DNA of 47,772 nucleotides, from IMG/VR virus record IMGVR_UViG_2698536610_000001; one strand, given 5' to 3'. The notes under the pieces were generated by a model that was given only the letters and a program-made list of their open reading frames with translations, searched no databases and had not been told where the DNA came from. The translations under genes and the position numbers were made by a program. Numbering within the stretch: the first letter of the stretch is position 1; each line of letters begins with the position of its first letter. The stretch is from a virus (taxonomy: Duplodnaviria > Heunggongvirae > Uroviricota > Caudoviricetes). Of this stretch, positions 1 to 47,772 are shown piece by piece.

Positions 1-1
1 A

Positions 2-1297
2 TTAATTTTTCATTGCTTCGTTATGGGGCATGGTTGGGGCAAACTCGCTTAACTGTGTATTTAACAAAGCTACCTGTGCATTATTGTTTTCAGACATCCA
101 TTTTCCGTATACCTGAAATACCATTTGCGCATCTGCATGGCCCATCTGGTTTGCTATAAATGCTGGGTTAGCACCAGCTGTCAGCGACCAGCAGGCATAA
201 GTATGTCTCGACTGATATGATTTTCGATGGCGGAGTCCGGCACGTTTTATCGCTGCGTCCCACATCTGCCTTATTGAGTCAACGGTAAAATGGTCACCAT
301 AATTTTTTACTCTCGCTGACACTTCAGGTTGAAAAACAAAGGTGCATTTATGTTTTTCTGTTCTGCCATACTCTCTGAGGTGAACATCAATGATATGCTC
401 TTTGCTCAGTCTCGTTAATGTCATCTGACTCCGGAGAGCGTCGATTGCTGGCTTAATAAGATGAATGACCCGATTGGTTCCCGCCTGTGTTTTTGGTACC
501 GTGAAACGGTCTTTTGCTAAATTTCTCCTGATCATCATTGTTCCATTTTTCAGATCTATGTCCTCCCATCCAAGTGCACACAGCTCACCAGGGCGAACGC
601 CAGTATAAACAGAAACACACCATAAATTTTTGGCTTGCTGATTTCTGCACGCATCGATAAGACGGATGAATTCCTCCCGCGAAAGAGGATCCGGAATGGT
701 TCTTGATTCCTTTAATGGCGAGATCCCCTTAAACGGGTTATCTGCCAGGTAACCGTTATCAACACCAAACTGGAACACGGCGTTAAGATTTGTCATGTAA
801 TTATTTACAGTTACAGCCGATCTCCCTGGTTGTGTAACAATATAGTTACTTTTGGGGATCTGGTATCCAGTCAGTAGCTCTTTACGAACCTCCAGTAATT
901 TTTCTTTATTAATCGATGAGGCAAGATTTTTTTCACCGATTATGCTCAGGATATTTTTGATGACGGCACGGTATGTGTTGAGTGATGTTTTTGCGACTTC
1001 AGTTTCTTTCAGTGCCAGAAATTTTTCAGCCAGTTCTTTTATGGTTAAATCTTGTCGGGCCTCACCAAATTTTTCCAGATTGCGTGAGGAGGGAAACTGT
1101 TTTGCATAGTCGAAAACACCAGTTTTTATTGCGTAACAAACAGAGGCGCGTAGCTCACCTGCAACGCGCCTGTTTTTTGCTGTGTCAGGAACCCCCAGGT
1201 TTTCCCTGACTCTTACGCCTTTATAAACAAACCAGATACGTAATTTCCCTCCATGGTTTTCCACGCCTGTCGGATATTTCATTTCAACTTCTCTCAT
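2..1297 (-). CDS. int: Phage tyrosine integrase (site-specific recombinase), Rac/Qin-type
   Basis: 431-aa ORF; C-terminal catalytic region with the R...H..R...Y pattern (…HRKSYQSRHTYACWSL…GHADAQMVFQVYG); N-terminus resembles lambdoid prophage integrases; sits at the prophage edge next to an excisionase-like gene. Confidence 0.9.
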   Translation of the reverse strand: MREVEMKYPTGVENHGGKLRIWFVYKGVRVRENLGVPDTAKNRRVAGELRASVCYAIKTGVFDYAKQFPSSRNLEKFGEARQDLTIKELAEKFLALKETEVAKTSLNTYRAVIKNILSIIGEKNLASSINKEKLLEVRKELLTGYQIPKSNYIVTQPGRSAVTVNNYMTNLNAVFQFGVDNGYLADNPFKGISPLKESRTIPDPLSREEFIRLIDACRNQQAKNLWCVSVYTGVRPGELCALGWEDIDLKNGTMMIRRNLAKDRFTVPKTQAGTNRVIHLIKPAIDALRSQMTLTRLSKEHIIDVHLREYGRTEKHKCTFVFQPEVSARVKNYGDHFTVDSIRQMWDAAIKRAGLRHRKSYQSRHTYACWSLTAGANPAFIANQMGHADAQMVFQVYGKWMSENNNAQVALLNTQLSEFAPTMPHNEAMKN

Positions 1298-1316
1298 TAG
1301 TTAGTGTGGCTTTTAG

Positions 1317-1568
1317 TCAAGTAAAATGACGTCTTGGTCTTGCTGATGCCTGGCGCTCAATCCAGCGATCAATTTCTTCCAGGTTGTAAAAGCATGGACT
1401 GTTATCCCATGGCATACCGTCATGAGCGACATGCTTATATTCCCTTCCTTCCATAAACGATTTTTCCCGGGCCTTTTTTAACGTACCTTTTTTTATTCCT
1501 TTCAGCGCAATTAACTGCTCTTCGGATACCCATTTGCCGGGAGAGACAATCATGATTACTTCGCTCAT
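1317..1568 (-). CDS. Excisionase-like protein (start codon uncertain)
   Basis: Small basic ORF immediately upstream of int on the same strand, the canonical xis position; identification is positional plus general family resemblance. Confidence 0.5.
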   Translation of the reverse strand: MSEVIMIVSPGKWVSEEQLIALKGIKKGTLKKAREKSFMEGREYKHVAHDGMPWDNSPCFYNLEEIDRWIERQASARPRRHFT

Positions 1569-1640
1569 CGATTTCTTTATCTCTTACATCAGACGAGCGC
1601 CGGTTGCAGAATACCAGTCACAACCGGCGACAGTTGAACA

Positions 1641-4112
1641 TTAAGAATCAGCCTGACTCGGGATCAGTTTTTGCCAGATAGCTGAAACGTATTTTGCCTG
1701 GTAACGGGCGTCATCAAGTGCATTATGGCGCTCACCTTCGAATGGAATAGCCGTTCTGGCATCGAAGTCTATGGCTTTCCCCAGCTCAACGATTGTGCGT
1801 ACATCGCGATCGTTGTAGTAACGCCACGGGCAGGGGATTCCCTGCCGTTCGTATGAACGGCGCAAAATCGTGTTGTCGAAGTTGGCTCCATTTCCCCAGA
1901 CATGAACAAAAAATTCACCGGAGTTTTCGTCGATAAATTCCCGCAATTGTAACAGTGCATCATCTAACGGGATTTCATCGGTCATAATGGCAGATTGCGC
2001 TTCGCGTGATTGTTTAAGCCACCATTTAATGGTGTCACGATCAATGACTCCGCCAGCAGTTTCCAGATCGATAGTCTTACTAAATTCCGGTCCCATATCT
2101 CCGGTTTGCGGATCGAAAAATATTGCACCTATTGAGATAATCGGGGCATCGGGATTTTTTCCCATGGTTTCAAGGTCGATCATCAGATGAATCCCCGCTC
2201 TGCTGGTGGATGTGAGATTATGATGACCGTTCGTCTTAATTAAGGGATCTGACGCCTCGCCAGTTTCACTATCGCTGGCATGATGCTGATTGCCGCCAGT
2301 GTTCTCCTTGTGCTGATGCGCAGTGCCTTCCATTTCCTCCGGATCATTTTCCTGAACTTCAGGCTGATTCTCTCCATCGAATATTTCCTGGTATGTTGCG
2401 TCACCCATCACCGCACCACAATCAGGGCAGTTGCCGCCACCGCTATGACCGCAGGCGGTGCAGATCTTTTCCGGTTCCTGTTGCACTACTGGTTCAGGTT
2501 GTTTCGTTTCTGGCTCGTTTTGTTGCGTATTTGGGCTGTTTTGTTCCGCTTTCTGGTCGTTCTGTTCCGTTTCTTGCTGGTTCTGGTTCACAGAATCGAG
2601 GGTCTGGATCCCCTTAACCCATTTCGGATCATTCGGGTCGCTAATCCCTTCAACAAATTCACCACGTGATACTGCAAGCAGTTCATCGGCGTCAGGCTGG
2701 CTGATATTGGCTGCCTGCATAATTTTGTTTACTTCGTCAGAGGTAACTTTTACTGACCCTGGTTGTGCGGTCGTGTCAGATGCACCAGTATTTTGTTGTG
2801 AACCTGAGTATGTACCGTTTTTGCGGGCGAAATATTCTTCTTTCGTGATTTCAGTAGCCCCAGCAGACAGCGCCTTATCCAGACCAGAAAGTTTGTTTGC
2901 GCGACCGTATTTTTCGCCATCCTTGTCGGTGAAGAGGAAGTAGAACGGCCCCTCACGTTCTACAGATGGTTCGACTTCCACTTTGCATTCGGTTTTTTCG
3001 TTGTCTGGAATTGCCGTTTCCACTGCATCAGTTTCTGGTACTGGCGACGAGAGAGTATCAGTTGCGCTCTGATTTGTTCCTTCATCTTCAAACACGCCCT
3101 TTGTAGTCAGGTATTCAGTAATGTATTTGTTCAGTGCCACAGGGTCTTTGTGAATGTCGATCGGACGTTCACGGACAAGGCCAAAAATAGTCTGGCGGTC
3201 GTAGCGAAGGGCATCAGGCTGTTTGCGCATTGATGCCGAGATACGCTTCCAGTCTTCGCGGTCGTTGTCGATAACTTCTTTTTTTGCCCAGCGATGGATG
3301 CTGCCGTCAATGTTTCCGGCATCCACATCACCAGGCCAGAGAGCGTAGGCCAGTTCGTCATCCAGTGTTTTCCATGTCTGCTTGTATTCGCGATGAATGG
3401 CAGCAATGACCGGGTTGATTTTTCCTGTTGAATTTTCAGTGTGCTGTTGATTGGCTCTGGCGCGGGCGAGATCAACAACAGACGTGTATTTTCCGGCTTC
3501 CTTGCGTTCACCTTCGCGACGTTTTTTCCAGATGCGCATCTCTGCCTGAATTTCGGGCCATTTGGCACCAGGCTTACATTTATGCTTAACCCACCCGATG
3601 GCATGCAGCTTAAGCTCCGGATACATAGCGTTAACTTCTGGCATTTTCATCAACGCTTCAACGATATGGCCGTCGAATGTTGCCATGTCTTCCTGCAACA
3701 ATTCCTGTGCGCTAATCACCATATCAACAGTGATGTTTTCACATGTGTGGAACTTAACCATGACAGCGTTCTGTACTTCAGGGGCCAGCTTGTCAAAAGT
3801 GACGTTCATCGGATCGGATTCAGTCTCAACCGGAACAAAAGAAGCAGACGCCTCATCCCAGCGGTTTTCCTGCATATATTCAGCATCCCAGGAATCGAGG
3901 GCAGGGCGGGGTATACCGGGTTTATCCTCGCAAACAAGAAATTTATAAGCGCAGTCCTGAGCAGCCGGATAATGTTCCAGGAATTGCCAGTGAAATTTTG
4001 CTCGAGCACGGCGTTCGTCGCCAGCTTCAATGGCTGTGGCTACAGCCACAGCGCCTTCTTCCCTTGTTGCCAGTTCGTCAGGAATAGCGGCGCAAATAAA
4101 GACTTTACTCAT
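1641..4112 (-). CDS. Prophage exonuclease with C-terminal DnaQ-like DEDDh 3'-5' exonuclease domain and internal Cys4 zinc ribbon
   Basis: 823-aa ORF; C-terminal motifs MIDLETMG (Exo I), HVWGNGANFD (Exo II), HNALDDARYQ (Exo III); CTACGH…CPDCG zinc-ribbon motif; acidic low-complexity linker. Often annotated as exodeoxyribonuclease VIII in databases, but the domain seen here is DnaQ-like. Confidence 0.8.
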   Translation of the reverse strand: MSKVFICAAIPDELATREEGAVAVATAIEAGDERRARAKFHWQFLEHYPAAQDCAYKFLVCEDKPGIPRPALDSWDAEYMQENRWDEASASFVPVETESDPMNVTFDKLAPEVQNAVMVKFHTCENITVDMVISAQELLQEDMATFDGHIVEALMKMPEVNAMYPELKLHAIGWVKHKCKPGAKWPEIQAEMRIWKKRREGERKEAGKYTSVVDLARARANQQHTENSTGKINPVIAAIHREYKQTWKTLDDELAYALWPGDVDAGNIDGSIHRWAKKEVIDNDREDWKRISASMRKQPDALRYDRQTIFGLVRERPIDIHKDPVALNKYITEYLTTKGVFEDEGTNQSATDTLSSPVPETDAVETAIPDNEKTECKVEVEPSVEREGPFYFLFTDKDGEKYGRANKLSGLDKALSAGATEITKEEYFARKNGTYSGSQQNTGASDTTAQPGSVKVTSDEVNKIMQAANISQPDADELLAVSRGEFVEGISDPNDPKWVKGIQTLDSVNQNQQETEQNDQKAEQNSPNTQQNEPETKQPEPVVQQEPEKICTACGHSGGGNCPDCGAVMGDATYQEIFDGENQPEVQENDPEEMEGTAHQHKENTGGNQHHASDSETGEASDPLIKTNGHHNLTSTSRAGIHLMIDLETMGKNPDAPIISIGAIFFDPQTGDMGPEFSKTIDLETAGGVIDRDTIKWWLKQSREAQSAIMTDEIPLDDALLQLREFIDENSGEFFVHVWGNGANFDNTILRRSYERQGIPCPWRYYNDRDVRTIVELGKAIDFDARTAIPFEGERHNALDDARYQAKYVSAIWQKLIPSQADS

Positions 4113-4205
4113 TTTATTTTAACCTCATGACAGATTTAAGGATGAATAAATCCCTGCCATTGCTGGCATATAAGAATGAAACCGGATATTTATTACGGAA
4201 CTGTT

Positions 4206-4397
4206 TTAAAGACCTGCCGGGATTTCGATATTATCCTGGTGAATAACTTTATCGACCGGGTAACAGTTACCGGGAATTTTCTGTTCGGTTGCTGCAGTCA
4301 TACACTCCTGCATTGTCCTGTGAACACTGACTGCAATATCAACTGGCTCTCCGGAAACAAGAAAAACTGTCAGAACAAGCGCAAATGCTGAATTCAT
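4206..4397 (-). CDS. ydfD: YdfD-like small single-TM lysis protein
   Basis: 63-aa ORF MNSAFALVLTVFLVSGEPVDIAVSV… with N-terminal hydrophobic helix; matches remembered Qin YdfD; stop/start overlap with dicB; start set at the internal ATG of the 81-aa track ORF. Confidence 0.7.
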   Translation of the reverse strand: MNSAFALVLTVFLVSGEPVDIAVSVHRTMQECMTAATEQKIPGNCYPVDKVIHQDNIEIPAGL

Positions 4398-4582
4398 TGT
4401 GCACATCTTTTTGGCATCAGACGTAAACGAGCCAGCATTGAAACAATGCATATTTTATTTAATAGCTCCCGTTCTTGTTTTCTCTTGTTAATGGCATCTT
4501 CAGTAAATACTGGGTTACTGATAGTGACACCAATTTCAAAACAACCTTCAGACGTATTAACGTTTGGTAATAACGTTTTCAT
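4394..4582 (-). CDS. dicB: Cell division inhibitor DicB
   Basis: 62-aa ORF MKTLLPNVNTSEGCFEIGVTISNPVFTEDAINKRKQERELLNKICIVSMLARLRLMPK…; matches remembered DicB; GAGGA Shine-Dalgarno upstream; dicF immediately upstream on the same strand. Confidence 0.8.
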   Translation of the reverse strand: MKTLLPNVNTSEGCFEIGVTISNPVFTEDAINKRKQERELLNKICIVSMLARLRLMPKRCAQ

Positions 4583-4751
4583 TATCGCGTCCTCAACAAT
4601 GAATTTTGTGATGCGGTGCCTGGTGCCTCCAGGTGACGTTAACCAGTTAACAATTAACGCCGGATACAGAGAATCCACCCATAACACTGTTTTTGGTTTT
4701 AACTGTTCCGCGTGCGCTCAGCCGCATTCACCACATCACAAAATTCACTTT

Positions 4752-4809
4752 AAAAAGGGCGGCAGAGCAGTCACGGAGTAAAACTGATACCGCCAAACGT
4801 CACCAGAAA
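4752..4809 (-). ncRNA. dicF: DicF small RNA (ftsZ-targeting antisense sRNA) with 3' hairpin and U-tract
   Basis: Minus-strand sequence TTTCTGGTGACGTTTGGCGGTATCAGTTTTACTCCGTGACTGCTCTGCCGCCCTTTTT is readable directly; GGCGG…CTGCCGCC stem followed by a T-run; lies between ydfC and dicB as in Qin. Confidence 0.75.
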
Positions 4810-5121
4810 ATTGATAACAGAGGGCGTTGCAGCGGGGTTGTCACTTAAGCGTATGGTCAACCTGACAACCCGGTGTCCTCAACGGGGGAAGGAATAACCC
4901 CGCCATACTTACCGCCGCGCCATTTCGCGGATTGCCACAACCGGAAGCGCACGGTCGACGAAAATTTAACGACAGGCTATCTATGAACCAGCTACCTCGC
5001 CGTGCGCTTTCGCGTTATGGTCTGACTTTTCAGGGAAATATCCTTTCAGTAAACTGTCAGTGCTGGATGCTCACCCGTGTCCGGCACACGCACTCCACCT
5101 CACCCGTGGAGAACTCCTTTA

Positions 5122-5337
5122 TTACCAACCTGTAATCATTCTGGCAATGCTTAATGCTGCTGCTTTTTCCAGATTGGTGATATCCTGCTCCAGAGCGGAC
5201 AGATTTTCAGCCTGCTTAGCCCTGGCTTCATTGGCCCATTTCAGATCCTGCGCTGCATTAATTTTCTGGTGCATCCACTCATAAAGTTCATCATCGGTAT
5301 AGTCTGGCGCGATGATGACGGGTTCTCGTTTCTGCAT
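5122..5337 (-). CDS. ydfC: YdfC-like small protein (leftward early operon)
   Basis: 71-aa ORF with GAGGA SD; position between ydfB-like and dicF matches the Qin dicB operon; sequence consistent with remembered YdfC. Confidence 0.6.
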   Translation of the reverse strand: MQKREPVIIAPDYTDDELYEWMHQKINAAQDLKWANEARAKQAENLSALEQDITNLEKAAALSIARMITGW

Positions 5338-5366
5338 ACTGATTCCTCGCGGTGCTGTTTCGCTTA

Positions 5367-5495
5367 TCAGCCGTTAGATTTTGCCGAACTGGAAAGCGCC
5401 TGTTTAAATTCGTTGAAGCTGAGAGCTTCTTCGCCTTCGGCAAGACCTTCGAAGTATTCTTCGTAAGCCTTTTCCATGATTGTGTCGAAATCCAT
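5367..5495 (-). CDS. ydfB: YdfB-like 42-aa protein
   Basis: Hand-translated minus-strand ORF MDFDTIMEKAYEEYFEGLAEGEEALSFNEFKQALSSSAKSNG (below the track threshold); start is one base from the ydfA stop. Confidence 0.5.
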   Translation of the reverse strand: MDFDTIMEKAYEEYFEGLAEGEEALSFNEFKQALSSSAKSNG

Positions 5496-5496
5496 A

Positions 5497-5652
5497 TCAC
5501 TCACCTGAGTTTCTTTCCAGCCAGCGACGGGCACCATTTTCGGTTTTAAACGTTTTGCTTTTGGTATACGTCATCGCGGTGAACGTACCGTCCTGGTTGG
5601 GGAACACGCCACATACCAGAGATTCGCTGTTGCCAAGATCGATAGTATCCAT
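5497..5652 (-). CDS. ydfA: YdfA-like 51-aa protein
   Basis: Internal start MDTIDLGNSESLVCGVFPNQDGTFTAMTYTKSKTF… of the 69-aa track ORF; first gene downstream of the leftward promoter/operator region. Confidence 0.55.
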   Translation of the reverse strand: MDTIDLGNSESLVCGVFPNQDGTFTAMTYTKSKTFKTENGARRWLERNSGE

Positions 5653-5729
5653 GCTGACCTCATTTCCCCTTAACGCTGGGGTAGCGGAACTGTTTGCTGA
5701 GAACACCGTGCGGTGTGTTGATGCAAATA

Positions 5730-5758
5730 AGATTAGCTATGACTAACATATAGGTCAA
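5730..5758 (-). promoter_or_regulatory. Putative leftward early promoter (dicB-operon promoter analogue): -35 TTGACC, 17-bp spacer, -10 TAATCT
   Basis: Read on the minus strand; the spacer and -10 overlap the TTAGCTATGACTAA operator-like palindrome at 5733-5746. Confidence 0.45.
5733..5746. promoter_or_regulatory. Operator-like site TTAGCTATGACTAA (TTAG-N6-CTAA)
   Basis: Near-palindrome of the same TTAG…CTAA family that recurs four times around dicA. Confidence 0.5.
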
Positions 5759-5769
5759 GTGATTTTGTA

Positions 5770-5783
5770 TGTTATGGCTAACA
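5770..5783. promoter_or_regulatory. Operator-like half-palindrome TGTTATGGCTAACA
   Basis: Related to the other TTAG-N6-CTAA sites; between dicA stop and ydfA. Confidence 0.35.
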
Positions 5784-5818
5784 TAATTGATGTGGTAAAA
5801 GATAACTCATTGATGATG

Positions 5819-6226
5819 TTATCTTTTATTTGTCCGCTGACGGGCTTTTAGTAATTCTTCAAAGAGTTTATTGAAGTTTTTTACTCGAGCTCGCATTTCG
5901 GCGAGCTGGGTATCCTGTTCTGATTCTGGCAGTGCATTAAACAGCTCAAGGAGCTCTAGTTCTTTGGGGGATAAGGCAACTGGCTTCTCAACAGGTGGTG
6001 TTGGTTGCTTGTCTTCATCGCCAAATAGAATCCATGTTGGTGAGCATTGCAATACTTTGCTGAGGGCAAAAAGGTTCTTCCCTGTAGGTTCACTATCATC
6101 CCGTTCCCATTGTGATACAGACACATGGGAGATTTTCAGGGCTTTAGCAAGAGACCTTTGGGTGTGTTTGAGGTTTTTCCGACGATACCTAATGCGTTCG
6201 CCGATAGTTAAATTTTTTGTTTCCAT
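5819..6226 (-). CDS. dicA: DicA-type HTH (XRE family) repressor, CI-like immunity repressor
   Basis: 135-aa ORF METKNLTIGERIRYRRKNLKHTQRSLAKALKISHVSVSQWERDDSEPTGKNLF… matches remembered DicA; divergent from dicC; palindromic operators on both sides. Confidence 0.85.
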   Translation of the reverse strand: METKNLTIGERIRYRRKNLKHTQRSLAKALKISHVSVSQWERDDSEPTGKNLFALSKVLQCSPTWILFGDEDKQPTPPVEKPVALSPKELELLELFNALPESEQDTQLAEMRARVKNFNKLFEELLKARQRTNKR

Positions 6227-6228
6227 AG

Positions 6229-6242
6229 TTAGCTAATGCTAA
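6229..6242. promoter_or_regulatory. Operator-like palindrome TTAGCTAATGCTAA
   Basis: TTAG-N6-CTAA inverted repeat 3 bp beyond the dicA start codon, in the dicA-dicC intergenic region. Confidence 0.5.
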
Positions 6243-6248
6243 ATCGTA

Positions 6249-6277
6249 TTGACTATGTTTTTGTTAACATCTATTTT
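6249..6277 (+). promoter_or_regulatory. Putative rightward early promoter for dicC: -35 TTGACT, 17-bp spacer, -10 TATTTT
   Basis: Consensus -35 hexamer; the -10 region is overlapped by the 40-bp perfect palindrome. Confidence 0.45.
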
Positions 6278-6305
6278 GTTAGTCATGACTAACAAAATAG
6301 ATGTT
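6266..6305. promoter_or_regulatory. 40-bp perfect palindrome AACATCTATTTTGTTAGTCA|TGACTAACAAAATAGATGTT with core TTAGTCATGACTAA; putative main operator
   Basis: Read directly; the first 20 nt are the exact reverse complement of the second 20 nt; ends 4 bp before the dicC ATG. Confidence 0.6.
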
Positions 6306-6309
6306 TTAA

Positions 6310-6540
6310 ATGCTTAAAACTGACGCTCTTTTGTATTTCGGTTCAAAAACAAAACTTGCACAAGCAGCAGGTATTCGTTTGGCTTCGCTTTATAGCTGGA
6401 AAGGGGATTTAGTTCCCGAAGGTCGCGCGGTGCGTCTACAGGAGGCATCTGGCGGGGAGCTTCAGTATGATCCCAAAGTTTATGATGAATATCGTAAGAC
6501 GAAGCGGGCGGGGCGGTTGAACAATGAAAATCACTCCTGA
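6310..6540 (+). CDS. dicC: DicC-type Cro-like regulator
   Basis: 76-aa ORF MLKTDALLYFGSKTKLAQAAGIRLASLYSWKGDLVPEGRAVRLQEASGGELQYDPKVYDEYRK… matches remembered DicC; first gene of the rightward operon. Confidence 0.8.
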   Translation: MLKTDALLYFGSKTKLAQAAGIRLASLYSWKGDLVPEGRAVRLQEASGGELQYDPKVYDEYRKTKRAGRLNNENHS

Positions 6541-7045
6541 ACAGGCTCGTGAGGCTCTGGATGCCTGGATATGTCGACCAGGAATGACACAGGAGCAGGC
6601 GACGATATTAATCACTGAAGCATTTTGGTCTTTGAAAGAGCGCCCGAACATCGATGTTCAGCGTGTCACAGATGAAGGTGGCGCGGTTGATCAGCGAGCG
6701 CTTGGCGTTAATCGAGTGAAGATATTCGAACGCTGGAAGGCTATTGACACCAGGGATAAGCGTGAAAAGTTCACGGCGCTAGTGCCTGCAATTATGGAGG
6801 CTATCCGGATTAGTGATTTCAGGTTGTATCGTGAAATTAGTGACGGGAAAAGCATTACGTACATGATCGCCGGGTTAAACAAAGAATATGGCGATGTGGT
6901 GGAGTCCGGACTGCTTTTTGCTGATCCTGCCGTAGTGGATCGTGAAACTGACGAACTTATAGAAAAAGCAATTGCTTTCAAACTTGCGTATCGACAGCAA
7001 TACCAACAAAAAGCTGGATGGAATTATGAGCCTTCTTTTTGCTGA
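6524..7045 (+). CDS. Conserved phage early protein in the cII position (possibly YdaT-family)
   Basis: 173-aa ORF overlapping the dicC 3' end by 17 nt; family assignment is tentative and from memory. Confidence 0.45.
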   Translation: MKITPEQAREALDAWICRPGMTQEQATILITEAFWSLKERPNIDVQRVTDEGGAVDQRALGVNRVKIFERWKAIDTRDKREKFTALVPAIMEAIRISDFRLYREISDGKSITYMIAGLNKEYGDVVESGLLFADPAVVDRETDELIEKAIAFKLAYRQQYQQKAGWNYEPSFC

Positions 7046-7991
7046 ACGCCCACTGGTTATAAACACACAGCTTGCGATGAAGATTGGCTTAAATGAAGCC
7101 ATTGTGTTGCAGCAGTTGCATTACTGGTTGAGAGATACTAATTCCGGCATGGAATGTGATGGTGTTCGCTGGATTTACAACACAACGGAACAATGGCTGG
7201 AACAGTTCCCATTCTGGTCAGAGTCAACTTTAAAGCGCGCGTTTGCAAGTCTGAAAACGCTGGGGCTTTTGCGTTGTGAAAAGCTCAATAAATCAAAGCG
7301 CGATATGACCAATTTCTACACGATCAACTATGGGAGCGAGCTTTTAGATGGTGGCAAATTGAGCGAATCCATCGGTTCAAAATGCGCCGCTCCATCAGGT
7401 CAAAATGACACGATGGAAGAGGTCAAAATGAAACGCTCCATTGGTTCAAAACGACCCAATGTCATCGGGTCAAAATGGCCTGATGATCTTACAGAGAATA
7501 CAACAGAGATTACTACAGAGAATAAAAACACTTTTCGTCCGGAAGCTTCGCAACCGGACCCGCAGACGACTGAACAGGATTTTTTAACCCGGAACTCCGA
7601 CGCGGTTGTGTTTAGTGCGAAAAAACGCCAGTGGGGTAGCAGGGAGGATTTGGCGTGTGCGCAGTGGATCTGGGGGCGGATCGTGGGTCTCTACGAACAG
7701 GCAGCCAGTGATGATGGCGAGATCATGCGACCAAAAGAGCCTAACTGGACTGCCTGGGCCAATGACGTGCGCACAATGCGGATGCTGGATGGCAGAAGCC
7801 ACAGACAAATTTGCGAAATGTTTGGTCGGGTACAGCGAGATCCATTCTGGGTAAAAAACATCATGAGCCCGTCAAAGCTTCGTGAAAAATGGGATGAACT
7901 GGTCATCCGTCTGGGGCGTTCGTCTGTACAGCGTTGTGTGAATCATATTTCTGAACCGGATACAGAAATTCCGCCTGGTTTCAGGGGATAA
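7026..7991 (+). CDS. Replication initiator (O-like replisome organiser) with internal origin iterons
   Basis: Start at the internal ATG (MSLLFAERPLVIN…) overlapping the upstream stop; the protein carries IGSK repeats encoded by the iteron array; no separate P/DnaC-like loader follows. Confidence 0.6.
   Translation: MSLLFAERPLVINTQLAMKIGLNEAIVLQQLHYWLRDTNSGMECDGVRWIYNTTEQWLEQFPFWSESTLKRAFASLKTLGLLRCEKLNKSKRDMTNFYTINYGSELLDGGKLSESIGSKCAAPSGQNDTMEEVKMKRSIGSKRPNVIGSKWPDDLTENTTEITTENKNTFRPEASQPDPQTTEQDFLTRNSDAVVFSAKKRQWGSREDLACAQWIWGRIVGLYEQAASDDGEIMRPKEPNWTAWANDVRTMRMLDGRSHRQICEMFGRVQRDPFWVKNIMSPSKLREKWDELVIRLGRSSVQRCVNHISEPDTEIPPGFRG
7374..7478. repeat. Array of five iteron-like direct repeats (GGTYCAAAAYG), putative phage origin
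   Basis: Repeats at about 7374, 7398, 7421, 7443 and 7468, spaced 22-25 bp; followed by A+T-rich ACAGAGAWT repeats at 7490-7530; lies inside the initiator gene, as lambda ori lies inside O. Confidence 0.6.
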
Positions 7992-8031
7992 GTGTTGATT
8001 TCAGGTCATGAGGTAATTTTAAGGGGGACTT

Positions 8032-8463
8032 GTGGCAAAAGTTTTTACACAAGAAGAGCGGGAAAAAATTAAAGGGCAGGTGGTGGAACTCGTGCGCCAG
8101 AGCGGTCGTGAGACGCTACGGCAACTGGAAGCTAAAACAGGTGCGACAAGATATCTGATGAGCGTTCTTGCCAGAGAGCTGGTTGCCAGTGGCGATGTAT
8201 ACAACTCCGGCTACGGGTTATTCCCCTCTGAACAGGCGCGTAAGGACTGGCAAAACGCCCGCAAAAAACTCTCGAGGGCAAAGATGAAGAAAACAGCTGT
8301 GGTTGATCCGGACCTTATCTGGTCGTTACCTGATGGAGAAATACGCCGCTACGACAGTCGCCTAAACATAATCTGTCGCGAGTGCCGGAAGACTGAAGTT
8401 ATGCAGCGCATACTCGCATTCTATCAGGGAAATGCTCGATATCTATTGAAGCGACGAGATTAA
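8032..8463 (+). CDS. Hypothetical phage protein (possible DNA-binding protein), GTG start
   Basis: 143-aa basic ORF after the replication gene; start codon uncertain. Confidence 0.4.
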   Translation: MAKVFTQEEREKIKGQVVELVRQSGRETLRQLEAKTGATRYLMSVLARELVASGDVYNSGYGLFPSEQARKDWQNARKKLSRAKMKKTAVVDPDLIWSLPDGEIRRYDSRLNIICRECRKTEVMQRILAFYQGNARYLLKRRD

Positions 8464-8786
8464 AGAGCATTAGTTCAGATGTGAATTGACATTTTCGTGG
8501 CACAAGATTAGCGCTAGCGTGGTCGTTTGGTTTGTGCCAAGAGCGGATAATGCTGACATTCCTATGCACTAATTAACGCAGAGCAAGCCAGTTAGTTGGT
8601 TATGGAAGTAAGTTGTAGCCAGCAACTATCACCATCGGAGATATTTAGGGGGATGCACTCTAAGTTGTAGTTACTTTATAATGTCACTTTCAAAGCGGAA
8701 GCTTGTACAAAAGATGGATAAGCTTTTGTATAGTATGGGATTCAAGAATCACTAAAAGATGACAACAGTACTTACAGGATGTGGCT

Positions 8787-9026
8787 ATGATCCGAATTAT
8801 GATTAGAATATTTTCTTTGACATTCGTTGCTTGCGCTGGCTTTGCTGCATATCACTTCAATAGTGTGCCATTGATGTTCACTTCTGGTAGCTTTCTTGTA
8901 ACATTTTTAGGTACATTTATTGTTAATAAAAAAAGTTCAGGGCATACAATAATTCAAAAAAGCGGTAGCCATTCAAAAAATAATCAGACGGTCGTTTTTG
9001 GAAATAATGAAAACAAGCGAGGCTGA
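8787..9026 (+). CDS. Small membrane protein with two predicted TM helices (cassette gene A)
   Basis: ATG 8787 with AGGA upstream; hydrophobic stretches IFSLTFVACAGFAAY and FTSGSFLVTFLGTFIV; stop 2 nt before gene B; AT-rich. Confidence 0.5.
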   Translation: MIRIMIRIFSLTFVACAGFAAYHFNSVPLMFTSGSFLVTFLGTFIVNKKSSGHTIIQKSGSHSKNNQTVVFGNNENKRG

Positions 9027-9028
9027 TC

Positions 9029-9625
9029 ATGGTTGGTGTTACTCAAAGGTCAGGGAATTACTCACGTAATGTGCAGGTGGTTGTCGATTCTAACTCTGTT
9101 GATATTATAAAGTCTCCATCGATTTTTATGGATCTTGTTGGTATTTTAGTTGATTCGAATGTTATTGATCCTCGTACAAACAATGACTACGAGCCATATG
9201 ATATTGAGAATAAAATAGACTTCAATGATGTTATAAAACATAGAGAACGTATTGAAGGGTTCTATCTATATTCTTCGATGATAGATAAAGCGTATGAAAC
9301 ATTAAATGAAAGTATGCCTACTGCTAAGGAAACGGCACTGAAAAGCATCAATTCACGATATCTTGATTGTCAAGGAGATTTATTGCTTAAACATAGAGAA
9401 GCGTATAAGAGCTGCAAGGATGCTCAGGAACGGAATAATTTAAAGATTCAATTGGTAAGAGAGTTTGCAGATTGGATAATAGACAGTGTAATAGAGCACA
9501 TCATTAAGAAATGCTTAAATTCTCTTATGGCAATGAATTACACAAGCGAAGAAATCGAATGCCATGCTTCTTTTATCGTTTATCATGCATTCGTAGAGTG
9601 TAAGATTCTGGAAAAACCAATATGA
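9029..9625 (+). CDS. Hypothetical 198-aa protein (cassette gene B)
   Basis: Tightly coupled to A upstream and C downstream (ATGA overlap); no motif recognised. Confidence 0.55.
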   Translation: MVGVTQRSGNYSRNVQVVVDSNSVDIIKSPSIFMDLVGILVDSNVIDPRTNNDYEPYDIENKIDFNDVIKHRERIEGFYLYSSMIDKAYETLNESMPTAKETALKSINSRYLDCQGDLLLKHREAYKSCKDAQERNNLKIQLVREFADWIIDSVIEHIIKKCLNSLMAMNYTSEEIECHASFIVYHAFVECKILEKPI

Positions 9626-9858
9626 TTATCTCTGATGTAACAAAACCAAGCCAAACCTTGTATTACCTGGGGGCTCGGTTATTAGAATGCATGAGTTCAA
9701 ATGCTTATTCGTATGTTGATATTATAGACTTGTATAATGAATTCAAATCTAAAAATAACAACTCTTCATTCACGCAATATATTTACACTTTAAATTGGCT
9801 ATATTTATTAGGCCTGGTTGATGCTAACGAAAATGGAGATTTGATATTATGTTTTTGA
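9622..9858 (+). CDS. Hypothetical 78-aa protein (cassette gene C)
   Basis: Overlaps B by 4 nt and D by 10 nt; small, probably helical. Confidence 0.5.
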   Translation: MIISDVTKPSQTLYYLGARLLECMSSNAYSYVDIIDLYNEFKSKNNNSSFTQYIYTLNWLYLLGLVDANENGDLILCF

Positions 9859-11573
9859 AACGGCTAATAGTCAGTTCTTTCAGGCTTGGAGTGATTCGTG
9901 ATATCGAATTTCACATTGGCGTTAATTTGATTATTGACCGAAACACCTCCAGCAAAGAGCAAACTGGAAATGGTGTGGGAAAAACTACTGTATTAAGAGC
10001 TTTAGATTTTTGTTTTGGAGCAGAACAACTGAATTTTTATACCGATCCTGAATTCAAGAAAGAAAATTCGGTTATAAAAAATTATTTGATAGAGAACGAG
10101 ATTGAGTTTTGTTTAATTCTCACAAAAGATTTGAATAATAAAACTGCACCAGTAATAAAAATTAAGCGTAAAATTACATCTGAGACTAATAAAACGAAGG
10201 TTATAGCCTCAATAAATGAAGAGTCCTATACGAAGGCTAAAGATTTCAACGAGGCTTTAAAAAGAACATTATATCTTGATTCCGCGATAAAACCGACCAT
10301 ACGAGAGATTATGGGACGTGTTATTCGAAATACGCATGACAAGATGTCGAACGCATTAAAAACGATAAAAATGGGTTCTAATACACAATATGAAACGTTA
10401 AATCTGTTTATGTTTGGGTTCGGTAACTCACAGATTCTGGATGAAAAACAGTCAGTGACTAAAGCCTATAAACTGGCGAAATCCGATTATGAAGTAATTA
10501 CTCGCCATCGCTCAAAGAATGCTTTGGAACAAGCTATTGCAATTATAAATAGAGATATTATAGCACAAGAAGAGTTAATTTCTAATTTTCAAGTGGCAGA
10601 CTCTTATAATGATATGCTTGCTGAGTTAAATGAGTTAAAAATTAAAATTAGTGAAGTTTCTATCATACTATCATCTTTGGAGTTTAAGCAAAAATTAAAC
10701 GATAAGGCTATACTAGATCTGGAAAAAAGTCATGAAAATATAAATACACTAGATCTACAGAAGTTGTACTTAGAAGCAACTGATCGGTTAGGTAACTTAA
10801 ACAAAGAGTTTACTGAGCTACTTTCGTTTCATAATAAAATGCTTGTAAAAAAAGCTGAGTTTATTAGAAAACAAATGCAGCCAGTGCTGCAAGAAATTTC
10901 CAAATATAAAGATGAACTAAATAACTTATTGACTCAAGAATCAGAGCTTTTAAAGAGTTTGTCTTCGCATGGGACATTGGCAGACCTGCAAATAATGCAA
11001 AAAAAATTAAATTCATTATTTGAAGAAAAAGGTGGGCTTGAAGCTGGACTACTTCAAATCCAAGAGATGGAGAACAACTTTAATATACTGAAAGCAAAGT
11101 TTAATGATGTGTCAGATAGATTAAAATCTAAACTTGACGATTTTAACAAACGTCTTGCGCTATTCAATTCCTATTTTTCTTTATATACTAAAAAATTATA
11201 TCAGGATGAATATATTCTTTCCTATAAAGATTCCTCCGGTTCTTTCGTTTTTACCATTGAACCTTTAGGAACTTTGCTCACATCAGGTAATCAGGGAGAA
11301 GGAAAAAAGAAAGCCCAGGTTGCCTCTTTAGATTTTGCCTATTTATCTGTCCAGGAGTCTTTAGAAGCCAGAACACCACGTTTTATAGCTCATGATGGAA
11401 TTGAGGCAATTCATGTAAATCAAATAAATAAGTTATTCGAGATAGCTTCGGGGATTAATGGTCAATATATATTGGCTATTCTTAAAGACAAGTTGGAGAA
11501 TATTGATCAAGACTTCATCAATAATAGTGTTGTGCTTGAGCTTGGGGAGGACGATAAGTTTTTTAGGCTTTAA
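9849..11573 (+). CDS. ABC-type P-loop ATPase with long central coiled coil (SMC/Rad50-like architecture) (cassette gene D)
   Basis: Walker A GNGVGKTT at aa 40-47 (nt 9966-9989); heptad-rich helical region roughly aa 220-440; C-terminal signature-like TSGNQGEG, Walker-B-like RFIAHD and a following His. Confidence 0.7.
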   Translation: MFLKRLIVSSFRLGVIRDIEFHIGVNLIIDRNTSSKEQTGNGVGKTTVLRALDFCFGAEQLNFYTDPEFKKENSVIKNYLIENEIEFCLILTKDLNNKTAPVIKIKRKITSETNKTKVIASINEESYTKAKDFNEALKRTLYLDSAIKPTIREIMGRVIRNTHDKMSNALKTIKMGSNTQYETLNLFMFGFGNSQILDEKQSVTKAYKLAKSDYEVITRHRSKNALEQAIAIINRDIIAQEELISNFQVADSYNDMLAELNELKIKISEVSIILSSLEFKQKLNDKAILDLEKSHENINTLDLQKLYLEATDRLGNLNKEFTELLSFHNKMLVKKAEFIRKQMQPVLQEISKYKDELNNLLTQESELLKSLSSHGTLADLQIMQKKLNSLFEEKGGLEAGLLQIQEMENNFNILKAKFNDVSDRLKSKLDDFNKRLALFNSYFSLYTKKLYQDEYILSYKDSSGSFVFTIEPLGTLLTSGNQGEGKKKAQVASLDFAYLSVQESLEARTPRFIAHDGIEAIHVNQINKLFEIASGINGQYILAILKDKLENIDQDFINNSVVLELGEDDKFFRL

Positions 11574-11859
11574 GATTTGTAATTTGATAGATATGTAGAT
11601 ATCATTTTTCTCGCTCAAAACTGACAGTCAGATTTGAGCGAATTGCTTATGTAAGTATTTCGCAGAATCATGCCATTTATATTTATTAGAACATACGTAC
11701 TTTAAATGTGGGAGGCTGTCATGTTGGTTCTTAAATGTTCGCTGACTATTGCGGTGGTGCGGGCAATTTATTGTTCTGTTATTCTTATGGATCGCCTTTC
11801 TGACTGATTTCATATTGGCGAGATAACGGGAGTTAAGTAGAATGCCTGCGGGTGCTTGA

Positions 11860-12018
11860 GGCTATCTGCCTCGGGCATGAATACCAACGGCAGATAGAGA
11901 AAAGCCCCAGTTAACATTACGCGTCCTGCAAGACGCTTAACATTAATCTGAGGCCAATTTCATGCTAGACACATGTAGGTTAGCCTCTTACGTGCCGAAA
12001 GGCAAGGAGAAGCAGGCT
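11860..12018. promoter_or_regulatory. hok/mok mRNA leader; expected location of antisense Sok RNA (not mapped)
   Basis: Inferred from hok/sok locus organisation; mok ORF begins at 11962. Confidence 0.35.
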
Positions 12019-12174
12019 ATGAAGCAGCAAAAGGCGATGTTAATCGCCCTGATCGTCATCTGTTTAACCGTCATAGTGACGGCACTGGTAACGAGGAAAG
12101 ACCTTTGCGAGGTACGAATCCGAACCGGCCAGACGGAGGTCGCTGTCTTCACAGCTTACGAACCTGAGGAGTAA
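12019..12174 (+). CDS. hok: Hok/Gef family type I toxin (mok in-frame extension from 11962)
   Basis: MKQQKAMLIALIVICLTVIVTALVTRKDLCEVRIRTGQTEVAVFTAYEPEE; the 70-aa upstream extension MLDTCRLASYVPKGKEKQA… resembles Mok; GGCGAGGGA-GAAA-TCCCTCGCC stem-loop at 12182-12203. Confidence 0.8.
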   Translation: MKQQKAMLIALIVICLTVIVTALVTRKDLCEVRIRTGQTEVAVFTAYEPEE

Positions 12175-12244
12175 GAGACCCGGCGAGGGAGAAATCCCTC
12201 GCCACCTCTGATGTGGCAGGCATCCTCAACGCACCCGCACTTAA

Positions 12245-12270
12245 CCCGCTTCGGCGGGTTTTTGTTTTTA
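12245..12270 (+). terminator. Rho-independent terminator after hok
   Basis: CCCGC-TTCG-GCGGG hairpin followed by TTTTTGTTTTT. Confidence 0.65.
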
Positions 12271-12390
12271 TTTTCAACGCGTTTGAAGTTCTGGACGGTG
12301 CCGGAATAGAATCAAAAATACTTAAGTAGCGCGCAGGGAGAAGAGGGATGGTCCCTTAAAGGGGAGAGCTAATTATCCGGAAGGATTCTG

Positions 12391-12654
12391 ATGATGAACA
12401 TGATGATGAACATCGAAGAACTGCGTAAAAATTTTTGTGAAGATGGCCTCTATGCTGTGTGCGTTGAAAATGGAAATCTTGTTAGTCATTACCGCATTAT
12501 GTGTTTGCGAAAGAATGGGGCTGCGTTAATTAATTTTGTGGATGGTCGAGTGACAGACGGATTTATCTTGCGCGAAGGTGAGTTTGTCACTTCATTACAG
12601 GCACTGAAAGAGATCGGAATAAAAGCTGGCTTTTCTGCTTTTTCAGGAGAATAA
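12391..12654 (+). CDS. Hypothetical phage protein (87 aa)
   Basis: GGAAGGA Shine-Dalgarno; unusual MMNMMMN start; no motif recognised. Confidence 0.45.
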   Translation: MMNMMMNIEELRKNFCEDGLYAVCVENGNLVSHYRIMCLRKNGAALINFVDGRVTDGFILREGEFVTSLQALKEIGIKAGFSAFSGE

Positions 12655-12720
12655 ACTCATCTACAATCTTGCGCGGGGCTGAACTCCCGCTGAGTAACAC
12701 CGTGCCACCGGAGAAAACCG

Positions 12721-12999
12721 ATGGCACGCAACGCAAAATATTACAATTCTGATAATTCGCCCGTTCTTGCCTGCACGCACGGGCGGTATTCTCACGCATT
12801 CAAGTCTGAATGGTTCCAGCACCCTCCATGCACTGAAGAGCAGGCTGAATGGATAATTCAGTGTTACCGCAGGCGCGGATACGAGGTTAAGAAAGCCCTT
12901 AGTCTCGACTACCGTCACTGGATAATCTCAGTCAGATTGCCTTACTCCGAACGCCCACCGCGTCCGTCCCGTACATTCCAGCAACGCATCTGGAGGTAA
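12721..12999 (+). CDS. Hypothetical phage protein (92 aa)
   Basis: GGAGAAAA SD; stop is 1 nt before the DUF968 gene. Confidence 0.45.
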   Translation: MARNAKYYNSDNSPVLACTHGRYSHAFKSEWFQHPPCTEEQAEWIIQCYRRRGYEVKKALSLDYRHWIISVRLPYSERPPRPSRTFQQRIWR

Positions 13000-13000
13000 C

Positions 13001-14050
13001 GTGCGGGTATTACTTCGACCTGTTCTGGTACCGGAACTCGGGCTGGTGGTCGTTAAGCCGGGCCGTGAATCCATGCCGGTATTCCACAATACCCGGGTAC
13101 TGGTGGAGCCGGAACCGAAAAGCATGCGTAATCTGCCGTCCGGGGTCGTTCCTGCCGTTCGCCAGCCGCTGGTGGAAGACAAAACATTGCTGCCGTTTTT
13201 CAGTAATGCACGGGTAATTCGTACTGCTGGTGGTGCTGGTGCATTGTCTGACTGGCTGTTGCGCCATATTAAATCCTGCCAGTGGCCACACGGCGATTAT
13301 CATCACAGCGAAACCGTTATTCACCGTTATGGTACCGGCGCAATGGTGTTGTGCTGGCACTGCGACAACCAGCTGCGTGACCAGACATCCGAATCACTCG
13401 AGCAACTTGCTCATCAAAACCTGTCAGCATGGATGATTGACGTCATCGGTCACGCAATAAGCGGTACGCAGGAGCGTGAATTATCTCTGGCTGAATTATC
13501 CTGGTGGGCGGTCCGCAATCAGGTGGCGGACGCGCTACCGGAAGCGGTATTACGTCGCTCGCTGGGATTACCAGCGGAAAAAAACTGCTCGGTGTACCGC
13601 GAAAGCGACATCGTACCGGGAGAGCAGACCGCCACCAGCATATTGAAACAGCGCACAAAAAATCTTGCACCGTTGCCTCACGCCCACCAGCAACAAAACC
13701 CATCACAGGAAAAGACGGTGGTAAGCATCACCGTTGATCCAGAGTCTCCGGAATCTTTCATGAAGCTGCCTAAACGTCACCGGTGGGTTAAGGAGAAATA
13801 CACACGCTGGGTTAAGACACAGCCGTGTGCTTGCTGCGGTATGCCAGCCGACGATCCGCATCATCTGATTGGTCACGGGCAGGGCGGAATGGGAACCAAA
13901 GCACATGATCTCTTTGTTTTGCCTTTGTGCAGAAAGCATCACGACGAGTTGCATACGGATACCGTGGCATTTGAAGAGAAGTATGGCTCCCAACTGGAGC
14001 TGATTTTTCGATTTATCGATCGCGCGCTGGCAATTGGTGTGCTGGCCTAA
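13001..14050 (+). CDS. DUF968 family protein (YdfU-like) with C-terminal Cys/His cluster
   Basis: 349-aa ORF, same length as remembered Qin YdfU; C-terminal [18 protein letters not shown]…CRKHHDELH suggests an HNH/zinc-finger-like motif; GTG start assumed. Confidence 0.65.
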
Positions 14051-14067
14051 TTTTGTGGAGTAAGTTG

Positions 14068-14445
14068 ATGCGTGATATTCAGATGGTTCTTGAGCGTTGG
14101 GGGGCATGGGCGGCTAATAATCATGAAGATGTGACCTGGTCGTCCATTGCCGCCGGTTTTAAGGGATTAATTCCTTCAAAAGTAAGATCTCGTCCGCAAT
14201 GCTGTGACGATGACGCGATGATCATTTGTGAATGTATGGCTCGCCTGAAAAAAAACAACAGCGATTTACATGATTTATTGGTGGACTATTATGTCGGCGG
14301 CATGACTTTTATGGCGCTTGCACGTAAGCATGGGCGATCTGATTGTTGGGTTGGCAGGATGCTCCAGAAAGCTGAGGGCGTAGTGGAGGGCATGCTGATG
14401 GTGTTGGATCTCCGATTGGAGATGGATGCTGATTGTTCGAAATAA
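14068..14445 (+). CDS. Late-gene antiterminator Q (small QuuD/phage-82-type)
   Basis: [26 protein letters not shown]…; about 125 aa; followed by a strong intrinsic terminator (tR' analogue). Confidence 0.65.
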
Positions 14446-14543
14446 TTAAAGGAAAAGTTGCTGTCTGATTTTCATTAGTCTAACATTTTAAATGTTGGAA
14501 TCGCAACGTAGTTATTATCATATAACAGCTTGTTTCCTGATTT

Positions 14544-14572
14544 AGCCAGCCTCCCCAAAGGCTGGTTTTTTT
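14544..14572 (+). terminator. Intrinsic terminator, tR'-like, downstream of Q
   Basis: AGCCAGCCT-CCCCAA-AGGCTGG followed by TTTTTTT. Confidence 0.6.
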
Positions 14573-14600
14573 CTAATAAGTATCATTTCGGGTGGGGATT

Positions 14601-15125
14601 TTATTGTTTAACCCATAATAGTTCATTGACATTGAATCCCAACTTTTGAGCGGTACGCACATAGTCTGCTTTTACATTATCTGGAATAGTTTGGGTCCTT
14701 GCCAGAATCCATAGGTATTCTCTGTTCGGACCACTGACAAGAGCATACTTATACTCATCATCCAGTTTGATTACATTATAGCCACCATAGAAGGGGCCAA
14801 AAAACGAAACTTTCAACGCTGCAGTTTTAGTATCTCCAGTAAAGTATGCTTTACCTTCGCTCTCGCTCCATTTGTTTTTCGTTGGATCGTATCCACGGTT
14901 AAGTACGCGAATCCCTCCGTCGTTCCGTTTTTCATAAGTAGCGCTGACCTGTTCCAGACCACGTTCGAACCAGTTCTCGAGGCGAGCTATTTCATACCAT
15001 TTTCCGAGGTAGCGGTTGGCGTCAAAATTTGTAATCGGCTGCACACCTTTAGGTGGTGTCGGGGCCTTACATGCTATAAGAGTGAAAGAGAGTGCAATGC
15101 CAGTCAACACAGGCCATAACTTCAT
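14601..15125 (-). CDS. Bacterial lipocalin (Blc-like outer-membrane lipoprotein), prophage cargo
   Basis: 174-aa ORF; signal peptide with lipobox LIAC; lipocalin motifs …RYLGKWYEIARLENWFERGLE… and KVSFFGPFYGGYNVI match remembered Blc closely. Confidence 0.85.
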   Translation of the reverse strand: MKLWPVLTGIALSFTLIACKAPTPPKGVQPITNFDANRYLGKWYEIARLENWFERGLEQVSATYEKRNDGGIRVLNRGYDPTKNKWSESEGKAYFTGDTKTAALKVSFFGPFYGGYNVIKLDDEYKYALVSGPNREYLWILARTQTIPDNVKADYVRTAQKLGFNVNELLWVKQ

Positions 15126-15317
15126 AATAAATCCTGTACTTTTGATAGTTGAGAGTAAGTATGAAAGATAGATGAGTACGACCGATCACTTAAAGAACTT
15201 TCCTACTATATTAGGAATAGTCAATAACAGAAAAATTGTCAGTGATGAAGCCAGAAAGGCAATTTAGTCCGTGCACTACAAAGTTTATGTGTTAATGAAT
15301 TAATCAAGGGGGAGGAA

Positions 15318-16277
15318 ATGATAAAAAAACCTGTGATTGGGATCAGCGGTTGTTTGGGCGGTTCTGCTGTTCGTTTTGATGGTGGTCACAAAAGAGATGA
15401 CTTTTTAATGGACAAATTAGTGGAATGGGTAACATTCAGACCAGTATGTCCGGAAATGGCTATAGGGCTGCCAGTTCCGCGTCCTGCTCTACGACTTGTG
15501 CGCTCGAAGCAAGGAAATATACGGATGTGTTTCAGTCACGACCAGAATGAGGATGTGACAGAGAGAATGACAGAGTTTAGTCGTTCTTATATGGACAAAT
15601 TAAAGGATGTATCGGGGTTTGTGGTTTGTGCTAAATCTCCCAGCTGTGGCATGGAGCGCGTGCGTGTCTATGATGAAAATGGTAATCGAGGTCGTAAAGA
15701 TGGAGTGGGACTATTTACGAGCACTTTGATGGAAAAGTTTTCCTGGCTACCGGTTGAAGAGGATGGGCGATTACATGATCCAGTGCTTCGTGAGAATTTT
15801 ATTGAAAGAGTTTTTGCTTTGCATGAGCTCAATCACCTTTACAAGGAGAAATTATCAAGAAGAGAGTTATTAGCTTTTCATAGTCGTTATAAGCTTCAGT
15901 TGTTGGCGCATAGCCAGGCAGGCTATAAAGATATGGGACCATTTGTGGCTGCAATACACGAGTGGGCGGACCTTGAATCATACTTTGAGGTGTATCGTGA
16001 TAATCTGATGGCGATTCTCAGAAAACCAGCATCACGTAAAAATCACACGAATGTGCTGATGCATATACAGGGGTATTTTAGTAATTACTTAAGTACACGC
16101 CAGCGTAAAGAGTTGAGCGAGGTTATACTTAACTATCGTTCTGGCACATTGCCTCTTCTTGCGCCGTTGACTCTGCTGAAGCATTATCTGGGTGAGTATC
16201 CTAATGATTACTTGCTTACACAGAATTACTTCGATCCCTATCCGGAAGAACTGGCTTTAAGGCTGATGGTGAATTAA
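15318..16277 (+). CDS. DUF523/DUF1722 (YbbK/YbgA-like) fusion protein, prophage cargo
   Basis: 319-aa ORF; N-terminal VIGISGCLGG…CPE and C-terminal helical domain resemble the YbgA-type family; assignment from memory. Confidence 0.55.
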   Translation: MIKKPVIGISGCLGGSAVRFDGGHKRDDFLMDKLVEWVTFRPVCPEMAIGLPVPRPALRLVRSKQGNIRMCFSHDQNEDVTERMTEFSRSYMDKLKDVSGFVVCAKSPSCGMERVRVYDENGNRGRKDGVGLFTSTLMEKFSWLPVEEDGRLHDPVLRENFIERVFALHELNHLYKEKLSRRELLAFHSRYKLQLLAHSQAGYKDMGPFVAAIHEWADLESYFEVYRDNLMAILRKPASRKNHTNVLMHIQGYFSNYLSTRQRKELSEVILNYRSGTLPLLAPLTLLKHYLGEYPNDYLLTQNYFDPYPEELALRLMVN

Positions 16278-16756
16278 CTGTATGCGATATCATCTGAAAG
16301 TGATGAGTTCCTGCATGCAGGATATTTACAATCGTAAAAACTACACTATGATACCCATAGTGTCAGTTTGTATAAAAATCCTGTTCACGCTGAAGAAAAT
16401 ATTGAGATGCAATTTAATGTTGGTAAATATACCAGCCCCAAAATATTTTATTCAATCTGTTTTTATATAAAGATATTTCAAGTGAATATTAAGAGCATAT
16501 AATATTATTATTGCACGCAGCTATTATAATATAACAGATTAGTTTAATGATTTTTTGCGAGTTAAACACATGCTTTTATAGTTGTGATGCAATGAGATTT
16601 TCCTTATTGTTGAACTGGCGAATATTGATTATCCACCTATACTTACCTGGTGTAACCCCAATGATATCAGGTGGATAATATGCCATACATATGTTCTATG
16701 GTGATGCCTCTAATTAGTTGAATCTGATGTATAATACGGGCTTTTGAGGTTATCTC

Positions 16757-17029
16757 ATGGCCAGAGTTAATATTCATTGTCCCCGTTGTCAGTCAGCTCA
16801 GGTTTACCGCCATGGTCAGAACCCTAAAGGCCGTGACAGATTTCGCTGCCGTGACTGCCACCGTGTGTTTCAGCTCACTTATACTTATCAAGCACGTAAG
16901 CCGGGTATGAAAGAGCTGATAACTGAAATGGCCTTTAATGGTGCCGGGGTTCGCGATACCGCCAGGACAATGAAAATTGGTATTAACACCGTCATCCGGA
17001 CTTTAAAAAACTCGCGCCAAAGCGAATAA
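16757..17029 (+). CDS. insA: IS1 InsA (transposition regulator / N-terminal part of InsAB')
   Basis: MARVNIHCPRCQSAQVYRHGQNPKGRDRFRCRDCHRVFQLTYTYQ… with zinc-finger and HTH as in IS1 InsA. Confidence 0.85.
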   Translation: MARVNIHCPRCQSAQVYRHGQNPKGRDRFRCRDCHRVFQLTYTYQARKPGMKELITEMAFNGAGVRDTARTMKIGINTVIRTLKNSRQSE

Positions 17030-17451
17030 CTTCTTCGCCTGTTGCCCATGCTGATGTGGCGCTTATCTGCGAGCTTGATGAGCAATAGAGCTACGTTGGC
17101 AGTAAAGCCCGGCAACACTGGCTCTGGTACGCGTACAACACCAAAACAGGCGGTGTACTGGCCTACACTTTTGGTCCCCGAACCGATCAAACGTGCCGGG
17201 AGCTACTGGCACTGCTTACACCCTTCAACATCGGCATGCTGACCAGCGATGACTGGGGCAGCTATGGCCGGGAGGTGCCGAAGAATAAGCATCTGACCGG
17301 CAAAATATTCACCCAACGCATTGAGCGTAATAATCTGACGCTACGCACCCGCATTAAGCGGTTGGCTCGTAAAATAATCTGCTTCTCACGCTCAGTTGAG
17401 ATCCACGAAAAAGTGATCGGAGCGTTTATCGAAAAACACATGTTCTACTAA
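17030..17451 (+). pseudogene. insB: IS1 insB frame interrupted by an in-frame amber codon
   Basis: The InsB frame (-1 relative to insA) reads …ALICELDEQ*SYVGSKARQHWLWYAYN…; TAG at 17086-17088 replaces the Trp of the remembered DEQWGYVG motif; the distal part (17236-17451) is intact. Confidence 0.55.
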
Positions 17452-17470
17452 TTGGATGCACTACCATCAC

Positions 17471-17847
17471 TTGCATGTCTTGCTATCTTATCTTCAGAGA
17501 AAATAGTGCAAAGGTTTTTATTTGGGTGTCTTAATAGTTTAGGAAGTAAAGTTAAGGCTATTATCCACAAGGATATATCTGCAACATGGAGACTTTGTGA
17601 TATATCTTCAAGACTGTGCCTGAGTGAAAGTTTGTTAAAAAGAAAATTAAAACACGAAGGCTTATCATTTGGTAAACTAAATCTTGAAGAGCGAATGGTG
17701 ATGGCGGAAAGCTTATTAAGCTACAATTTATATTCTGTTGGGAAAGTTGCTGAGATATGCGGTTATGAAAATACGTCATATTTTGTAAGTGTTTTCAGAA
17801 GATATTTTGGTGTTCCTCTCCACAAATATTCATCAAGATTTTTTTAG
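17471..17847 (+). pseudogene. AraC-family regulator, C-terminal HTH fragment (5' end replaced by IS1)
   Basis: The ORF reads out of the IS1 right end; only an AraC-type HTH domain of about 125 aa remains (…YENTSYFVSVFRRYFGVPLHKY…); AT-rich. Confidence 0.5.
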
Positions 17848-18053
17848 AAAAACACATGATGTAACGTGATGCGATTTAATGATTTTGTAATTTTCGTATT
17901 TGATAATTTTATGATGCTTTCAGCTACGCCAGAATAATCGCTGGCGTTTTTCTTTTTGAATAGATGTTCAGGCCTTACGCTAATGTAACTTCTATACCTT
18001 TCCCTCTTCGTTCCGAACCGTGTACACCATCCGTTATTTGCGGAGGTGAGGCT

Positions 18054-18269
18054 ATGAAATCCATGGACAAGTTAACAACGGGCATTGCCTACGGCACCTC
18101 CGCAGGCAGTGCTGGCTACTGGTTTTTACAGTGGCTTGATCAGGTCAGTCCATCACAGTGGGCTGCTATTGGTGTGCTGGGAAGTCTGGTTCTGGGCTTT
18201 CTGACTTACCTGACGAATCTGTACTTCAAAATAAGAGAAGACAAGCGTAAAGCTGCGCGGGGAGAGTAA
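18054..18269 (+). CDS. Class II holin (phage 21 S-type pinholin) with dual-start motif
   Basis: [71 protein letters not shown]; two TM segments; GGAGGTGAG Shine-Dalgarno; Met1/Met4 starts. Confidence 0.85.
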
Positions 18270-18273
18270 TTCA

Positions 18274-18618
18274 ATGACTCAAAACTATGAACTGATTGTG
18301 AAAGGGATCCGCAATTTTGAGAATAAAGTTACGGTAACTTTAGCGTTACGGGACAAAGAACGCTTTGACGGTGAAATTTTTGACCTGGACATCTCGCTGG
18401 ACCGTGTTGAAGGTGCCGCGCTGGAGTTTTATGAGGCAGCAGCCAGAAGGAGCATCAGACAGGTCTTCCTGGATGTTGCTGCCGGGTTATGTGAAGGGGA
18501 TGAGCTGTCGCCGGAAAAGCGCCCCATAATTTTAGAGGCGCAGAATGTGTGGATAACCTACAAAGGAAAGCTACCGGGAAGAATTACTGGTTCTCTGAAG
18601 ACTCCGCCGAAATGGTAA
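18274..18618 (+). CDS. YdfR-like (DUF1327) protein inserted between holin and endolysin
   Basis: 114-aa ORF starting 5 nt after the holin stop; position and N-terminus match remembered Qin YdfR. Confidence 0.5.
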   Translation: MTQNYELIVKGIRNFENKVTVTLALRDKERFDGEIFDLDISLDRVEGAALEFYEAAARRSIRQVFLDVAAGLCEGDELSPEKRPIILEAQNVWITYKGKLPGRITGSLKTPPKW

Positions 18619-18856
18619 TTTCACCAGCATATTTTTCTTCCAGTAATACCGCCAGCCACTTGAAAGAATTTTGTTGTTGCTGGGACCATTTGGGGTTGAG
18701 TGATTCAAGCTGGAGCGATGCCAGTGTTGGTTGCATTTGTTCCTTGGGAATTGAGAATGCCAGATATGAAAATGCGACAGTAAGGGCATTTACATCATCC
18801 CGAAGCTTGGAAATGCAGTCGAGCAACTCCTGTAGAGAAATGGTGCTATTGTCCAT
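18584..18856 (-). CDS. Hypothetical 90-aa protein, antisense within the lysis cassette
   Basis: ATG preceded by a strong SD (AGAGAGGA, about 6 nt); convergent with and overlapping the ydfR-like 3' end by about 35 nt; no family recognised. Confidence 0.35.
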   Translation of the reverse strand: MDNSTISLQELLDCISKLRDDVNALTVAFSYLAFSIPKEQMQPTLASLQLESLNPKWSQQQQNSFKWLAVLLEEKYAGEITISAESSENQ

Positions 18857-18961
18857 AAACAATCCTCTCTATTGTATTTAACTATTCCTTGCCTGATTCA
18901 ACAGGCCGGGACAGATAAACATATCCAGGGTTCAGAAACCGATAAATCCTGATAAATATCC

Positions 18962-19504
18962 ATGAACGTAAAAATCAGATACGGCCTGTCGGCTGCCGTT
19001 CTGGCACTGATTGCCGTCGGTGCGCCTGCGCCTGATATTCTCGACCAGTTTCTGAATGAAAAAGAAGGTAACCACACAACGGCATACCGCGATGGTTCCG
19101 GCATCTGGACCATCTGTCGGGGTGCCACGGTGGTGGATGGAAAACCCGTTTTTCCCGGTATGAAACTGTCGAAGGAAAAATGCGACCAGGTTAACGCCAT
19201 TGAACGGGATAAGGCGCTGGCATGGGTGGAGCGCAATATTAAAGTGCCACTGACCGAACCACAGAAAGCGGGTATAGCGTCATTTTGTCCCTATAACATT
19301 GGCCCCGGTAAGTGTTTCCCGTCGACGTTTTATAAGCGGCTGAATGCCGATGATCGTAAGGGGGCATGCGAGGCGATTCGCTGGTGGATAAAAGATGGTG
19401 GGCGTGATTGCCGCCTGACAAAAGGGCAGAAGAATGGCTGTTATGGGCAGGTCGAGCGGCGCGATCAGGAAAGCGCACTGGCGTGCTGGGGGCTGGAGCA
19501 ATGA
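18962..19504 (+). CDS. SAR endolysin (T4-lysozyme-like, phage 21 R-type)
   Basis: N-terminal Ala/Gly-rich signal-anchor (LSAAVLALIAVGAPAP); catalytic E-x8-D-x5-T triad in NEKEGNHTTAYRDGSGIWTICRG. Confidence 0.85.
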   Translation: MNVKIRYGLSAAVLALIAVGAPAPDILDQFLNEKEGNHTTAYRDGSGIWTICRGATVVDGKPVFPGMKLSKEKCDQVNAIERDKALAWVERNIKVPLTEPQKAGIASFCPYNIGPGKCFPSTFYKRLNADDRKGACEAIRWWIKDGGRDCRLTKGQKNGCYGQVERRDQESALACWGLEQ

Positions 19505-20037
19505 AAATTAATCCGGATCTTATAGGCGTTGTCGTTATTGCTGGCCTTTCGGTCGCTCTCGTCAAGAGTTGCTCTCACGCCAGTAATCTTCAGAGCGATA
19601 ACGACGTTCTGCGAAGTGACAACTCTATGCTGGGGCAGGTAATCGCCACCCAGGCATTCAACTTCAATCGATTCAATCAGGTTGCAGAACATGCCAACAG
19701 TCTTAACTCCCTGATCGACACCAGCACCGAAAAAACCGTAATCGAATACCGGGAGATTCTCCGCCGTGAAAAAACCTGTGATCTGCCTGTTCCTGCTGAT
19801 ATCGCTGGTGGGTTGCTCGAATACACGTACCGTTTACGTGCCAGCGCCATGCACACCGATACCGGCAGACCTAATGAAGCCTATGATCGTACCGCTACCA
19901 CCAGCTCAATGACCTACTGCCAAGCTGTCTTGTGGATTAAGCCGCTACTGGCGTTGATAGAAAAAGGAAATAATAATTTTTCGAGTATTCGTGAAATTGA
20001 TGAGTTGCGTTACAGACCATCTGAGCATGGCCAGTAA
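19501..20037 (+). CDS. Rz i-spanin
   Basis: ATG overlaps the endolysin stop; N-terminal TM (LIGVVVIAGLSVALV) then helical periplasmic domain; embedded Rz1 frame. Confidence 0.8.
   Translation: MKINPDLIGVVVIAGLSVALVKSCSHASNLQSDNDVLRSDNSMLGQVIATQAFNFNRFNQVAEHANSLNSLIDTSTEKTVIEYREILRREKTCDLPVPADIAGGLLEYTYRLRASAMHTDTGRPNEAYDRTATTSSMTYCQAVLWIKPLLALIEKGNNNFSSIREIDELRYRPSEHGQ
19766..19912 (+). CDS. Rz1 o-spanin lipoprotein, embedded in the +1 frame of Rz
   Basis: Hand translation: (GTG)KKPVICLFLLISLVGCSNTRTVYVPAPCTPIPADLMKPMIVPLPPAQ; lipobox LVGC; Pro-rich; GGGAG SD 10 nt upstream. Confidence 0.7.
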   Translation: MKKPVICLFLLISLVGCSNTRTVYVPAPCTPIPADLMKPMIVPLPPAQ

Positions 20038-20111
20038 GGTTGCAGGAAATTTAAAATCTGGCGATGAAATTTAATATTAGAAATTCATTGCCTAGTGAGA
20101 TTAATAATGGG

Positions 20112-20157
20112 CATCCCTTTGTGACGATAAGCTTTAACACATTCACAAAGGGATATT
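20112..20157. terminator. 12-bp perfect inverted repeat between convergent Rz and the 230-aa gene (possible terminator)
   Basis: ATCCCTTTGTGA…(loop)…TCACAAAGGGAT; no clean U-tract, so terminator function is uncertain. Confidence 0.35.
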
Positions 20158-20205
20158 TAATATAGGGTGGTTAATTCCCACTTGCTGTGGTGTTTAGGGG
20201 GTAAT

Positions 20206-20898
20206 TCAAATCTTATCTAACTCATTATAGGCTTCGATAATAAAAATTCTGATTTTAATAAGGCATGATTCAATGAAAGGAATTACTTCATGGTCATTCC
20301 CATGGAATCTTATTTTTTTCTCTTCGGTAATGACTATGTTTAAAGGTACACCATTACCACTTCTTTGTAATTTCCCATTTTCGAAAGTAAAGTCTTCTAA
20401 TTTTTTGCCATTGATGTGGTTGTTTTTAAAGAGAATTTTTGCTGAGCTTCCTGCTGTGATTAAACCAAAACCATCTACGCTCACACTTAGGTCTTTAACA
20501 GAACTCTCTTCTCTTAAGGGGATTGGTTGTCTGTGCTTTACTTCATTAGTGAGATTACACATCATTTCCAACCAAGATTCGCCAGTGTGATAATCCTGTA
20601 TAGAAGTAAAAATTTTATATAATGGAGAAGATGATGGTGGGTTTATTTTTAGCGTCTTTGAGAAAAATTTATCAATAAACTCTTTTTTTCCGTAAGGGAA
20701 ATATATTTTGGGGCGCTCATCATTACTGCGTGGAGAAATATATTTATCATAGGTATCATTAGCGAGATACTCTAAGGAACTTCGTAAGTTTTCCAAAATA
20801 GCTTTGACTTTTACAGGCTTGATATGCTGTGTCTGTCTCATTATGTCAAGACTTTCTTCAACTTCTTGCAATAAGTCTAACGAGCCTTCTCTAGACAT
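20206..20898 (-). CDS. Hypothetical 230-aa protein in an AT-rich island (moron)
   Basis: Long ORF in strongly AT-rich DNA where chance ORFs are unlikely; opposite to phage late transcription, in the position lambda uses for bor; no motif recognised. Confidence 0.6.
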   Translation of the reverse strand: MSREGSLDLLQEVEESLDIMRQTQHIKPVKVKAILENLRSSLEYLANDTYDKYISPRSNDERPKIYFPYGKKEFIDKFFSKTLKINPPSSSPLYKIFTSIQDYHTGESWLEMMCNLTNEVKHRQPIPLREESSVKDLSVSVDGFGLITAGSSAKILFKNNHINGKKLEDFTFENGKLQRSGNGVPLNIVITEEKKIRFHGNDHEVIPFIESCLIKIRIFIIEAYNELDKI

Positions 20899-21479
20899 AC
20901 AGGTAATTCTCCTTTATGAATTTTCAACATGTTATAACTAATAATATATTTATCATATAACTGTATGAATAAATTGTGAGATTAGTAATGCAAGTTTCTA
21001 TCCATAGTGTTCTCTAAGTACCCGCTTCCATCATGTTGTTACGGACGGTATGGCTAAAACAAAGCACCTGAAGTTAAACGTTCTGAACTTTATGCTCGTT
21101 GAGCATATGAATTATCTGTAACCCGATGCGCTGGTTGTGGTTCACATTGATGGTCGTAATCAGCAGCGGTGGTGCCTGATGGCATGCAACTTCTTACTTA
21201 TAAAACTTCGTATGGAATTGTTGCCATAACGAGCCCAGCTTAGCAGTTTTTAATGGGTCCTCCCGGCAGTGTGTCCTGCCACGGGGCGGGAGCGTCGCGG
21301 AAAAAGGCTAGTTTTTGCATTTCCATGGCGGCGGCAGCATGTTTGGTAATTTATTGATAATTAAAAGTTATTTCTCTTTTCACCTGTACAATATTTTTTT
21401 CTCCCTGTCATTAGACCAGTTTGCAATTAATTGAAATATATAAATAAACATGATTTTCACCTGCCAGATGGAGTTGCTT

Positions 21480-22007
21480 ATGTCAAATGTGAGCGGGATC
21501 GGTGATGCTTATTACTGGAGTGTTTTTAAAATCGCTGAGGCCTTTGGGCTTCACCGGGACACAGTAAAAAAACGGCTCCTCGCGGCCAACACTCCTGTGG
21601 CTGCGACTGTCAGGGGGAACCCCGTTTACGCCCTGCAGCATGTCGGGCCCGCCCTGTTTAGTGTGAAGCATGAGGCAGCAGACTCTGTTCATGATCCATC
21701 CCGTATGGAGCCGAAAGAGAGAAAAGACTGGTACCAGTCTGAAAATGAAAGGATCAAGCTGGAAAAGGAGCAGCGAAAACTCATCCCAGTTGATGAAGTA
21801 GTCATCGTCTATTCGTCCATGAGAAAGGCTGTCGTCCAGGTTCTGGAGACAATTCCGGATGTTCTTGAACGCGATTGCGCCCTGACTCCTCAGGCCGTCG
21901 GCGTTGTACAGCAGGCCATTGATGACCTGCGATACACTCTTCAGGAAAAATCCTACGAGGCTTGTGCTGCTGAATTAATTCCTGATGAGGAAGGAGAGAG
22001 TCTCTAG
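21480..22007 (+). CDS. Terminase small subunit (Nu1-like)
   Basis: N-terminal HTH-like segment then acidic C-terminus; immediately upstream of the large terminase; GGAG SD. Confidence 0.7.
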   Translation: MSNVSGIGDAYYWSVFKIAEAFGLHRDTVKKRLLAANTPVAATVRGNPVYALQHVGPALFSVKHEAADSVHDPSRMEPKERKDWYQSENERIKLEKEQRKLIPVDEVVIVYSSMRKAVVQVLETIPDVLERDCALTPQAVGVVQQAIDDLRYTLQEKSYEACAAELIPDEEGESL

Positions 22008-22015
22008 GAGGAATA

Positions 22016-24115
22016 ATGGGTTTTTCATCAGCCCGAAATTTGGGAAGGGACATATCGGCAGGATTTTCCCCACCACGTCGCATGCCGATTTCGGAGGCTG
22101 TTAAAAAATTCATGCGTGTTCCCAAGGGGGCTGGTAACTCGGTGCCATGGGATCCTGAACTGACACCCTACATCATTGAGCCCATGAACTGCCTGGCATC
22201 GCGTGAATACGATGCGGTGATTTTTGTTGGTCCTGCGCGAACAGGGAAGACCATTGGTCTGATCGATGGATGGATTGTCTATACCATCGTTTGCGATCCT
22301 TCGGACATGCTCGTTGTGCAGATGACCGAAGATAAGGCCCGCGAGCATTCTAAAAAGCGCCTCGACAGAACGTTCAGAAGCAGTGCGGCGGTAAAGAAAA
22401 GAATGAGTCCACGTCGTAACGACAATAATGTCCATGATAAGACGTTCAGGGATGGCTCGTTCCTTAAAATTGGTTGGCCCTCGGTCAACATTATGTCGTC
22501 GTCGGATTACCGGTTTGTCGCCTTAACCGATTACGACCGTTTTCCGGAGAATATCGACAGCGAGGGTGATGGTTTCTCCCTGGCCTCAAAACGTACCACC
22601 ACATTTATGTCCGCCGGGATGACTCTGGTGGAGAGCTCGCCGGGACGTGACATCTGCGACAGCAAATGGCGACGTAAGTCGCCTCATGAAGCGCCACCGA
22701 CGACTGGTATTCTTTCCCTTTACAATCGTGGTGACCGCCGCCGCTGGTACTGGCCATGTCCGCACTGCGGTGAATATTTTCAGCCAGCTATGGATGCCAT
22801 GACCGGCTACCGTAATGAACCGGATCCCTTTAAAGCCAGTGAGGCGGCGTATCTACTTTGCCCGCACTGCAGCGGCATTATCACTGCGGAGAAAAAGCGT
22901 GAGCTCAATAGTGCAGGAGTCTGGTTACGTGAAGGTCAGGTCATTGATCGTAACGGCAACGTTTCCGGTGAACCGCGCCGCTCCCGTATCGCCAGTTTCT
23001 GGATGGAAGGGCCAGCTGCTGCGTATCAGACCTGGGCGCAACTGGTTTACAAATTACTGACTGCAGAACAGGAGTATGAAGCGACAGGAAGCGAAGAAAC
23101 ACTCAGGGCGGTTATCAACACCGACTGGGGATTACCTTATCTTCCTCGTGCCAGCATGGAGCAACGAAAAAGTGAACTGCTTGAGCAGCGGGCAGAGCCA
23201 GTTCCTTCCCGCAGTGTTCCGGATGGCGTTAATTTCCTTGTGGCGACAGTGGATGTGCAGGCGGGACGTCATCGCCGTTTTGTGGTTCAGGTAACGGGCT
23301 ATGGCAGCCGTGGCGAACGCTGGATTATTGATCGTTACAACATCACGCAGTCATTGCGCAGTGACTGCGACGGGGAGAGCCAGCGAATTGATCCGGCCAG
23401 CTATCCGGAAGACTGGGATGTCCTGCTGACGGATGTTTTTCATAAAAGCTGGCCGCTGGCCTCCGATCCTTCTCAACAAATGCGACTGATGGCAATGGCG
23501 GTGGATTCCGGCGGTGAAGACGGGGTCACTGATAATGCCTATAAATTCTGGCGTCGTTGCCGTCGTGATGGCCTTGGTAAACGTATTTACCTGTTTAAGG
23601 GCGACAGCATCCGTCGCGCAAAACTGATCAGCCGTACATTCCCTGATAACACCGGACGAACGGGCCGCCGGGCGCAGGCCGCAGGTGATGTGCCGCTCTG
23701 GCTTCTTCAGACGGATGCCCTGAAAGACCGGGTGAATAACGCGTTATGGCGTGACTCGCCAGGTCCAGGCTATGTGCATTTCCCTGACTGGCTGGGGAGC
23801 TGGTTTTACGACGAACTGACGTATGAAGAGCGGAGCAGTGACGGGAAATGGAGTAAGCCGGGTCGCGGTGCCAACGAAGCTTTTGACCTGATGGTGTATG
23901 CCGAGGCGCTGGTCATTCTGCATGGATACGAAAAGATCCGCTGGCCGGATGCACCGGAGTGGGCGAGCCGGGAAACCTGGCTGGAGTGTGTCCCGGACAG
24001 TACCGAACCGTCACCCTCACCGGAGCCGGTATCCACGCCTGTTAAAAAACAAAAACGGAAGAAAACAGTAACTGACGATGTTAACCCCTGGCTGACTTCC
24101 GGAGGATGGTTATGA
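22016..24115 (+). CDS. Terminase large subunit (lambda gpA-like)
   Basis: 699 aa; Walker A-like VGPARTGKT; C-terminal nuclease-like region; lambda gene order. Confidence 0.9.
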   Translation: MGFSSARNLGRDISAGFSPPRRMPISEAVKKFMRVPKGAGNSVPWDPELTPYIIEPMNCLASREYDAVIFVGPARTGKTIGLIDGWIVYTIVCDPSDMLVVQMTEDKAREHSKKRLDRTFRSSAAVKKRMSPRRNDNNVHDKTFRDGSFLKIGWPSVNIMSSSDYRFVALTDYDRFPENIDSEGDGFSLASKRTTTFMSAGMTLVESSPGRDICDSKWRRKSPHEAPPTTGILSLYNRGDRRRWYWPCPHCGEYFQPAMDAMTGYRNEPDPFKASEAAYLLCPHCSGIITAEKKRELNSAGVWLREGQVIDRNGNVSGEPRRSRIASFWMEGPAAAYQTWAQLVYKLLTAEQEYEATGSEETLRAVINTDWGLPYLPRASMEQRKSELLEQRAEPVPSRSVPDGVNFLVATVDVQAGRHRRFVVQVTGYGSRGERWIIDRYNITQSLRSDCDGESQRIDPASYPEDWDVLLTDVFHKSWPLASDPSQQMRLMAMAVDSGGEDGVTDNAYKFWRRCRRDGLGKRIYLFKGDSIRRAKLISRTFPDNTGRTGRRAQAAGDVPLWLLQTDALKDRVNNALWRDSPGPGYVHFPDWLGSWFYDELTYEERSSDGKWSKPGRGANEAFDLMVYAEALVILHGYEKIRWPDAPEWASRETWLECVPDSTEPSPSPEPVSTPVKKQKRKKTVTDDVNPWLTSGGWL

Positions 24116-24324
24116 ATCAGAATGATATTGAAGCCATGATTCAGCGTTATACGGAAGCTGAAATGGCGGTGCTGGACGGAAAATCCGTCACTTTTAATGG
24201 TCAGCAGATGACCATGGAAAACTTATCTGAGATCCGGCAGGGACGGCAGGAGTGGGAGCGCCGCCTTGCGGCTCTGATTACACGACGACGGGGGCATCCC
24301 GGGTACCGGCTGGCGAGGTTCTGA
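24112..24324 (+). CDS. Head-tail joining protein gpW-like
   Basis: About 70 aa; …RRRGHPGY… C-terminus resembles lambda W; overlaps the terminase stop; GGAGGA SD. Confidence 0.7.
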   Translation: MNQNDIEAMIQRYTEAEMAVLDGKSVTFNGQQMTMENLSEIRQGRQEWERRLAALITRRRGHPGYRLARF

Positions 24325-25832
24325 TGGCAATTCTTGATGATGTGATTGGCGTTTTTTCACCAGGATGGAAAGCGGCAAGGCTGCGTTCCCGTGCGGTGAT
24401 TCAGGCTTATGAGGCCGTAAAAACGACGCGGACACACAAAGCCCGACGGGAGAACCGAACTGCCGACCAGTTAAGCCAGTACGGGGCCGTGTCGTTACGT
24501 GAGCAGGCCCGTTACCTTGATAACAACCACGATCTGGTCATTGGTGTATTTGACAAGCTGGAAGAACGGGTGGTGGGGAAAAACGGGATTATTGTCGAGC
24601 CACATCCGGTATTACGCAATGGGGCCATTGCCCGTGATCTGGCAGCGGAGATACGCACCCGATGGAGTGAATGGTCTGTCAGTCCGGAAGTCACCGGGCA
24701 GTTTACCCGTCCGATGCTGGAACGTCTGATGCTGCGTACCTGGCTGCGCGATGGTGAGGTGTTTGCCCAGATGGTTTCCGGGCGCATAAACAGCTTGACG
24801 CCTTCTGCCGGTGTTCATTTCTGGCTGGAGGCGCTCGAGCCGGACTTTATTCCCATGACCAGTGATGAGAGCAACAGGCTGAATCAGGGCGTGTTTGTTG
24901 ATGACTGGGGGCGTCCCGAAAAATATCTGGTGTATAAAAGCCGTCCCGTATCCGGGCGGCAGATGGAAACCAAAGAAGTGGATGCAGAGCGAATGCTGCA
25001 TCTTAAATTTGTTCGCCGTCTGCACCAGATGCGCGGGACGTCTTTGTTGTCCGGTGTGCTGATCCGCCTCAGTGCTCTGAAAGAGTATGAAGATTCTGAG
25101 CTGACTGCAGCAAGGATCGCCGCTGCTCTGGGGATGTACATCCGGAAAGGCGACGGACAGAGCTATGAAACGGATGGTAATGACAGCAAGGAGAATGAAC
25201 GCGAGCTTACCATTCAGCCAGGCATTATTTACGACGATCTGAAACCCGGCGAAGAAATCGGAATGGTGAAGTCGGATCGCCCCAATCCTAACCTTGAAAC
25301 TTTTCGTAATGGTCAGTTGCGTGCCGTGGCTGCGGGCAGTCGTCTGAGTTTTTCCAGTACAGCGCGCAACTATAACGGCACTTACAGCGCCCAGCGTCAG
25401 GAGCTGGTTGAATCTACTGATGGCTACCTGATCCTGCAGGACTGGTTTATTGGTGCCGTCACCCGCCCGATGTACCGTGCCTGGCTGAAACAGGCTGTGG
25501 CATCCGGTGTTATCAGGCTACCCCGCGATCTGGACCGATCTTCACTGTATACCGCGGTGTATTCCGGACCGGTGATGCCGTGGATTGACCCTGTTAAGGA
25601 GGCTGAGGCCTGGAAAATTCAGATTCGTGGTGGAGCGGCGACAGAATCAGACTGGGTACGTGCAGGTGGTCGTAATCCGGATGATGTCAAACGTCGGCGC
25701 AAGGCCGAAATTGATGAAAACCGCAAGCTGGATCTGGTATTTGATACCGATCCGGCCAGTGATAAAGGAGGCAGCAGTGCCGCAACGAAACGACAGGAGC
25801 CGCAGCACACCGACGACCAGTCCGAAGAATAA
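24324..25832 (+). CDS. Portal protein (lambda gpB-like)
   Basis: About 500 aa after the terminase/W genes; ATG overlaps the W stop; start chosen at the internal Met MAILDDV. Confidence 0.85.
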   Translation: MAILDDVIGVFSPGWKAARLRSRAVIQAYEAVKTTRTHKARRENRTADQLSQYGAVSLREQARYLDNNHDLVIGVFDKLEERVVGKNGIIVEPHPVLRNGAIARDLAAEIRTRWSEWSVSPEVTGQFTRPMLERLMLRTWLRDGEVFAQMVSGRINSLTPSAGVHFWLEALEPDFIPMTSDESNRLNQGVFVDDWGRPEKYLVYKSRPVSGRQMETKEVDAERMLHLKFVRRLHQMRGTSLLSGVLIRLSALKEYEDSELTAARIAAALGMYIRKGDGQSYETDGNDSKENERELTIQPGIIYDDLKPGEEIGMVKSDRPNPNLETFRNGQLRAVAAGSRLSFSSTARNYNGTYSAQRQELVESTDGYLILQDWFIGAVTRPMYRAWLKQAVASGVIRLPRDLDRSSLYTAVYSGPVMPWIDPVKEAEAWKIQIRGGAATESDWVRAGGRNPDDVKRRRKAEIDENRKLDLVFDTDPASDKGGSSAATKRQEPQHTDDQSEE

Positions 25833-25845
25833 TTCCTGGTTCAGG

Positions 25846-27804
25846 ATGCAGGCAGGTCACCAGAGTGACGCGGATATTTATATTTATGACGAGATTGGTT
25901 TCTGGGGTGTTACAGCGAAGCAGTTTATCAGTGATCTGAATGCACTGGGCGATATCACCCACATTAATCTCCATATTAATTCACCGGGTGGCGATGTCTT
26001 TGAAGGCATCGCCATTTTTAATGCACTGAAAACACATGGTGCGTCCATTACCGTTTATGTCGACGGTGTGGCGGCGTCAATGGCGTCGGTCATTGCGATG
26101 GTGGGAAACCCGGTCATTATGCCGGAAAACTCCTTCATGATGATTCATAAACCATTTGGCTTTACGGGCGGTGATGCGGAGGACATGCGCACCTATGCCG
26201 ACCTGCTCGATAAAGTTGAGGCGGTTCTGTTACCCGCTTATGCACAGAAAACCGGGAAAACCACCGATGAAATTGCTGCCATGCTGGCGGATGAGACCTG
26301 GATGTCCGGTGCCGAATGTCTGGCACAGGGATTTGCTGATCAGGTGACACCAGCCGTTAAGGCAATGGCATGTATTCAGTCAAAACGTACAGAGGAATTT
26401 AAAAAGATGCCGGAATCCATTCGAAACATGATTACTCTGCCACGCAACAGTGCTCCACGCGTACAGGATGATGAACCTGCAGCCTCCCGGACGCCAGTGC
26501 AGGCAGCAGCACCCGTGGTGGATGAAAACAGTATCCGCGCGCAGGTACTGGCAGAGCAAAAAGCGCGTGTAAACGGTATTAATGATCTGTTTGCCATGTT
26601 TGGCGGGCGTTATCAGATGCTGCAGGCCCAGTGTCTTGCCGATCCTGAATGTTCGCTGGAGCAGGCCCGTGAAAAGCTGTTGAACGAGATGGGGCGCGAG
26701 TCCACGCCATCCAATAAAAATACCCCGGCTCATATTTATGCCGGTAACGGTAATTTTGTGGGGGACGGGATCCGCCAGGCGCTGATGGCGCGTGCCGGAT
26801 TTGAAAAAACCGAACGTGATAATGTCTACAACGGGATGACCCTGCGTGAATATGCCCGTATGTCACTAACTGAACGGGGTATTGGGGTTTCCGGTTATAA
26901 CCCGATGCAGATGGTCGGTGCGGCGTTCACACACAGTACGTCTGACTTCGGTAATATTCTGCTGGATGTTGCGAACAAAGCCATTCTGCAGGGCTGGGAA
27001 GATGCCCCTGAAACCTATGAACAGTGGACGCGGAAAGGTCAGTTGTCTGATTTTAAAATTGCCCATCGTGTGGGTATGGGGGGCTTCAGTGCTCTGCGTC
27101 AGGTGCGTGAAGGGGCGGAATATAAATACGTCACCACCGGAGATAAACAGGCCACTATTGCACTGGCGACCTATGGCGAGCTGTTCAGTATCACCCGTCA
27201 GGCCATTATCAATGATGATCTGAATATGCTGACCGATGTCCCGATGAAACTGGGCCGTGCGGCGAAATCCACTATTGCCGATCTGGTTTATGCCATTCTG
27301 ACGTCTAACCCGAAAATCTCCACAGATAATGTAAGTCTGTTCGATAAAGCGAAACATGCAAACGTACTGGAGAGCGCTGCAATGGACGTGGCATCGCTGG
27401 ATAAAGCCCGCCAGTTGATGCGCGTTCAGAAAGAGGGGGAGCGTCATCTGAATATTCGTCCTGCGTTCGTACTGGTACCGACGGCGATGGAGTCTGTTGC
27501 TAACCAGGTCATTCGCTCCTCAAGTGTCAAGGGGGCTGACATTAACGCCGGTATTATTAACCCGGTGAAAGATTTTGCTACCGTTATTGCAGAGCCTCGT
27601 CTTGATGATAACAGCCAGACCACCTTCTACCTGGCTGCGTCAAAAGGCTCCGATACGATTGAAGTGGCTTATCTCAACGGTGTGGATACGCCATATATTG
27701 ATCAGATGGAGGGCTTCAGTGTGGATGGCGTGACAACGAAAGTGCGTATTGACGCCGGTGTCGCGCCAGTTGATCACCGCGGTCTGGTGAAATGTACGGC
27801 GTAA
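25846..27804 (+). CDS. Prohead protease (ClpP/S49-like) fused to HK97-fold major capsid protein
   Basis: N-terminal protease region (…INSPGGDVFEGIAIFNALKTH…SMASVIAM…) and C-terminal capsid region in one 652-aa frame. Confidence 0.8.
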   Translation: MQAGHQSDADIYIYDEIGFWGVTAKQFISDLNALGDITHINLHINSPGGDVFEGIAIFNALKTHGASITVYVDGVAASMASVIAMVGNPVIMPENSFMMIHKPFGFTGGDAEDMRTYADLLDKVEAVLLPAYAQKTGKTTDEIAAMLADETWMSGAECLAQGFADQVTPAVKAMACIQSKRTEEFKKMPESIRNMITLPRNSAPRVQDDEPAASRTPVQAAAPVVDENSIRAQVLAEQKARVNGINDLFAMFGGRYQMLQAQCLADPECSLEQAREKLLNEMGRESTPSNKNTPAHIYAGNGNFVGDGIRQALMARAGFEKTERDNVYNGMTLREYARMSLTERGIGVSGYNPMQMVGAAFTHSTSDFGNILLDVANKAILQGWEDAPETYEQWTRKGQLSDFKIAHRVGMGGFSALRQVREGAEYKYVTTGDKQATIALATYGELFSITRQAIINDDLNMLTDVPMKLGRAAKSTIADLVYAILTSNPKISTDNVSLFDKAKHANVLESAAMDVASLDKARQLMRVQKEGERHLNIRPAFVLVPTAMESVANQVIRSSSVKGADINAGIINPVKDFATVIAEPRLDDNSQTTFYLAASKGSDTIEVAYLNGVDTPYIDQMEGFSVDGVTTKVRIDAGVAPVDHRGLVKCTA

Positions 27805-27890
27805 ACGTCGCAGACAACAACTCTGATGGCCCGTAAGGGCTTTTTTTGTACCTGAAATCAGCCCCTGAACGGGGCTGTGCGGAGACAGTT

Positions 27891-28214
27891 ATGGCAAAGA
27901 ATTTTGTAGAAGAAGGAAAAACGGTGGCGATTGTTGCCAGTGCAGCCATCAGCAGCGGAGATCTGGTGCAGGTGGGCGATGTTTTTGCGGTGGCGCTGAC
28001 CGATATTCCACAGGGTGAAACAGGCGACGGCATGACCGAAGGTGTGTTTATGCTGCCTAAGCTGAAAACGGATGACATGAAAACGGGTAAGAAGGTTTAT
28101 TTGAAGTCCGGAAAAGTTCAGCTGACTAACAGCGGCTCTGATCCGCTGGTCGGGGTTGTCTGGGCAGATGCCGGAACCAGTGCAGAAGAAGTGCCGGTAA
28201 AACTCAATGTCTGA
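27891..28214 (+). CDS. Small head protein (DUF2190-like, possible decoration protein)
   Basis: 107 aa with GGAGA SD; directly after the capsid gene. Confidence 0.45.
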   Translation: MAKNFVEEGKTVAIVASAAISSGDLVQVGDVFAVALTDIPQGETGDGMTEGVFMLPKLKTDDMKTGKKVYLKSGKVQLTNSGSDPLVGVVWADAGTSAEEVPVKLNV

Positions 28215-28482
28215 TCCCTTTTCCCGGCTGGCAGCGCGTATGGATGCTATCACGGTTAGAAAGATGGGAAAGACAGCCTCGATTAATGATGTCGATATGA
28301 CTGTGATCCCGGGAGAAACACTGGCAGAGCTGAATGCTCTGTCCGGACCTGCGGTCTCTCTGGTGGTGTTTTCTTCGGGATACCGCCCACGGCGCGGGGA
28401 TCGCGTTGTTTATGACGGACAACAATGGACGGTCACACGGCATGAACGTTTTAACGGTAAGCCAATGATCTTTATTGAGTAA
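28207..28482 (+). CDS. Head completion / head-tail connector protein (putative)
   Basis: 91 aa; overlaps the upstream stop; positional assignment only. Confidence 0.45.
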   Translation: MSDPFSRLAARMDAITVRKMGKTASINDVDMTVIPGETLAELNALSGPAVSLVVFSSGYRPRRGDRVVYDGQQWTVTRHERFNGKPMIFIE

Positions 28483-28493
28483 AGAGGTGTGGG

Positions 28494-29072
28494 ATGAAGG
28501 GGCTTGAGAATGCCATCCGTAATCTGAACAGCCTTGATACCCGTATGGTGCCACAGGCCAGCGCATGGGCGATAAACCGTGTGGCACAGAAAGCGGTCTC
28601 GGTCGCCACCCGGCAGGTTGCCGGGAATACCGTTGCGGGAGATAACCAGGTGAAAGGGATCCCCCTGAAACTGGTACGTCAGCGTGTCCGGGTGTTTAAA
28701 GCCAGTCCGTCAGGAAAAATGACGGCCAGGATCCGCGTTAACCGGGGCAATCTGCCCGCTATTAAGCTGGGGACAGCCCGGGTCAGACTGGCCCGGCGTG
28801 GTGGAAAACTGCAGTACCGTGGCAGTGTGCTGAAGGTGGGTAAATATCTTTTCCGGGATGCGTTTATTCAGCAACTGGCGAATGGTCGCTGGCATGTGAT
28901 GCGGCGTATTGATGGCAAAAATCGTTACCCCATTGATGTGGTGAAAGTCCCGCTGTCCGGACCGCTGACACAGGCATTTGAAGATGCCCGCGACCGCATT
29001 ATTGCTGCGGAAATGCCGAAACAGCTGGGGTATGCACTGAAACAACAACTGAGGTTATGGCTGACCCGATGA
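28494..29072 (+). CDS. Z: Tail completion protein gpZ-like
   Basis: 192 aa, same length and position as lambda Z. Confidence 0.6.
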   Translation: MKGLENAIRNLNSLDTRMVPQASAWAINRVAQKAVSVATRQVAGNTVAGDNQVKGIPLKLVRQRVRVFKASPSGKMTARIRVNRGNLPAIKLGTARVRLARRGGKLQYRGSVLKVGKYLFRDAFIQQLANGRWHVMRRIDGKNRYPIDVVKVPLSGPLTQAFEDARDRIIAAEMPKQLGYALKQQLRLWLTR

Positions 29073-29470
29073 ACCGACATACACAAATCCGCCAGGCCGT
29101 ACTGGCACGCCTTCGGGAACAGTGTGGAGACAGCGCCACGTTTTTTGACGGGCTTCCGGCATTTATTGATGCGCAGGAACTGCCTGCCGTGGCGGTGTGG
29201 CTGAGTGATGCTCAGTACACCGGAAAAATGACGGATGAAGATGACTGGCAGGCTGTTCTGCATATTGCTGTCTTCATCCGGGCACAGGCACCGGATTCAG
29301 AGCTGGATATGTGGATGGAGAGCACCATTTTCCCGGCCCTGAATGATATACCGGCACTTTCCGGACTCATCGACACCCTGATCCCTCTCGGTTTTAACTA
29401 TCAACGTGATAATGAGATGGCCACCTGGGCGATGGCGGAAATCACGTACCAGATCACGTACACGAATTAA
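29069..29470 (+). CDS. U: Tail terminator gpU-like
   Basis: MNRHTQIRQAVLARL…ATFFDGLPAFIDAQELPAVAVWLSDAQYTG… aligns with remembered lambda U. Confidence 0.75.
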   Translation: MNRHTQIRQAVLARLREQCGDSATFFDGLPAFIDAQELPAVAVWLSDAQYTGKMTDEDDWQAVLHIAVFIRAQAPDSELDMWMESTIFPALNDIPALSGLIDTLIPLGFNYQRDNEMATWAMAEITYQITYTN

Positions 29471-29475
29471 AGGAG

Positions 29476-30225
29476 GTGGCAATGACCACACCAAATCCAC
29501 TGGCAAAAACGAAAGGTGCGGGAACGACGTTCTGGATGTACACCGGCAAGGGTGATGCGTTTGCGAACCCTTTATCGGACACTGACTGGCTGCGTCTTGC
29601 GATGGTGAAGGATCTGCAACCTGGCGAAATGACCGCTGATGCAGAAGATGACACTTATCTCGATGATGAAGATGCAGACTGGAAAACGACAACCCAGGGG
29701 CAGAAATCCGTTGGTGATACTTCGGCGACGCTGGCCTGGCGTCCGGGTGACAGCGGGCAGAAAAAACTGGTTCAGTTGTTCGACTCCGGTGAAGTCTGCG
29801 CGTTTCGTATCAAATATCCCAACGGCACTGTTGATGTTTTCCGTGGCTGGCTGAGCTCACTGGGTAAAACCATTGCCTCAAAAGACGTGATGACCCGCAC
29901 AGTGAAAATCAGCGGTGTGGGGCGTCCGTATCTGGCAGAGGAAGGCACTGAAACAGTGAGCGTTACCGGGCTGACGGTGGCACCGGCATCTGCCAGTGTA
30001 AAAGTGGGAGCAACCACCACGCTGACCTTTACAGTAAAACCTGACGGAGCCAGTGACAAAGCGATCAGTGTGCATTCGACAGATCCACAGACTGCCACGG
30101 TGACCCTGAACGGGCTTGTGGCCACGGTGAAAGGCGTGAAGCAGGGCAGTGTCAGCATTGTGGGCATGACTTCTGACGGCGATTTTGTGGCAGTGGCTGC
30201 GGTGGCTGTCAGCGCCGCAGGTTAA
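29476..30225 (+). CDS. V: Major tail protein gpV with C-terminal Ig-like (Big_2) domain
   Basis: …GAGTTFWMYTGKGDAFANPLSDTDWLRLA…RFPNGTVDVFRGW… closely resembles lambda V. Confidence 0.9.
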   Translation: MAMTTPNPLAKTKGAGTTFWMYTGKGDAFANPLSDTDWLRLAMVKDLQPGEMTADAEDDTYLDDEDADWKTTTQGQKSVGDTSATLAWRPGDSGQKKLVQLFDSGEVCAFRIKYPNGTVDVFRGWLSSLGKTIASKDVMTRTVKISGVGRPYLAEEGTETVSVTGLTVAPASASVKVGATTTLTFTVKPDGASDKAISVHSTDPQTATVTLNGLVATVKGVKQGSVSIVGMTSDGDFVAVAAVAVSAAG

Positions 30226-30245
30226 CAGGACGATACTCATCATTT

Positions 30246-30269
30246 GCCCCGGTTATCCGGGGCTTTTTT
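30246..30269 (+). terminator. Intrinsic terminator after V
   Basis: GCCCCGG-TTAT-CCGGGGC followed by TTTTTT. Confidence 0.55.
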
Positions 30270-30285
30270 GCAGGTGGAGAACATG

Positions 30286-30672
30286 ATGTTTCTGAAACAG
30301 GGCACGTTTAATTATGAAAAGCAGTCCGTGGTGCTCAGTGAGCTGTCCGGGCTGCAGAGAATTGAATATCTGGCGTTTGTTCAGCAGCGAACGGCAAAGT
30401 TTGATGCCGAAGAGGGAGAACTGCCGGAGGCTGAACGACAGATTGCTTTTCTGCGGATGGGGATGGATATCAATGCCTGGCTGGTTTCCCGCTCACTGTG
30501 GAATGCGGAACAGTCTCAGGATGTTGAGACGCTTTGCGCATCCGTTATTACAACATGGTCGTATGATGCCCTGGGAGCGGGGGCGGAGATGGTTCTGTCG
30601 CTGAGCGGTATGGGAGTCATTGAGAATGCCGGGGATTTGGAGCATGAGGTGCTGACGCCGGAAAAGTCCTGA
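30286..30672 (+). CDS. G: Tail assembly chaperone gpG
   Basis: MFLKQGTFNYEKQSVVLSELSGLQRIEYLAFV… resembles lambda G; GGAAAAG slippery candidate just before the stop. Confidence 0.85.
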   Translation: MFLKQGTFNYEKQSVVLSELSGLQRIEYLAFVQQRTAKFDAEEGELPEAERQIAFLRMGMDINAWLVSRSLWNAEQSQDVETLCASVITTWSYDALGAGAEMVLSLSGMGVIENAGDLEHEVLTPEKS

Positions 30673-31010
30673 CGCGGGAAATGCAGTTTGTCATGCGGCT
30701 TGCCCGGGAGTTCCGGCGGGCAGACTGGCGGCGGATGCTGTCGGAAATGTCGGCCACTGAGCTTGGTGAGTGGGGCGATTATTTCCGGATGCAGAGCTTC
30801 AGTGATGTGTGGATGGATGCGCAGTTTGCCTCGCTGAAGGCATTGATCGTGAGAATGGTGTCCGGTAGCAGTGATGCTGCGGTGGCTGATTTCAGCCTTT
30901 TACCGGAAGAGAACGGGATACCGGAGCGAACGGACGAAGAACTGATGCATCTTGGGGAAGGTATTTCCGGAGGTGTGCGTTATGGACCAGATAGCCAACC
31001 TGGTCATTGA
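30648..31010 (+). CDS. T: Tail assembly protein T frame, expected to be expressed as a G-T fusion by -1 frameshift
   Basis: The -1 frame is open from 30648 through 31010 and overlaps the G 3' end; first in-frame ATG is at 30681. Confidence 0.65.
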   Translation, partial: GADAGKVLTREMQFVMRLAREFRRADWRRMLSEMSATELGEWGDYFRMQSFSDVWMDAQFASLKALIVRMVSGSSDAAVADFSLLPEENGIPERTDEELMHLGEGISGGVRYGPDSQPGH

Positions 31011-34000
31011 TTTGGGGATTGATGCGGCAGAGTTTAAAAATGAAATTCCCCGTATCAAAAACCTTCTGAATGGTGCAGCCAGCGATGCAGAACGGTCTTC
31101 TGCCCGTATGCAGCGTTTTATGGAGCGTCAGACTCAGGCCGCCCGGCAGACAACGCAGGCAGCTTCTTCGGCTGCAACAGCCGCATCCGTCCATGCGCAG
31201 ACGGTGGAGAAGAACGCACAGGCTCATGAACGCATGGCCCGCGAGGTGGAGAAAACCCGCCAGCGCATGGAGGCACTGAGCCAGAAAATGCGCGAGGAAC
31301 AGGCGCAGGCCATGGCTCTGGCGGAGGCTCAGGATAAAGCGGCTGCTGCGTTTTATCGTCAGATTGACAGTGTGAAACAGGCCAGTGCGGGGCTGCAGGA
31401 ATTACAGCGTATTCAGCAGCAGATCCGACAGGCCAGAAACAGTGGCGGGATTGGTCAGCAGGATTATCTGGCGCTGATTTCTGAGGTTACTGCGAAAACT
31501 CGTGTTCTTACACAGGCTGAGGAAGAGGCTACCCGACAGAAAGTGGCGTTTATCCGTCAGCTTAAAGAGCAGGCAACCCGCCAGAATCTTTCTTCTTCTG
31601 AGTTGCTTCGTGCTAAGGCTGCCCAGCTGGGGGTAAGCAGTGCTGCAGAAGTGTATATCCGCAAAATGGAGCAGGCAGGAAAAGCCACGCATTCGCTGGG
31701 TCTGAAAAGTGCAGCGGCCCGCCAGGAGATAGGCGTTCTGATAGGTGAACTGGCTCGCGGCAATTTAGGTGCGCTGAGGGGATCCGGGATAACGCTGGCT
31801 AACCGTGCCGGATGGATAGACACACTGATGTCACCGAAAGGCATGATGCTGGGCGGGGTTATTGGCGGTATTGCCGCGGCCGTCTATGGTCTGGGTAAAG
31901 CCTGGTATGATGGTCAGAAGGAGGGGGAAGAATTTAACCGCCAGTTGTCGCTGACGGGGCATTATGCCGGAGTCACTGCCGGGCAGCTGTGGACGCTCAG
32001 TCGTGCTATTTCCGGGAATGGTATCACGCAACATGCTGCAGCCGGTGCGCTGGCTCAGGTGGTGGGGAGTGGTGCATTTCGTGGAAACGATATCGGTATG
32101 GTGGCGAGAGCTGCCGCACAGATGGAGCGATCGGTTGGCCAGTCGGTCAGCGATACCATAAATCAGTTTAAGCGGCTGAAGGATGATCCTGTAAATGCCG
32201 CGAAGGCTCTGGACAATGAGCTGCATTTTCTTACTGCCACTCAGCTTGAGCAGATACGCGTCCTTGGGGAACAGGGGCGGTCCAGTGATGCGGCACGGAT
32301 AGCCATGTCTGCACTGGCAGAGGAAACCGGTCGGCGTACTGCGGATATTGATAATAACCTCAATGCGCTGGGCAGTACGCTGAAGTATCTGTCTGATTTA
32401 TGGAGTCGTTTCTGGGATGCGGCCATGAATATTGGTCGTGAAGACTCGCTGGATGAACAGATTTCCGCTTTACAGGAGAAAGTGTCGCGGGCGAAAAGAC
32501 TCCCCTGGACGGCATCATCTTCTCAGGTTGAGTACGATCAGCAGCGTCTTAACGAGCTTCAGGAGAAAAAACGCCAGAAGGATTTGCAGGATGCAAAAGA
32601 GCAGGCAGAGCAGAATTATCAGGAGCAACAGAAACGCCGTAATGCTGAAAATGCTGCACTGAACCGGATGAATGAAACGGAAGCAGCACGACATCAGCGT
32701 GAAATTGCGCGTATTAATTCCATGCAGTACGCCGATCAGGCTGTCAGGGATGCGGCGATACAACGTGAAAATGAACGTTACGAGAAAGCCCTGGCATCCG
32801 GTAAGAAAAAAACACGCGAACCCCGTAATGATGAGGCCACCCGGTTATTGCTGCAGTACAGTCAGCAACAGGCACAGGTGGAAGGACAGATTGCTGCTGC
32901 CAGACAGTCAGCAGGCATTGCCACGGAAAGGATGACAGAAGCGCATAAACAGCTTCTGGCTCTGCAGCAGCGCATCAGCGACCTGGACGGGAAAAAACTG
33001 ACGGCAGATGAAAAGAGTGTGCTGGCCCGTAAAGATGAACTGATTCAGGCACTGACGCTGCTGGATGTAAAACAGCAGGAGCTTCAGAAACAGACGGCAC
33101 TCAACGAGCTGAAGAAAAAAACAATTCAGCTGACCAGTCAACTGGCTGAAGAAGAGCGCGCTCAGCGTCAGCAACATGACCTGGATATCGCCACGGTGGG
33201 TATGGGTGATCAGCAGCGGCAGCGATATCAGGTACAACTGAGTCTTCGCCAGAAATACCAGCAACAGCTGGAGCAGTTGAGGCGGGATAGTGAGCAGAAA
33301 GGAACATATAACACGGATGACTACAGAAAGGCCGAGCAGGCGCTGACGGAGAGCCTGAACCGACAACTGAATGAGAATCGCCGTTACTGGCAACAGCTTG
33401 AAGTTGTGCAGGGTAACTGGAAAAACGGAGTCCTGCGTGCATTTCAGAATTTTACCGTGGATGCAGATAATACGGCAGGAACAGCAGAACAGGTGTTCTC
33501 GTCAGCCTTCAGCAACATGGGAAATGGCCTGGCAACTTTTGTCACTACCGGCAAACTCAATTTCAAATCCTTCACCTCTTCTGTGCTGTCAGATATGGCG
33601 AAAATCCTGGCGCAGGCAACCATGATGAAATCGATAAAAGGGATTGGCAGTGTACTGGGATTTGATCTCAGCAGCCTTTCCCTGAATGCCAATGGGGGGA
33701 TTTATCAGTCTGCTGATTTGAGTCGTTACAGTGGCACGGTGGTTAACCGTCCGACGTTTTTTGCTTTTGCAAAAGGCGCGGGTGTGATGGGGGAAGCGGG
33801 ACCTGAAGCCATTCTGCCACTGCGTCGTGGTGCTGACGGTAAGCTGGGGGTTGTGGCGGATATTGGTGGTTCAGGTATGGCGATGTTTGCCCCGCAGTAC
33901 AACATCGAGATCAATAACGATGGCACGAACGGGCAGATAGGTCCGGCTGCCCTGAAGGTGGTTTATGACCTCGGGAAAAAAGCGGCAGCGGACTTTATGC

Positions 34001-34047
34001 AACAGCAGGCCCGTGATGGTGGTCGGTTAAGTGGAGCATATCGGTAA
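30982..34047 (+). CDS. H: Tail tape-measure protein gpH
   Basis: About 1020 aa, largely helical, ending …INNDGTNGQIGPAALKVVYD… as in lambda H; GGAGGTG SD. Confidence 0.9.
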   Translation: MDQIANLVIDLGIDAAEFKNEIPRIKNLLNGAASDAERSSARMQRFMERQTQAARQTTQAASSAATAASVHAQTVEKNAQAHERMAREVEKTRQRMEALSQKMREEQAQAMALAEAQDKAAAAFYRQIDSVKQASAGLQELQRIQQQIRQARNSGGIGQQDYLALISEVTAKTRVLTQAEEEATRQKVAFIRQLKEQATRQNLSSSELLRAKAAQLGVSSAAEVYIRKMEQAGKATHSLGLKSAAARQEIGVLIGELARGNLGALRGSGITLANRAGWIDTLMSPKGMMLGGVIGGIAAAVYGLGKAWYDGQKEGEEFNRQLSLTGHYAGVTAGQLWTLSRAISGNGITQHAAAGALAQVVGSGAFRGNDIGMVARAAAQMERSVGQSVSDTINQFKRLKDDPVNAAKALDNELHFLTATQLEQIRVLGEQGRSSDAARIAMSALAEETGRRTADIDNNLNALGSTLKYLSDLWSRFWDAAMNIGREDSLDEQISALQEKVSRAKRLPWTASSSQVEYDQQRLNELQEKKRQKDLQDAKEQAEQNYQEQQKRRNAENAALNRMNETEAARHQREIARINSMQYADQAVRDAAIQRENERYEKALASGKKKTREPRNDEATRLLLQYSQQQAQVEGQIAAARQSAGIATERMTEAHKQLLALQQRISDLDGKKLTADEKSVLARKDELIQALTLLDVKQQELQKQTALNELKKKTIQLTSQLAEEERAQRQQHDLDIATVGMGDQQRQRYQVQLSLRQKYQQQLEQLRRDSEQKGTYNTDDYRKAEQALTESLNRQLNENRRYWQQLEVVQGNWKNGVLRAFQNFTVDADNTAGTAEQVFSSAFSNMGNGLATFVTTGKLNFKSFTSSVLSDMAKILAQATMMKSIKGIGSVLGFDLSSLSLNANGGIYQSADLSRYSGTVVNRPTFFAFAKGAGVMGEAGPEAILPLRRGADGKLGVVADIGGSGMAMFAPQYNIEINNDGTNGQIGPAALKVVYDLGKKAAADFMQQQARDGGRLSGAYR

Positions 34048-34376
34048 TGGAGACGTTTCACTGGAAAGTGCGCCCGGATATGAATGTGGTATCAGAGCCG
34101 AAAGTGGTGACAGTGAAGCTGGGCGATGGTTATGAACAGCGTCGTGCGGCGGGACTGAATAACCAGTTGTCGATTTACAGCGTGACGATACGTGTTCGTA
34201 AATGTGAACACCCATCTTTAAAAGCCTTTCTGGAACGGCACGGTGGCGTCCGCGCATTTCAGTGGACGCCACCTTATGACTGGAAGCCGATCAGGGTGGT
34301 TTGTCGTAAATGGTCGGCAAGCGTGGGGGCGCTGTGGGTAACCATAACGGCAGATTTTGAACAGGTCGTGGCATAG
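34047..34376 (+). CDS. M: Minor tail protein gpM
   Basis: 109 aa; METFHWKVRPDMNVVSEPKV…GDGYEQRRAAGLN… resembles lambda M. Confidence 0.9.
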   Translation: METFHWKVRPDMNVVSEPKVVTVKLGDGYEQRRAAGLNNQLSIYSVTIRVRKCEHPSLKAFLERHGGVRAFQWTPPYDWKPIRVVCRKWSASVGALWVTITADFEQVVA

Positions 34377-34385
34377 GAGGCCCTG

Positions 34386-35084
34386 ATGCAGGATATTTCA
34401 CAGGAAACACATCATGAGACGACACGCCTCACTCAGTCAGCCCAGGTGGTGCTCTGGGAAATCGATCTGACAGTGGTCGGTGGTGAACGTTATTTTTTCT
34501 GTAATGAGCAGAACGATAAAGGTGAGCCGGTCACCTGGCAGGGGCGACAGTATCAGGCGTATCCCATTCAGGGGACGGGATTTGAACTGAACGGCAAGGG
34601 CAGTGCTGCCCGTCCGACACTGACGGTTTCTAACCTGCACGGCATGGTCACCGGGATGGCGGAAGACCTGCAGAGTCTGGTCGGAGGAACGGTGGTCCGG
34701 CGTAAGGTTTACGCCCGTTTTCTGGATGCGGTGAACTTCGTCAACGGAAACAGTGACGCCGATCCGGAGCAGGAGGTGATCAGCCGCTGGCGCATCGAGC
34801 AGTGCAGTGAACTGAGCGCGGTGAGTGCCTCTTTTGTACTGTCCACGCCGACGGAAACGGACGGTGCCGTTTTTCCGGGACGTATCATGCTGGCCAACAC
34901 CTGCACCTGGACCTATCGCGGTGATGAGTGCGGTTATCACGGTCCGGCGGTCGCGGATGAATATGATCAGCCGACGTCCGATATCACGAAGGATAAATGC
35001 AGCAAATGCCTGAGCGGCTGTAAGTTTCGCAATAACGTCGGCAACTTTGGCGGCTTCCTTTCCATTAACAAACTTTCGCAGTGA
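34386..35084 (+). CDS. L: Minor tail protein gpL
   Basis: 232 aa; nearly colinear with remembered lambda L (…VVLWEIDLT…GERYFFCNEQN…). Confidence 0.9.
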   Translation: MQDISQETHHETTRLTQSAQVVLWEIDLTVVGGERYFFCNEQNDKGEPVTWQGRQYQAYPIQGTGFELNGKGSAARPTLTVSNLHGMVTGMAEDLQSLVGGTVVRRKVYARFLDAVNFVNGNSDADPEQEVISRWRIEQCSELSAVSASFVLSTPTETDGAVFPGRIMLANTCTWTYRGDECGYHGPAVADEYDQPTSDITKDKCSKCLSGCKFRNNVGNFGGFLSINKLSQ

Positions 35085-35089
35085 ATCCC

Positions 35090-35833
35090 ATGACAGAGAC
35101 AGAATCAGCGATTCTGGCGCACGCCCGGCGATGTGCGCCAGCGGAGTCGTGCGGCTTCGTGGTGAGAACACCGGAGGGGGAAAGATATTTTCCCTGCGTG
35201 AATATATCCGGTGAGCCGGAGGAGTATTTCCGGATGTCGCCGGAGGACTGGCTGAGTGCAGAAATGCAGGGAGAGATTGTGGCGCTGGTCCACAGCCACC
35301 CCGGTGGTCTGCCCTGGCTGAGTGAGGCCGACCGGCGGCTGCAGGTGCAGAGTGATTTGCCGTGGTGGCTGGTCTGCCGGGGGGCGATTCATAAATTCCG
35401 CTGTGTGCCGCATCTCACCGGGCGGCGCTTTGAGCACGGGGTGACGGACTGTTACACGCTGTTCCGGGACGCTTACCATCTGGCGGGAATTGAGATGCCG
35501 GATTTTCATCGCGGGGATGACTGGTGGCGTCACGGTCAGAATCTCTATCTGGATAATCTGGAGGCCACAGGGCTGTATCAGGTGCCGTTGTCATCAGCAC
35601 AACCGGGCGATGTGCTGCTGTGCTGCTTTGGTTCATCGGTGCCGAATCATGCCGCCATTTACTGTGGTGACGGCGAGCTGCTGCACCATATTCCTGAACA
35701 ACTGAGCAAACGAGAGAGATATACCGACAAATGGCAGCGACGCACACACTCCCTCTGGCGTCACCGGGCATGGCGCGCATCTGCCTTTACGGGGATTTAC
35801 AACGATTTGGCCGCCGCATCGATCTGCGTGTGA
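35090..35833 (+). CDS. K: Tail assembly protein gpK (JAB/MPN plus NlpC/P60-like)
   Basis: …VALVHSHPGG… metalloprotease motif and C-terminal Cys/His hydrolase region; start could instead be GTG 35081; 3' end overlaps the I frame. Confidence 0.8.
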   Translation: MTETESAILAHARRCAPAESCGFVVRTPEGERYFPCVNISGEPEEYFRMSPEDWLSAEMQGEIVALVHSHPGGLPWLSEADRRLQVQSDLPWWLVCRGAIHKFRCVPHLTGRRFEHGVTDCYTLFRDAYHLAGIEMPDFHRGDDWWRHGQNLYLDNLEATGLYQVPLSSAQPGDVLLCCFGSSVPNHAAIYCGDGELLHHIPEQLSKRERYTDKWQRRTHSLWRHRAWRASAFTGIYNDLAAASICV

Positions 35834-36372
35834 AAACGGGGGCCGAAGCCATCCGGGCGCTGGCCATGCAGATCCCGGCGTTTCGTCAGAAGCTGAGCGA
35901 CGGCTGGTATCAGGTACGCATTGCCGGGCGTGATACAGGTGAAACGGAATTATCAGCCCGTCTTAATGAACCGCTGGCAAATGGTGCTGTGATCCATATC
36001 GTGCCGCGTCTGGCGGGAGCCAAAAGTGGCGGTGTGTTTCAGGCTGTGCTGGGGGCGGCTGTTATGGCGGTTGCTATATGGATGCCGGGGGTAGGAATTA
36101 TGGCGAGTAATCTGCTGTTTTCTCTCGGTGCCAGTATGACGCTTGGCGGTGTTGCACAGATGCTGGCCCCTAAACCCAAAACCCCCCGCACACAGACAAC
36201 GGATAACGGCAAACAGAACACCTATTTTTCTTCACTGGATAACATGGTTGCCCAGGGCAATGTTCTGCCTGTTCTGTACGGTGAAATGCGCGTGGGGTCA
36301 CGCGTGGTTTCTCAGGAGATCAGCACGGCAGACGAAGGGGATGGTGGTCAGGTTGTGGTGATTGGTCGCTGA
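35731..36372 (+). CDS. I: Tail assembly protein gpI
   Basis: Ubiquitin-like N-terminus and hydrophobic Gly/Ala-rich C-terminus as in lambda I; start uncertain because it overlaps K. Confidence 0.75.
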   Translation: MAATHTLPLASPGMARICLYGDLQRFGRRIDLRVKTGAEAIRALAMQIPAFRQKLSDGWYQVRIAGRDTGETELSARLNEPLANGAVIHIVPRLAGAKSGGVFQAVLGAAVMAVAIWMPGVGIMASNLLFSLGASMTLGGVAQMLAPKPKTPRTQTTDNGKQNTYFSSLDNMVAQGNVLPVLYGEMRVGSRVVSQEISTADEGDGGQVVVIGR

Positions 36373-36432
36373 TGCAAAATGTTTTATGTGAAACCGCCTC
36401 CGGGCGGTTTTATCGTTTATGGAGCATGACGA

Positions 36433-39400
36433 ATGGGTAAAGGAAGCAGTAAGGGGCATACCCCGCGCGAAGCGAAGGACAACCTGAAGTCCACGCAGCT
36501 GCTGAGTGTGATCGATGCCATCAGCGAAGGGCCGGTTGAAGGTCCGGTGGAGGGATTAAAAAGTGTGCTGCTGAACAGTACGCCGGTGCTGGACACTGAG
36601 GGGAATACCAACATCTCCGGCGTCACGGTGGTGTTCCGGGCCGGTGAGCAGGAGCAGACACCGCCGGAGGGATTTGAATCCTCCGGCTCCGAGACGGTGC
36701 TGGGTACGGAAGTGAAATACGACACGCCGATCACCCGGACCATCACGTCGGCAAACATTGACCGACTGCGATTTACCTTCGGCGTGCAGGCACTGGTGGA
36801 AACCACCTCAAAGGGGGACCGGAATCCGTCGGAAGTTCGCCTGCTGGTTCAGATACAGCGTAACGGTGGCTGGGTGACGGAAAAAGACATCACCATTAAG
36901 GGCAAAACCACCTCGCAGTATCTGGCCTCGGTGGTGGTGGATAACCTGCCGCCGCGCCCGTTTAATATCCGGATGCGCAGAATGACGCCGGACAGCACCA
37001 CAGACCAGCTGCAGAACAAAACGCTCTGGTCGTCATACACCGAAATCATCGATGTGAAACAGTGCTACCCGAACACGGCACTGGTCGGCGTGCAGGTGGA
37101 TTCGGAGCAGTTCGGCAGCCAGCAGGTGAGCCGTAATTATCATCTGCGCGGGCGTATTCTGCAGGTGCCGTCGAATTATAACCCGCAGACGCGGCAATAC
37201 AGCGGTATCTGGGACGGAACGTTTAAACCGGCATACAGCAACAACATGGCCTGGTGTCTGTGGGATATGCTGACCCACCCGCGCTACGGCATGGGGAAAC
37301 GTCTTGGTGCGGCAGATGTGGACAAATGGGCGCTGTATGTCATCGGCCAGTACTGCGACCAGTCAGTGCCGGACGGCTTTGGCGGCACGGAGCCGCGCAT
37401 CACCTGTAATGCGTACCTGACCACACAGCGCAAGGCGTGGGATGTGCTCAGTGATTTCTGCTCGGCGATGCGCTGTATGCCGGTATGGAACGGGCAGACG
37501 CTGACGTTCGTGCAGGACCGACCGTCGGATAAGGTGTGGACCTATAACCGCAGTAATGTGGTGATGCCGGATGATGGCGCGCCGTTCCGCTACAGCTTCA
37601 GCGCCCTGAAGGACCGCCATAATGCCGTTGAGGTGAACTGGATTGACCCGGACAACGGCTGGGAGACGGCGACAGAGCTTGTTGAAGATACGCAGGCCAT
37701 TGCCCGTTACGGTCGTAATGTCACGAAGATGGATGCCTTTGGCTGTACCAGCCGGGGGCAGGCACACCGCGCCGGGCTGTGGCTGATTAAAACGGAACTG
37801 CTGGAGACGCAGACCGTGGACTTCAGCGTGGGTGCGGAAGGGCTTCGCCATGTACCGGGGGATGTCATTGAAATCTGCGATGATGACTATGCCGGTATCA
37901 GCACCGGTGGTCGCGTGCTGGCGGTGAACAGCCAGACCCGGACGCTGACGCTCGACCGTGAAATCACGCTGCCATCCTCCGGTACCACGCTGATAAGCCT
38001 GGTTGACGGAAGTGGTAATCCGGTCAGCGTGGAGGTTCAGTCCGTCACCGACGGACTTAAGGTGAAAGTGAACCGGGTTCCTGACGGCGTTGCAGAATAC
38101 AGTGTGTGGGGGCTGAAGCTGCCGACGCTGCGCCAGCGCCTGTTCCGCTGTGTGAGTATCCGTGAGAACGATGACGGCACGTATGCCATCACTGCCGTGC
38201 AGCATGTACCGGAAAAAGAAGCCATCGTGGATAACGGGGCGCACTTTGACGGCGACCAGAGCGGCACGGTGAATGGTGTCACGCCGCCAGCAGTGCAGCA
38301 CCTGACTGCCGAAGTCACCGCAGACAGCGGGGAGTATCAGGTACTGGCGCGCTGGGACACGCCGAAGGTGGTGAAGGGGGTGAGCTTTATGCTTCGCCTG
38401 ACCGTGGCAGCGGATGACGGCAGTGAGCGGCTGGTCAGCACGGCCCGGACGACGGAAACCACATACCGCTTCACGCAACTGGCGCTGGGGCGGTACACGC
38501 TGACAGTCCGGGCGGTAAATGCGTGGGGACAGCAGGGCGATCCGGCATCGGTATCGTTCCGGATTGCCGCACCTGCAGTGCCGTCGCGGCTTGAGCTGAC
38601 GCCGGGCTATTTTCAGATAACCGCCACGCCGCATCTTGCCGTTTATGACCCGACGGTACAGTTTGAGTTCTGGTTCTCGGAAAAGCGGATTGCGGATATC
38701 AGGCAGGTTGAAACCACAGCCCGCTATCTTGGTACGGCGCTGTACTGGATAGCCGCCAGTATCAATATCAGGCCGGGCCATAATTATTATTTTTACGTTC
38801 GCAGTGTGAACACCGTTGGCAAATCGGCATTCGTGGAGGCTGTTGGTCAGCCGAGTGATGACGCATCCGGCTATCTGGATTTTTTCAAAGGCGAGATAGG
38901 GAAAACCCATCTGGCTCAGGAGCTGTGGACGCAGATTGATAACGGTCAGCTTGCGCCTGACCTGGCTGAAATCAGGACGTCCATTACGGATGTCAGCAAT
39001 GAAATCACACAGACCGTCAATAAGAAACTGGAAGACCAGAGTGCAGCGATCCAGCAGATACAGAAGGTTCAGGTTGATACAAATAATAATCTGAACAGCA
39101 TGTGGGCTGTGAAGCTGCAGCAGATGCAGGACGGACGCCTTTATATTGCGGGTATCGGTGCCGGTATTGAGAACACCCCCGACGGCATGCAGAGTCAGGT
39201 GCTGCTGGCGGCAGACAGGATTGCGATGATTAATCCTGCAAATGGCAACACAAAACCGATGTTTGTTGGTCAGGGTGATCAGATATTCATGAATGAAGTG
39301 TTCCTGAAATATCTGACGGCTCCCACCATTACCAGCGGCGGTAATCCTCCTGCATTTTCCATGACACCGGACGGAAAGCTGACCGCTAAAAATGCAGATA

Positions 39401-39912
39401 TCAGTGGCAGTGTGAATGCGAACGCCGGGACGCTCAACAACGTTACGATAAATGAGAACTGTCAGATTAAAGGGAAACTGTCAGCCAACCAGATTGAAGG
39501 CGATATTGTCAAAACAGTGGGTAAGGCTTTCCCGCGGGACTCCCGGGCACCGGAGCGGTGGCCATCAGGGACCATTACCGTCAGGATTTATGACGATCAG
39601 CCGTTTGACCGGCAGATTGTTATTCCGGCGGTGGCATTCAGCGGTGCTAAACATGAGAGAGAGCATACTGATATTTACTCCTCATGCCGCCTGATAGTGA
39701 AGAAAAATGGTGCTGAAATTTATAACCGTACCGCGCTGGATAATACGCTGATTTACAGTGGTGTTATTGATATGCCAGCTGGTCACGGCCACATGACGCT
39801 GGAGTTTTCGGTGTCAGCATGGCTGGTAAATGACTGGTATCCCACAGCAAGTATCAGCGATTTGCTGGTTGTGGTGATGAAGAAAGCCACCGCAGGCATC
39901 AGTATCAGCTGA
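36433..39912 (+). CDS. J: Host specificity / central tail fibre protein gpJ
   Basis: 1159 aa, lambda J-like size, position and N-terminal region. Confidence 0.9.
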
Positions 39913-39931
39913 ATTTTATAACCCATATACG

Positions 39932-39956
39932 GGCGCCAGAAATGGCGCCTTTTTTA
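39932..39956 (+). terminator. Intrinsic terminator after J
   Basis: GGCGCCA-GAAA-TGGCGCC followed by TTTTTT. Confidence 0.6.
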
Positions 39957-39979
39957 TTGCAGAAAAGCGAGAGGTAATT

Positions 39980-40579
39980 ATGCGTAAAGTTTGTGCAGCC
40001 ATTTTGTCCGCAGCCATCTGTCTGGCCGTATCCGGTGCGCCTGCATGGGCGTCTGAGCAGCAGGCCACACTGAGCGCAGGGTATCTTCATGCCCGTACGA
40101 ACGCTCCCGGCAGCGATAATCTGAACGGGATTAACGTGAAATACCGTTATGAGTTTACGGACGCGCTGGGGCTGATTACGTCCTTCAGTTATGCCAATGC
40201 TGAGGATGAGCAAAAAACGCACTACAGCGATACCCGCAGGCATGAGGATTCCGTGCGTAACCGCTGGTTCAGCGTGATGGCGGGGCCCTCTGTGCGCGTG
40301 AATGAATGGTTCAGTGCGTATGCGATGGCGGGCGTGGCTTACAGCCGTGTGTCGACTTTTTCCGGGGATTATCTCCGCGTAACTGACAACAAGGGGAAAA
40401 CGCATGATGTGCTGACCGGAAGTGATGACGGTCGCCACAGCAACACGTCTCTGGCGTGGGGGGCTGGCGTGCAGTTTAACCCGACCGAATCCGTGGCCAT
40501 TGATATTGCTTATGAAGGTTCCGGCAGTGGTGACTGGCGCACTGACGGTTTCATCGTGGGTGTCGGTTATAAGTTCTGA
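39980..40579 (+). CDS. lom: Lom/Ail family outer-membrane beta-barrel protein
   Basis: Signal peptide (…AVSGAPAWA); alternating beta-strand pattern; C-terminal …GVGYKF; lambda lom position. Confidence 0.85.
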   Translation: MRKVCAAILSAAICLAVSGAPAWASEQQATLSAGYLHARTNAPGSDNLNGINVKYRYEFTDALGLITSFSYANAEDEQKTHYSDTRRHEDSVRNRWFSVMAGPSVRVNEWFSAYAMAGVAYSRVSTFSGDYLRVTDNKGKTHDVLTGSDDGRHSNTSLAWGAGVQFNPTESVAIDIAYEGSGSGDWRTDGFIVGVGYKF

Positions 40580-40605
40580 TTAGCCAGGTAACACAGTGTT
40601 ATGAC

Positions 40606-40633
40606 AGCCCGCCGTTTCAGGCGGGCTTTTTTG
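40606..40633 (+). terminator. Intrinsic terminator after lom
   Basis: AGCCCGCC-GTTTCAG-GCGGGCT followed by TTTTTT. Confidence 0.6.
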
Positions 40634-40643
40634 TGGGGTGAAT

Positions 40644-43600
40644 ATGGCAGTAAAAATTTCAGGTGTACTGAAAGACGGCACAGGAAAACCGGTACAGAAC
40701 TGCACAATCCAGCTGAAAGCAAAACGTAACAGTACCACGGTGGTGGTGAACACAGTGGCCTCAGAAAACCCGGATGAAGCCGGGCGTTACACAATGGACG
40801 TCGAGTATGGTCAGTACAGCGTCAGTCTGTTGGTGGAGGGATTCCCGCCGTCACACGCCGGGATTATCACCGTATATGAGGACTCAAAGCCGGGCACACT
40901 GAATGATTTCCTCGGTGCAATGACGGAGGATGATGTCCGGCCAGAGGCACTGCGCCGTTTTGAACTGATGGTGGAAGAGGTGGCGCGTAACGCGTCCGCA
41001 GTGGCACAGAACACGGCAGCCGCGAAGAAGTCAGCCGGCGATGCCGGCACATCTGCCCGTGAGGCGGCAACCCATGCGACTGATGCTGCAGGCTCAGCAC
41101 GCTCAGCCAGCACGTCAGCCGGACAGGCCGCTTCGTCGGCTCAGTCAGCGTCTTCCAGCGCAGGAACGGCATCAACAAAGGCCACTGAAGCATCGAAAAG
41201 TGCTGCTGCTGCAGAGTCCTCAAAAAGCGCGGCAGCTACCAGTGCCGGTGCCGCGAAAACGTCAGAAACGAATGCTGCAGCGTCACAACAATCAGCAGCC
41301 ACTTCTGCATCCACCGCGACCACGAAAGCGTCAGAAGCTGCCACCTCAGCCCGGGATGCGGCGGCTTCAAAAGAGGCGGCAAAATCATCAGAAACGAACG
41401 CATCCTCGAGCGCCAGTAGCGCAGCTTCCTCGGCAACGGCGACAGCAAATTCTGCGAAGGCGGCCAAAACGTCCGAGACGAACGCCAGGTCTTCTGAAAC
41501 GGCAGCGGGACAGAGTGCCTCAGCTGCGGCAGGCTCAAAAACAGCGGCTGCGTCGTCTGCCAGCGCCGCGTCAACAAGTGCCGGGCAGGCCTCAGCCAGT
41601 GCCACCGCCGCCGGAAAATCGGCAGAAAGCGCCGCATCATCCGCTTCAACAGCCACAACGAAGGCTGGCGAAGCCACTGAGCAGGCCAGCGCAGCAGCGA
41701 GGTCAGCTTCCGCAGCGAAGACATCCGAAACGAACGCGAAAGCGTCGGAAACCCGTGCAGAATCCTCAAAAACGGCTGCTGCATCGTCCGCCAGTTCGGC
41801 GGCGTCATCGGCATCATCTGCGTCTGCTTCAAAAGATGAGGCGAGCAGACAGGCATCAGCAGCGAAAGGCAGCGCCACGACGGCATCCACGAAGGCGACA
41901 GAGGCAGCTGGCAGTGCGACGGCGGCAGCTCAGAGCAAAAGTACGGCGGAATCCGCGGCAACGCGCGCTGAGACAGCGGCAAAACGGGCAGAGGATATTG
42001 CATCCGCCGTGGCGCTTGAGGATGCGAGCACGACGAAAAAGGGGATAGTACAGCTCAGCAGTGCGACCAACAGCACTTCCGAGTCACTGGCGGCAACGCC
42101 AAAAGCCGTTAAGGCCGCGTATGACCTGGCTAACGGGAAATACACCGCACAGGATGCAACGACAGCACAGAAAGGGATAATCCAGCTAAGCAGCGCGACC
42201 AACAGCACGTCTGAAACGCTGGCGGCAACGCCAAAGGCAGTAAAATCAGCCTATGACAATGCAGAGAAACGTCTGCAGAAAGACCAGAACGGCGCTGATA
42301 TACCCGATAAGGGACGCTTCCTGAACAACATTAACGCGATCAGTAAAACAGACTTTGCTGATAAGCGTGGTATGCGTTATGTGCGGATTAACGCTCCTGC
42401 AGGTGCAACATCTGGAAAATATTACCCTATTGTTGTTATGCGTTCTGCTGGCTCAGTAAGCGAACTGGCATCAAGGGTCATTATCACCACGGCAACGCGA
42501 ACCGCAGGCGATCCGATGAATAACTGCGAGTTTAACGGATTTGTTATGCCTGGTGGCTGGACTGACAGGGGGTGTTATGCTTATGGAATGTTCTGGCAAT
42601 ATCAAAACAATGAACGAGCCATCCACTCAATAATGATGAGTAATAAGGGCGATGATTTGCGCTCTGTGTTCTATGTTGATGGCGCTGCTTTCCCTGTTTT
42701 TGCGTTTATCGAAGATGGCCTGTCAATATCCGCACCTGGTGCTGATCTCGTTGTTAATGATACGACCTATAAGTTTGGGGCAACAAATCCAGCGACTGAA
42801 TGTATCGCGGCGGACGTTATCCTTGATTTTAAGAGTGGGCGTGGTTTTTATGAGTCTCATTCGTTAATCGTTAACGATAACTTGTCGTGCAAAAAACTTT
42901 TTGCCACAGACGAAATTGTAGCGCGTGGTGGTAATCAGATTCGAATGATAGGTGGGGAGTATGGGGCATTATGGCGTAATGATGGCGCTAAAACTTACCT
43001 GCTGCTTACCAATCAAGGTGATGTTTATGGTGGATGGAATACATTAAGACCGTTTGCTATTGATAACGCAACCGGCGAACTGGTTATTGGAACCAAGCTG
43101 TCTGCAAGTCTGAACGGTAACGCATTGACAGCAACAAAGCTGCAAACGCCAAGACGGGTTTCTGGTGTTGAGTTTGATGGTTCCAAAGATATTACTTTAA
43201 CCGCCGCGCATGTGGCTGCTTTTGCCAGAAGGGCAACGGATACATATGCCGATGCGGATGGTGGCGTTCCCTGGAATGCCGAATCAGGCGCTTATAATGT
43301 CACCCGCTCTGGCGACAGCTATATTCTGGTTAACTTCTATACCGGAGTCGGAAGTTGCCGGACCCTGCAGATGAAGGCGCATTACAGAAATGGTGGTCTG
43401 TTCTACCGTTCTTCAAGAGACGGTTATGGTTTTGAGGAAGACTGGGCAGAAGTTTATACCTCGAAAAATCTTCCACCAGAAAGCTACCCAGTCGGCGCAC
43501 CAATCCCGTGGCCATCAGATACCGTTCCGTCTGGTTATGCCCTGATGCAGGGGCAGACTTTTGACAAATCTGCTTACCCGAAACTTGCGGCCGCTTATCC

Positions 43601-44174
43601 GTCAGGCGTGATCCCTGATATGCGTGGCTGGACGATTAAGGGCAAGCCCGCCAGTGGTCGTGCCGTATTGTCTCAGGAACAGGACGGCATTAAATCGCAC
43701 ACCCACAGCGCCAGCGTATCCAGTACGGATTTGGGTACGAAAACCACATCATCGTTTGATTACGGCACTAAATCCACGAATAACACTGGTGCGCATACTC
43801 ATAGTTTAAGTGGCAGCACGAATGCAGCTGGTAATCACAGCCATAGAGATGGCCGTCGATTTAACCCCAGTGTTTTTAAAGATACTTATCAATATGGTTA
43901 TACAAGCTCAGGTCAAAATACCTGGGGTGTACAAGGTTCAGTAGGTATGTCTACGGGGTGGTTAGCTAATACCAGTACAGATGGTAATCATAGCCACTCA
44001 CTGTCCGGCACAGCAGCATCTGCAGGTGCACACGCGCATACTGTCGGTATTGGTGCTCATACGCACTCCGTTGCGATTGGTTCACATGGACACACCATCA
44101 CCGTTAACGCTGCTGGTAATGCGGAAAACACCGTCAAAAACATCGCATTTAACTATATTGTGAGGCTTGCATAA
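40644..44174 (+). CDS. stf: Side tail fibre protein (Stf) with Ala/Ser-rich repeats and C-terminal His-rich repeats
   Basis: About 1176 aa; long (S/T)AxxAAxS repetitive region; C-terminal GAHTHS / GNHSHS / GSHGHT motifs. Confidence 0.85.
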
Positions 44175-44755
44175 TGGCATTCAGAATGAGTGAACAACCA
44201 CGGACCATAAAAATTTATAATCTGCTGGTCGGAACTAATGAATTTATTGGTGAAGGTGACGCATATATTCCGCCTCATACAGGTCTGCCAGCAAACAGTA
44301 CCGATATTGCACCACCAGATATTCCTGCTGGCTTTGTGGCTGTTTTCAACAGTGATGAGGCATCGTGGCATCTCGTTGAAGACCATCGGGGTAAAACGGT
44401 TTATGACGTGGCTTCCGGCGACGCGTTATTTATTTCTGAACTCGGCTCATTACCGGAAAATGTCACCTGGTTATCCCCGGAAGGGGAGTTTCAGAAGTGG
44501 AACGGCACAGCCTGGGTGAAAGATGCAGAAGCAGAAAAACTATTCCGGATCCGGGAGGCGGAAGAAACAAAAAACAGCCTGATGCAGGCAGCGAATGAGC
44601 ATATTGCGCCACTTCAGGATGCTGTAGATCTGGAAATCGCAACGGAGGAAGAAAACTCGTTGCTGGAAGCCTGGAAAAAGTATCGGGTGTTGCTGAACCG
44701 TGTTAATACAACAACTGCACCGGATATTGAATGGCCAGTAGCACCTATAGGGTAA
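44174..44755 (+). CDS. tfa: Tail fibre assembly protein (Tfa)
   Basis: 193 aa; ATG overlaps the stf stop; conserved C-terminus …[27 protein letters not shown]. Confidence 0.85.
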
Positions 44756-45343
44756 ATTCGTAATGATTACCTAAATACGTTATTCTTTTGTTCAAAAAGT
44801 GATTTTGCTATAGGTAGGGAGTATGTTCTTGGATTAAGAATAAAAAATCGCCATGAAAGAGCTTCATGGCGAGTACATAAACGTACAAAATGTGATGAAA
44901 GTAGAGTGGCGTAAGCCACTATATTAAGATATGACAATAGCGAACAAAAGTAAATAACATTTTATGGACGTTTAATTGTTAATTATAAAAACTAGAGTGC
45001 CCGATATTGTTTATCTTGCTTTAAAATAATGTACTCAAACCAAATTTTTGAGCTAAAAGCTCAAATAATATAAATGCAATGATAATGTTTAATAAGACAA
45101 TTAGCTTGCTTTGTATTTTCATTTCGGAATACTGTTAAGTAACTTTGATGACCCTAACAATAGATCGGAATTTTCTTAGAGTCAATGGTCACTGTTTTTG
45201 TTTGCAAAGCAAATGTTTTGGTGGTTATAAGTTTTCCTAATATAGTCACCTATGCAACTTGTTCCGTGTGGAGATTAAAGGTTAAAATTTAATGCGAAGA
45301 TGGAATTATAATATATTTTTTTATAATTAATTTAACCTTAACA

Positions 45344-45441
45344 TCGTTGCTGGCGGCATGGAAGAAATATCGGGTCTTGCTGATATCGTGTTGGCACTTC
45401 CTTAGTGCGGTTATCGAATGGCCAGCTGTACCTGTGGGGTA
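45344..45441 (+). repeat. Degenerate direct copy of the tfa 3' end (remnant 1)
   Basis: CGTTGCTGGCGGCATGGAAGAAATATCGGGTCTTGCTGAT…GAATGGCCAGCTGTACCTGTGGGGTAA aligns with tfa 44656-44755; contains an in-frame stop. Confidence 0.6.
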
Positions 45442-46100
45442 AAAACTTTATATGGATGCTATTTTTATAATAGCTGGTAAAAACTGGCCGAACTGAAATT
45501 CACTGTTGATAAAAAAGATGTGTTTGAGTGTATGTCATTGTTTTCTTAATGGAATCCACTAGAATGCAGCGAATTTAAGAAGGTGGATTTTTATTGGAAT
45601 ATAAACTACAATAATGCTCAACTCGTTCGTAGAATTGTTTTTTCTTATTTCTTGGAATGCTAACCATTATATGCATTATGGGGGCGATACTTCCTGATAA
45701 TTTACATGATGCATACATTGAAGCAATAAATTCAATATCATTGTCATCAAAGTTAAAGCTTTCTCCGTCCATTTCAATTCCTTATGTGTTTGGCACAACT
45801 GATGCTGTATCCCATGAGAATTTATGCAAGTTGTTATGTTTGATTTGATATTGCAATGATAATTGTAGCTAATTGTTTTCAATTGAGTGAAAGTTTATTT
45901 CGAGTGATTAAGTCGAAAAAAAAGATTTCTCACGGTTAGTAAGCATATTAGGTCAGTATTCAGATATGAATGGTATTAATGACTAAATTTTCAATCATAT
46001 ATGGATTTATATGCTGATGAAGATGTTTTATTTGGCGATTCGTCAAGCATCTTCACTTAAGTAATCGTATATTTTAAGAGTGCAAAAGAGAAAGGGACAA

Positions 46101-46200
46101 CGTTGCTCGCACTCTGGATTAAATATAGGGTGTTGTTAAACTGCGTTGATACATAATTGTACCGGATATTGAGTGGTCTGAAGTCCCAGTCATTAAGTAA
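46101..46200 (+). repeat. Degenerate direct copy of the tfa 3' end (remnant 2)
   Basis: CGTTGCTCGCACTCTGGATTAAATATAGGGTGTTGTTAAACTGCGTTGAT…CCGGATATTGAGTGGTCTGAAGTCCCAGTCATTAAGTAA aligns with the tfa 3' end. Confidence 0.6.
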
Positions 46201-46488
46201 TCGTTTCGTGATATGCCGCAGAAACGTTGTATGCAATAACGTTCTGCGGTTGGCTGATGCACTTTCGAGAGTGTATTGAATAATTTCAAGCCGTTATTGT
46301 TTTTACGCGTAACACCATGAAAAGACTGCTTATCTGTTGGGGTGTTTTTTGGGGCATATATGGGACAGAAATAGGCCACAGATAGATAGTAAGATCGAAC
46401 TCAGGATGCTTTTGAAAAAATGTAACTATCTGAAAAAACCTAGAAAGCGCCAAGGAAACCACAGAATGAGAAAAAACATCTGTGAATT

Positions 46489-47772
46489 ATGGATTTCCAG
46501 TTATATTCGCTCGGCGCAGCGTTAGTGTTTCATGAAATATTTTTTCCTGAATCATCAACGGCAATGGCGTTAATTTTGGCAATGGGAACCTACGGTGCAG
46601 GTTATGTGGCGCGTATTGTCGGAGCATTTATTTTCGGCAAAATGGGCGACAGAATAGGGCGTAAAAAAGTGCTCTTTATTACCATCACCATGATGGGGAT
46701 CTGTACCACCTTAATTGGTGTGTTACCGACCTATGCACAGATTGGTGTTTTTGCCCCCATCTTGCTGGTGACGCTGCGTATTATTCAGGGGTTGGGTGCA
46801 GGTGCGGAAATTTCCGGTGCCGGTACGATGCTGGCGGAATATGCACCAAAAGGTAAGCGCGGAATTATCTCCTCATTTGTAGCTATGGGAACTAACTGCG
46901 GAACCTTGAGCGCAACGGCAATCTGGGCCTTTATGTTCTTCATTCTCAGTAAAGAGGAACTGCTGGCGTGGGGATGGCGTATACCGTTCCTGGCGAGCGT
47001 TGTCGTGATGGTCTTTGCTATCTGGTTACGTATGAATCTGAAAGAAAGCCCGGTCTTTGAGAAGGTTAATGACAGCAACCAACCCACAGCAAAACCTGCA
47101 CCTGCTGGTAGCATGTTCCAGAGCAAATCCTTCTGGCTGGCAACAGGGCTGCGTTTTGGTCAGGCGGGTAACTCCGGGTTAATTCAGACTTTCCTTGCAG
47201 GCTATTTAGTGCAGACGTTATTGTTTAACAAAGCAATTCCAACAGATGCATTGATGATTAGTTCGATTCTCGGCTTTATGACCATTCCGTTCCTTGGTTG
47301 GTTATCCGATAAAATTGGTCGCCGGATCCCGTATATTATTATGAATACCTCCGCGATTGTGCTGGCATGGCCAATGCTTTCTATCATTGTAGATAAAAGC
47401 TATGCCCCGAGCACCATTATGGTTGCACTGATTGTGATTCATAACTGTGCGGTGCTGGGATTATTTGCTCTGGAAAACATTACCATGGCAGAAATGTTCG
47501 GCTGTAAAAACCGCTTTACCCGGATGGCCATTTCTAAAGAAATTGGTGGTCTTATCGCTTCCGGTTTTGGTCCTATCCTGGCGGGTATTTTCTGCACCAT
47601 GACGGAATCCTGGTATCCGATCGCCATTATGATCATGGCATATTCAGTGATTGGTTTAATCTCTGCGCTGAAAATGCCAGAAGTGAAAGACCGTGATTTA
47701 AGTGCGCTGGAAGACGCTGCGGAAGATCAACCGCGTGTTGTAAGAGCTGTGCAACCTTCCAGAAGTCTGTAA
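46489..47772 (+). pseudogene. ydfJ: MFS transporter (metabolite:H+ symporter family, ydfJ-like), 5'-truncated at the prophage junction
   Basis: 427-aa ORF beginning inside the conserved N-terminal (E)xxDFxLY region (MDFQLYSLGAALVF…) with no first TM segment; G+C rises to host-like levels; ydfJ is remembered as the Qin insertion target. Confidence 0.65.

Follow-up and report, generated by a model that had tools for sequence, protein, structure and literature searches.

The dicF-dicB-ydfD module in a gene-complete Qin-type lambdoid prophage at the site of Escherichia coli K-12 Qin

The closest described counterpart of the locus analyzed here is the dicBF operon (b1570-b1576) of the Qin prophage in Escherichia coli K-12 MG1655. 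Qin is a 20-kb remnant without head, tail, or replication genes, in which ydfE and intQ have been cut by IS2 and persist as pseudogenes. The role of the dicBp promoter and the function of Rem as an antirepressor of DicA are established in K-12; DicA has no RecA-cleavage site, and mitomycin C fails to induce dicBp, which is derepressed spontaneously in a subpopulation of cells and induced by urea and heat (PMC10448788). Processing of the transcript by RNase III gives a 190-nt product and RNase E gives the 53-nt DicF small RNA, and published northern blots detected no transcript beyond ydfD (PMC10448788). The 5′ region of DicF pairs with xylR and the 3′ region with ftsZ, and pykA is also a target (PMC5069750). 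DicB blocks the Z-ring via MinC and ZipA, blocks ManYZ-dependent entry of phage DNA, and confers resistance to lambda (PMC6832061). YdfD binds IspG and causes lysis that is confined to dividing cells, and its effect is masked when DicB is co-expressed (PMC8835842).

The module is also carried by functional phages. The order int-xis-exo-ydfD-dicB-DicF found in the window (the whole 47,772-nt stretch of DNA analyzed) is shared by mEp460_ev081 (LR597641), Tritos (OV696610), PhiR42_1 (PV340562), and HannyBb (PP925841), and ydfA, ydfB, and ydfC are present also in Tritos and PhiR42_1. Carriage of dicB, dicF, dicAC, and rem by the functional phage mEp460_ev081 has been noted in print (Ragunathan et al. 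2023). Lambda Kil and Rac KilR occupy the same slot as the module in the leftward early operon, with the immunity region on one side and exo/xis/int on the other, and they have the same outcome, a block of the FtsZ ring and filamentation on derepression (PMC3961180). Kil and KilR have no sequence relation to the module, and each is a single protein acting on FtsZ/ZipA; unlike them, the dicBF module combines a small RNA directed at ftsZ mRNA with a MinC-dependent protein and adds a lysis protein. In phage Evi, a Kil protein is annotated in the region matching the module.

A first-pass annotation, made from the sequence, had placed a complete dicF-dicB-ydfD module at 4206-4809 within a leftward early operon, with ydfA/B/C-like genes upstream and the exonuclease, xis, and int genes downstream, and this description held in each of its parts. 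The ydfD stop codon and the 5′ end of DicF are the exact limits of the interval, and all three components are near-exact relative to K-12 and have full-length Rfam or Pfam matches. The operon reads dicC, dicA, dicBp, ydfA, ydfB, ydfC, leader, DicF, dicB, ydfD, exonuclease, xis, int, with the genes from ydfA to int all on the minus strand (Table 1) and the module driven by the pL-like dicBp, downstream of dicA. K-12 Qin is matched gene for gene, with the same gene order and ~98% DNA identity over window positions 3346-6803. DicF is identical in the two, and DicB, YdfD, DicA, and DicC differ by one residue each. Structurally, the operon departs from that of K-12 only in that ydfC lacks 32 nt at its 3′ end, a deletion that alters the last residues of YdfC.

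Table 1. Coordinates of the dicBF operon, its regulators, and the prophage features discussed in the text
Feature	Position	Strand	Description	Relation to known sequences
int (tyrosine integrase)	2-1297	-		99.8% identical to mEp460_ev081 Int over 426 aa
xis (excisionase)	1317-1568	-		99% identical to mEp460_ev081 Xis
Exonuclease	1641-4112	-	823 aa; C-terminal Rv2179c-like 3′-5′ exonuclease domain	Pfam PF16473, 9.6e-67; PHROG 2082
ydfD	4206-4397	-	63 aa; lysis protein YdfD	V6A vs. K-12
dicB	4394-4582	-	62 aa; division inhibitor DicB	G59R vs. K-12
19-nt inverted repeat	4600-4618 / 4729-4747	-	Brackets the spacer from the DicF terminator to dicB; present in the minimum-free-energy fold	
DicF / dicF	4757-4809	-	53-nt sRNA with its own Rho-independent terminator hairpin; U-tract on to ~4752	Rfam RF00039
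Untranslated leader, ydfC to DicF	4810-5121	-	312 nt; highly structured	
ydfC	5122-5337	-	71 aa	C-terminus unlike K-12; PHROG 1744
ydfB	5367-5495	-	42 aa	41/42 identical to K-12; PHROG 2061
ydfA	5497-5652	-	51 aa; DUF1391	49/51 identical to K-12; PHROG 751
dicBp, pL-like promoter	5730-5758	-	TTGACC, 17 nt, TAATCT; overlaps DicA operator-like TGTTAGTCATAGCTAA	
dicA	5819-6226	-	135 aa; short repressor of dicBp	134/135 identical to K-12 (G43D)
dicC	6310-6540	+	Cro-like regulator, divergent from dicA	75/76 identical to K-12
rem	12403-12654	+	83 aa; antirepressor of DicA	81/83 identical to K-12 Rem
IS1-family element	~16700-17466		Between Q and the holin gene (late-operon leader); interrupts AraC-family cargo gene	
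attR core TTATGGATTTC	46487-46497	.	11 bp; overlaps the ydfJ start codon (ATG)	

The small RNA and its terminator hairpin, which had been described as readable directly from the letters, are indeed both present. A whole-window Rfam scan returned RF00039 at 4757-4808 on the minus strand with 76.7 bits (gathering threshold 48; E = 2.7e-15), covering model positions 1-52 of 52, and K-12 dicF (b1574) occurs as an exact string (53/53 nt) that takes in both the 5′ (xylR) and the 3′ (ftsZ, pykA) pairing regions. Folded alone by minimum free energy, DicF forms a terminator hairpin of 7 + 5 bp followed by UUUUU at -15.9 kcal/mol, with a z-score of -1.6 that is modest by itself. A promoter/terminator scan missed this terminator because the hairpin is bulged and has a 9-nt loop; it was located instead by alignment to K-12 and by folding. 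The same scan missed dicBp because its -10 hexamer is a weak match, and that promoter was likewise found by K-12 alignment. The remaining hits of the scan were at chance level and were disregarded. From its identity to K-12 DicF, the small RNA encoded here would be expected to pair with and repress the mRNA of ftsZ, a host gene that lies outside the window.

Both proteins of the module are intact. DicB matched Pfam PF05358 over positions 1-62 of 62 with 131.6 bits (threshold 27) and is identical to the K-12 protein at 61 of 62 residues; its sole difference, G59R, is an allele shared with strain GPEC657. YdfD matched Pfam DUF1482 (PF07358) with 92 bits (threshold 25) and is identical to K-12 YdfD at 62 of 63 residues and to YdfD of phage Tritos throughout, V6A included. 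Alignment of dicF, dicB, and ydfD to K-12, which had been put forward as the check on the assignment, thus gave near-identity and no substantial divergence of DicF or DicB. The overlap of stop and start codons between the two genes, also part of the original description, is read directly as ATGA at 4394-4397 and suggests translational coupling. A 97-aa open reading frame that contains dicB and begins with GTG at 4687 was considered as the product and rejected, given that the 62-aa form satisfies the Pfam model; the counterpart of the longer frame is annotated as a 94-aa DicB in mEp460_ev081. In K-12, the start of the DicB product is the in-phase internal ATG (Cam et al. 1988). By extension from K-12, DicB of the window (G59R) would block division through MinC and ZipA and inhibit ManYZ, and its YdfD (V6A) would bind IspG and cause division-dependent lysis. 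Searches with DicB and YdfD against PADLOC gave no hits, and neither protein is catalogued there as a defense protein; DicB is absent from that collection although its exclusion activity is published.

The RNA between ydfC and dicB is unusually structured. The 543 nt from the ydfC stop codon to the dicB start codon folded with a z-score of -4.0 relative to shuffled controls. Within the leader, a stem at 4942-4954 / 5000-5012 spans position ~4946, the likely RNase III-made 5′ end of the 190-nt DicF precursor; that position was placed by arithmetic, assuming a precursor with the same 3′ end as the terminator. The 19-nt inverted repeat forms a second extended RNA duplex, which lies close upstream of the ribosome-binding site (Shine-Dalgarno) of dicB and is a candidate RNase III substrate on read-through transcripts. 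Both the leader stem and the 19-nt duplex are kept in K-12, the latter with one G-C to G-U change. The RNA anatomy is consistent with the published pathway, in which transcripts either terminate at DicF or read through into dicB-ydfD and are processed by RNase III as well as RNase E.

The control region also follows K-12. Alignment of the dicA-ydfA intergenic region showed that both dicBp hexamers are identical to those of K-12, and the operator-like TGTTAG...CTAA repeats are largely conserved in both intergenic regions, with five substitutions relative to K-12 in the dicA-dicC region. The G43D substitution in DicA was examined as a possible repressor defect and rejected, as the allele is also found in GPEC657 and the viable mEp460_ev081 repressor has D at that position. 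The LexA box CTGT-N8-ACAG had no match in the whole window, so a Gifsy-type antirepressor under SOS/LexA control finds no sequence support here. The immunity region is of the K-12 type, unlike that of mEp460_ev081, whose repressor has another specificity (58% identity) and whose small genes upstream of the leader differ from those of the window. The other functional phages stand in a similarly mosaic relationship to the window. Tritos has the order int-xis-exo-ydfD-dicB-DicF-ydfCBA with DicF explicitly annotated, but it has a variant DicF and an unrelated CI/Cro pair; in PhiR42_1, DicA, DicB, and YdfD are identical to K-12.

The surrounding element was compared with K-12 Qin and with the functional phages. 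It is ~46.5 kb long and lies in the Qin site, rspB / ydfJ, as in K-12. At its left end the window aligns with the K-12 intQ remnant at 99% DNA identity, and at its right end with the ydfJ end of Qin; strains GPEC657 and WP2-W18-ESBL-08 carry closely related prophages inserted between rspB and ydfJ. In GPEC657 the 11-mer TTATGGATTTC occurs at each end of the prophage, the left copy lying ~48 nt to the left of the integrase gene, and mEp460_ev081 has it in its attP region; from the near-identical GPEC657 locus a matching attL core would be expected ~48 nt to the left of window position 1. The int gene corresponds to the pseudogene intQ of K-12 but is intact, its 426-aa form probably starting at 1282, and xis is annotated as an excisionase in GPEC657 and Tritos. 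The exonuclease gene is an undamaged version of what in K-12 is the pseudogene ydfE, and its protein is 98% identical to that of mEp460_ev081. Overall, mEp460_ev081 is 98.3% identical over window positions 1-5016 and ~96% identical over the structural genes.

The prophage had been judged to look intact, unlike the K-12 remnant, and at the level of gene content this was borne out by full-length matches to mEp460_ev081. Head, tail, and replication genes are missing from K-12 Qin, whereas the window has intact replication genes and a full late region. In tblastn searches with the mEp460_ev081 structural proteins, the large terminase, portal, protease/capsid, neck, tail tube, and G/T were full length in the window, as were the tape measure, M, L, K, I, J, Lom, side tail fiber, and Tfa. 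Identities were mostly 92-100%, with TerL, I, J, and Lom at 82-89%; the side tail fiber has a replaced central part and therefore matches as two segments. Full-length matches at 87-100% identity were also obtained for Int, Xis, the exonuclease, a YdaT-like protein, an O-like initiator, DUF977, Hok, Rem, DUF968, the holin, and lysozyme, and Q, the spanin, and the small terminase are other alleles than those of mEp460_ev081. The cos/terS/terL segment corresponds to the first 2817 nt of phage Tritos, at 99.3% identity. A cargo of Q-lipocalin-YbgA-AraC-holin is also found in isolated phages, e.g., IdasGreatGrand and Lambda_ev245. Relative to the functional phages that carry the module, the window has in addition an ABC-3C system and the IS1-family element. 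The whole accessory region is present without IS1 in seven complete E. coli genomes and with IS1 in none.

Collectively, these comparisons make it highly probable that the region is an orthodox dicBF operon in a gene-complete, Qin-type (mEp460-like) lambdoid prophage at the same site as K-12 Qin. In such an operon, DicA would hold dicBp off until repression was lifted by Rem or by the DicA/DicC switch flipping spontaneously; this step is drawn from the nearly identical DicA and Rem and the conserved promoter hexamers. The leftward transcript would then comprise ydfA, ydfB, ydfC, and the structured leader of ~310 nt, and part of it would end at the DicF terminator. RNase III would cut the leader stem and RNase E would subsequently trim the product to the 53-nt DicF, which with Hfq would pair through its 3′ part with ftsZ mRNA and through its 5′ part with xylR mRNA, pykA being a further target, so that division would be blocked and metabolism rewired. 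Read-through would yield DicB, predicted to recruit MinC to the septum via ZipA and to inhibit ManYZ, thereby excluding DNA entry of the lambda type. YdfD, made from the start codon that overlaps the dicB stop codon, would inhibit IspG; as YdfD lyses only dividing cells, its action would be masked by DicB. These later steps follow K-12 experiments, and the corresponding sequences are conserved in the window. The exonuclease, Xis, and Int genes come next, and continued transcription into them may be anticipated from the gene arrangement. On productive induction, the module would presumably act like lambda Kil in the pL operon, imposing an early division block and superinfection exclusion during phage excision and replication.

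Whether this element behaves as a virus is a separate matter from its gene content. Its immunity is of the K-12 type and its attachment site is that of Qin, which makes it effectively a Qin that has not decayed, and it is possible, if somewhat short of an even chance, that it is live and able to complete a lytic cycle. We give similarly tentative credence to the reading that the prophage only looks intact and is defective or locked, whether by the IS1-family element in the late leader, by an unrecognized point defect, or by a lost induction signal; the module would then behave just as it does in K-12 Qin, normally silent with sporadic or stress-related expression, in an element with no productive lytic cycle. 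The IS1-family element lies between Q and the holin gene, where it has disrupted the AraC-family gene, and it could be polar on the late operon, so a productive lytic cycle is not assured. The lack of a LexA box in the window and the unresponsiveness of K-12 dicBp to mitomycin C point in the same direction, and the near-identical GPEC657 prophage carries IS66 in its tape-measure gene, which indicates that such elements decay in place. Against a defective prophage, the structural, lysis, replication, and recombination genes are all either full length relative to a viable phage or replaced by equivalents, the cos/terminase segment is nearly identical to that of an isolated phage, and ~46.5 kb fits the 45.3-48.7 kb of related isolated phages. 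The gene interrupted by IS1 is only a cargo gene, and Q-modified RNA polymerase normally reads through inserted terminators.

A further reading concerns the role of the module and not the state of the prophage. The main selected role could lie in the lysogen instead of the lytic cycle, with low-level or bistable expression providing exclusion of ManYZ-dependent phages and stress-linked filamentation; we regard this as less likely than not. A role in protecting the host population would explain why the module is kept in decayed prophages, and the module is indeed present at ≥80% coverage in 2016 of 5426 complete genomes, decayed K-12 Qin included. A function in the lysogen would also fit the lambda resistance conferred by DicB (PMC6832061) and the findings that a subpopulation becomes derepressed spontaneously and that urea and heat act as inducers (PMC10448788). 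Set against this, the module occupies the pL-operon slot in which lambda and Rac carry kil and kilR, a position underlined by the Kil annotation in Evi, and viable phages retain it; moreover, a lysogen role does not exclude one in the lytic cycle, and nothing in the window separates the two. The remaining possibility, that DicF, DicB, and YdfD are matched here by chance or by a degraded pseudogene copy, is extremely improbable in view of the full-model Rfam match (E = 2.7e-15), the exact 53-nt dicF, two intact reading frames with one substitution each, unchanged promoter hexamers, and largely conserved operator-like repeats.

If the prophage were a live Qin, the K-12 dicF-dicB-ydfD alleles, which 35 years of study have treated as leftovers of a cryptic prophage, could be put to the test in the phage they come from. 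Candidate viral roles would be the timing of division arrest, ManYZ-based exclusion, and, for YdfD, an accessory lytic or metabolic function, and the natural signal that induces Rem could be sought. Both the contribution of the module to the phage life cycle and the trigger of Rem were posed as questions in PMC10448788, and the source strain would offer a convenient natural system for addressing them, with modest practical value. As a discovery, the assignment adds little: the literature and database annotations already cover DicF, DicB, and YdfD, how DicA and Rem regulate them, and how widely they occur in E. coli prophages. The module has already been sequenced, annotated, and discussed in print in functional phages, and the finding is correct but ordinary and already known.

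The distribution of the operon illustrates this familiarity. The 2016 genomes cited above were counted with the 1.8-kb operon region among complete E. coli genomes; partial matches to the operon occurred in 4764 of the 5426, with a median of two matching places per genome among those with any match. RefSeq names ydfA, ydfB, ydfC, dicB, and ydfD in matching E. coli genomes, PHROG families exist for DicB, YdfD, YdfA, YdfB, and YdfC, and the exact 53-nt DicF sequence is found in at least 119 IMG/VR viral contigs.

The dicBF transcript is predicted to contain two long RNA duplexes, at 4600-4747 and 4942-5012. We infer that RNase III cleaves within the latter to produce the 5' end of the 190-nt DicF precursor. 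The former, a 19-nt duplex, flanks the spacer running from the DicF terminator to dicB and lies immediately 5' of the dicB ribosome-binding site; its role in dicB expression is not addressed in the dicBF papers cited. Further upstream in the operon, the 3' end of ydfC (5122-5160) has 32 nt fewer than in K-12, which changes the C-terminus of YdfC from ...MITYPR to ...MITGW. Of the listed complete E. coli genomes that match best, the majority have the longer operon region seen in K-12; the deletion occurs in only a few of them, including strain GPEC657, whose Qin-site prophage is nearly identical.

Several accessory loci are distributed through the remainder of the prophage (see table). A variable slot bounded by the DUF977 gene and hokD is occupied by a candidate ABC-three-component (ABC-3C) defense system (8781-11573, plus strand). 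In its place, the GPEC657 prophage carries a DUF262 gene and the viable lambdoid phage mEp460_ev081 an unrelated gene. Beyond the slot is a hok/sok type I toxin-antitoxin locus (11850-12174), which is also present in the cryptic Qin prophage of K-12; the relBE genes adjoining it there are missing here.

Selected features of the window
Feature	Position	Strand	Remarks
81-aa ORF	8781-9026	+	Function unknown; ahead of candidate ABC-3C genes
CTD10-domain protein	9029-9625	+	Part of candidate ABC-3C system
MC6 middle component	9622-9858	+	Part of candidate ABC-3C system
DUF2326/ABC ATPase	9849-11573	+	Part of candidate ABC-3C system; PADLOC PDC-M68B, 2.8e-41
sok	11850-12024		Rfam match, 115 bits
hokD	12019-12174		51 aa
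Q antiterminator	14053-14445		
Lipocalin, Blc-like	14601-15125	-	Cargo between Q and lysis cassette
YbgA/2-thiouracil-desulfurase-like protein with DUF1722	15318-16277		Cargo between Q and lysis cassette
IS1-family element	16698-17467		Terminal inverted repeats 16698-16722/17443-17467
insA	16757-17029		In IS1-family element
Holin gene	18054-18269		
230-aa ORF	20206-20898	-	Opposite strand; spanin gene to cos/terS interval
Rfam "IS009" match	44517-44715		212 bits

The lipocalin and YbgA-like cargo is shared with isolated lambdoid phages, among them IdasGreatGrand and Lambda_ev245. Also between Q and the holin gene, an AraC-family cargo gene is interrupted by the IS1-family element, whose insB is apparently split into two ORFs; the uninterrupted gene, encoding 237 aa, is found in strain WP2-W18-ESBL-08, which has a closely related prophage. 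This insertion could exert a polar effect on late transcription. The 230-aa ORF gave no match in a Pfam comparison and a full-length match to PHROG 13652 (unknown function); it is conserved in GPEC657 and may be a moron. The "IS009" match falls wholly within the tail-fiber-assembly gene (44174-44755) and most likely reflects conserved tfa coding sequence, not a separate RNA gene.

The attachment core, TTATGGATTTC, occurs at 46487-46497 and at 1273-1283 of a second locus, L001. Because this core overlaps the start codon of ydfJ, the ydfJ frame begins inside it at the prophage boundary; in GPEC657, ydfJ is called N-terminally truncated by RefSeq.

Follow-up and report, generated by a model that had tools for sequence, protein, structure and literature searches.

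A private 40-bp palindrome before dicC in a Qin-type prophage, most likely the product of a replication template switch

Background

A perfect palindrome of 40 bp lies immediately before a cro-like gene in a phage immunity region, and it may be asked whether such a structure regulates that gene or has some other origin. The window, i.e., the whole stretch of viral DNA that was analysed (47,772 nucleotides, IMG/VR record IMGVR_UViG_2698536610_000001), was therefore compared with related loci, position by position. The explanation preferred here, to which a probability of about 0.75 was assigned, is that the region is the Qin DicA/DicC switch, that the palindrome consists of the operator Oc and its flanks, that its right arm was rewritten by a template switch, and that the dicC ribosome-binding site was thereby lost.

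Results

Identity of the locus

The prophage is a full-length lambdoid element of the Qin type from E. coli, and this region holds its well-studied DicA/DicC immunity switch. Its two regulatory genes are as follows.

5819–6226, minus strand: dicA, CI-like helix-turn-helix repressor of 135 aa; open reading frame with Pfam HTH_3 only and without a peptidase domain
6310–6540, plus strand: dicC, Cro-like regulator of 76 aa; open reading frame with Pfam P22_Cro

The divergent arrangement of a CI-like and a Cro-like gene, as initially annotated, was borne out by the open reading frames, by Pfam and by curated NCBIfam models; DicA passed model NF007257 (235.6 bits, cut-off 101) and DicC passed model NF007282 (156.2 bits, cut-off 130), while the two proteins were 99.3% and 98.7% identical to their K-12 counterparts, respectively. 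The window was 97.7% identical to E. coli K-12 across 1301 nt and gene order was unchanged, i.e., ydfCBA-dicA / dicC, with dicF and dicB downstream of the PL-like promoter. DicC carried a private change, M41V (6430 A>G), and G at 6430 was seen in none of approximately 200 related loci. Differences at 6625 and 6629 were shared with four other loci and are ordinary polymorphisms, not private to the window.

The window was collinear with a complete prophage sitting between rspB and ydfJ, and spanned the full length from integrase to tail fibres. DicF RNA was located at 4757–4808, and homologues of dicB, ydfD and rem were also found; the last of these, an antirepressor gene (12403–12654), was 97.6% identical to K-12 Rem. 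The canonical LexA box CTGT-N8-ACAG did not occur across the whole window, and so LexA control of the antirepressor was not indicated by that pattern. Mosaic blocks were visible in comparisons of the prophage region and the ydfA side of the locus contained indels; conclusions were drawn from the indel-free part between dicA and dicC only.

Operators and promoters

The following sites were delimited on either side of dicA.

5730–5758, minus strand: dicB (PL-type) promoter; -35 TTGACC 5758–5753, 17-nt spacer, -10 TAATCT 5735–5730
5731–5748, unstranded: OL1-type operator GATTAGCTATGACTAACA; core 5733–5746, occupying the dicB promoter spacer and -10
5766–5783, unstranded: OL2-type operator TGTATGTTATGGCTAACA; core 5768–5781 with a degenerate left half; lies upstream of the -35 of the dicB promoter
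6227–6244, unstranded: Oa-like site, core TTAGCTAATGCTAA at 6229–6242; directly upstream of the dicA start codon
6249–6277, plus strand: dicC promoter from a consensus scan; -35 TTGACT 6249–6254, 17-nt spacer, -10 TATTTT 6272–6277
6252–6269, unstranded: Om-like weak site ACTATGTTTTTGTTAACA; good right half-site only, 82% to the OL2 site by repeat comparison
6276–6295, unstranded: Oc, 20-bp operator TTGTTAGTCATGACTAACAA; core TTAG-N6-CTAA 6279–6292, overlapping the end of the dicC -10 and the start site

Exact matches to TTAG-N6-CTAA occurred at 5733–5746, 6229–6242 and 6279–6292; these were the only three in the whole window, where 0.5 were expected, and all fell inside 560 bp around dicA. Three of the four sites that the initial annotation had placed around the gene were exact, and the fourth, TGTTATGGCTAACA (5770–5783), was real. 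For this one, register with the other sites and with K-12 favours the frame 5768–5781 (TATG-N6-CTAA); in K-12 the site reads GCTATAGC, with its symmetry axis at 5774.5. When the 18-mer TGTTAG-N6-CTAACA was sought with up to two mismatches, the 47.8 kb matched only at 5731, 5766 and 6277. The right side had three evenly spaced sites, one of them weak, with centres at 6235.5, 6260.5 and 6285.5 (25 bp apart), such that the Om-like site was 25 bp from both Oc and Oa. The names Om and Oa were assigned by position, and their putative roles follow from position and analogy with lambda. Among related loci, the Oa-like site had one variable position and was otherwise invariant. On the left side, two convincing sites were found at the dicB promoter, compared with the three operators at each promoter stated in the literature; candidate half-sites for a third, near 5708–5721 and 5793–5806, were rejected because they misfit the TGTTAG-N6-CTAACA architecture.

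Both promoter matches lay where first annotated and both overlapped operators, although the minus-strand match had not been recognised as the dicB (PL-type) promoter, rather than that of dicA. Its hexamers are the same in K-12 and it drives ydfA-ydfB-ydfC-dicF-dicB; it was absent from the consensus-scan list because its -10 hexamer matches at just 3/6 positions, and was read directly from the sequence. This promoter has been described as PL-like and under DicA repression (PMC10448788). At the dicC promoter the -10 was TATTTT, versus TATCTT in K-12, and the -11 A (6273) was retained. K-12 5'RACE placed that base exactly 11 nt upstream of the dicC +1 (PMC3441716), by which the transcript here would begin at approximately 6284, 2 nt before the palindrome centre. 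The consensus scan returned no further plus-strand match upstream of dicC.

Oc differed from its K-12 equivalent by a single base, the C at central position 6284, which made it a perfect 20-mer. In K-12, DicA bound the 20-nt inverted repeat of Oc in vivo, and this binding was lost upon a single A-to-C substitution in its CTAA; Yun et al. reported that isolated Om or Oa was not bound (PMC3441716). ChIP-seq of DicC gave a palindromic motif, TT(A/C/T)G...C(G/A/T)AA, and one site to either side of dicA (PMC11430063). Binding to the window operators is expected on the basis of these K-12 publications, Oc here being different at one central base. DicA would act as a short, non-cleavable CI-like repressor on TGTTAG-N6-CTAACA-type operators either side of dicA: on Oc (6276–6295) it would block the dicC promoter and would also stimulate dicA, as K-12 data indicate; on the OL-type sites (5731–5748, 5766–5783) it would block the PL-like dicB promoter. 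DicC would recognise the same site family and repress dicA. The initial reading was upheld in this respect: the locus is an immunity switch whose TTAG...CTAA sites lie to either side of dicA and overlap the promoters of dicC and dicB. It is not new; work on K-12 has already described Oc, the promoter and start site of dicC, the PL-like promoter of dicB and the motif bound by DicC.

The palindrome and its rarity

6266–6305, unstranded: perfect 40-bp palindrome; 20-nt arms without spacer, comprising Oc and its outer arms

The palindrome was confirmed, ending 4 bp before the dicC ATG (6310). It was the longest perfect palindrome of the window (the runner-up being 16 bp), and the chance expectation for one of this length in 47.8 kb was approximately 4e-8. 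It was 75% A+T and covered the dicC -10 hexamer, which lies in its left flank, the start site, and the ribosome-binding region, the Shine-Dalgarno being in its right flank. As single-stranded DNA, the 40-mer had a hairpin energy of -15.7 kcal/mol and the parental allele one of -7.1; relative to shuffled sequences, the corresponding z-scores were -9.5 and -3.8.

The perfect form was not found elsewhere. It was present in none of approximately 40 alleles from approximately 210 loci, nor was it recovered by exact-pattern scans of IMG/VR, GTDB representatives and metagenome contigs; the 81-nt stretch of the window had 0 exact matches among the 843 complete E. coli genomes in which the region occurs, where the best matches had 3 mismatches. 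Arm symmetry among alleles ranged from 13 to 17 of 20 pairs, with 17/20 in the parental allele. Pairs 11, 13 and 16 were mismatched in nearly all of the approximately 40 other alleles, the exceptions being two mirror-converted alleles, considered below, and one partial allele (6270 only). The perfect 40-bp palindrome is a private mutation of this sequence and not a conserved element.

This bears on the suggestion, made initially from the length of the palindrome, that it was either a high-affinity operator or a DNA or RNA hairpin; with the perfect form unique among the sequences searched, pairs 11, 13 and 16 mismatched in nearly all other alleles and an mRNA containing the right arm only (see below), neither could be sustained. 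An operator extended by selection, on whose outer arms two DicA dimers, or DicA and DicC, might sit, would make the symmetry adaptive. Such a structure would account for outer arms that are partly symmetric in every allele, for a parental 40-mer that folds better than its own shuffles, for the similarity of the OL2 flanks to the Oc flanks (repeat comparison), and for perfecting events observed more than once. However, a selected form should not be a singleton in all collections searched, nor leave the same three pairs mismatched in nearly all other alleles and the 4 nt adjoining Oc hypervariable; the changes also strike two Shine-Dalgarno positions that are invariant elsewhere, and the 20-mer Oc is enough for DicA binding in vivo (PMC3441716). 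Operators of the heteroimmune relatives mEp460, PPompW and HannyBb were just 16 bp and had no extensions. On the strength of the allele survey and of these relatives a conserved extended operator was rejected, and an adaptive origin of the symmetry was considered highly improbable.

A templated change in the right arm

6296–6301, unstranded: minimal converted tract (6296 T>A, 6298 A>T, 6301 G>A); compared with GPEC657, with strain 165 and with the IMG/VR haplotypes closest to the window
Window forms: right arm CAAAATAGATGTT; allele within 6290–6305 CAAAATAGATG
Non-window forms at the same place: AATAAAGG at 6295–6302; CAATAAAGGTG within 6290–6305

Over 580 nt, the window differed from its nearest haplotype only at 6296, 6298, 6301 and 6430. 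The first three coincide exactly with the mismatched pairs of the quasi-palindrome, which number three, and each base now complements the left arm; 6298 and 6301 were invariant across 44 other haplotypes. Three independent point mutations, selected for symmetry, may be envisaged; random triple substitutions gave the same outcome in 9 of 2,000,000 trials (chance approximately 3–5e-6).

Conversion was also observed in mirror image. Three positions alone, 6270, 6273 and 6275, separated E. coli AR_0077 from its own nearest haplotype, and through them its left arm, CCTTTATTG, had become the complement of its right arm. IMG/VR contig 2526164632_000027 had these three left-arm changes on a different background, while genome WS0115A had one of the three only, and so stepwise change is possible. 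The reverse-complement central hexamers TTATGA and TCATAA both occurred in the population.

The right-arm pattern and the mirror-image conversions of the left arm are, as far as sequence can tell, the signature of quasi-palindrome template-switch mutation: there was a prior imperfect inverted repeat, a clustered change in one arm complementing the other, and no alternative donor in the collections searched. Such template switching is documented in E. coli (PMC7202029), and both arm homogenisation and spacer inversion are documented in yeast (PMC8604942). The templated pattern was observed directly, and from it we infer the replication mechanism. The Oc flanks form only a quasi-palindrome, with three fixed mismatches, in the population; in this sequence alone the 6-nt tract 6296–6301 was rewritten as the left-arm complement, presumably in a single replication template-switch event during which the growing strand folded onto itself and used its own left arm as template. 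This is the most likely cause of the perfect palindrome.

Template switching can happen in vitro too, and an allele unique to one sequence could have been introduced during sequencing, amplification or assembly, for instance where a polymerase switched template at a hairpin-prone site. Against this, mirror-image alleles were present in AR_0077 and in the IMG/VR contig, which are independent assemblies, and therefore this type of event occurs in nature; the ordinary private substitution nearby (6430) also fits a real, diverged lineage. An artefact was judged distinctly improbable.

The three substitutions could otherwise have been imported by recombination, either from a divergent immunity allele or from the OL2 flank 511 bp away. 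Lambdoid prophages recombine often, as the mosaic blocks attest, and the OL2 flank, CTAACATAATTGATGT, matched the new right arm at 8/10 positions but the parental arm at 5/10. As an ectopic donor the OL2 flank was nevertheless less parsimonious: a continuous tract would have brought along T at 6299, where the window has A, whereas the left arm explains 6/6 tract positions. An exact match to the new right arm was absent from complete E. coli genomes and from viral, genome and metagenome contigs, leaving no donor allele in any collection searched, and the flanking 580 nt were otherwise identical to the nearest haplotype, save 6430. Import was therefore thought very unlikely.

Effects on the dicC leader

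Parental dicC leader: AATAAAGGTG
Window dicC leader: AAAATAGATG

Oc and the promoter hexamers were unchanged by the conversion event, while the dicC Shine-Dalgarno AAGGTG became TAGATG; this altered the energy of its duplex with the anti-Shine-Dalgarno from -3.9 (parental) to +0.1 kcal/mol (window). From this base-pairing energy, loss of the dicC ribosome-binding site is predicted, and the switch would therefore be expected to be biased to the DicA (repressed) state. The effect on DicC output is thus a prediction, and an A/U-rich, unstructured leader may allow some initiation despite it.

The same leader bears on control of dicC by a hairpin in its RNA or by a cruciform at its promoter. High A+T favours cruciform extrusion under negative supercoiling, and the palindrome has both the composition and the position for it, besides the low folding energy of its single strand (z = -9.5). 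Yet the dicC transcript begins at approximately 6284 and the left arm is upstream of +1; therefore the mRNA has the right arm only and cannot form the hairpin, and folding from that 5' end gave no palindrome-derived stem. This start is that of K-12 (5'RACE, PMC3441716), the promoter hexamers being kept here save for one -10 base, and the consensus scan gave a single plus-strand promoter match, with none further upstream. The arms showed neither covariation nor compensatory pairs, pairs 11, 13 and 16 being broken in nearly all other alleles, and a cruciform cannot be a conserved mechanism; either structure seems highly unlikely as a means of control.

In the mirror conversions of the left arm, the dicC promoter lost its -11 A. 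It is possible, though we regard it as doubtful, that the Oc quasi-palindrome is a natural, recurrent hotspot of template switching, in which the mismatches reflect a conflict between homogenisation and function: the left arm would have to keep the -10 (-11 A, 6273) and the right arm the Shine-Dalgarno (A6298, G6301). Conversion of the right arm would then remove the ribosome-binding site, as in the window, and conversion of the left arm would remove the -10, the case of AR_0077 and of the IMG/VR contig. Each perfecting event might then silence dicC in one step and lock the prophage in the repressed state, a route to domestication.

Discussion

The dicA-dicC-dicB immunity region of K-12 Qin was reportedly described by Bejar et al. 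in 1988, and the window has the same locus and genes, the same promoter -35 hexamers, Oc, Om and Oa, and two OL-type sites, with nearly the same -10 hexamers. Unlike the cryptic Qin of K-12, the window prophage is full length, and it further differs in its perfect Oc 20-mer, the -10 TATTTT, the converted right flank and DicC M41V.

The right and left operators of lambda and P22 (CI/Cro and C2/Cro) are alike in their divergent repressor and cro-like gene, in three evenly spaced right-hand sites, and in operators that flank the repressor gene and overlap promoters of PR and PL type. DicA on the PR-proximal site is reported to activate its own gene, as in those phages (PMC3441716). By contrast, DicA has no RecA-cleavable C-terminal domain, the operators are TTAG-N6-CTAA palindromes of 14–20 bp, and only Oc bound DicA alone in the published in vivo assay (PMC3441716). 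With antirepressor-controlled repressors of the Gifsy/Fels type (cited in PMC10448788), the locus shares a short repressor without S24 peptidase and an encoded cognate rem, and Rem derepresses dicBp in K-12 (PMC10448788); the window differs from that type in having no canonical LexA box.

As regards mutation, the closest likeness is to quasi-palindrome hotspots (the Ripley model; QP5 and QP6 of E. coli lacZ, PMC7202029), which share the clustered conversion of an imperfect to a perfect repeat, with each changed base complementing the other arm and events recurring in both directions. Those are reporters, whereas the allele here is a natural one that lies in a phage operator and ribosome-binding region; its mechanism is deduced purely from the sequence pattern. 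Inverted-repeat expansion at promoters has also been reported (PMC13100816).

The switch itself is nothing new, being the textbook Qin DicA/DicC locus in an apparently complete prophage, and the private palindrome allele is a modest curiosity. The striking 40-bp promoter palindrome is not a regulatory element but a recent mutation of one lineage, whose pattern points to its origin. For motif scans this is a caution, in that the length and perfection of a palindrome can stem from mutational mechanism and not selection. For E. coli it offers a clean natural case of palindrome-templated multi-nucleotide mutation, with mirror-image replicates, that struck sequences needed to express a cro-like gene. 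Should DicC be lost as predicted, such events could alter the readiness of Qin-type prophages, and of the toxic dicB and dicF they carry, to switch on.

Identity of the locus

The divergent ORFs were identified as dicA and dicC through curated NCBIfam models, the DicA ORF scoring 235.6 bits (cut-off 101) and the DicC ORF 156.2 bits (cut-off 130); in Pfam, the former matched HTH_3 only and the latter was P22_Cro-type. Window positions 5400-6700 were 97.7% identical to E. coli K-12 (DH1, C600), with the gene order ydfC-ydfB-ydfA-dicA / dicC in common, and 97.6% identical to PhiR42_1, a deposited phage genome (recorded host ECOR13). The whole window was collinear with a complete lambdoid prophage of strain MB06171, located between rspB and ydfJ and spanning integrase, terminase, capsid and tail fibres in that order. 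Two segments (8493-11711 and 39474-43161) were unalignable or only 93% identical to MB06171, the closest complete genome, the remainder being ~98.5% identical; these are mosaic cargo and tail-fibre segments. Besides dicB and ydfD, the window contained the following:

4757-4808, minus strand: DicF RNA
11850-12024: sok/hok module
12403-12654: rem, the antirepressor gene, 97.6% identical to K-12 Rem
44517-44715: IS009 RNA match

No canonical LexA box (CTGT-N8-ACAG) was present in the entire window, which is consistent with the literature, where the inducer of rem is unknown.

Operators and promoters

The initial annotation rightly saw an immunity switch with a TTAG-N6-CTAA operator family flanking dicA; the DicA/DicC switch is already known. 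Yun et al. defined three operators by sequence, Oc, Om and Oa, lying between dicA and dicC; in vivo, DicA bound Oc, an inverted repeat of 20 nt (opposite strand, TTGTTAGTCATAACTAACAA), but no longer did so once one A in its CTAA was replaced by C, and isolated Om and Oa were not bound (PMC3441716). When bound at Oc, DicA is reported to repress dicC and activate dicA (PMC3441716). According to Ragunathan et al., dicBp, the dicB promoter upstream of ydfA, is PL-like and repressed by DicA, Rem is the antirepressor, and spontaneous bistable switching in K-12 requires DicC (PMC10448788). A ChIP-seq preprint located the strongest DicC binding at the dicA locus, with one site on each side of dicA and the motif TT(A/C/T)G ... 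C(G/A/T)AA (PMC11430063). The corresponding elements in the window were:

5731-5748: OL1-type operator site, within the spacer and -10 of dicBp
5766-5783: OL2-type operator site, upstream of the dicBp -35
5758-5753 (-35) and 5735-5730 (-10), minus strand: dicBp, TTGACC-17-TAATCT
6227-6244: Oa-like site
6252-6269: Om-like site, weak, with only the right half good
6276-6295: Oc, the 20-bp operator
6249-6254 (-35) and 6272-6277 (-10), plus strand: dicCp, the dicC promoter, TTGACT-17-TATTTT, 6249-6277

Exact TTAG-N6-CTAA matches numbered three in the whole window (5733, 6229 and 6279; 0.5 expected), and all adjoined the 135-aa minus-strand ORF at 5819-6226. The longer pattern TGTTAG-N6-CTAACA, with up to two mismatches, matched at 5731, 5766 and 6277 only. 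Oa-like, Om-like and Oc sites were spaced 25 bp from centre to centre. A second site placed previously at 5770-5783 was real, but register and K-12 favoured the frame 5768-5781, in which the left half is degenerate; no convincing third left-side operator was found at dicBp. Both promoter matches reported earlier were recovered. The one on the minus strand is of PL type and belongs to dicB rather than dicA; it was missing from the consensus-scan list because its -10 is too weak.

The OL2 region (5762-5799) and the Oc region (6273-6310) shared a 38-nt direct similarity of 79%, extending well past the 14-bp cores; their flanks are presumably related through an old OL/OR duplication. A perfect 11-bp inverted repeat at 5796-5828 (TAAAAGATAAC and GTTATCTTTTA, a GVTATCTTTTA-type pair with an 11-nt loop) spanned the dicA stop codon, followed by no clear U-tract; between dicA and dicBp it might serve as a weak terminator or insulator.

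A perfect palindrome private to the window

The 40-bp perfect palindrome described in the initial annotation was found at 6266-6305 (AACATCTATTTTGTTAGTCA and TGACTAACAAAATAGATGTT, 20-nt arms with a spacer of 0), ending 4 bp before the ATG at 6310 of a 76-aa ORF. No other perfect palindrome in the 47.8-kb window was longer than 16 bp, and the chance expectation for one of 40 bp was ~4e-8. Folded as single-stranded DNA, the 40-mer reached -15.7 kcal/mol, against -7.1 for the imperfect, parental allele.

K-12 and PhiR42_1 had only a quasi-palindrome here; across the 111-nt intergenic alignment they differed from the window at five positions, all of them inside the 40 bp. About 210 related loci were surveyed (IMG/VR, metagenome contigs, one GTDB genome and individual E. 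coli genomes) and ~40 alleles tabulated. The TTAG and CTAA half-sites, the left arm with its -10 hexamer and the AGGTG Shine-Dalgarno were kept across these alleles, while the six central bases of Oc (6283-6288) and four bases to its right (6295-6298) were hypervariable, within otherwise nearly identical intergenic regions. Palindrome pairs 11, 13 and 16 were mismatched in almost every other allele; only mirror-converted alleles, in which the left arm is rewritten, and the partial WS0115A allele departed from this. The region was present in 843 of 5,426 complete E. coli genomes, and none of these 843 matched the window's 81 nt exactly (best, 3 mismatches), nor did exact-pattern scans of IMG/VR, GTDB species representatives and metagenome contigs match the window form. 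The 21-nt anchor TTGACTATGTTTTTGTTAACA also matched two non-enterobacterial records; that in Lachnospira multipara LB2003 is likely to be chance in A/T-rich DNA, its flanking sequence being unrelated, and the other, on a short contig of a Collinsella MAG, may be binned E. coli DNA.

Pattern of change and origin

Only three substitutions, 6296 T>A, 6298 A>T and 6301 G>A, set the window's palindrome apart from its counterparts in strain 165, the nearest IMG/VR haplotypes and GPEC657, the closest genome (99.3% over 1301 nt); across 580 nt (5999-6578), position 6430 was the sole further difference from the nearest haplotype. The three palindrome substitutions hit the right-arm base in each of the three mismatched pairs and nowhere else, and each new base complements the left arm. 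When three substitutions were placed at random in the 83-bp intergenic region, 9 of 2,000,000 simulations gave this outcome (analytic value, 3.2e-6), and 6298 and 6301 were invariant in 44 other haplotypes.

Mirror events were also observed. E. coli AR_0077 differed from its nearest haplotype, over 580 nt, only at 6270, 6273 and 6275, making its left arm (AACACCTTTATTG) the exact complement of its right arm; IMG/VR contig 2526164632_000027 had identical changes on another, K-12-like background, and WS0115A had the 6270 change alone. The reverse-complement central hexamers TTATGA and TCATAA were both found, together with the 'corrected' TCATGA and TTATAA, which suggests repeated inversion or templated change at the centre. 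All four combinations occurred at 6284/6287.

Polymerase template-switching at imperfect inverted repeats has a published signature, in which arms are homogenised in either direction and the centre is inverted (PMC7202029, in E. coli; PMC8604942); on this basis, the window allele would have come from a single such event, its minimal tract being 6296-6301. In the most likely account, the 40 bp became perfect recently, through a quasi-palindrome template-switch mutation that cost dicC its ribosome-binding site. The OL2 flank was rejected as an alternative donor; it would give T at 6299, where T was absent.

The length and perfection had previously been taken to suggest a high-affinity operator or a hairpin controlling dicC; this special significance was not supported. 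That the operator was extended under selection is unlikely: the window allele is unique, the 20-mer Oc suffices for binding, hypervariable bases adjoin it, and operators in the heteroimmune relatives mEp460 and PPompW span 16 bp, unextended. An artefact of sequencing or amplification is improbable, like events being present in independent assemblies, and so is recombinational import of the changes, for which there is no known donor. An RNA hairpin between the two arms in the dicC leader is excluded because the left arm is upstream of +1.

Predicted consequences for dicC

5'RACE placed the K-12 dicC 5' end exactly 11 nt past the -11 A in its -10 hexamer (PMC3441716); this A is window position 6273, which puts the predicted +1 at ~6284. 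An AUG 1 nt past this start opens a 10-codon, out-of-frame ORF (6285-6317) overlapping the dicC start codon, and 6301 G>A, seen in the window only, creates AUG-UUU-UAA directly abutting the dicC AUG. An invariant 7-bp inverted repeat (GTTTTAA / TTAAAAC, 6303-6320) holds the start codon in its 4-nt loop (ATGC), and dicC mRNA could fold there into a small hairpin rich in A/U; on its left side the repeat overlaps the palindrome's end. The private change 6430 A>G causes DicC M41V, the codon being ATG in all of ~200 related loci; dicC thus has two lineage-specific changes, M41V and Shine-Dalgarno loss.

Oc (20 bp) and both dicCp hexamers were unaltered by the window's event, and so DicA repression should stay the same. 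The dicC Shine-Dalgarno changed from AAGGTG to TAGATG, and its most stable pairing with the 16S 3' end weakened from -3.9 to +0.1 kcal/mol. Mirror events converted the -10 hexamer from TATCTT/TATTTT to TTTATT, with loss of the -11 A. DicC output should fall after either kind of event, tilting the switch towards the DicA state. That the three mismatches persist suggests that homogenisation of the palindrome conflicts with the needs of the -10 hexamer and ribosome-binding site.

Follow-up and report, generated by a model that had tools for sequence, protein, structure and literature searches.

Organization of the initiator locus

The 47.8-kb window (the whole stretch of phage DNA analysed here) carries a replication initiator gene whose start overlaps the 3′ end of an upstream cII/YdaT-like gene by 20 nt. 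The start codon is the one also annotated in relatives of the initiator. RefSeq names the product "hypothetical protein", and a Pfam search returned no family at E ≤ 0.01, Phage_rep_O included; the protein matches PHROG 391 ("replication initiation O-like") with an E-value of 1.6e-91. The genes and protein domains, in window positions, are:

7026–7991, + strand: replication initiator gene, 321 aa from ATG 7026 (ORF list), 966 nt
7053–7340, + strand: N-terminal winged-helix-like domain, aa 10–105 (AlphaFold2 model, pLDDT 65–83, topology H-H-E-E-H-H-E-E)
7350–7556, + strand: predicted disordered linker, aa 109–177 (pLDDT <30), containing the putative origin DNA
7563–7910, + strand: lambda-O-like C-terminal helical domain, aa 180–295 (BLASTP to lambda O; helical in the model, pLDDT 62–75)
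7905–7988, + strand: DnaT-like flexible C-terminal tail, aa 294–321, ending ...VNHISEPDTEIPPGFRG (pLDDT <50)
8032–8463, + strand: DUF977/"LygF"/Ren-like gene, 143 aa, following the initiator where a P-type loader would stand

Because the AlphaFold model is of low confidence (mean pLDDT 57) and all Foldseek matches for the initiator lie above E 1e-3, both were used for the domain layout only. The best PDB fold matches of the N-terminal domain are the N-domains of RepA_N-type plasmid initiators (pSK41 RepA; 4pql and 5kbj; E 6e-3, TM 0.57), which are weak and below usual significance, and the other weak matches are further winged-helix proteins. This domain, presumably the one that binds the iterons, is the best-conserved part of the initiator across relatives.

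The initiator C-domain was aligned by tblastn to 349 phage records, lambda, 933W and HK140 among them, and among 5426 complete E. coli genomes, 1587 contain at least 80% of the stretch 7026–8463 (initiator plus DUF977 gene). HannyBb, the mEp460 variants, PhiR42_1, Tritos and SKA5 carry the module and were deposited as phage genomes, indicating that it belongs to working phages. The source is very probably a common lambda-like prophage of E. coli with its origin inside its own initiator gene.

Iterons and A-rich repeats within the initiator gene

Five 23-bp iterons sharing the core GKTCAAAAYG occupy 7370–7485 (nt 345–460 of the 966-nt gene), within the part that encodes the predicted disordered linker, and are followed by an A-rich block:

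7370–7392, unstranded: iteron 1, CATCGGTTCAAAATGCGCCGCTC, conserved in the left half-site only
7393–7415, unstranded: iteron 2, CATCAGGTCAAAATGACACGATG, dyad-symmetric, 8/10 arm positions paired
7416–7438, unstranded: iteron 3, GAAGAGGTCAAAATGAAACGCTC, core/left half only
7439–7461, unstranded: iteron 4, CATTGGTTCAAAACGACCCAATG, dyad-symmetric, 8/10 arm positions paired
7463–7485, unstranded: iteron 5, CATCGGGTCAAAATGGCCTGATG, dyad-symmetric, 8/10 arm positions paired
7488–7535, unstranded: A-rich block, three 12-bp repeats ACAGAGAWTACW (7490–7525) plus AAAAACACTTTT

An earlier note on this DNA had described five direct repeats in the initiator ORF, about two helical turns apart, and both points hold: the cores start at 7375, 7398, 7421, 7444 and 7468, giving a measured spacing of 23/23/23/24 bp. 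The consensus proposed there, GGTYCAAAAYG, fits only copies 1 and 4 when taken literally (2/5) and was replaced by GKTCAAAAYG, which has six matches in the whole window against 0.65 expected, a number reached in 0 of 100 shuffles. Units 2, 4 and 5 share the dyad consensus CATCrGkTCA-AAA-TGrCCyGATG. Tandem Repeats Finder detected no second period-23 array in the whole window. The repeats were also said to encode the peptide IGSK, which is true of three copies (aa 116–119, 139–142 and 147–150) and fails for copies 2 and 3, which encode GQN and VKM; with a period of 23 bp, the iteron cores fall in all three reading frames, which marks the repeat as a feature of the DNA and not of the peptide.

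The A+T-rich ACAGAGAWT repeats reported to follow the iterons were recovered as three copies, at 7491, 7503 and 7515, with a period of 12 bp (Tandem Repeats Finder). The block (7488–7535) has a GC content of 0.29 and an excess of A on the top strand (23 A, 11 T); in a 40-bp sliding window it contains the GC minimum of the initiator gene (0.325). The A+T enrichment is moderate (GC 0.29–0.33), and 40-bp windows elsewhere in the gene go down to 0.35. The block presumably serves as the DNA-unwinding element. In relatives, different C-terminal modules are joined on at this point, and Megablast alignments to Klebsiella phages stop at window position 7521. A promoter and terminator scan of 5700–9100 gave nothing above chance, so no promoter is claimed. 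DnaA boxes number 4 in the window against 5.1 expected, with none in the putative origin, the sole relaxed match nearby being at 8043.

Conservation of the repeats at the DNA level

Codon usage was compared across 12 relatives at positions encoding the same amino acid. Synonymous codons agree most in the 12-mers (identity 0.95) and the iterons (0.88), and much less in the N-domain (0.52) and the C-domain (0.45). For the amino acids it is the N-domain that agrees better, with an identity of 0.77 as compared with 0.58 for the iteron part.

The wider family was sampled from a scan of genome contigs, which supplied the divergent relatives; viral contigs yielded just copies 97–100% identical to this one. 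Most of the 46 relatives' genes contain three to six repeats, mostly 23 bp apart, at about nt 320–460 of the gene; in most, the array is followed by ACAGAGA in two to six copies, usually at 12-bp intervals. The iteron sequence varies by lineage (GGTCAAAATG, GCAAnTTGC, CAATTTGTCC, CATGTGATCA and others) and changes along with the N-domain lineage, while the 23-bp array is kept and the ACAGAGA 12-mers stay unchanged even where the iterons differ. Together, the codon-level and family-wide comparisons indicate that selection acts on the DNA itself.

Comparison with ori-lambda and other initiators

Lambdoid origins consist of iterons and an AT-rich tract in the middle of gene O (PMC7466680), and the earlier proposal that an origin within this initiator gene mirrors lambda ori in O is supported by gene position, spacing, core sequence, A-rich block and C-domain. 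The array begins at nt 349 of O in ori-lambda and at nt 345 of the gene here; the spacing is 20/24/23 there and 23/23/23/24 here; and the central TCAAAAYG is common to both. Like ori-lambda and the origins of Stx phages (six iterons), the array has four to six dyad-symmetric iterons about 20–24 bp apart, lying between the parts of the gene that encode the two initiator domains with an A+T tract after the last of them, the layout of a lambda-type intragenic origin. The A-rich block after the lambda iterons has a GC content of 0.26 (0.29 here), a similar size and the same strand bias. The initiator C-domain (aa 147–294) aligns with lambda O aa 135–270 at 34% identity over 148 aa (BLASTP, E 1e-26), so that the P-interacting half of the O family is represented here.

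The N-terminal DNA-binding domain of lambda O has no detectable sequence similarity to the N-domain of this initiator, which has no Pfam hit of the Phage_rep_O type. The iteron arms read CATCGGG/CCTGATG here and ATCCC/GGGAT in lambda, the three 12-bp repeats of the A-rich block are unlike lambda, and lambda has a P gene where the window has none. Lambda O ends in ...TNTDWIYGVDL, in contrast to the DnaT-like tail here.

In Pantoea phage AH07 and Klebsiella Kp4882-3, the initiators carry the PF09524 domain ("conserved phage C-terminus"). They have the same N-domain family, the same position of the 23-bp array, identical ACAGAGA 12-mers, a DnaT-like ending and no loader; they differ in the C-terminal domain, and the Pantoea phages also in iteron sequence. 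The RepA_N initiators belong to Gram-positive plasmids, not to phages, and show no sequence-family match. RepA_N-type Rep genes likewise carry iterons within their coding sequence.

The stretch 7370–7535 is very likely the vegetative replication origin of a lambdoid prophage, built like ori-lambda.

A DnaT-like tail and no helicase loader

That no P or DnaC-type loader follows the initiator, as had been pointed out, holds across the entire window: when lambda P, DnaC and DnaB were used as tblastn seeds, no homolog of any of the three appeared in the 47.8 kb (best E 0.09). The O–P module of lambda, in which a P- or DnaC/DnaB-type loader lies beside the initiator, is absent, the next gene being that of the DUF977 protein. 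This gene product, earlier described as an unknown 143-aa protein, matches Pfam DUF977 (PF06163) over its full length (E 1.5e-28, 100 bits against a curated cutoff of 22.1), PHROG 142 "Ren-like exclusion protein" (E 4e-45) and, in a short BLAST alignment, the C-terminus of lambda Ren (E 7e-6). A literature search on DUF977 and LygF found no functional study.

The initiator tail aligns with residues 147–178 of E. coli DnaT, the replication-restart protein of the host also called primosomal protein I, at 53% identity (BLASTP, E 2e-8). In the motif SEPDxxIPPGFRG, which forms the extreme C-terminus of both proteins, 11 of the 13 last residues are identical to DnaT. The tail also matches the PDB DnaT chains 2ru8, 6aep and 9zbt, and nothing else in the window resembles DnaT (E 3e-6 for the tail). 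It is nearly invariant across 105 DnaT orthologs. The DnaT tail is described as highly flexible (PMC5778457), and its counterpart in the initiator is predicted to be disordered.

The likeness is confined to the tail. The NCBIfam DnaT model is matched at positions 158–179 of 179 only, with a score of 16.9 against a cutoff of 201, and neither the N-terminal oligomerisation domain nor the three-helix ssDNA-binding domain of DnaT has a counterpart in the initiator; DnaT in turn has no origin-binding domain. Homology of the C-domains to the three-helix domain of DnaT was considered and rejected, since the hhalign match (probability 96% for the PF09524-type domain) fell below 1% once the tails were trimmed. 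The literature searched on DnaT yielded neither a host partner for its tail nor a role for its extreme C-terminus, and no link between DnaT and phage initiators.

The combination of one O homolog with neither a helicase nor a loader gene has been described for "O-only" modules, which according to one study (Genome Res 2025, PMC12315714) occur in phage LLS and in 34 of 314 Enterobacterales lambdoid phages. Their replication is stated there as not understood, and the available text on O-only phages makes no mention of a DnaT-like tail. The window shares the gene content of this class, LLS being compared by its description in that text; for mEp460_4F5, which is named there as O-only, the initiator (L006) is 70% identical to the one analysed here.

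Tail type and loader genes in related loci

Among 45 related loci, P, DnaC or DnaB was found within ±5 kb of the initiator in 0 of 22 tail-bearing loci and in 12 of 23 with other endings. Counting the first three downstream ORFs, with L120 classed as tail-bearing, gave 0/23 against 12/22 (Fisher p 2e-5, a value that overstates independence because the loci are phylogenetically related). The loader family counts agree with Pfam, and eight further tail-bearing phage loci also had P, DnaC or DnaB in none (0/8). A loader is likewise undetected in ten or 11 loci without the tail (depending on the count), which shows that there are routes besides the tail.

The DnaT-like tail occurs on three C-domain backbones, and versions of each with other endings precede P or DnaC plus DnaB:

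Lambda-O-like backbone: with the tail, this window, L006, L094 and SKA5; without it, L093, L128, lambda and HK140
PF09524 backbone: with the tail, L007, L008 and L097; without it, L100
L116-type backbone: with the tail, Tritos and 640R1; without it, L116, L118, L124, L125 and L127

Discussion

On the best reading of these results, the origin itself is of the ordinary lambda-type kind and the missing loader is the less ordinary part. In the mechanism that we propose, rightward early transcription would supply the initiator, whose N-terminal winged-helix dimers would bind the five iterons, dyad-symmetric with an A-tract centre, to form a bent, O-some-like complex. This complex may then melt the adjoining A-rich 12-mer block (7488–7535). 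As the window encodes no P, DnaC or DnaB, the host DnaB–DnaC complex must be recruited, and the last ~20 residues of the initiator, with their copy of SEPDxxIPPGFRG, could dock on the host primosome component contacted by the DnaT tail and so bring in DnaB–DnaC. Taken together, an embedded lambda-type origin with loader-less, tail-recruited host helicase is the probable explanation of the locus; the separate claim that the DnaT-like tail stands in for the helicase loader is possible but still short of probable.

The alternative that survives best, which we consider unlikely, accepts the origin but has the lambda-O-like C-domain, possibly with host DnaA, contact host DnaB–DnaC directly, the tail being incidental or serving turnover or regulation. 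Rep proteins of iteron plasmids use host DnaB–DnaC. The roughly ten related loci with neither tail nor detectable loader suggest that replication without a loader has no strict need of the tail. In addition, a 2026 cryo-EM paper suggests the N-terminal domain of DnaT, not its tail, as the candidate DnaB/DnaC recruiter. However, DnaA boxes are not in excess, and the same backbones pair with P or DnaC plus DnaB under other endings and with none under the DnaT-like ending, a pattern not easily accounted for by an irrelevant tail.

It is improbable that the small downstream gene (DUF977 here, PerC-like of ~140 aa in Pantoea-type loci) encodes the missing helicase adaptor or loader. In 19 of 23 tail-type loci the initiator is followed by a gene of ~130–165 aa, whose start codon often overlaps the stop codon before it, and DUF977 travels with the tail codons in other phages, those of the Tritos type carrying the two as one module of ~90% DNA identity on a different initiator. 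Against this, the DUF977 protein resembles the Ren-like exclusion proteins and the lambda Ren C-terminus, and lambda ren, which lies after P, is not known to be needed for replication. Moreover, homology between DUF977 and the PerC-like family is not clear (hhalign probability 33%), and no ATPase or known helicase-binding family was detected in the DUF977 protein.

Less probable still is that replication of O-only phages starts mainly through a recombination-dependent, PriA-mediated route with a RecE-type exonuclease, the array serving regulation, titration or incompatibility. At 1641–4112 the window has a large RecE/exonuclease VIII-like gene, a DnaT-like tail would suit PriA-linked initiation, and the O-only study concerns recombination-dependent growth of lambdoid phages (PMC12315714). 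Yet the array and the 12-mers show the strongest DNA-level constraint in the gene, and the order of a firing origin, iterons and then the A-rich block, is kept across distant hosts. Finally, that the repeats simply reflect a linker peptide of repetitive, low-complexity sequence, with the origin elsewhere, is scarcely credible: IGSK occurs three times and TENT/TEIT forms a tetrapeptide repeat, but the five DNA cores are spread over three reading frames, and three of the units are palindromes, a property without meaning at the peptide level. Conservation of synonymous sites here far exceeds that in the structured domains, conservation of amino acids falls below it, and the window holds no other iteron-like array.

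Returning to the preferred reading, in which an embedded lambda-type origin is served by host helicase recruited through the tail, we tentatively extend it to the family: the C-terminal tails of lambdoid initiators might be interchangeable adaptor peptides that set the helicase-loading route. Acidic, Trp-containing tails would then perhaps pair with phage P or DnaC plus DnaB, and the DnaT-mimic tail might take over the host replication-restart or DnaB–DnaC machinery with no phage loader.

Prophage annotation would gain from a name for the initiator gene and for its origin. The DnaT-like tail, perfectly anticorrelated with phage-encoded loaders, makes the question of O-only replication experimentally simple. 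If the tails are indeed interchangeable adaptors, this would explain the "O-only" lambdoid phages and give the conserved DnaT tail a testable role, and experiments on the tail could also reveal the part played in replication restart by the flexible, invariant DnaT tail itself.

Intragenic iterons and 12-mer repeats

The core GKTCAAAAYG was found five times in the initiator gene, at 7375, 7398, 7421, 7444 and 7468 (spacing 23, 23, 23 and 24 bp); in the whole window there are six such matches where 0.65 would be expected, and none of the shuffles reached six. When the unit is taken as 23 bp, copies 2, 4 and 5 form palindromes (CATCrGkTCA-AAA-TGrCCyGATG, with pairing at 8 of 10 arm positions); in copies 1 and 3 a single half of the palindrome is preserved. 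Three 12-bp repeats, ACAGAGAWTACW, follow the iterons at 7490-7525, within a block (7488-7535) with an A-rich coding strand and a GC content of 0.29. No other period-23 array was present in the window. The five direct repeats and the A+T-rich ACAGAGAWT repeats described in the earlier note are thus both real, but its literal motif GGTYCAAAAYG matches only two copies.

The proposal that the iterons encode a repeated IGSK peptide holds for three of the five copies. As 23 is not divisible by three, the five cores are spread over all three frames, encoding GSK, GQN, VKM, GSK and GSK. A codon alignment of 12 related genes was then scored for synonymous-codon identity at positions where the amino acid is shared.

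Synonymous-codon identity along the initiator gene
N-domain: 0.52
Iterons: 0.88
12-mer block: 0.95
C-domain: 0.45

At the protein level these genes are less alike in the iteron part (amino-acid identity 0.58) than across the N-domain (0.77), and this combination with high synonymous-codon identity indicates selection on nucleotides. The iteron array is a DNA feature, and a mere peptide repeat is ruled out by the frame and codon tests. An AlphaFold2 model of the initiator, used for layout only because its mean pLDDT was 57, predicted four parts:

aa 10-105, winged-helix-like N-domain (pLDDT 65-83)
aa 109-177, disordered stretch
aa 180-295, helical C-domain
C-terminal end, disordered tail

The predicted disordered stretch is exactly what the putative origin DNA encodes.

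Relatives of the array and comparison with lambda

Scanning one genome per species yielded 80 loci that encode N-domain relatives. In most of the 46 relatives' genes inspected, mostly from gammaproteobacterial genomes, 3-6 repeats with mostly 23-bp spacing lie at nt ~320-460 and are followed by two to six copies of ACAGAGA, mostly spaced by 12 bp. The repeat sequence varies with lineage:

Escherichia, Citrobacter, Klebsiella: GGTCAAAATG
Pantoea: GCAAnTTGC or CAATTTGTCC
Photobacterium: CATGTGATCA

Pantoea phage AH07 has an ACAGAGA block nearly identical in DNA to that of the window, and different iterons. Megablast matches to Klebsiella phages end at 7521, within the 12-mer block, beyond which the C-terminal domains differ between relatives; on these alignments, the block is a mosaic joint too.

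In lambdoid phages the origin is documented to lie midway through O and to comprise iterons and an AT-rich tract (PMC7466680). The first iteron lies at nt 345 of the gene (349 of lambda O), iteron spacing is 23/23/23/24 bp (20/24/23 in lambda), the centre TCAAAAYG is common to both, and the A-rich block measures 48 bp with a GC content of 0.29 (46 bp and 0.26 in lambda). Initiator residues 147-294 align to lambda O 135-270 (34% identity, E 1e-26), and PHROG 391 'replication initiation O-like' covers the whole protein (E 1.6e-91); the N-domain gave no alignment to lambda O and no Pfam family. The likeness to lambda ori noted earlier therefore extends to gene position, spacing, centre, A-rich block and C-domain homology. 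Given these likenesses and the unlike N-domain, 7370-7535 is very probably a lambda-type replication origin of the ordinary kind with a different, new specificity module, and we consider the call sound.

A DnaT-like tail and the missing loader

Over its last 28 residues the initiator can be aligned with the C-terminal end of E. coli DnaT (53% identity, E 2e-8), with 11 of 13 residues identical in SEPDxxIPPGFRG. The NCBIfam DnaT model matches this tail at model positions 158-179 of 179, PDB DnaT chains match it too, and phage initiators of this type are already called 'Primosomal protein I' in RAST-style annotations. The DnaT tail is nearly invariant across 105 orthologs. After tail trimming, profile comparison with DnaT was not significant; at this level the likeness does not extend beyond the tail. 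No partner of the DnaT tail was identified in the DnaT literature searched, and a 2026 cryo-EM paper points to the N-domain of DnaT rather than its tail as a candidate for recruiting DnaB/DnaC.

With lambda P, E. coli DnaC and several DnaB and DnaC sequences as seeds, tblastn returned nothing over the whole window (best E 0.09), in agreement with the earlier note, which saw no recognisable P or DnaC-type loader after the initiator. The next gene does encode 143 aa as stated but is not unknown: the product is DUF977 (E 1.5e-28), matches the PHROG 'Ren-like exclusion protein' (E 4e-45) and shows a short match to the lambda Ren C-terminus. In a 2025 paper, an O homolog alone is reported for 34 of 314 Enterobacterales lambdoid phages, mEp460_4F5 among those named, none of them studied and their replication 'is not yet understood' (PMC12315714). 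The mEp460_4F5 initiator shares 70% identity with that of the window.

Initiators ending in [IVLT]P.G[FW][RK][GS], up to a few extra residues allowed, were classed as tail-bearing. P, DnaC or DnaB occurred within ±5 kb on any strand at 0 of 22 tail-bearing versus 12 of 23 other loci, and in the first three downstream ORFs at 0/23 versus 12/22 (Fisher p 2e-5; the loci are related), the latter count placing L120 among the tail-bearing loci as well. Eight further tail-bearing phage loci gave 0/8. Local family counts behind the three-ORF figures equal those from Pfam (DnaB_C 8, IstB_IS21 7, Phage_lambda_P 3), and 10 or 11 loci have neither tail nor detectable loader. The tail is present on three C-domain backbones, each also known with another ending and a loader.

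Endings and loaders by backbone (L-numbers, related loci)
Lambda-O-like, tail, no loader: this window, L006 (mEp460_4F5), L094, SKA5
Lambda-O-like, other ending, then P: L093, L128, lambda, HK140
PF09524 type, tail, no loader: L007, L008, L097
PF09524 type, other ending (like that of L093), then P: L100
L116 type, tail, no loader, then DUF977: Tritos, 640R1
L116 type, ending ...SGFSEQDYGxxDCNW, then DnaC+DnaB: L116, L118, L124, L125, L127

The last 20 residues of the Tritos and 640R1 initiators are 100% identical to the window's tail. Such natural exchanges of tails speak for a link of the helicase-loading partner with the ending rather than with the domain.

The Tritos initiator (L169, 2993-4063; likewise in L170, vB_EcoS-640R1) is unrelated to that of the window and has its own intragenic array, GTCACG about five times followed by three copies of ACAGATAAAGAT, at nt ~390-465; no loader was found at either locus. 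Its type of C-domain is 47-54% identical to initiators ending ...DCNW and followed by DnaC and DnaB. Initiators adjoining a lambda-type P (L093, L100, L128, L171 and lambda) carry acidic, Trp-containing tails (GGHWNSPEAWENTL, KDWADNGLGM, TNTDWIYGVDL), a possible P-specific equivalent of the DnaT-like tail. Longer initiators (353-385 aa) with endings ...QAAKEQGGKDAQ occur in L104-L108 and L114 (Xenorhabdus, Providencia) and L096 (Edwardsiella), where no P, DnaC or DnaB was detected nearby; this is possibly a further class without a loader, one that the DnaT-like tail would not account for. At 15 of 23 tail-type loci, a PerC-like gene (~130-165 aa) resembling Pantoea AH07 gene 46 is the first downstream ORF (L094-L126), frequently with stop/start overlap with the initiator; its product compared with DUF977 at an hhalign probability of 33%.

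Prophage context

The window is a near-complete lambdoid prophage, from integrase through tail-fibre genes:

5-1297, integrase gene
5819-6226, minus, cI-like repressor gene, immunity region
6310-6540, cro gene, immunity region
6524-7045, cII/YdaT-like gene, immunity region
7026-7991, plus, initiator gene (321 aa), immunity region
8032-8463, plus, DUF977 gene (143 aa), immunity region
9029-9625, CTD10 protein, ABC-3C cassette
9622-9858, middle component MC6, ABC-3C cassette
9849-11573, DUF2326 ATPase, ABC-3C cassette
4757-4808, minus, DicF sRNA
11850-12024, plus, sok antitoxin RNA (hok/sok-type module beside the cassette)
44517-44715, plus, IS009 RNA

All three RNAs exceed the Rfam gathering score. 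Phages HannyBb, mEp460_ev081 and PhiR42_1 match the region 7026-8463 at 97% DNA identity. Of 5426 complete E. coli genomes, 1587 contain at least 80% of it, with the initiator labelled 'hypothetical protein'. This E. coli prophage gene also turned up at 96-100% identity in MAG contigs L090, L092 and L148 (labelled Bacillota, Veillonella parvula and Collinsella), probably through mis-binning or contamination. The ABC-3C defence cassette (9029-11573; GC 0.33 versus 0.48 for the window) directly follows the DUF977 gene; in related phages the slot is occupied by methyltransferases or other cargo, which suggests a hot spot for cargo genes. A 21-bp tandem repeat (2499-2582, four copies, 74% matches) falls in the low-complexity acidic region of a RecE/exonuclease VIII-like protein (minus strand).

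Proposed initiation

By analogy with lambda, and consistent with the constraint data, initiator dimers would use their winged-helix N-domain for iteron binding, the DNA would be bent, and the adjacent 12-mer block would melt. The flexible DnaT-like tail might dock on a host primosome component and recruit host DnaB-DnaC, a plausible but tentative step to which the tail/loader association points. Host loading through the C-domain or DnaA, the tail being irrelevant, we think unlikely; DnaA boxes are not in excess. DUF977 moves together with the tail module and could be a helicase-loading adaptor, but it is Ren-like and another small protein takes its place in Pantoea-type loci, which makes this role improbable. 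Recombination-dependent replication with a non-firing array is more improbable still. A loader-less module with a DnaT-mimicking tail would be a variant that was not found in the literature searched, and one that is directly testable.

Follow-up and report, generated by a model that had tools for sequence, protein, structure and literature searches.

Lamassu systems are among the most widespread families of bacterial immunity and occur, according to published estimates, in about 10-15% of genomes. [quoted passage not shown] Experiments have validated this superfamily and structures are solved; its mechanism was solved recently, for nuclease effectors only. In short Lamassu (LmuA-LmuC-LmuB; DdmABC of Vibrio cholerae, LmuACB of Salmonella), the effector/adaptor gene is followed by those for a middle component and an ABC ATPase, and the genes overlap. 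[quoted passage not shown] The cassette described here shares each of these features. A published survey (10.1101/2025.04.02.646746) lists LmuA proteins of the CTD10 type that have no known effector under ‘Lamassu_Hypothetical’, and describes a ‘Clade O’ of short Lamassu as having seemingly lost the effector. A sizeable Lamassu branch is now filed under one or the other heading.

The nearest relatives of the cassette are Lamassu_HNH systems (PADLOC PDC-M68), consisting of an HNH-CTD10 fusion protein (PDC-M68A), MC6 and a DUF2326 ATPase (PDC-M68B). A second group of comparators, used here by their descriptions, signals through amyloid motifs: the Bab/Agp Abi system of E. coli (BASS11), the BASS1-10 Bell/NLR pairs and fungal HET-S/NWD2. 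In these pairs, the upstream gene encodes a small protein that is directed to the membrane and has a C-terminal motif of about 20 residues; the gene directly after it encodes a protein in which this motif is N-terminal. The motif is rich in G/N/Q and poor in P and L, many motif families occur on one conserved partner domain, and fused ‘all-in-one’ relatives occur; these traits recur in the loci analyzed below. A third group comprises the small transmembrane (TM) suicide effectors of CBASS, Pycsar and type III CRISPR (Cam1), which are regarded as killing or arresting the cell after an upstream signal has clustered them.

Layout and setting of the cassette

The window, i.e. the whole stretch of 47,772 nt of viral DNA analyzed, carries four coupled genes on the + strand between positions 8787 and 11573: ORF1 (8787-9026, 79 aa), ORF2 (9029-9625, 198 aa), ORF3 (9622-9858, 78 aa) and ORF4 (9849-11573, 574 aa). 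All four are intact. Our ORF calls agree with those of the initial annotation, as do the junctions, namely a 2-nt gap between ORF1 and ORF2 (TGAtcATG), a 4-nt overlap of ORF2 and ORF3 and a 10-nt overlap of ORF3 and ORF4. The AT-richness claimed for the cassette was borne out by calculation, with a G+C content of 0.332 against 0.467 (5000-8463) and 0.488 (11962-15000) in the flanks. The setting had also been read correctly: the cassette lies in a Qin-like lambdoid prophage between cro/replication genes and hokD/rem/rusA/Q, and the hok gene placed downstream is hokD at 12019-12174.

Occurrence of the cassette is sporadic (17 of 5,426 genomes). Related cassettes occupy P4 and P2 defence hotspots and have SIR2 or Agp-type genes as neighbours. 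A scan of viral contigs with the adaptor alignment returned 4 loci only, all of them close relatives or P4-like.

ATPase and family assignment

ORF4 encodes an SMC/Rad50-like ABC ATPase (short LmuB-like, DUF2326/YydD family). Its motifs sit at the positions claimed for them, all on the + strand: Walker A GNGVGKTT at 9966-9989 (aa 40-47), the signature-like TSGNQ at 11280-11294 (aa 478-482) and an atypical Walker B, RFIAHD (aa 511-516), followed by GIEAIH, at 11379-11414 (aa 511-522). Across 18 homologues, G40, N41, G44, K45, T46 and T47 of Walker A, N481, G485 and K487 of the signature region and F512, D516, E519 and H522 of the Walker B region are invariant. In the window, Gly follows the Asp of Walker B (FIAHD-G), and in relatives G, Q or S does; the survey gives hhhhD[Q/S/T/E] for short Lamassu (10.1101/2025.04.02.646746). 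The AF2 model of ORF4 (mean pLDDT 81) contains the head domains and, over residues 194-451, long helices corresponding to the central coiled coil proposed earlier. ORF4 has the LmuB arrangement of an N-terminal Walker A, a coiled-coil insertion and a C-terminal signature and Walker B, but, in contrast to short Lamassu, no zinc hook.

In profile searches, ORF4 matched Pfam DUF2326 (4e-14) and, in PADLOC, PDC-M68B (2.8e-41), with LmuB reaching only 6e-4. The best Foldseek match of the model was YydD of Bacillus subtilis (9a6c, E=4e-22, TM-score 0.57), which belongs to the same DUF2326/YydD family and is part of the YydD-YydB integrative model, where the partner (YydB) differs from those encoded here. 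LmuB chains followed at 7e-15 to 1e-11 (9uxh_F, 9hqu_A, 9hqx_B, 9ux7_A, 9nyg_B). Searching PDB sequences with ORF4, with ORF2 and with the ATPase profile yielded nothing but coiled-coil noise.

The suspected likeness to ABC-3C systems holds, as three of the four proteins match curated ABC-3C Pfam families (CTD10, MC6 and DUF2326). The partner proteins, previously considered unrecognizable, are recognizable in two cases: ORF2 matches Pfam CTD10 and ORF3 Pfam MC6, each with a score that exceeds the gathering cut-off. RefSeq/PGAP annotation already names cassette proteins ABC-3C. Because of these Pfam matches, the RefSeq names and the structural matches to LmuB, the designation ‘undescribed defence system’ is unsupported at family level; the cassette belongs to the known Lamassu (ABC-3C) family. 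What appears to be new is its fourth gene, which encodes a motif-bearing small TM protein. No description of this gene and its motif link was found in the publications consulted; the available part of the supplementary tables of Rousset et al. contains no DUF2326 entry and none of the cassette accessions.

Adaptor and middle component

ORF2 is an LmuA-like adaptor. PF20275 (CTD10) covers its residues 36-195 with 42.1 bits (cut-off 28.1), so that the protein shows the CTD-ended effector subunit of ABC-3C/Lamassu. No detectable similarity links the CTD10 fold to the solved LmuA CTDs, and neither profiles nor the AF2 model (a helical domain, mean pLDDT 76.6) revealed recognizable catalytic or membrane-active features in it. 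Whereas relatives bear HNH or SMEK_N fused to CTD10 at this position, only about 35 residues precede CTD10 in ORF2, and these matched no family in Pfam, PADLOC or the other profile sets. This distinguishes the cassette from typical short Lamassu, and from PDC-M68 in particular: the M68A profile matches the HNH-CTD10 protein of locus L006 (6e-34) but not ORF2, and with ORF4 as the only matching protein (M68B) the cassette does not qualify as PDC-M68, despite the MC6 and CTD10 domains in common. The HNH domain of the sister clades matches CBASS HNH effectors. As the published survey already admits forms without an enzymatic N-domain, its absence marks a variant and does not affect membership in the family. 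Enzyme-less CTD10 adaptors form >130 clusters at 50% identity, and this clade is probably the Lamassu that, in the words of the literature, “seemingly lost the effector”.

Residues 1-22 of ORF2 are disordered in the model (pLDDT <50), though conserved: Q16 is invariant and Q6, G9, S12 and N14 reach >=90%. A single TM-CTD10 gene, split into ORF1 and ORF2 by a frameshift, was considered and rejected, since ORF2 homologues down to 32% identity are all 195-199 aa long. Also against it are the GAGG Shine-Dalgarno sequence of ORF2 itself, the in-frame stop at 9008-9010, the lack of a slippery site, and the persistence of ORF1 and ORF2 types as separate genes in distant lineages.

ORF3 matches PF20293 (MC6; E=1.6e-13, 50.8 bits, cut-off 27.2) and thus represents the small middle component (LmuC-like) of ABC-3C/Lamassu, which was found in all related loci.

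Small membrane protein

ORF1, the proposed trans-acting membrane effector, has two TM helices, which correspond to hydrophobic segments spanning residues 1-22 and 27-46. Its juxtamembrane stretch is rich in Lys and its tail is cytoplasmic; an SD-like AGGA lies 7 nt upstream of the ORF1 start. It is a ‘hypothetical protein’ in PGAP (WP_001367360.1) and has no significant family in Pfam, PADLOC, NCBIfam or PHROGs, the only Pfam match being sub-threshold (Hol_Tox, E=0.014). The initial annotation had singled out the small membrane protein as the unusual part of the cassette. We concur: it is conserved over the Enterobacterales loci L001-L005 and L010-L013 and is linked to the adaptor by a common motif, which together form the second difference from short Lamassu. 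In enzyme-less loci, the CTD10 gene is adjoined by a gene for a small 1-2-TM protein in every case (17/17 loci examined, from about 12 lineages and several phyla), whereas HNH-CTD10 (PDC-M68) loci have no coupled TM gene.

Shared motif

The tail of ORF1 carries the motif IIQKSGSHSKNNQTVVFGNN (8949-9008, + strand, aa 55-74), and the N-terminus of ORF2 carries VTQRSGNYSRNVQVVVDSNS (9038-9097, + strand, aa 4-23). Across loci, a Gly/Asn/Gln-rich motif of 15-25 residues on the cytoplasmic tail of the small TM protein matches the N-terminus of the adaptor. The motif varies between lineages, the L001 type being QNNYF/QNNYL, and matches within loci (permutation p<1e-5); of three prospective motif predictions, two gave a strong match. 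The aligned cores span 11-26 residues with 45-77% identity between the sides. N (3.6-fold), Q (2.9-fold), G (2.3-fold) and I (1.3-fold) are enriched, L is at 0.13-fold and P is absent; V (0.94-fold) and K (0.85-fold) are marginal with respect to the expected enrichment and depletion, respectively. Amyloid signalling motifs are described as having about 20-25 residues, a composition rich in Q/N/G/V/I and poor in K/P/L, and about 43-56% identity between the sides. The motif pairs agree with this in length, composition and identity, V and K being marginal, and the gene order is that of BASS/FASS and Bab/Agp, with a C-terminal motif on the effector and an N-terminal one on the protein of the adjacent gene.

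Two differences from the amyloid pairs stand out. The motif partner is an adaptor serving an SMC-like sensor complex, where the amyloid pairs have an NLR or TGP protein, and ORF1 is an integral hairpin (of the 1-2-TM kind) without a family match, not a helical bundle of the Bell/HeLo membrane-targeting type. ORF1 would nevertheless be membrane-directed in function, as the Bell/HeLo effectors are. It also differs from the TM effectors of CBASS, Pycsar and Cam1, whose sensor domain binds second-messenger nucleotides, in having a peptide motif and no ligand-binding domain.

The two motif sequences have diverged in codons and nucleotides, and on this ground we rejected a recent duplication or gene conversion as the origin of the common motif; similarity persists at the protein level.

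In locus L009, the motif lies between the two TM helices and not at the extreme C-terminus, and the adaptor motif matches an adjacent Agp-type pair, the sole and indirect link to the defined BASS families.

Proposed mechanism and alternatives

It is established that the cassette belongs to the family, that the enzymatic domain is replaced, that the gene pair is conserved and that the motifs match within loci. Our preferred reading, to which we assign a probability of roughly 65%, is a four-gene short Lamassu in which the membrane effector ORF1 is recruited in trans to ORF2 through the motif. ORF4 would be the SMC/Rad50-like sensor and ORF3 its LmuC/MC6 component, while ORF2 would retain only the docking/oligomerization domain of LmuA, with a disordered Gly/Asn/Gln-rich N-terminus of about 22 residues where its sisters have HNH or SMEK; ORF1 would present the matching tail from the inner membrane. 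Going by the Lamassu structures, an ORF4 dimer and ORF3 would sequester ORF2 at rest, and sensing of phage DNA ends or replication intermediates would free ORF2 to oligomerize. The common motif suggests that clustered N-termini could then form a beta-structure that captures the ORF1 tails, possibly by amyloid-like templating. As with other small TM effectors, clustering of the ORF1 helices might breach or depolarize the membrane, resulting in abortive infection. The P4/P2 hotspots and the sporadic distribution lend contextual support to a putative anti-phage or anti-plasmid activity by abortive infection.

The motif could instead mediate stable beta-strand pairing, with ORF1 anchoring the complex to the inner membrane (e.g. 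watching incoming DNA) without being the killer itself; protection would be due to an ATPase that binds DNA ends or to an unlinked host factor. A stable heterodimer would be equally compatible with the common motif and with a tail that faces the cytoplasm, and the cassette has no enzymatic effector. We consider such a tether unlikely: a plain anchor gives no obvious need for a G/N/Q-rich motif alike on both partners, and small TM proteins of defence operons are generally seen as suicide effectors (PMC9122126). Moreover, the same CTD10 position holds true abortive-infection effectors in the sister clades (CBASS-like HNH, SMEK), so that a swap of effectors is the more economical explanation.

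Mimicry of the motif would serve competition as well as recruitment. As an antitoxin-like brake or a decoy, the ORF1 tail might take up a binding site of the adaptor or of the ATPase/MC complex, toxicity residing in the oligomerized CTD10 protein; a small first gene with translational coupling recalls some toxin-antitoxin layouts. This is improbable given a CTD10 without recognizable catalytic or membrane-active features, which in the HNH/SMEK relatives is only a docking module and needs no brake.

The fold of ORF4 is common to SMC, Rad50 and RecN, and the complex might accordingly act in DNA repair, partition or maintenance of the prophage. We give little credence to such a role, as the best structural matches are YydD and LmuB, not housekeeping SMCs, the sister systems carry suicide nucleases, and the cassette is AT-rich and sporadic, with relatives in defence hotspots and beside SIR2 or Agp-type genes. 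A decaying, effector-less Lamassu with an incidental upstream ORF, as the lost effector domain reported for one short-Lamassu clade in the survey (10.1101/2025.04.02.646746) might suggest, is strongly disfavoured by four intact and tightly coupled genes, a gene pair conserved across phyla, motifs that co-vary between the partners with similarity kept at the protein level, and a cluster number unlike decay.

If recruitment of ORF1 as the effector through the motif is correct, a mechanism becomes available for the branch and a fourth gene for detection tools to search, and Lamassu adaptors would recruit effectors in trans, making the family more modular than thought. Amyloid-like templating by the shared motif is a plausible hypothesis. 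Tentatively, and as a possibility rather than an expectation, we extend it to the enzyme-less CTD10 Lamassu as a whole (>130 clusters), the present E. coli prophage cassette among them: an SMC-like DNA sensor would signal to a separate 1-2-TM killer, release and oligomerization of the adaptor nucleating a fold that polymerizes the tails of this killer. In bacteria, amyloid-type signalling has to date been demonstrated for Bab/Agp alone; it would then be a wider coupling device in prokaryotic immunity and reach the SMC/ABC class beyond NLR and TGP sensors, and the Lamassu clade reported with a lost effector would be explained. Since the motif comprises only about 20 residues and is lineage-specific yet matched within pairs, swap and compensatory-mutation experiments are straightforward.

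Upstream region

A TATAAT hexamer is present at 8677-8682 (+ strand) 5’ of the operon, as the initial annotation had stated. Evidence for its suggested role as the -10 element of the operon promoter is weak, the best -35 matching in only 3/6 positions and the site being absent from the promoter scan. The AT-rich stretch contains 19 promoter-like sites against 14.3 +/- 3.7 expected from shuffled sequences, which is not above chance. In E. coli KK05-19, an IS3 element is inserted in the intergenic region upstream of the operon.

Cassette layout and prophage setting

The initial annotation had described an AT-rich operon of four coupled genes, and all four ORFs were recovered at its positions on the + strand: ORF1 (8787-9026, 79 aa), ORF2 (9029-9625, 198 aa), ORF3 (9622-9858, 78 aa) and ORF4 (9849-11573, 574 aa). 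ORF1 and ORF2 are separated by a 2-nt gap, ORF2 and ORF3 overlap by 4 nt, and ORF3 and ORF4 by 10 nt. The G+C content of the cassette is 33.2% versus 46.7% and 48.8% in the flanks. The protein features named there were found as well: ORF1, read as a two-TM protein, has two hydrophobic segments, and the ATPase ORF4 contains Walker A (aa 40-47), TSGNQ (aa 478-482), RFIAHD (aa 511-516) and a central coiled coil, seen as long helices over residues 194-451 of the AF2 model. The TATAAT hexamer proposed as promoter exists at 8677-8682, but its -35 region is poor and, in a promoter scan, promoter-like sites were not in excess.

E. coli 025542-1 (NZ_CP035832.1) matches the window at 100% identity; there, a Qin-like lambdoid prophage carries the cassette before hokD, and the gene order is cro, YdaT-like, DUF977, cassette, hokD, rem, ydfU, rusA and Q. 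Few E. coli genomes carry the full cassette (17 of 5,426 complete ones). The toxin gene hokD, with an upstream mok-like extension, lies at 11962-12174, ~390 nt past the ATPase stop codon, and the G+C content returns to ~0.49 exactly at the hokD boundary, so that the AT-rich insertion has its right edge there. In NZ_CP035832.1, PGAP set the start of the ORF3 homolog late, giving 55 aa (L090:10192-10359; window 9622-9858); homologues, a Pfam match at residues 7-77 and the annotation of E. coli KK05-19 indicate the 78-aa form starting at 9622. In KK05-19 and its duplicate record OZ392455, an IS3 element is inserted between the DUF977 gene and ORF1 (L095:1696-2858, corresponding approximately to window 8464-8786). 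Lying in the putative promoter region, it could silence or re-drive the operon.

Family assignment

Curated ABC-three-component families cover three of the four proteins: ORF2 matches Pfam CTD10 (42.1 bits, cut-off 28.1), ORF3 MC6 (50.8 bits, cut-off 27.2) and ORF4 DUF2326 (52.9 bits, cut-off 28.7), and PGAP already gives all three ABC-three-component names. ABC-3C is the Lamassu superfamily, consisting of the SMC-like ATPase LmuB, the middle component LmuC and LmuA with an N-terminal effector and a C-terminal docking domain (PMC10586767). For the ORF4 model (mean pLDDT 81), the nearest structure was B. subtilis YydD (9a6c, E=4e-22), followed at 7e-15 to 1e-11 by LmuB chains from four Lamassu complexes that were solved independently; these chains outrank all SMC, cohesin and Rad50 entries except one. 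ORF4 also matches the PADLOC candidate PDC-M68B (2.8e-41), whose partner PDC-M68A is the HNH-CTD10 protein of relatives. The CTD10 model had no significant similarity to solved LmuA C-terminal domains. Thus, the cassette family is already known, and we put the probability that the cassette belongs to Lamassu/ABC-3C at about 95%. The ABC-3C resemblance noted initially is borne out by Pfam, PGAP and the LmuB structures; the suggestion of an undescribed system is not, since Lamassu is known and validated.

The YydD chain matched, 9a6c_A, comes from an integrative YydD-YydB model of B. subtilis; strain 168 therefore seems to encode, in its yyd operon, an ABC-3C/Lamassu-type system with the same ATPase family (DUF2326).

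Short adaptors and their coupled TM genes

ORF2 has ~35 residues ahead of CTD10 and no enzymatic domain. It is not recently truncated, as its homologues all measure 195-199 aa down to 32% identity. Upstream genes were parsed in 80 loci collected around relatives of the ATPase and spanning many phyla. The majority encode an HNH-CTD10 protein (262-285 aa) and some a SMEK_N-CTD10 protein (~321-326 aa), both without a coupled upstream gene. A minority encode a short CTD10 protein (183-217 aa), and a small ORF abuts or overlaps the start of every such gene (gap -20 to +5 nt). The small protein combines 1-2 TM helices with a Lys-rich stretch and a polar tail; by the positive-inside rule, the tail is predicted to face the cytoplasm. 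These TM-type loci comprise the window, L001-L005 and L010-L013 in Enterobacterales, L018 and L048 (two Bacteroidetes MAGs), L024 (Myxococcus), L056 (Balneola), L061 (an alphaproteobacterial MAG) and L009. In a neighbour-joining ATPase tree without support values, they occupy three or more deep branches, which are basal to the clades with SMEK and HNH.

In several HNH-type loci, LmuA is truncated or frameshifted (L008:4397-4780, L047:3418-3783, L015:1082-1723, L034:322-963), either to CTD10 remnants of 121-127 aa or to 213-aa ORFs whose HNH sequence extends further upstream in the same or another frame; inactivation of the nuclease effector thus seems frequent. The HNH part fused to CTD10 (L006:3968-4774 and related loci) matches the PADLOC CBASS models 'Effector Endonuclease' and SAVED_HNH (E to 2e-24), so that CBASS and this Lamassu branch have one suicide nuclease module in common.

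Shared motif and proposed mechanism

The ORF1 tail and the disordered ORF2 N-terminus share a short Gly/Asn/Gln-rich motif. Because such sequence is low in complexity, the controls included shuffles that preserve composition, cross-locus comparisons and negative-control ORFs; motif matches are weak in three loci. In Myxococcus (L024:3108-3761), the motif at the adaptor N-terminus forms a tandem pseudo-repeat (QGIRGDHNQQ/QSIRGDNNQQ), recalling the pseudo-repeats reported for HRAM and for certain BASS motifs.

According to two reports on solved Lamassu complexes (10.1101/2025.03.14.643221, 10.1101/2025.04.02.646746), the LmuA C-terminal domain is an oligomerisation domain held by two LmuB protomers and LmuC, and DNA ends or phage replication free LmuA, which then forms tetramers. 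The present analysis establishes the parts and how they relate to one another, whereas we infer every dynamic step of the mechanism. By analogy with solved Lamassu, ORF2 would be freed and oligomerise, and several N-terminal motifs would thereby meet; amyloid motifs on NLRs are nucleated by just such induced proximity. ORF1, resident in the membrane, would then have its matching tails captured or templated by this assembly, and its helices, once clustered, would damage the membrane. ORF1 is likely the effector, coupled through the motif. That this coupling works by templating in an amyloid-like manner, and not by simple docking of beta-strands, is a tentative reading to which we give somewhat less than an even chance.

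Relation to published surveys

The short-Lamassu effectors of Haudiquet et al. include HNH and SMEK, and their DefenseFinder tables hold a subtype 'Lamassu_Hypothetical' containing LmuA_CTD10; one short-Lamassu group, 'Clade O', is reported there as seemingly having lost its effector (10.1101/2025.04.02.646746). The TM-type CTD10 clade probably corresponds to such entries; if so, their effector is not lost but has moved to a separate gene outside current models. PADLOC models gave no match for the TM protein or the short adaptor. With its fourth gene and the motif common to ORF1 and ORF2, the cassette represents a new Lamassu form with a specific, testable mechanism. The founding ABC-3C paper may already mention TM partners.

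Genomic context

P4/P2 sites, an AlpA-type island and SIR2 and Agp-type neighbours give supporting evidence for a defence role. All four genes lie between int and ogr/psu in two P4-like satellites (L002, L094), an interval defined as a hotspot (PMC9122126). The cassette adjoins P2-like gpA in L005 and an Agp-type pair in L009, and lies within an AlpA-type island of Pectobacterium in L001. On the metagenomic contig L096, a SIR2_2-domain gene (1093-2178) is located directly upstream of a TM-type cassette, a neighbourhood of the defence-island type.

Follow-up and report, generated by a model that had tools for sequence, protein, structure and literature searches.

A complete hok/mok/sok type I toxin–antitoxin module of the hokD/hokW subfamily in a Qin-type lambdoid prophage

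The locus lies within a 47,772-nucleotide stretch of DNA (IMG/VR record IMGVR_UViG_2698536610_000001; hereafter the window), which was identified as a lambdoid E. coli prophage of the Qin type. The prophage is bounded by int and the split ydfJ gene and carries a full structural set alongside dicB/DicF, cI/cro-like regulators, Q, and genes for replication and lysis. The hok module occupies the early-right region, between the replication genes and the Q antiterminator. Its toxin ORF, hok (hokD; 12019–12174, plus strand), encodes a protein of 51 amino acids, MKQQKAMLIALIVICLTVIVTALVTRKDLCEVRIRTGQTEVAVFTAYEPEE, which was matched by the Pfam family HOK_GEF (PF01848; E = 1.2e-23; bit score 82.9, cutoff 22) and by PHROG 251, ‘MokW-like host killing’ (2.8e-33), as expected for a Hok/Gef-family membrane toxin of ~50 amino acids. 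By protein comparison its residues are those of E. coli K-12 HokD (WP_000813254.1, 100%), and it shares 92% amino acid identity with HokW. The Hok sequence, described as clear in the original prediction, was borne out by these matches; a chance ORF was rejected as a reading of the frame, and none of the inactivating mutations that the prediction had named as evidence to the contrary were found in hok. No PADLOC model matched Hok, and the NCBIfam Hok models matched below their own cutoffs; both searches were uninformative on family membership. As a separate observation, the Tyr47 codon of hok, UAC, lies within UACG (12157–12160), the TadA A-to-I editing motif, and the equivalent position of hokD mRNA is reported to undergo editing (Tyr to Cys) that enhances toxicity (bioRxiv 10.1101/2025.08.07.668861).

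Upstream of hok and overlapping it in the same frame is mok (11962–12174, plus strand), an ORF of 70 codons that shares the hok stop codon, so that the predicted in-frame Mok extension was recovered from its ATG at 11962 onward. Each start has its own Shine-Dalgarno sequence on the plus strand: GAGG at 11950–11953, 8 nt 5′ of the mok ATG and within the Sok-complementary region, and GGAG at 12006–12009, 9 nt 5′ of the hok ATG. The latter is conserved, and UGAGGC at the former is invariant among hokD-type loci. The same geometry was found for mokW of phage 933W and in most other loci. An in-frame mok of 68–70 codons is the rule in hokD-, hokW-, hokC- and Photorhabdus-type loci, and the in-frame extension is therefore normal for the subfamily; the R1 type is offset by +1.

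A hok mRNA promoter was located at 11815–11843 on the plus strand (−35 TTGGCG, 11815–11820; 17-nt spacer; −10 TAGAAT, 11838–11843), with 9/12 matches in a consensus scan. Its −10 hexamer sits 7 nt 5′ of G11850, which aligns with hok mRNA 5′ ends; in other hok loci a −10 hexamer is likewise visible 6–7 nt 5′ of the G of tac, the translational activator element, and homology to 933W and to a further hok locus (L010) starts at 11814–11815. The predicted full-length hok mRNA extends over ~420 nt (11850–12269, plus strand), beginning with tac and closing with the T run of the terminator, its 5′ end being inferred from the start of the Rfam model together with the tac alignment and its 3′ end from the intrinsic terminator (12243–12269, plus strand; stem at 12243–12260, followed by the T run), which is identical in K-12. 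The original prediction had placed the locus at 11860–12270. The locus itself stood, but its start was set slightly short, as the transcript begins from ~11850 and the functional module covers ~11815–12269, ~45 nt further 5′.

The full-length transcript was predicted to fold with a minimum free energy (MFE) of −170.6 kcal/mol (z = −6.66 against shuffles). In this fold, tac (11850–11861, plus strand; GGGUGCUUGAGG) pairs over 12 bp with fbi, the fold-back inhibition element (12224–12236, plus strand; CCUCAACGCACCC), with a duplex energy of −21.5 kcal/mol, and this long-range pairing, which would close the full-length mRNA, is found both in the predicted fold and by covariation. Directly 3′ of tac, a 5′ leader hairpin is formed at 11862–11897 (plus strand; CUAUCUGCC / GGCAGAUAG). 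The upstream complementary box, ucb (11983–11991, plus strand; GCCUCUUAC), contains CUCUUAC (11985–11991), which forms an MFE helix with GUAAGAG of the downstream complementary box, dcb (12171–12177, plus strand), a box that spans the hok UAA stop. The mok AUG region pairs with 12204–12223, and a small hairpin, UGCC-GAAA-GGCA (11993–12004, plus strand), lies between ucb and the hok Shine-Dalgarno and overlaps the Sok −35; its variants in other loci, GACC/GGTC, CGCC/GGC and GCGC/GCGC, preserve the pairing. The 3′ UTR holds a 9-bp hairpin at 12182–12190/12195–12203 (plus strand; GGCGAGGGA / UCCCUCGCC), and this hairpin and the terminator account for the 3′ stem-loops noted previously. GCCUC in ucb is complementary both to GAGGC of tac and to GAGGC of the mok Shine-Dalgarno, and the competition of these two for ucb underlies the published refolding model (PMC9841398). 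The boxes on which the alternative folds of the R1 model depend are thus present, by pairing and by compensatory variants. When artificially 3′-truncated mRNAs were folded, the canonical tac–ucb stem of the R1 model was not reproduced as the MFE structure and a local 5′ hairpin formed instead; the refolding step is accordingly taken from the literature.

The Sok antisense RNA, which the original prediction had left unmapped, could be placed from its homology to sokW of 933W, an RNA that is annotated and has been studied experimentally and whose misc_RNA feature maps to 11970 → 11900 on the minus strand of the window. The RNA, of ~71 nt, would consist of a free 5′ tail (11970–11962; 9–14 nt), a long hairpin (11961–11899) and a U-rich tail, with a fold of −30.3 kcal/mol (z = −5.27) predicted for a 75-nt antisense RNA, and by complementarity it spans both the mok Shine-Dalgarno and the mok AUG. 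Its promoter (12005–11977, minus strand) comprises −35 TTGCCT (12005–12000), a 17-nt spacer and −10 TAACCT (11982–11977); read on the minus strand, the start near 11970 falls ~7 nt past the −10. Promoter, hairpin and U tail together make up a putative convergent Sok gene complementary to the mok Shine-Dalgarno and start. The promoter is identical throughout to that of 933W/Sp5 sokW, in which mutation of the −10 in a ‘pro-less’ construct (primer YO-421) silenced sokW and released HokW toxicity (PMC8621323). Of 83 hok loci compared, almost all of those whose leader is intact have this layout, as −35 TTGCCT, TTGACC or TTGCGC, a spacer of 17–18 nt (17 nt in 48 loci, 18 nt in 17) and −10 TAnnCT. 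Minus-strand promoter prediction had been proposed as a check, and here the outcome was divided: a simple sigma-70 scan of that strand found no Sok promoter, whereas homology to sokW did. The scan missed it because TAACCT has 3/6 consensus matches and falls under the scanner threshold; since the validated sokW −10, also TAACCT, falls under the same threshold, the scan result was not taken as absence.

Rfam RF01794 matched at 11850–12024 on the plus strand (115.3 bits, E = 1.2e-25), and the signal at the locus, taking together the Hok match, RF01794 and the transcript fold, is far beyond chance. Although RF01794 is named ‘sok antitoxin’, it matched the hok-sense strand in the window and at two further loci (L003, 1520–1694; L004, 300–476), those being an R1-type locus and 933W, in the latter of which the annotated sokW lies inside the match on the opposite strand. 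A match in the sense of hok means that the model describes the hok mRNA leader and not Sok, and it follows that annotation pipelines using RF01794 will assign Sok to the wrong strand and overstate its length, a misplacement by automated annotation that deserves to be flagged.

Site-by-site variation was compared among 18 distinct hokD-type loci. The most variable segment was 11955–11970, which encodes the 5′ recognition tail of Sok (on the mok side, the Shine-Dalgarno-to-AUG spacer and first mok codons), and in which 13 of 16 sites varied; in tac and fbi the corresponding counts were 0/12 and 1/13. Variability of the Sok 5′ tail would fit a scenario in which co-resident copies diversify in Sok specificity.

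For analysis of covariation, 80 hok loci from other species were retrieved by protein similarity, using a four-member Hok alignment, so that retrieval was blind to the RNA elements. In a non-redundant set of 56 loci, a 14-nt tac probe found fbi in 46, at 45–57 nt past the hok stop, with an energy of −21.1 kcal/mol for a tac with its own partner against −11.9 kcal/mol with shuffled 3′ regions. This probe replaced a comparison of own and cross partners by RNAduplex over flanks of 120–130 nt, which was uninformative (diagonal −61.2, off-diagonal −60.6) because the duplex ran along the whole segments. The variable position of the tac–fbi helix is U-A in 22 loci, C-G in 21 and non-Watson-Crick in 3 (C-G in 23 and U-A in 22 by a second count). 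In an alignment of 47 sequences, spanning many enterobacterial genera, 84.7% of cells in the window helices were paired, compared with 39–49% for slid partners, a contrast that is inflated because the structure was derived from the fold of the window itself. The double-sided changes, seen in 17 pairs, are independent of that derivation. The covariation score exceeded that of 500/500 shuffles.

Individual helices could be followed in the same alignment. The leader hairpin (11862–11897; helix 3) had 97% of cells paired over the 47 loci, with three double-sided changes, and pairs of the Sok hairpin covary (for example AU 24 / GC 19 and GC 23 / AU 21). The ucb–dcb helix (helix 6) was paired in 86.6% of cells, with compensatory variants such as CUUAU with AUAAG and CUUAG with CUAAG, and the 3′ UTR hairpin (12182–12203; helix 8) had four pairs with double-sided changes. 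The inner half of tac–fbi (helix 2) reached 72% in the formal pair count, an alignment artefact, since a one-base bulge in the window shifts the register relative to Photorhabdus and R1 types. Separately, copies of hok with exactly the E. coli or an R1-type sequence turned up in assemblies labelled Veillonella, Acinetobacter, Xanthomonas, Ferruginibacter, Streptomyces and Oscillibacter (L020, L030, L037, L072, L073 and L074). Most of these contigs are short (275 bp to ~5 kb; that from the Veillonella MAG is 22.9 kb), and these hok copies are probably enterobacterial or plasmid contamination.

The closest characterized relative is hokW-mokW-sokW of the Stx2 phages 933W and Sp5 (VT2-Sakai), with 93.3% nucleotide identity over 416 nt (28 differences). 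Both have a 51-aa toxin, an in-frame 70-aa Mok, the same Sok promoter hexamers and spacing, the same tac and fbi sequences, and a lambdoid prophage host. They differ in one residue of the 19-aa Mok leader and four C-terminal Hok residues, and in seven substitutions in the Sok region, six of which fall within the 5′ recognition part. Directly past fbi 933W diverges and lacks the terminator sequence of the window; its hokW is found close to the right-hand end of that phage record, beside the large L0134 gene, whereas the window copy is located between the replication genes and Q.

Comparison with hok/sok (parB) of plasmid R1, proposed originally alongside chromosomal hokD, gave a common order of elements, from promoter, tac, leader hairpin and Sok target through mok, ucb and hok Shine-Dalgarno to hok, dcb, 3′ hairpin and fbi. 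A convergent Sok promoter stands at the same position in both (TTGCGC-17-TATCCT in R1, TTGCCT-17-TAACCT here), and both match the Rfam and Pfam families. R1 Hok is, however, ~40% identical to the window Hok, R1 mok is offset by +1 and terminates 4 nt short of the hok stop, tac/fbi of R1 has C-G where the window has U-A, and the R1 system is carried by a plasmid and not by a prophage. The hokC Hok sequence, used here as a search seed only, is 82% identical to that of the window. The hokC/mokC (gef) loci (L027–L035) also have an in-frame mok, with tac GGGUGC and fbi GCACCC, but their leader is shorter (tac at −147 from the ATG as against −169), their Sok promoter has −35 TTGACC and an 18-nt spacer, and they are located in the core chromosome.

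With hokD (relF) of the K-12 Qin prophage the window shares the Hok protein, the 3′ UTR, the terminator and the downstream neighbours rem and ydfU, and both prophages belong to one family integrated at ydfJ. The identical protein and the same position relative to rem/ydfU might suggest a remnant of the K-12 kind, that is, a toxin ORF with no promoter, mok or sok that is expressed by read-through alone. K-12 homology begins only at 12005, however, and 5′ of that point the K-12 gene is cut off by a relBE segment, 14 nt before the ATG, leaving K-12 hokD with no hok promoter, tac, mok, ucb or Sok. The window has 155 further leader nucleotides (11850–12004) together with the promoter, mok, tac, ucb and the Sok gene, and RF01794 matched it and gave no match to the K-12 hokD locus. 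Comparison of the sequences rules out a remnant here: the full leader is retained, no relBE genes lie 5′ of hok in the window, and the window copy represents the complete ancestral form, which at least 3,827 of 5,426 complete E. coli genomes also have.

Upstream of the module is an AT-rich cassette (8780–11575) annotated as an ABC-three-component (ABC-3C) system, and the original prediction had suggested that the two make up a combined accessory island. Read in this way, hok/sok and the cassette would be one co-inherited accessory or defence island with a joint function, Hok acting for instance as effector or addiction module. The two are adjacent and on the same strand, with 445 nt from the DUF2326 stop to the hok ATG and no intrinsic terminator predicted between them, and of the 17 cassette-bearing genomes, 16 have the same junction to hok. 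The cassette DUF2326 ATPase matches the PADLOC candidate defence family PDC-M68B (2.8e-41), and R1 hok/sok is reported, as cited in PMC8621323, to lower T4 plating. Distribution argues strongly the other way. In a set of 5,426 complete E. coli genomes, 3,827 carry the hok module at a coverage of at least 80%, or 4,721 if any coverage is allowed, compared with 17 for the cassette. Of these 17 copies, 15 are at least 99% identical and the other two 98.6% and 92.9%, a pattern that indicates a single lineage and hence, in all probability, a single acquisition. GC content changes from 31–36% across the cassette to ~51% across hok, and mosaic breakpoints fall between the two: homology with prophages carrying other cargo resumes at 11679–11831 and in several ends at 12261–12269, so that mosaic boundaries coincide with the hok promoter and terminator, and the 140–170 nt 5′ of hok (from 11679 or 11711) are common to prophages with other cargo.

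The space 5′ of hok was itself found to be a variable cargo slot (8433–11831), between the DUF977 gene and the hok promoter, in which ABC-3C is the present occupant. In the eight loci sampled for slot diversity, other strains carry unrelated cargo in its place, namely relBE/flxA/ydfV, an integrase fragment, AbiH with IS3, QueH, Paa with fimbrial genes, or hypothetical genes. In a published census, hok was enriched in prophages (23% against 5% expected) and not enriched near defence systems (12% observed against 9.4% expected; bioRxiv 10.1101/2025.08.07.668861). The combined-island idea is largely refuted by distribution, and joint function with the cassette is very unlikely; by distribution, GC jump, breakpoints and slot exchange, hok was rejected as a component of the ABC-3C (DUF2326 / PDC-M68) operon. 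Adjacency to a defence-like cassette does not imply a functional unit. Judged from these comparisons, the hok module belongs to the conserved backbone beside a variable cargo slot and not to the cassette.

We therefore conclude with high confidence that 11815–12269 forms a hok/mok/sok type I module, complete and self-contained, that falls within the hokD/hokW subfamily, is resident in a Qin-type prophage and not a component of the cassette. The elements, their complementarity and their conservation come from the sequence; for the regulatory dynamics we drew on plasmid R1 (PMC9841398) and phage Sp5 (PMC8621323). The sigma-70-like promoter would drive synthesis of the ~420-nt hok mRNA, in which tac can pair with fbi, and the mok start region and ucb can pair with 3′ sequences, dcb among them. 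The convergent minus-strand promoter between the mok and hok starts may yield a Sok RNA of ~71 nt. By analogy, full-length hok mRNA would be closed and inert under the tac–fbi lock; slow 3′ trimming would remove fbi, allowing the mRNA to refold, with tac capturing ucb, and opening the mok ribosome-binding site. Abundant, short-lived Sok would bind there and block translation of mok, and with it the coupled translation of hok, the duplex being cut by RNase III. Were Sok synthesis to stop, the stable processed hok mRNA would be translated and Hok would permeabilise the inner membrane. The 3′ processing, the instability of Sok relative to stable hok mRNA and the RNase III cleavage of the duplex have been described for R1 (PMC9841398) and in part for hokW (PMC8621323).

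As to biological role, hokW-sokW provides the nearest experimental guide. HokW is toxic and is neutralised by sokW expressed from its own promoter, a protection abolished by mutation of the −10; on RecA-dependent induction sokW is lost and HokW is produced earlier than endolysin, and phage release falls by half when hokW-sokW is deleted, a deletion with no effect in normal growth (PMC8621323). Because the prophage of the window appears structurally complete, a similar role is the likeliest, that is, prophage-linked killing that would speed lysis and release after induction, and/or prophage stabilisation. Prophage stabilisation and abortive infection are the alternative roles. Among the points that sit less comfortably with our preferred explanation are the Sok −10 TAACCT, which is weak by consensus, and the different phage location of hokW.

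Chromosomal hokA, hokB and hokC have been reported, in work summarised in bioRxiv 10.1101/2025.08.07.668861, to be unable to mediate post-segregational killing, and for this reason the biological role of the module may be weak or conditional. Taken further, the module could be structurally intact and yet biologically inert, a selfish or decaying chromosomal hok/sok whose toxin, as proposed for hokA/B/C, is never released naturally; the non-consensus Sok −10 and the normal growth of the hokW-sokW deletion would fit such an account. All regulatory elements have nevertheless been kept, and tac and fbi are (nearly) invariant among the 18 hokD-type variants while adjacent sequence varies, which argues for purifying selection. 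As hokW-sokW, 93% identical, is moreover active on prophage induction, we regard inertness as doubtful. A more speculative extension of the active module, to which we give a low probability, is that hok/sok forms the fixed right-hand anchor of a Qin/lambdoid cargo-exchange slot, from the DUF977 end to the hok promoter, with defence and fitness genes exchanged there (ABC-3C in the window; relBE, AbiH, QueH and Paa in other strains), and that read-through upon induction silences the convergent Sok promoter. Since hok is sense-oriented inside the early-right transcription unit, induction-driven read-through could collide with the Sok promoter. If so, the collision would explain mechanistically the rapid loss of sokW on induction, and Hok would be an induction-timed lysis helper that also stabilises adjoining cargo.

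As a hokD/hokW-type module, the locus is an ordinary complete copy of a kind already known. Systems of the hok/sok type are among the best studied of type I toxin–antitoxin systems, and the hokD/hokW subtype has been characterized experimentally and already has annotations in Stx phages and in thousands of E. coli genomes, so that the locus carries little weight as a discovery. Its use is as an intact reference, with every element mapped, for what K-12 hokD has lost.

Several observations were made on neighbouring sequence. Directly 5′ of the hok promoter is a small hydrophobic ORF (11706–11807, plus strand), (MWEAV)MLVLKCSLTIAVVRAIYCSVILMDRLSD, with a likely start at ATG 11721 and GGGAGG at 11710–11715, for which no Pfam, PHROG or NCBIfam match was found. 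Its frame is open at 63–69% amino acid identity in three prophages with different upstream cargo (L005, L006 and L018), and ~500 E. coli genomes share the stretch at ~84% nucleotide identity; it could be a small membrane peptide of the hok-flanking backbone. On the 3′ side of hok, the rem gene (12391–12654, plus strand) is a mosaic insert, skipped in three other prophages (L006, L007 and L009), in which homology stops at 12261–12269 and resumes at 12704. Rfam matches were also obtained to the DicF sRNA in the dicB region (4757–4808, minus strand; 76.7 bits) and to IS009 near the tail-fibre end of the prophage (44517–44715, plus strand; 212 bits). Unlike NZ_CP151161, its closest full-length relative, the window contains no tRNA genes, and the Q/lysis region (14043–22112) is mosaic with respect to that genome, with only patchy matches of 84–91%; the early region (1–5030 and 6403–14043) and the late region (22112–47772) are collinear with it at 93–99%.

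Follow-up and report, generated by a model that had tools for sequence, protein, structure and literature searches.

What are a lipocalin gene and a DUF523/DUF1722 gene doing between the antitermination gene Q and the lysis genes of a lambdoid phage? The window, as we call the whole stretch of 47,772 nucleotides analyzed here, contains a Qin-like lambdoid E. coli prophage in which both genes lie within a 3.6 kb gap between Q and the holin gene. The original prediction assigned the open reading frames at 14601-15125 and 15318-16277 to a Blc-like lipocalin and a DUF523/DUF1722 protein, and regarded them as cargo in the Q-to-holin slot. Coordinates, families and placement all held up, and both genes are intact. 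The gap also contains an IS1 element (16700-17465) and what is left of an AraC-family gene, and the features are arranged as follows:

14068..14445, plus strand: Q antiterminator of the QuuD/phage-21 type, 125 aa (Pfam Phage_antitermQ, E 8e-51)
14446..14600, plus strand: post-Q leader, the presumed late promoter region, with a strong intrinsic terminator at its end
14601..15125, minus strand: blc2 (174 aa), running antisense to the late operon and encoding an outer-membrane lipoprotein lipocalin of the Blc family
15126..15317: divergent blc/rudS intergenic region, from alignment with chromosomal loci
15318..16277, plus strand: rudS, encoding a TudS(DUF523)-DUF1722 fusion, 319 aa, co-oriented with Q and the lysis genes
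16680..16699, plus strand: 5' end (20 nt) of an AraC-like gene, truncated by IS1, from comparison with the uninterrupted locus L001
16700..17465, plus strand: IS1-family insertion sequence, InsA (16757-17029, recognized by its domains) followed by InsB
17466..17847, plus strand: AraC-family regulator remnant with C-terminal HTH domains, YdeO/GadX-like (Pfam HTH_18/HTH_AraC)
17926..17947, plus strand: terminator-like hairpin and T-run closing the cassette, immediately before the holin gene
18054..18269, plus strand: class II holin of the P21 type, essQ/essD-like, the first lysis gene (Pfam Phage_holin_2_1, E 1e-34)

The mechanical call of the Q reading frame begins at a TTG start at 14053. Q matches phrog_79 ('anti-termination protein Q-like'), is a 100% match to a 378-nt annotated CDS of L001, and has about 85% nucleotide identity with DLP12 quuD, while the holin counterpart in L001 is annotated as essQ. 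Q is followed at 100-120 nt by a strong terminator, with a stem at 14544-14567 and a run of seven Ts, which makes it a candidate for tR'. Its hairpin is present in both the MFE and the centroid RNA folds (z = -3.9). The post-Q region, which phages 1H12 and IdasGreatGrand have in conserved form, has short motifs in common with the region downstream of DLP12 quuD, and neither consensus scans nor alignment with that region gave a confident -35/-10 pair for pR'. Together with the hairpin at 17926-17947, the candidate tR' brackets the cassette. The second hairpin falls inside the segment that differs from K-12 Qin, and homology with Qin resumes at 18025. In an E-value scan of 13900-18400 against Rfam for RNA genes, the sole match was below threshold and fell on the terminator hairpin, and no tRNA genes were found in the window.

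Other lambdoid phages carry cargo in the same slot after Q and a terminator, including stx in Stx phages, the nmpC/lc porin gene in DLP12/PA-2, and cspB/cspF in K-12 Qin. In contrast to toxin, porin and cold-shock cargo, the products here are a predicted tRNA-modification eraser and a lipocalin, and we know of no virulence link for cargo of this kind. The two genes differ in orientation. The placement of rudS and the AraC-like remnant is that of stx, 3' of Q/tR', 5' of S, and on the same strand, and stx is likewise necessarily co-transcribed with the lysis genes. In contrast, blc2 is on the opposite strand, as an antisense outer-membrane protein gene like nmpC and lambda bor, the latter being an antisense lipoprotein moron that is expressed in the lysogen. 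Since rudS lies in sense between tR' and S, any late transcript carried into the lysis genes by Q antitermination includes it, and because it is on this obligatory path, RudS is expected to appear after induction. Late transcription runs antisense through blc2, so only rudS can use Q-dependent transcription. The earlier suggestion that genes in this slot are strongly expressed on induction could therefore fit rudS, but not the lipocalin gene.

The G+C content of the cargo is low (0.44 for blc2, 0.43 for rudS, and 0.34 for the AraC-like gene, versus 0.50-0.54 for the flanking phage genes). Third-position values are nearly equal for blc2 (0.41) and rudS (0.40) and differ from those of the AraC-like gene (0.32) and of the flanking phage genes. 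The cassette thus has the traits of a moron, namely insertion between conserved genes, absence from related phages, and deviant base composition. It is a conserved moron of lambdoid coliphages, placed between the post-Q terminator and the holin gene.

We found the blc-rudS pair in 1047 of 5426 complete E. coli genomes (about 19%), contiguous with the same Q allele in 1031 of the 1047. The block Q-blc-rudS-araC-holin is present in 12 isolated phages, some of them plaque-forming, and in all 80 of the IMG/VR loci examined, and the cassette is found on two backbones, DUF968-Q and rusA-ylcG-Q. The cargo is a fixed three-gene cassette of blc, rudS and the AraC-like gene, travelling with one Q allele. 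The original prediction had named two outcomes that would undo it: that the region is host DNA joined by mis-assembly, or that the genes are dead pseudogenes. Either is next to impossible. Neither chance nor mis-assembly can explain an arrangement that more than 1000 genomes and isolated phages have in common, as the same junctions recur in 1031-1047 complete genomes, 12 phage genomes and 80 IMG/VR contigs, and the open reading frames are intact, with dN/dS among phage alleles of 0.07-0.23 for blc and 0.11-0.17 for rudS.

Purifying selection acts on both genes. It could still be argued that they are functionless hitch-hikers, kept only by being physically locked between Q and the lysis genes, given that the block is inherited with one Q allele, that IS elements or frameshifts disrupt rudS or the AraC-like gene in several lineages, and that no phenotype is known. 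We consider this improbable, since dN/dS for blc and rudS (0.07-0.23, with dS up to 0.3) resembles that of the essential Q gene in the same comparison (0.04-0.11), and full-length reading frames persist on two phage backbones and in free phages. Phage genome size is limited, and the slot is swapped freely elsewhere, as cspB/cspF in K-12 Qin and nmpC in DLP12 attest.

The third gene of the cassette has been lost in the window. An intact AraC-like gene (237-243 aa) is present in L001 (position 8239-8952), 1H12 and IdasGreatGrand. In the window it has been destroyed by IS1, whose insertion was accompanied by the loss of 312 bp of the gene (L001 8259-8570 is missing), and the remnant is non-functional. 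Among the matches listed, only 4 genomes have the same IS1 insertion. We considered YdeO, GadX and AppY as identities for the AraC-like protein and dropped them, as the best hit, to the YdeO NCBIfam model, scored 113 bits against a cut-off of 348.

The rudS product has full-length matches to Pfam 2-thiour_desulf (DUF523, PF04463; residues 7-149, E 2.4e-40, 138 bits) and DUF1722 (PF08349; residues 192-309, E 2.1e-40, 138 bits), and a fusion of an N-terminal TudS/DUF523 domain with a C-terminal DUF1722 domain is the architecture of RudS. The [4Fe-4S] ligands Cys12, Cys44 and Cys110, near-invariant in the RudS alignment, are all present, numbered as for RudS_vir and RudS_ST in Table 1 of PMC11417400. 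In RudS_KT, Glu51, Ser111, Ser113 and Arg60 are catalytic and Ser243/Arg244 bind tRNA (PMC11417400). The protein in the window has Glu46, Arg55, Ser107, Ser109, Ser239 and Arg240, a correspondence based on the cysteine offset and not on direct alignment with RudS_KT. Its direct match to the TudS structure 6z92 is weak. Judged by its sequence, this protein is a RudS-type [4Fe-4S] tRNA 4-thiouridine desulfidase.

Its closest characterized relative is RudS_vir (gp66 of phage 1H12), which is 91.9% identical (dN/dS 0.125), has the same 319-aa TudS-DUF1722 architecture and Cys12/Cys44/Cys110 ligands, and occupies the same place between blc and the AraC-like gene, 3' of Q. The alleles differ by 8% at the amino acid level, and the backbone here is Qin-like whereas 1H12 is a lambda-like Jouyvirus. 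Enzymatic activity is known from RudS_vir, whereas the protein in the window is known from its sequence. When expressed in E. coli, RudS_vir lowered the s4U content of tRNA (Jamontas et al., NAR 2024, PMC11417400), and RudS overexpression diminished the UVA-induced growth delay (PMC11417400). E. coli itself has been described as lacking RudS and having only the stand-alone DUF1722 protein YbgA (PMC11417400). The original prediction had proposed comparison with ybgA, and rudS proved to be no copy of it: K-12 YbgA is a 169-aa, DUF1722-only protein that is 49% identical to the C-terminal half of RudS. Since YbgA lacks the catalytic half, rudS is a gain for E. coli and not a duplicate.

The published data also leave some room for a different substrate. 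RudS_vir seemed to desulfidate tRNA less than other RudS proteins despite good solubility, and had the shortest lag of all RudS proteins when a uracil auxotroph was grown on free 4-thiouracil (PMC11417400), so tRNA is possibly not its sole or main substrate. Phage RudS might then be mainly a TudS-like salvage enzyme that feeds the nucleotide pool from free 4-thiouracil or from 4-thio-UMP released by tRNA turnover during phage growth, and TudS enzymes are known to recycle 4-thio-UMP (PMC10611767). Against this, TudS supported growth in a way that no RudS protein did, and tRNA s4U fell with every RudS protein, including RudS_vir (PMC11417400). The DUF1722 domain is moreover fully conserved in the window, down to Ser239 and Arg240, two positions linked to tRNA binding. 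We therefore think it rather unlikely that salvage is the main role, and regard RudS as a tRNA eraser in what follows.

The blc2 product has a full-length match to Pfam Lipocalin_2 (PF08212, E 7.5e-43), scores 312.6 bits against a cut-off of 267 for the NCBIfam model 'outer membrane lipoprotein Blc' (NF007786), and matches the Blc structures PDB 3mbt/1qwd with E 8e-67. Blc binds lysophospholipids and fatty acids, and E. coli blc has a stationary-phase (RpoS-dependent) promoter. The signal sequence, MKLWPVLTGIALSFTLIAC19-K20, contains the lipobox L-I-A-C19 with Lys at +2 as read from the sequence, and a lipobox Cys followed by a residue other than Asp indicates sorting to the outer membrane. 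Of 19 lambda phages from the infant gut, more than 50% carry a blc moron (Mathieu et al., Nat Commun 2020, PMC6969025). Both that moron and E. coli Blc (PDB 1qwd, 2aco, 3mbt) are, like Blc2, Blc-subfamily lipocalins with a lipoprotein signal. Blc2 is 96% identical to 1H12 gp65 (dN/dS 0.10).

The lipocalin had been taken for a second copy of the host gene. It is indeed an additional Blc paralogue, apart from the chromosomal E. coli Blc, yet the host's own gene is not its closest relative. Blc2 is only 59% identical to K-12 Blc versus 73-80% identical to the rudS-linked Blc paralogues of other genera of Enterobacterales, and it belongs with these in a separate paralogue group that adjoins rudS in Enterobacter, Leclercia, Kosakonia, Citrobacter sedlakii and others. 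Serum-resistance or envelope phenotypes arising from Blc2 are speculation. Another conceivable role is that of a phage-defence or exclusion lipoprotein that masks an outer-membrane receptor, as T5 Llp and Cor do, with rudS as unrelated baggage. With its outer-membrane lipoprotein product and its orientation against the late operon, blc2 does resemble other lysogen-expressed exclusion and conversion genes, and membrane proteins predominate among lambda morons (Mathieu et al., PMC6969025). However, Blc2 belongs over its full length to the Blc subfamily, whose structures are lipid-binding, and its nearest relatives are chromosomal, non-prophage genes adjoining rudS. It also matched no PADLOC defence model (nor did RudS or the AraC-like protein), and we consider an exclusion role very unlikely.

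The adjacency of blc paralogues and rudS on chromosomes bears on where the pair came from. We surveyed one set of chromosomal rudS neighbourhoods from 80 Enterobacterales species (80 loci), and in 35 of them a Blc paralogue 73-80% identical to Blc2 is encoded divergently upstream of rudS. The order is blc|merR-HIUase-rudS in 28 of the linked loci, blc|merR-rudS in 5 and blc|HIUase-rudS in 1; in the last, Citrobacter sedlakii, blc directly adjoins rudS with a phage-like spacer of 187 nt. The chromosomal units correspond to the mlrB (orf242)-orf319 unit of Salmonella SPI-2, in which orf319 is RudS_ST; orf319 and its Enterobacterales counterparts are 69-76% identical to RudS of the window, and among the 80 species loci, 33 have a blc paralogue placed divergently 5' of the merR-like gene. 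Deletion of orf319 in Salmonella had no macrophage-survival phenotype (bioRxiv 10.1101/2021.03.09.434593). In contrast to the chromosomal units, the phage copy lacks both the mlrB-like repressor gene and the hydroxyisourate-hydrolase-like gene, and its rudS lies in the late operon and has a much lower GC3.

These comparisons suggest that blc and rudS were probably captured together from an enterobacterial chromosome. The source would have been a Blc paralogue divergent from an operon of an mlrB-like MerR gene, possibly a hydroxyisourate-hydrolase-like gene, and rudS; after capture the MerR repressor gene and its operator would have been lost and an unrelated AraC-like gene gained. No close donor (>80%) was found among 185,579 species representatives and in a 5.8-billion-protein search, where the best matches were about 80% for Blc and 76% for RudS. 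The linkage of blc and rudS, found within Enterobacterales only, may be a matter of common descent rather than of common function. As for a link to photolyase, none of the 80 chromosomal rudS loci has a phr homologue within 6 kb.

The intergenic region falls into two halves. The one next to blc2 shares conserved sequence with the chromosomal blc/merR spacers, whereas the rudS-proximal one has no chromosomal counterpart, and the MlrB-type dyad of the chromosomal rudS upstream regions, ACTTGGACAA-N10-TTGTGTAAGT, is absent 5' of phage rudS. A possible -10 element for blc2, TCATACTT, is located on the minus strand at about 15152-15160; the chromosomal paralogues have CTACACTT on the blc strand, about 25-40 nt 5' of the start. 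A scan for sigma-70 promoters gave no consensus site between blc2 and rudS. We had also considered AAAATTGT...CAATTT as an MlrA/MlrB operator and dropped it, as the spacing is off by one base. The shared GC3 of blc2 and rudS (0.41 and 0.40) and the conserved blc-proximal half are in keeping with co-capture.

Given the gene identities, catalytic residues, synteny, prevalence and purifying selection that we observed, and the published activity of a 92%-identical orthologue, we lean towards viewing the cassette as a jointly captured moron that combines a late-transcribed RudS s4U eraser with a lysogen-expressed Blc2 envelope factor. When its genes are expressed, and what phage or host would gain from them, we infer. 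Late RudS would convert s4U8 in tRNA to uridine, and lower tRNA s4U would mean less near-UV cross-linking of tRNA and less translation arrest. Because E. coli has no s4U desulfidase of its own, the prophage is the supplier of this activity. Blc2 would most likely be expressed in the lysogen from its own promoter, as an envelope-maintenance factor. We found no expression data for the cassette in the literature, and searches for lipocalins in light regulons and for the RefSeq protein accessions of the cassette returned nothing useful.

A more ambitious extension, which we think unlikely, is that tRNA de-modification is part of a phage induction strategy under sunlight or UV. Such light would cause SOS induction and, at the same time, s4U8-C13 cross-links that stall translation and raise ppGpp; RudS from the late transcript would then erase s4U in a host lacking an eraser, keeping up late protein synthesis and burst size, and the co-captured lipocalin would derive, like rudS, from one ancestral module for light or oxidative stress. 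In that case, rudS would be an auxiliary gene by which the phage acts on the tRNA modification state of the host. That temperate phages manipulate a UV-sensing tRNA modification is a testable idea.

Earlier papers describe both genes from close phage relatives (blc in PMC6969025, rudS in PMC11417400), the system is not of a new kind, and its significance is modest. To this we add the probable joint capture, the selection on both genes, rudS as a gain, the antisense position of blc, and the loss of the AraC-like gene to IS1. Two morons that recur in lambda phages could simply derive from a chromosomal blc/mlrB/rudS neighbourhood minus its repressor. Of the sequenced E. coli strains, roughly a fifth have a prophage-borne gene for a RudS-type tRNA s4U eraser. 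The gene is dispensable, as IS3 interrupts it in E. coli B REL606 and in several other lineages, and the broken copy in REL606 matters for the use of such strains as 'RudS-free' hosts.

The window contains an E. coli prophage that is lambdoid and Qin-like. Its genes start with the integrase, followed by an early region homologous to that of K-12 Qin, and go on through Q and the lysis, terminase, head and tail genes to host DNA at ~46.5 kb. The lipocalin and DUF523/DUF1722 genes named in the original prediction match predicted ORFs exactly, and they occupy the slot between Q and the holin, as it had proposed. This slot is 3.6 kb long and holds blc, rudS, an IS1 and the remains of an AraC-family gene.

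Prophage end and Q-to-holin slot
2-1297 (-), integrase, left end of the prophage
14068-14445, QuuD/21-type Q antiterminator, upstream of the cargo
14601-15125 (-), blc, 174 aa
15318-16277 (+), rudS, 319 aa
16700-17465, divergent IS1, inside the AraC-family gene
18054-18269 (+), P21-type holin, downstream of the cargo

Because homology to K-12 Qin breaks off where ydfU ends (14050) and restarts just ahead of essQ (18025), we conclude that Q and the cargo were exchanged as one block. At this place K-12 Qin has a different Q (ydfT) plus cspF/cspB, and DLP12 has quuD plus nmpC.

The recurrence of the same order and junctions rules out an assembly artefact. The blc-rudS pair (1677 bp), counted as present at 80% or greater coverage of the query, occurs in 1047 of 5426 complete E. 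coli genomes; of its 1208 sites, 1206 are chromosomal. A Q-plus-blc query is contiguous in 1031 genomes. The pair is also found in 12 isolated lambdoid phages (1H12, the Lambda_2E9 group and IdasGreatGrand). Wherever an IMG/VR viral contig was long enough, the order was Q(+) blc(-) rudS(+) araC(+) holin(+) (80/80 loci), on two upstream backbones, a DUF968/ydfU type and a rusA-ylcG type.

The Blc-like protein is a full-length Lipocalin_2 domain with a lipobox (LIAC19), scores 312.6 bits against the NCBIfam model "outer membrane lipoprotein Blc" (cut-off 267) and matches solved Blc structures (E 8e-67). On every feature that can be judged from sequence, it is a member of the Blc subfamily. In the 319-aa protein, a complete DUF523 ("2-thiouracil desulfurase") domain precedes an equally complete DUF1722, and all its sequence-testable features likewise place it in the RudS family. 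Jamontas et al. 2024 (PMC11417400) describe these proteins as [4Fe-4S] desulfidases that turn tRNA 4-thiouridine (s4U) into uridine. The window's RudS is 91.9% identical to RudS_vir, the cloned gp66 of Escherichia phage 1H12 (PMC11417400), and keeps Cys12, Cys44, Cys110, Glu46, Arg55, Ser107, Ser109, Ser239 and Arg240.

Neither gene is a copy of its host counterpart, blc or ybgA. K-12 Blc is 59% identical to the window's Blc, and K-12 YbgA (169 aa, 49% identical to the C-terminal half of the window's RudS) has DUF1722 only, without the DUF523 half, so the prophage rudS adds a function to the host and is not a duplicate. E. coli has been described as lacking RudS and having only the DUF1722 protein YbgA (PMC11417400); this is true for K-12 and untrue for ~19% of sequenced strains.

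The finding itself is already known, since phages whose proteins are 92-96% identical have been reported to carry both genes. Mathieu et al. 2020 (PMC6969025) had listed blc among the morons, present in over half of 19 lambda phages from the infant gut. The PHROGs families of these two genes, phrog_2809 and phrog_3275, are both of unknown function. What we add is a probable shared origin of the two genes on a chromosome, their ~19% prevalence among complete E. coli genomes, a strand argument on late transcription, and the IS1 and IS3 lesions.

A strong intrinsic terminator (stem 14544-14567 plus a seven-T run, z = -3.9) lies 100-120 nt past the Q stop codon, where tR' is expected, and is a candidate for it; the cargo starts 26 nt further on. 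Given that rudS, the AraC-like gene and the holin share the + strand, a Q-modified transcript reaching the lysis and morphogenesis genes would by geometry have to cross rudS in sense and blc in antisense. Being in sense, rudS should be made on induction, while blc cannot come from the late transcript and would need its own promoter, as for lambda bor. The earlier expectation of strong expression of the cargo on induction thus applies at most to rudS. Scanning the blc/rudS intergenic region gave no confident promoter call for blc; a candidate -10 resembles an element conserved upstream of chromosomal paralogues. In orientation rudS is like stx, a sense cargo between Q and S, and blc is like the antisense outer-membrane genes nmpC and bor.

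All RudS proteins tested, RudS_vir included, reduced tRNA s4U in E. coli, and RudS overexpression decreased UVA-induced growth delay (PMC11417400). RudS would strip s4U8, which is sensitive to UVA, from the tRNA of a host unable to do so, and we infer that this removal is the benefit. A more speculative version, in which the removal shields late translation when the sunlight that induces the prophage also cross-links tRNA, seems to us rather unlikely. A rival role for RudS is salvage of thiolated nucleotides; RudS_vir was weaker on tRNA than other RudS proteins and had the shortest lag on free 4-thiouracil (PMC11417400). For the lipoprotein, a role in exclusion is a rival to s4U8 removal as the benefit.

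The cargo could also be a neutral hitch-hiker. Among phage and prophage alleles (the window, 1H12, IdasGreatGrand and L001, a reference prophage locus with an uninterrupted AraC-like gene; dS up to 0.3), blc has a dN/dS of 0.07-0.23 and rudS one of 0.11-0.17 (0.05-0.22 once the near-identical window/L001 pair is counted), comparable to Q (0.04-0.11). These low values indicate that selection keeps both genes in the phage lineage, and they rule out a pseudogene reading. In individual lineages rudS or the AraC-like gene has been lost through IS elements or frameshifts. The cassette's YdeO/GadX-like AraC-family gene is dead in the window, because IS1 enters 20 nt into it and 312 bp are gone relative to uninterrupted relatives. 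Identity to the reference locus falls from 99% before IS1 to 86% after it, which suggests a recombination boundary there; the insertion is common to only 4 genomes among the matches listed. E. coli B REL606 (L091, NC_012967.1 1614655-1617592) carries the cassette in its Qin prophage with blc and the AraC-like gene intact and rudS split by IS3, an interruption also seen in several other strains. Phages mEp332, PhiR70_1 and ev099, which have no blc or rudS, encode AraC-like regulators 46% identical to that of the cassette; such regulators thus seem to recur as lambdoid cargo independently of blc and rudS.

A scan covering one genome per species yielded 80 rudS loci on Enterobacterales chromosomes, with identities of 68-76%. 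In 35 of them, a divergent gene upstream of rudS encodes a Blc paralogue that shares 73-80% identity with the Blc of the window.

Arrangement of chromosomal blc-rudS loci
28 loci: blc(-), mlrA-like merR(+), hydroxyisourate-hydrolase-like gene(+), rudS(+)
5 loci: blc(-), merR(+), rudS(+), without the hydrolase-like gene
1 locus: blc, hydrolase-like gene, rudS, without merR
1 locus (Citrobacter sedlakii): blc directly beside rudS

The C. sedlakii adjacency resembles that of the phage (187-nt spacer vs 192 nt). The Salmonella counterpart of the merR gene is MlrB (orf242), a repressor of orf319, that is RudS_ST (bioRxiv 10.1101/2021.03.09.434593). Phage and chromosomes align in the blc-side half of the intergenic region, and the rudS-side half of the phage region does not align with chromosomes. 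A promoter-overlapping dyad, ACTTGGACAA-N10-TTGTGTAAGT, is conserved before chromosomal rudS wherever the mlrB-like merR adjoins (5900-6000 in locus L042; also L019, L028, L044, L083 and L084), and probably represents the operator at which MlrA/MlrB act on Salmonella orf319; it is absent upstream of the phage rudS copies. GC3 is alike in blc (0.41) and rudS (0.40) and differs from that of the AraC-like gene (0.32), of flanking phage genes (0.48-0.57) and of Enterobacter/Citrobacter orthologues (0.68-0.77). The simplest reading is that the blc/rudS neighbourhood was captured once, its source being either lower in GC or long ameliorated, with the repressor lost and the AraC-like gene gained separately. 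Species-representative and protein searches found no close donor.

A 230-aa ORF on the opposite strand (20206-20898 (-)), in a low-GC patch (0.31-0.34) that follows the Rz-like gene and precedes the terminase region, has no match in Pfam or PADLOC and may be another moron. A low-GC island (~9000-11600, G+C 0.30-0.35) holds two ORFs that form a candidate ABC-three-component (ABC-3C) anti-phage system.

ORFs of the low-GC island
9029-9625 (+), 198 aa, Pfam CTD10 of ABC-3C systems
9849-11573 (+), 574 aa, DUF2326 C-terminus, PADLOC candidate PDC-M68B (E 2.8e-41)

K-12 Qin has relBE/flxA at this place. A HokD/RelF-like toxin ORF (11962-12174 (+)) is kept beside the island, and homology to K-12 Qin (hokD-rem-ydfU) extends from 12005 to 14050 at 94%.
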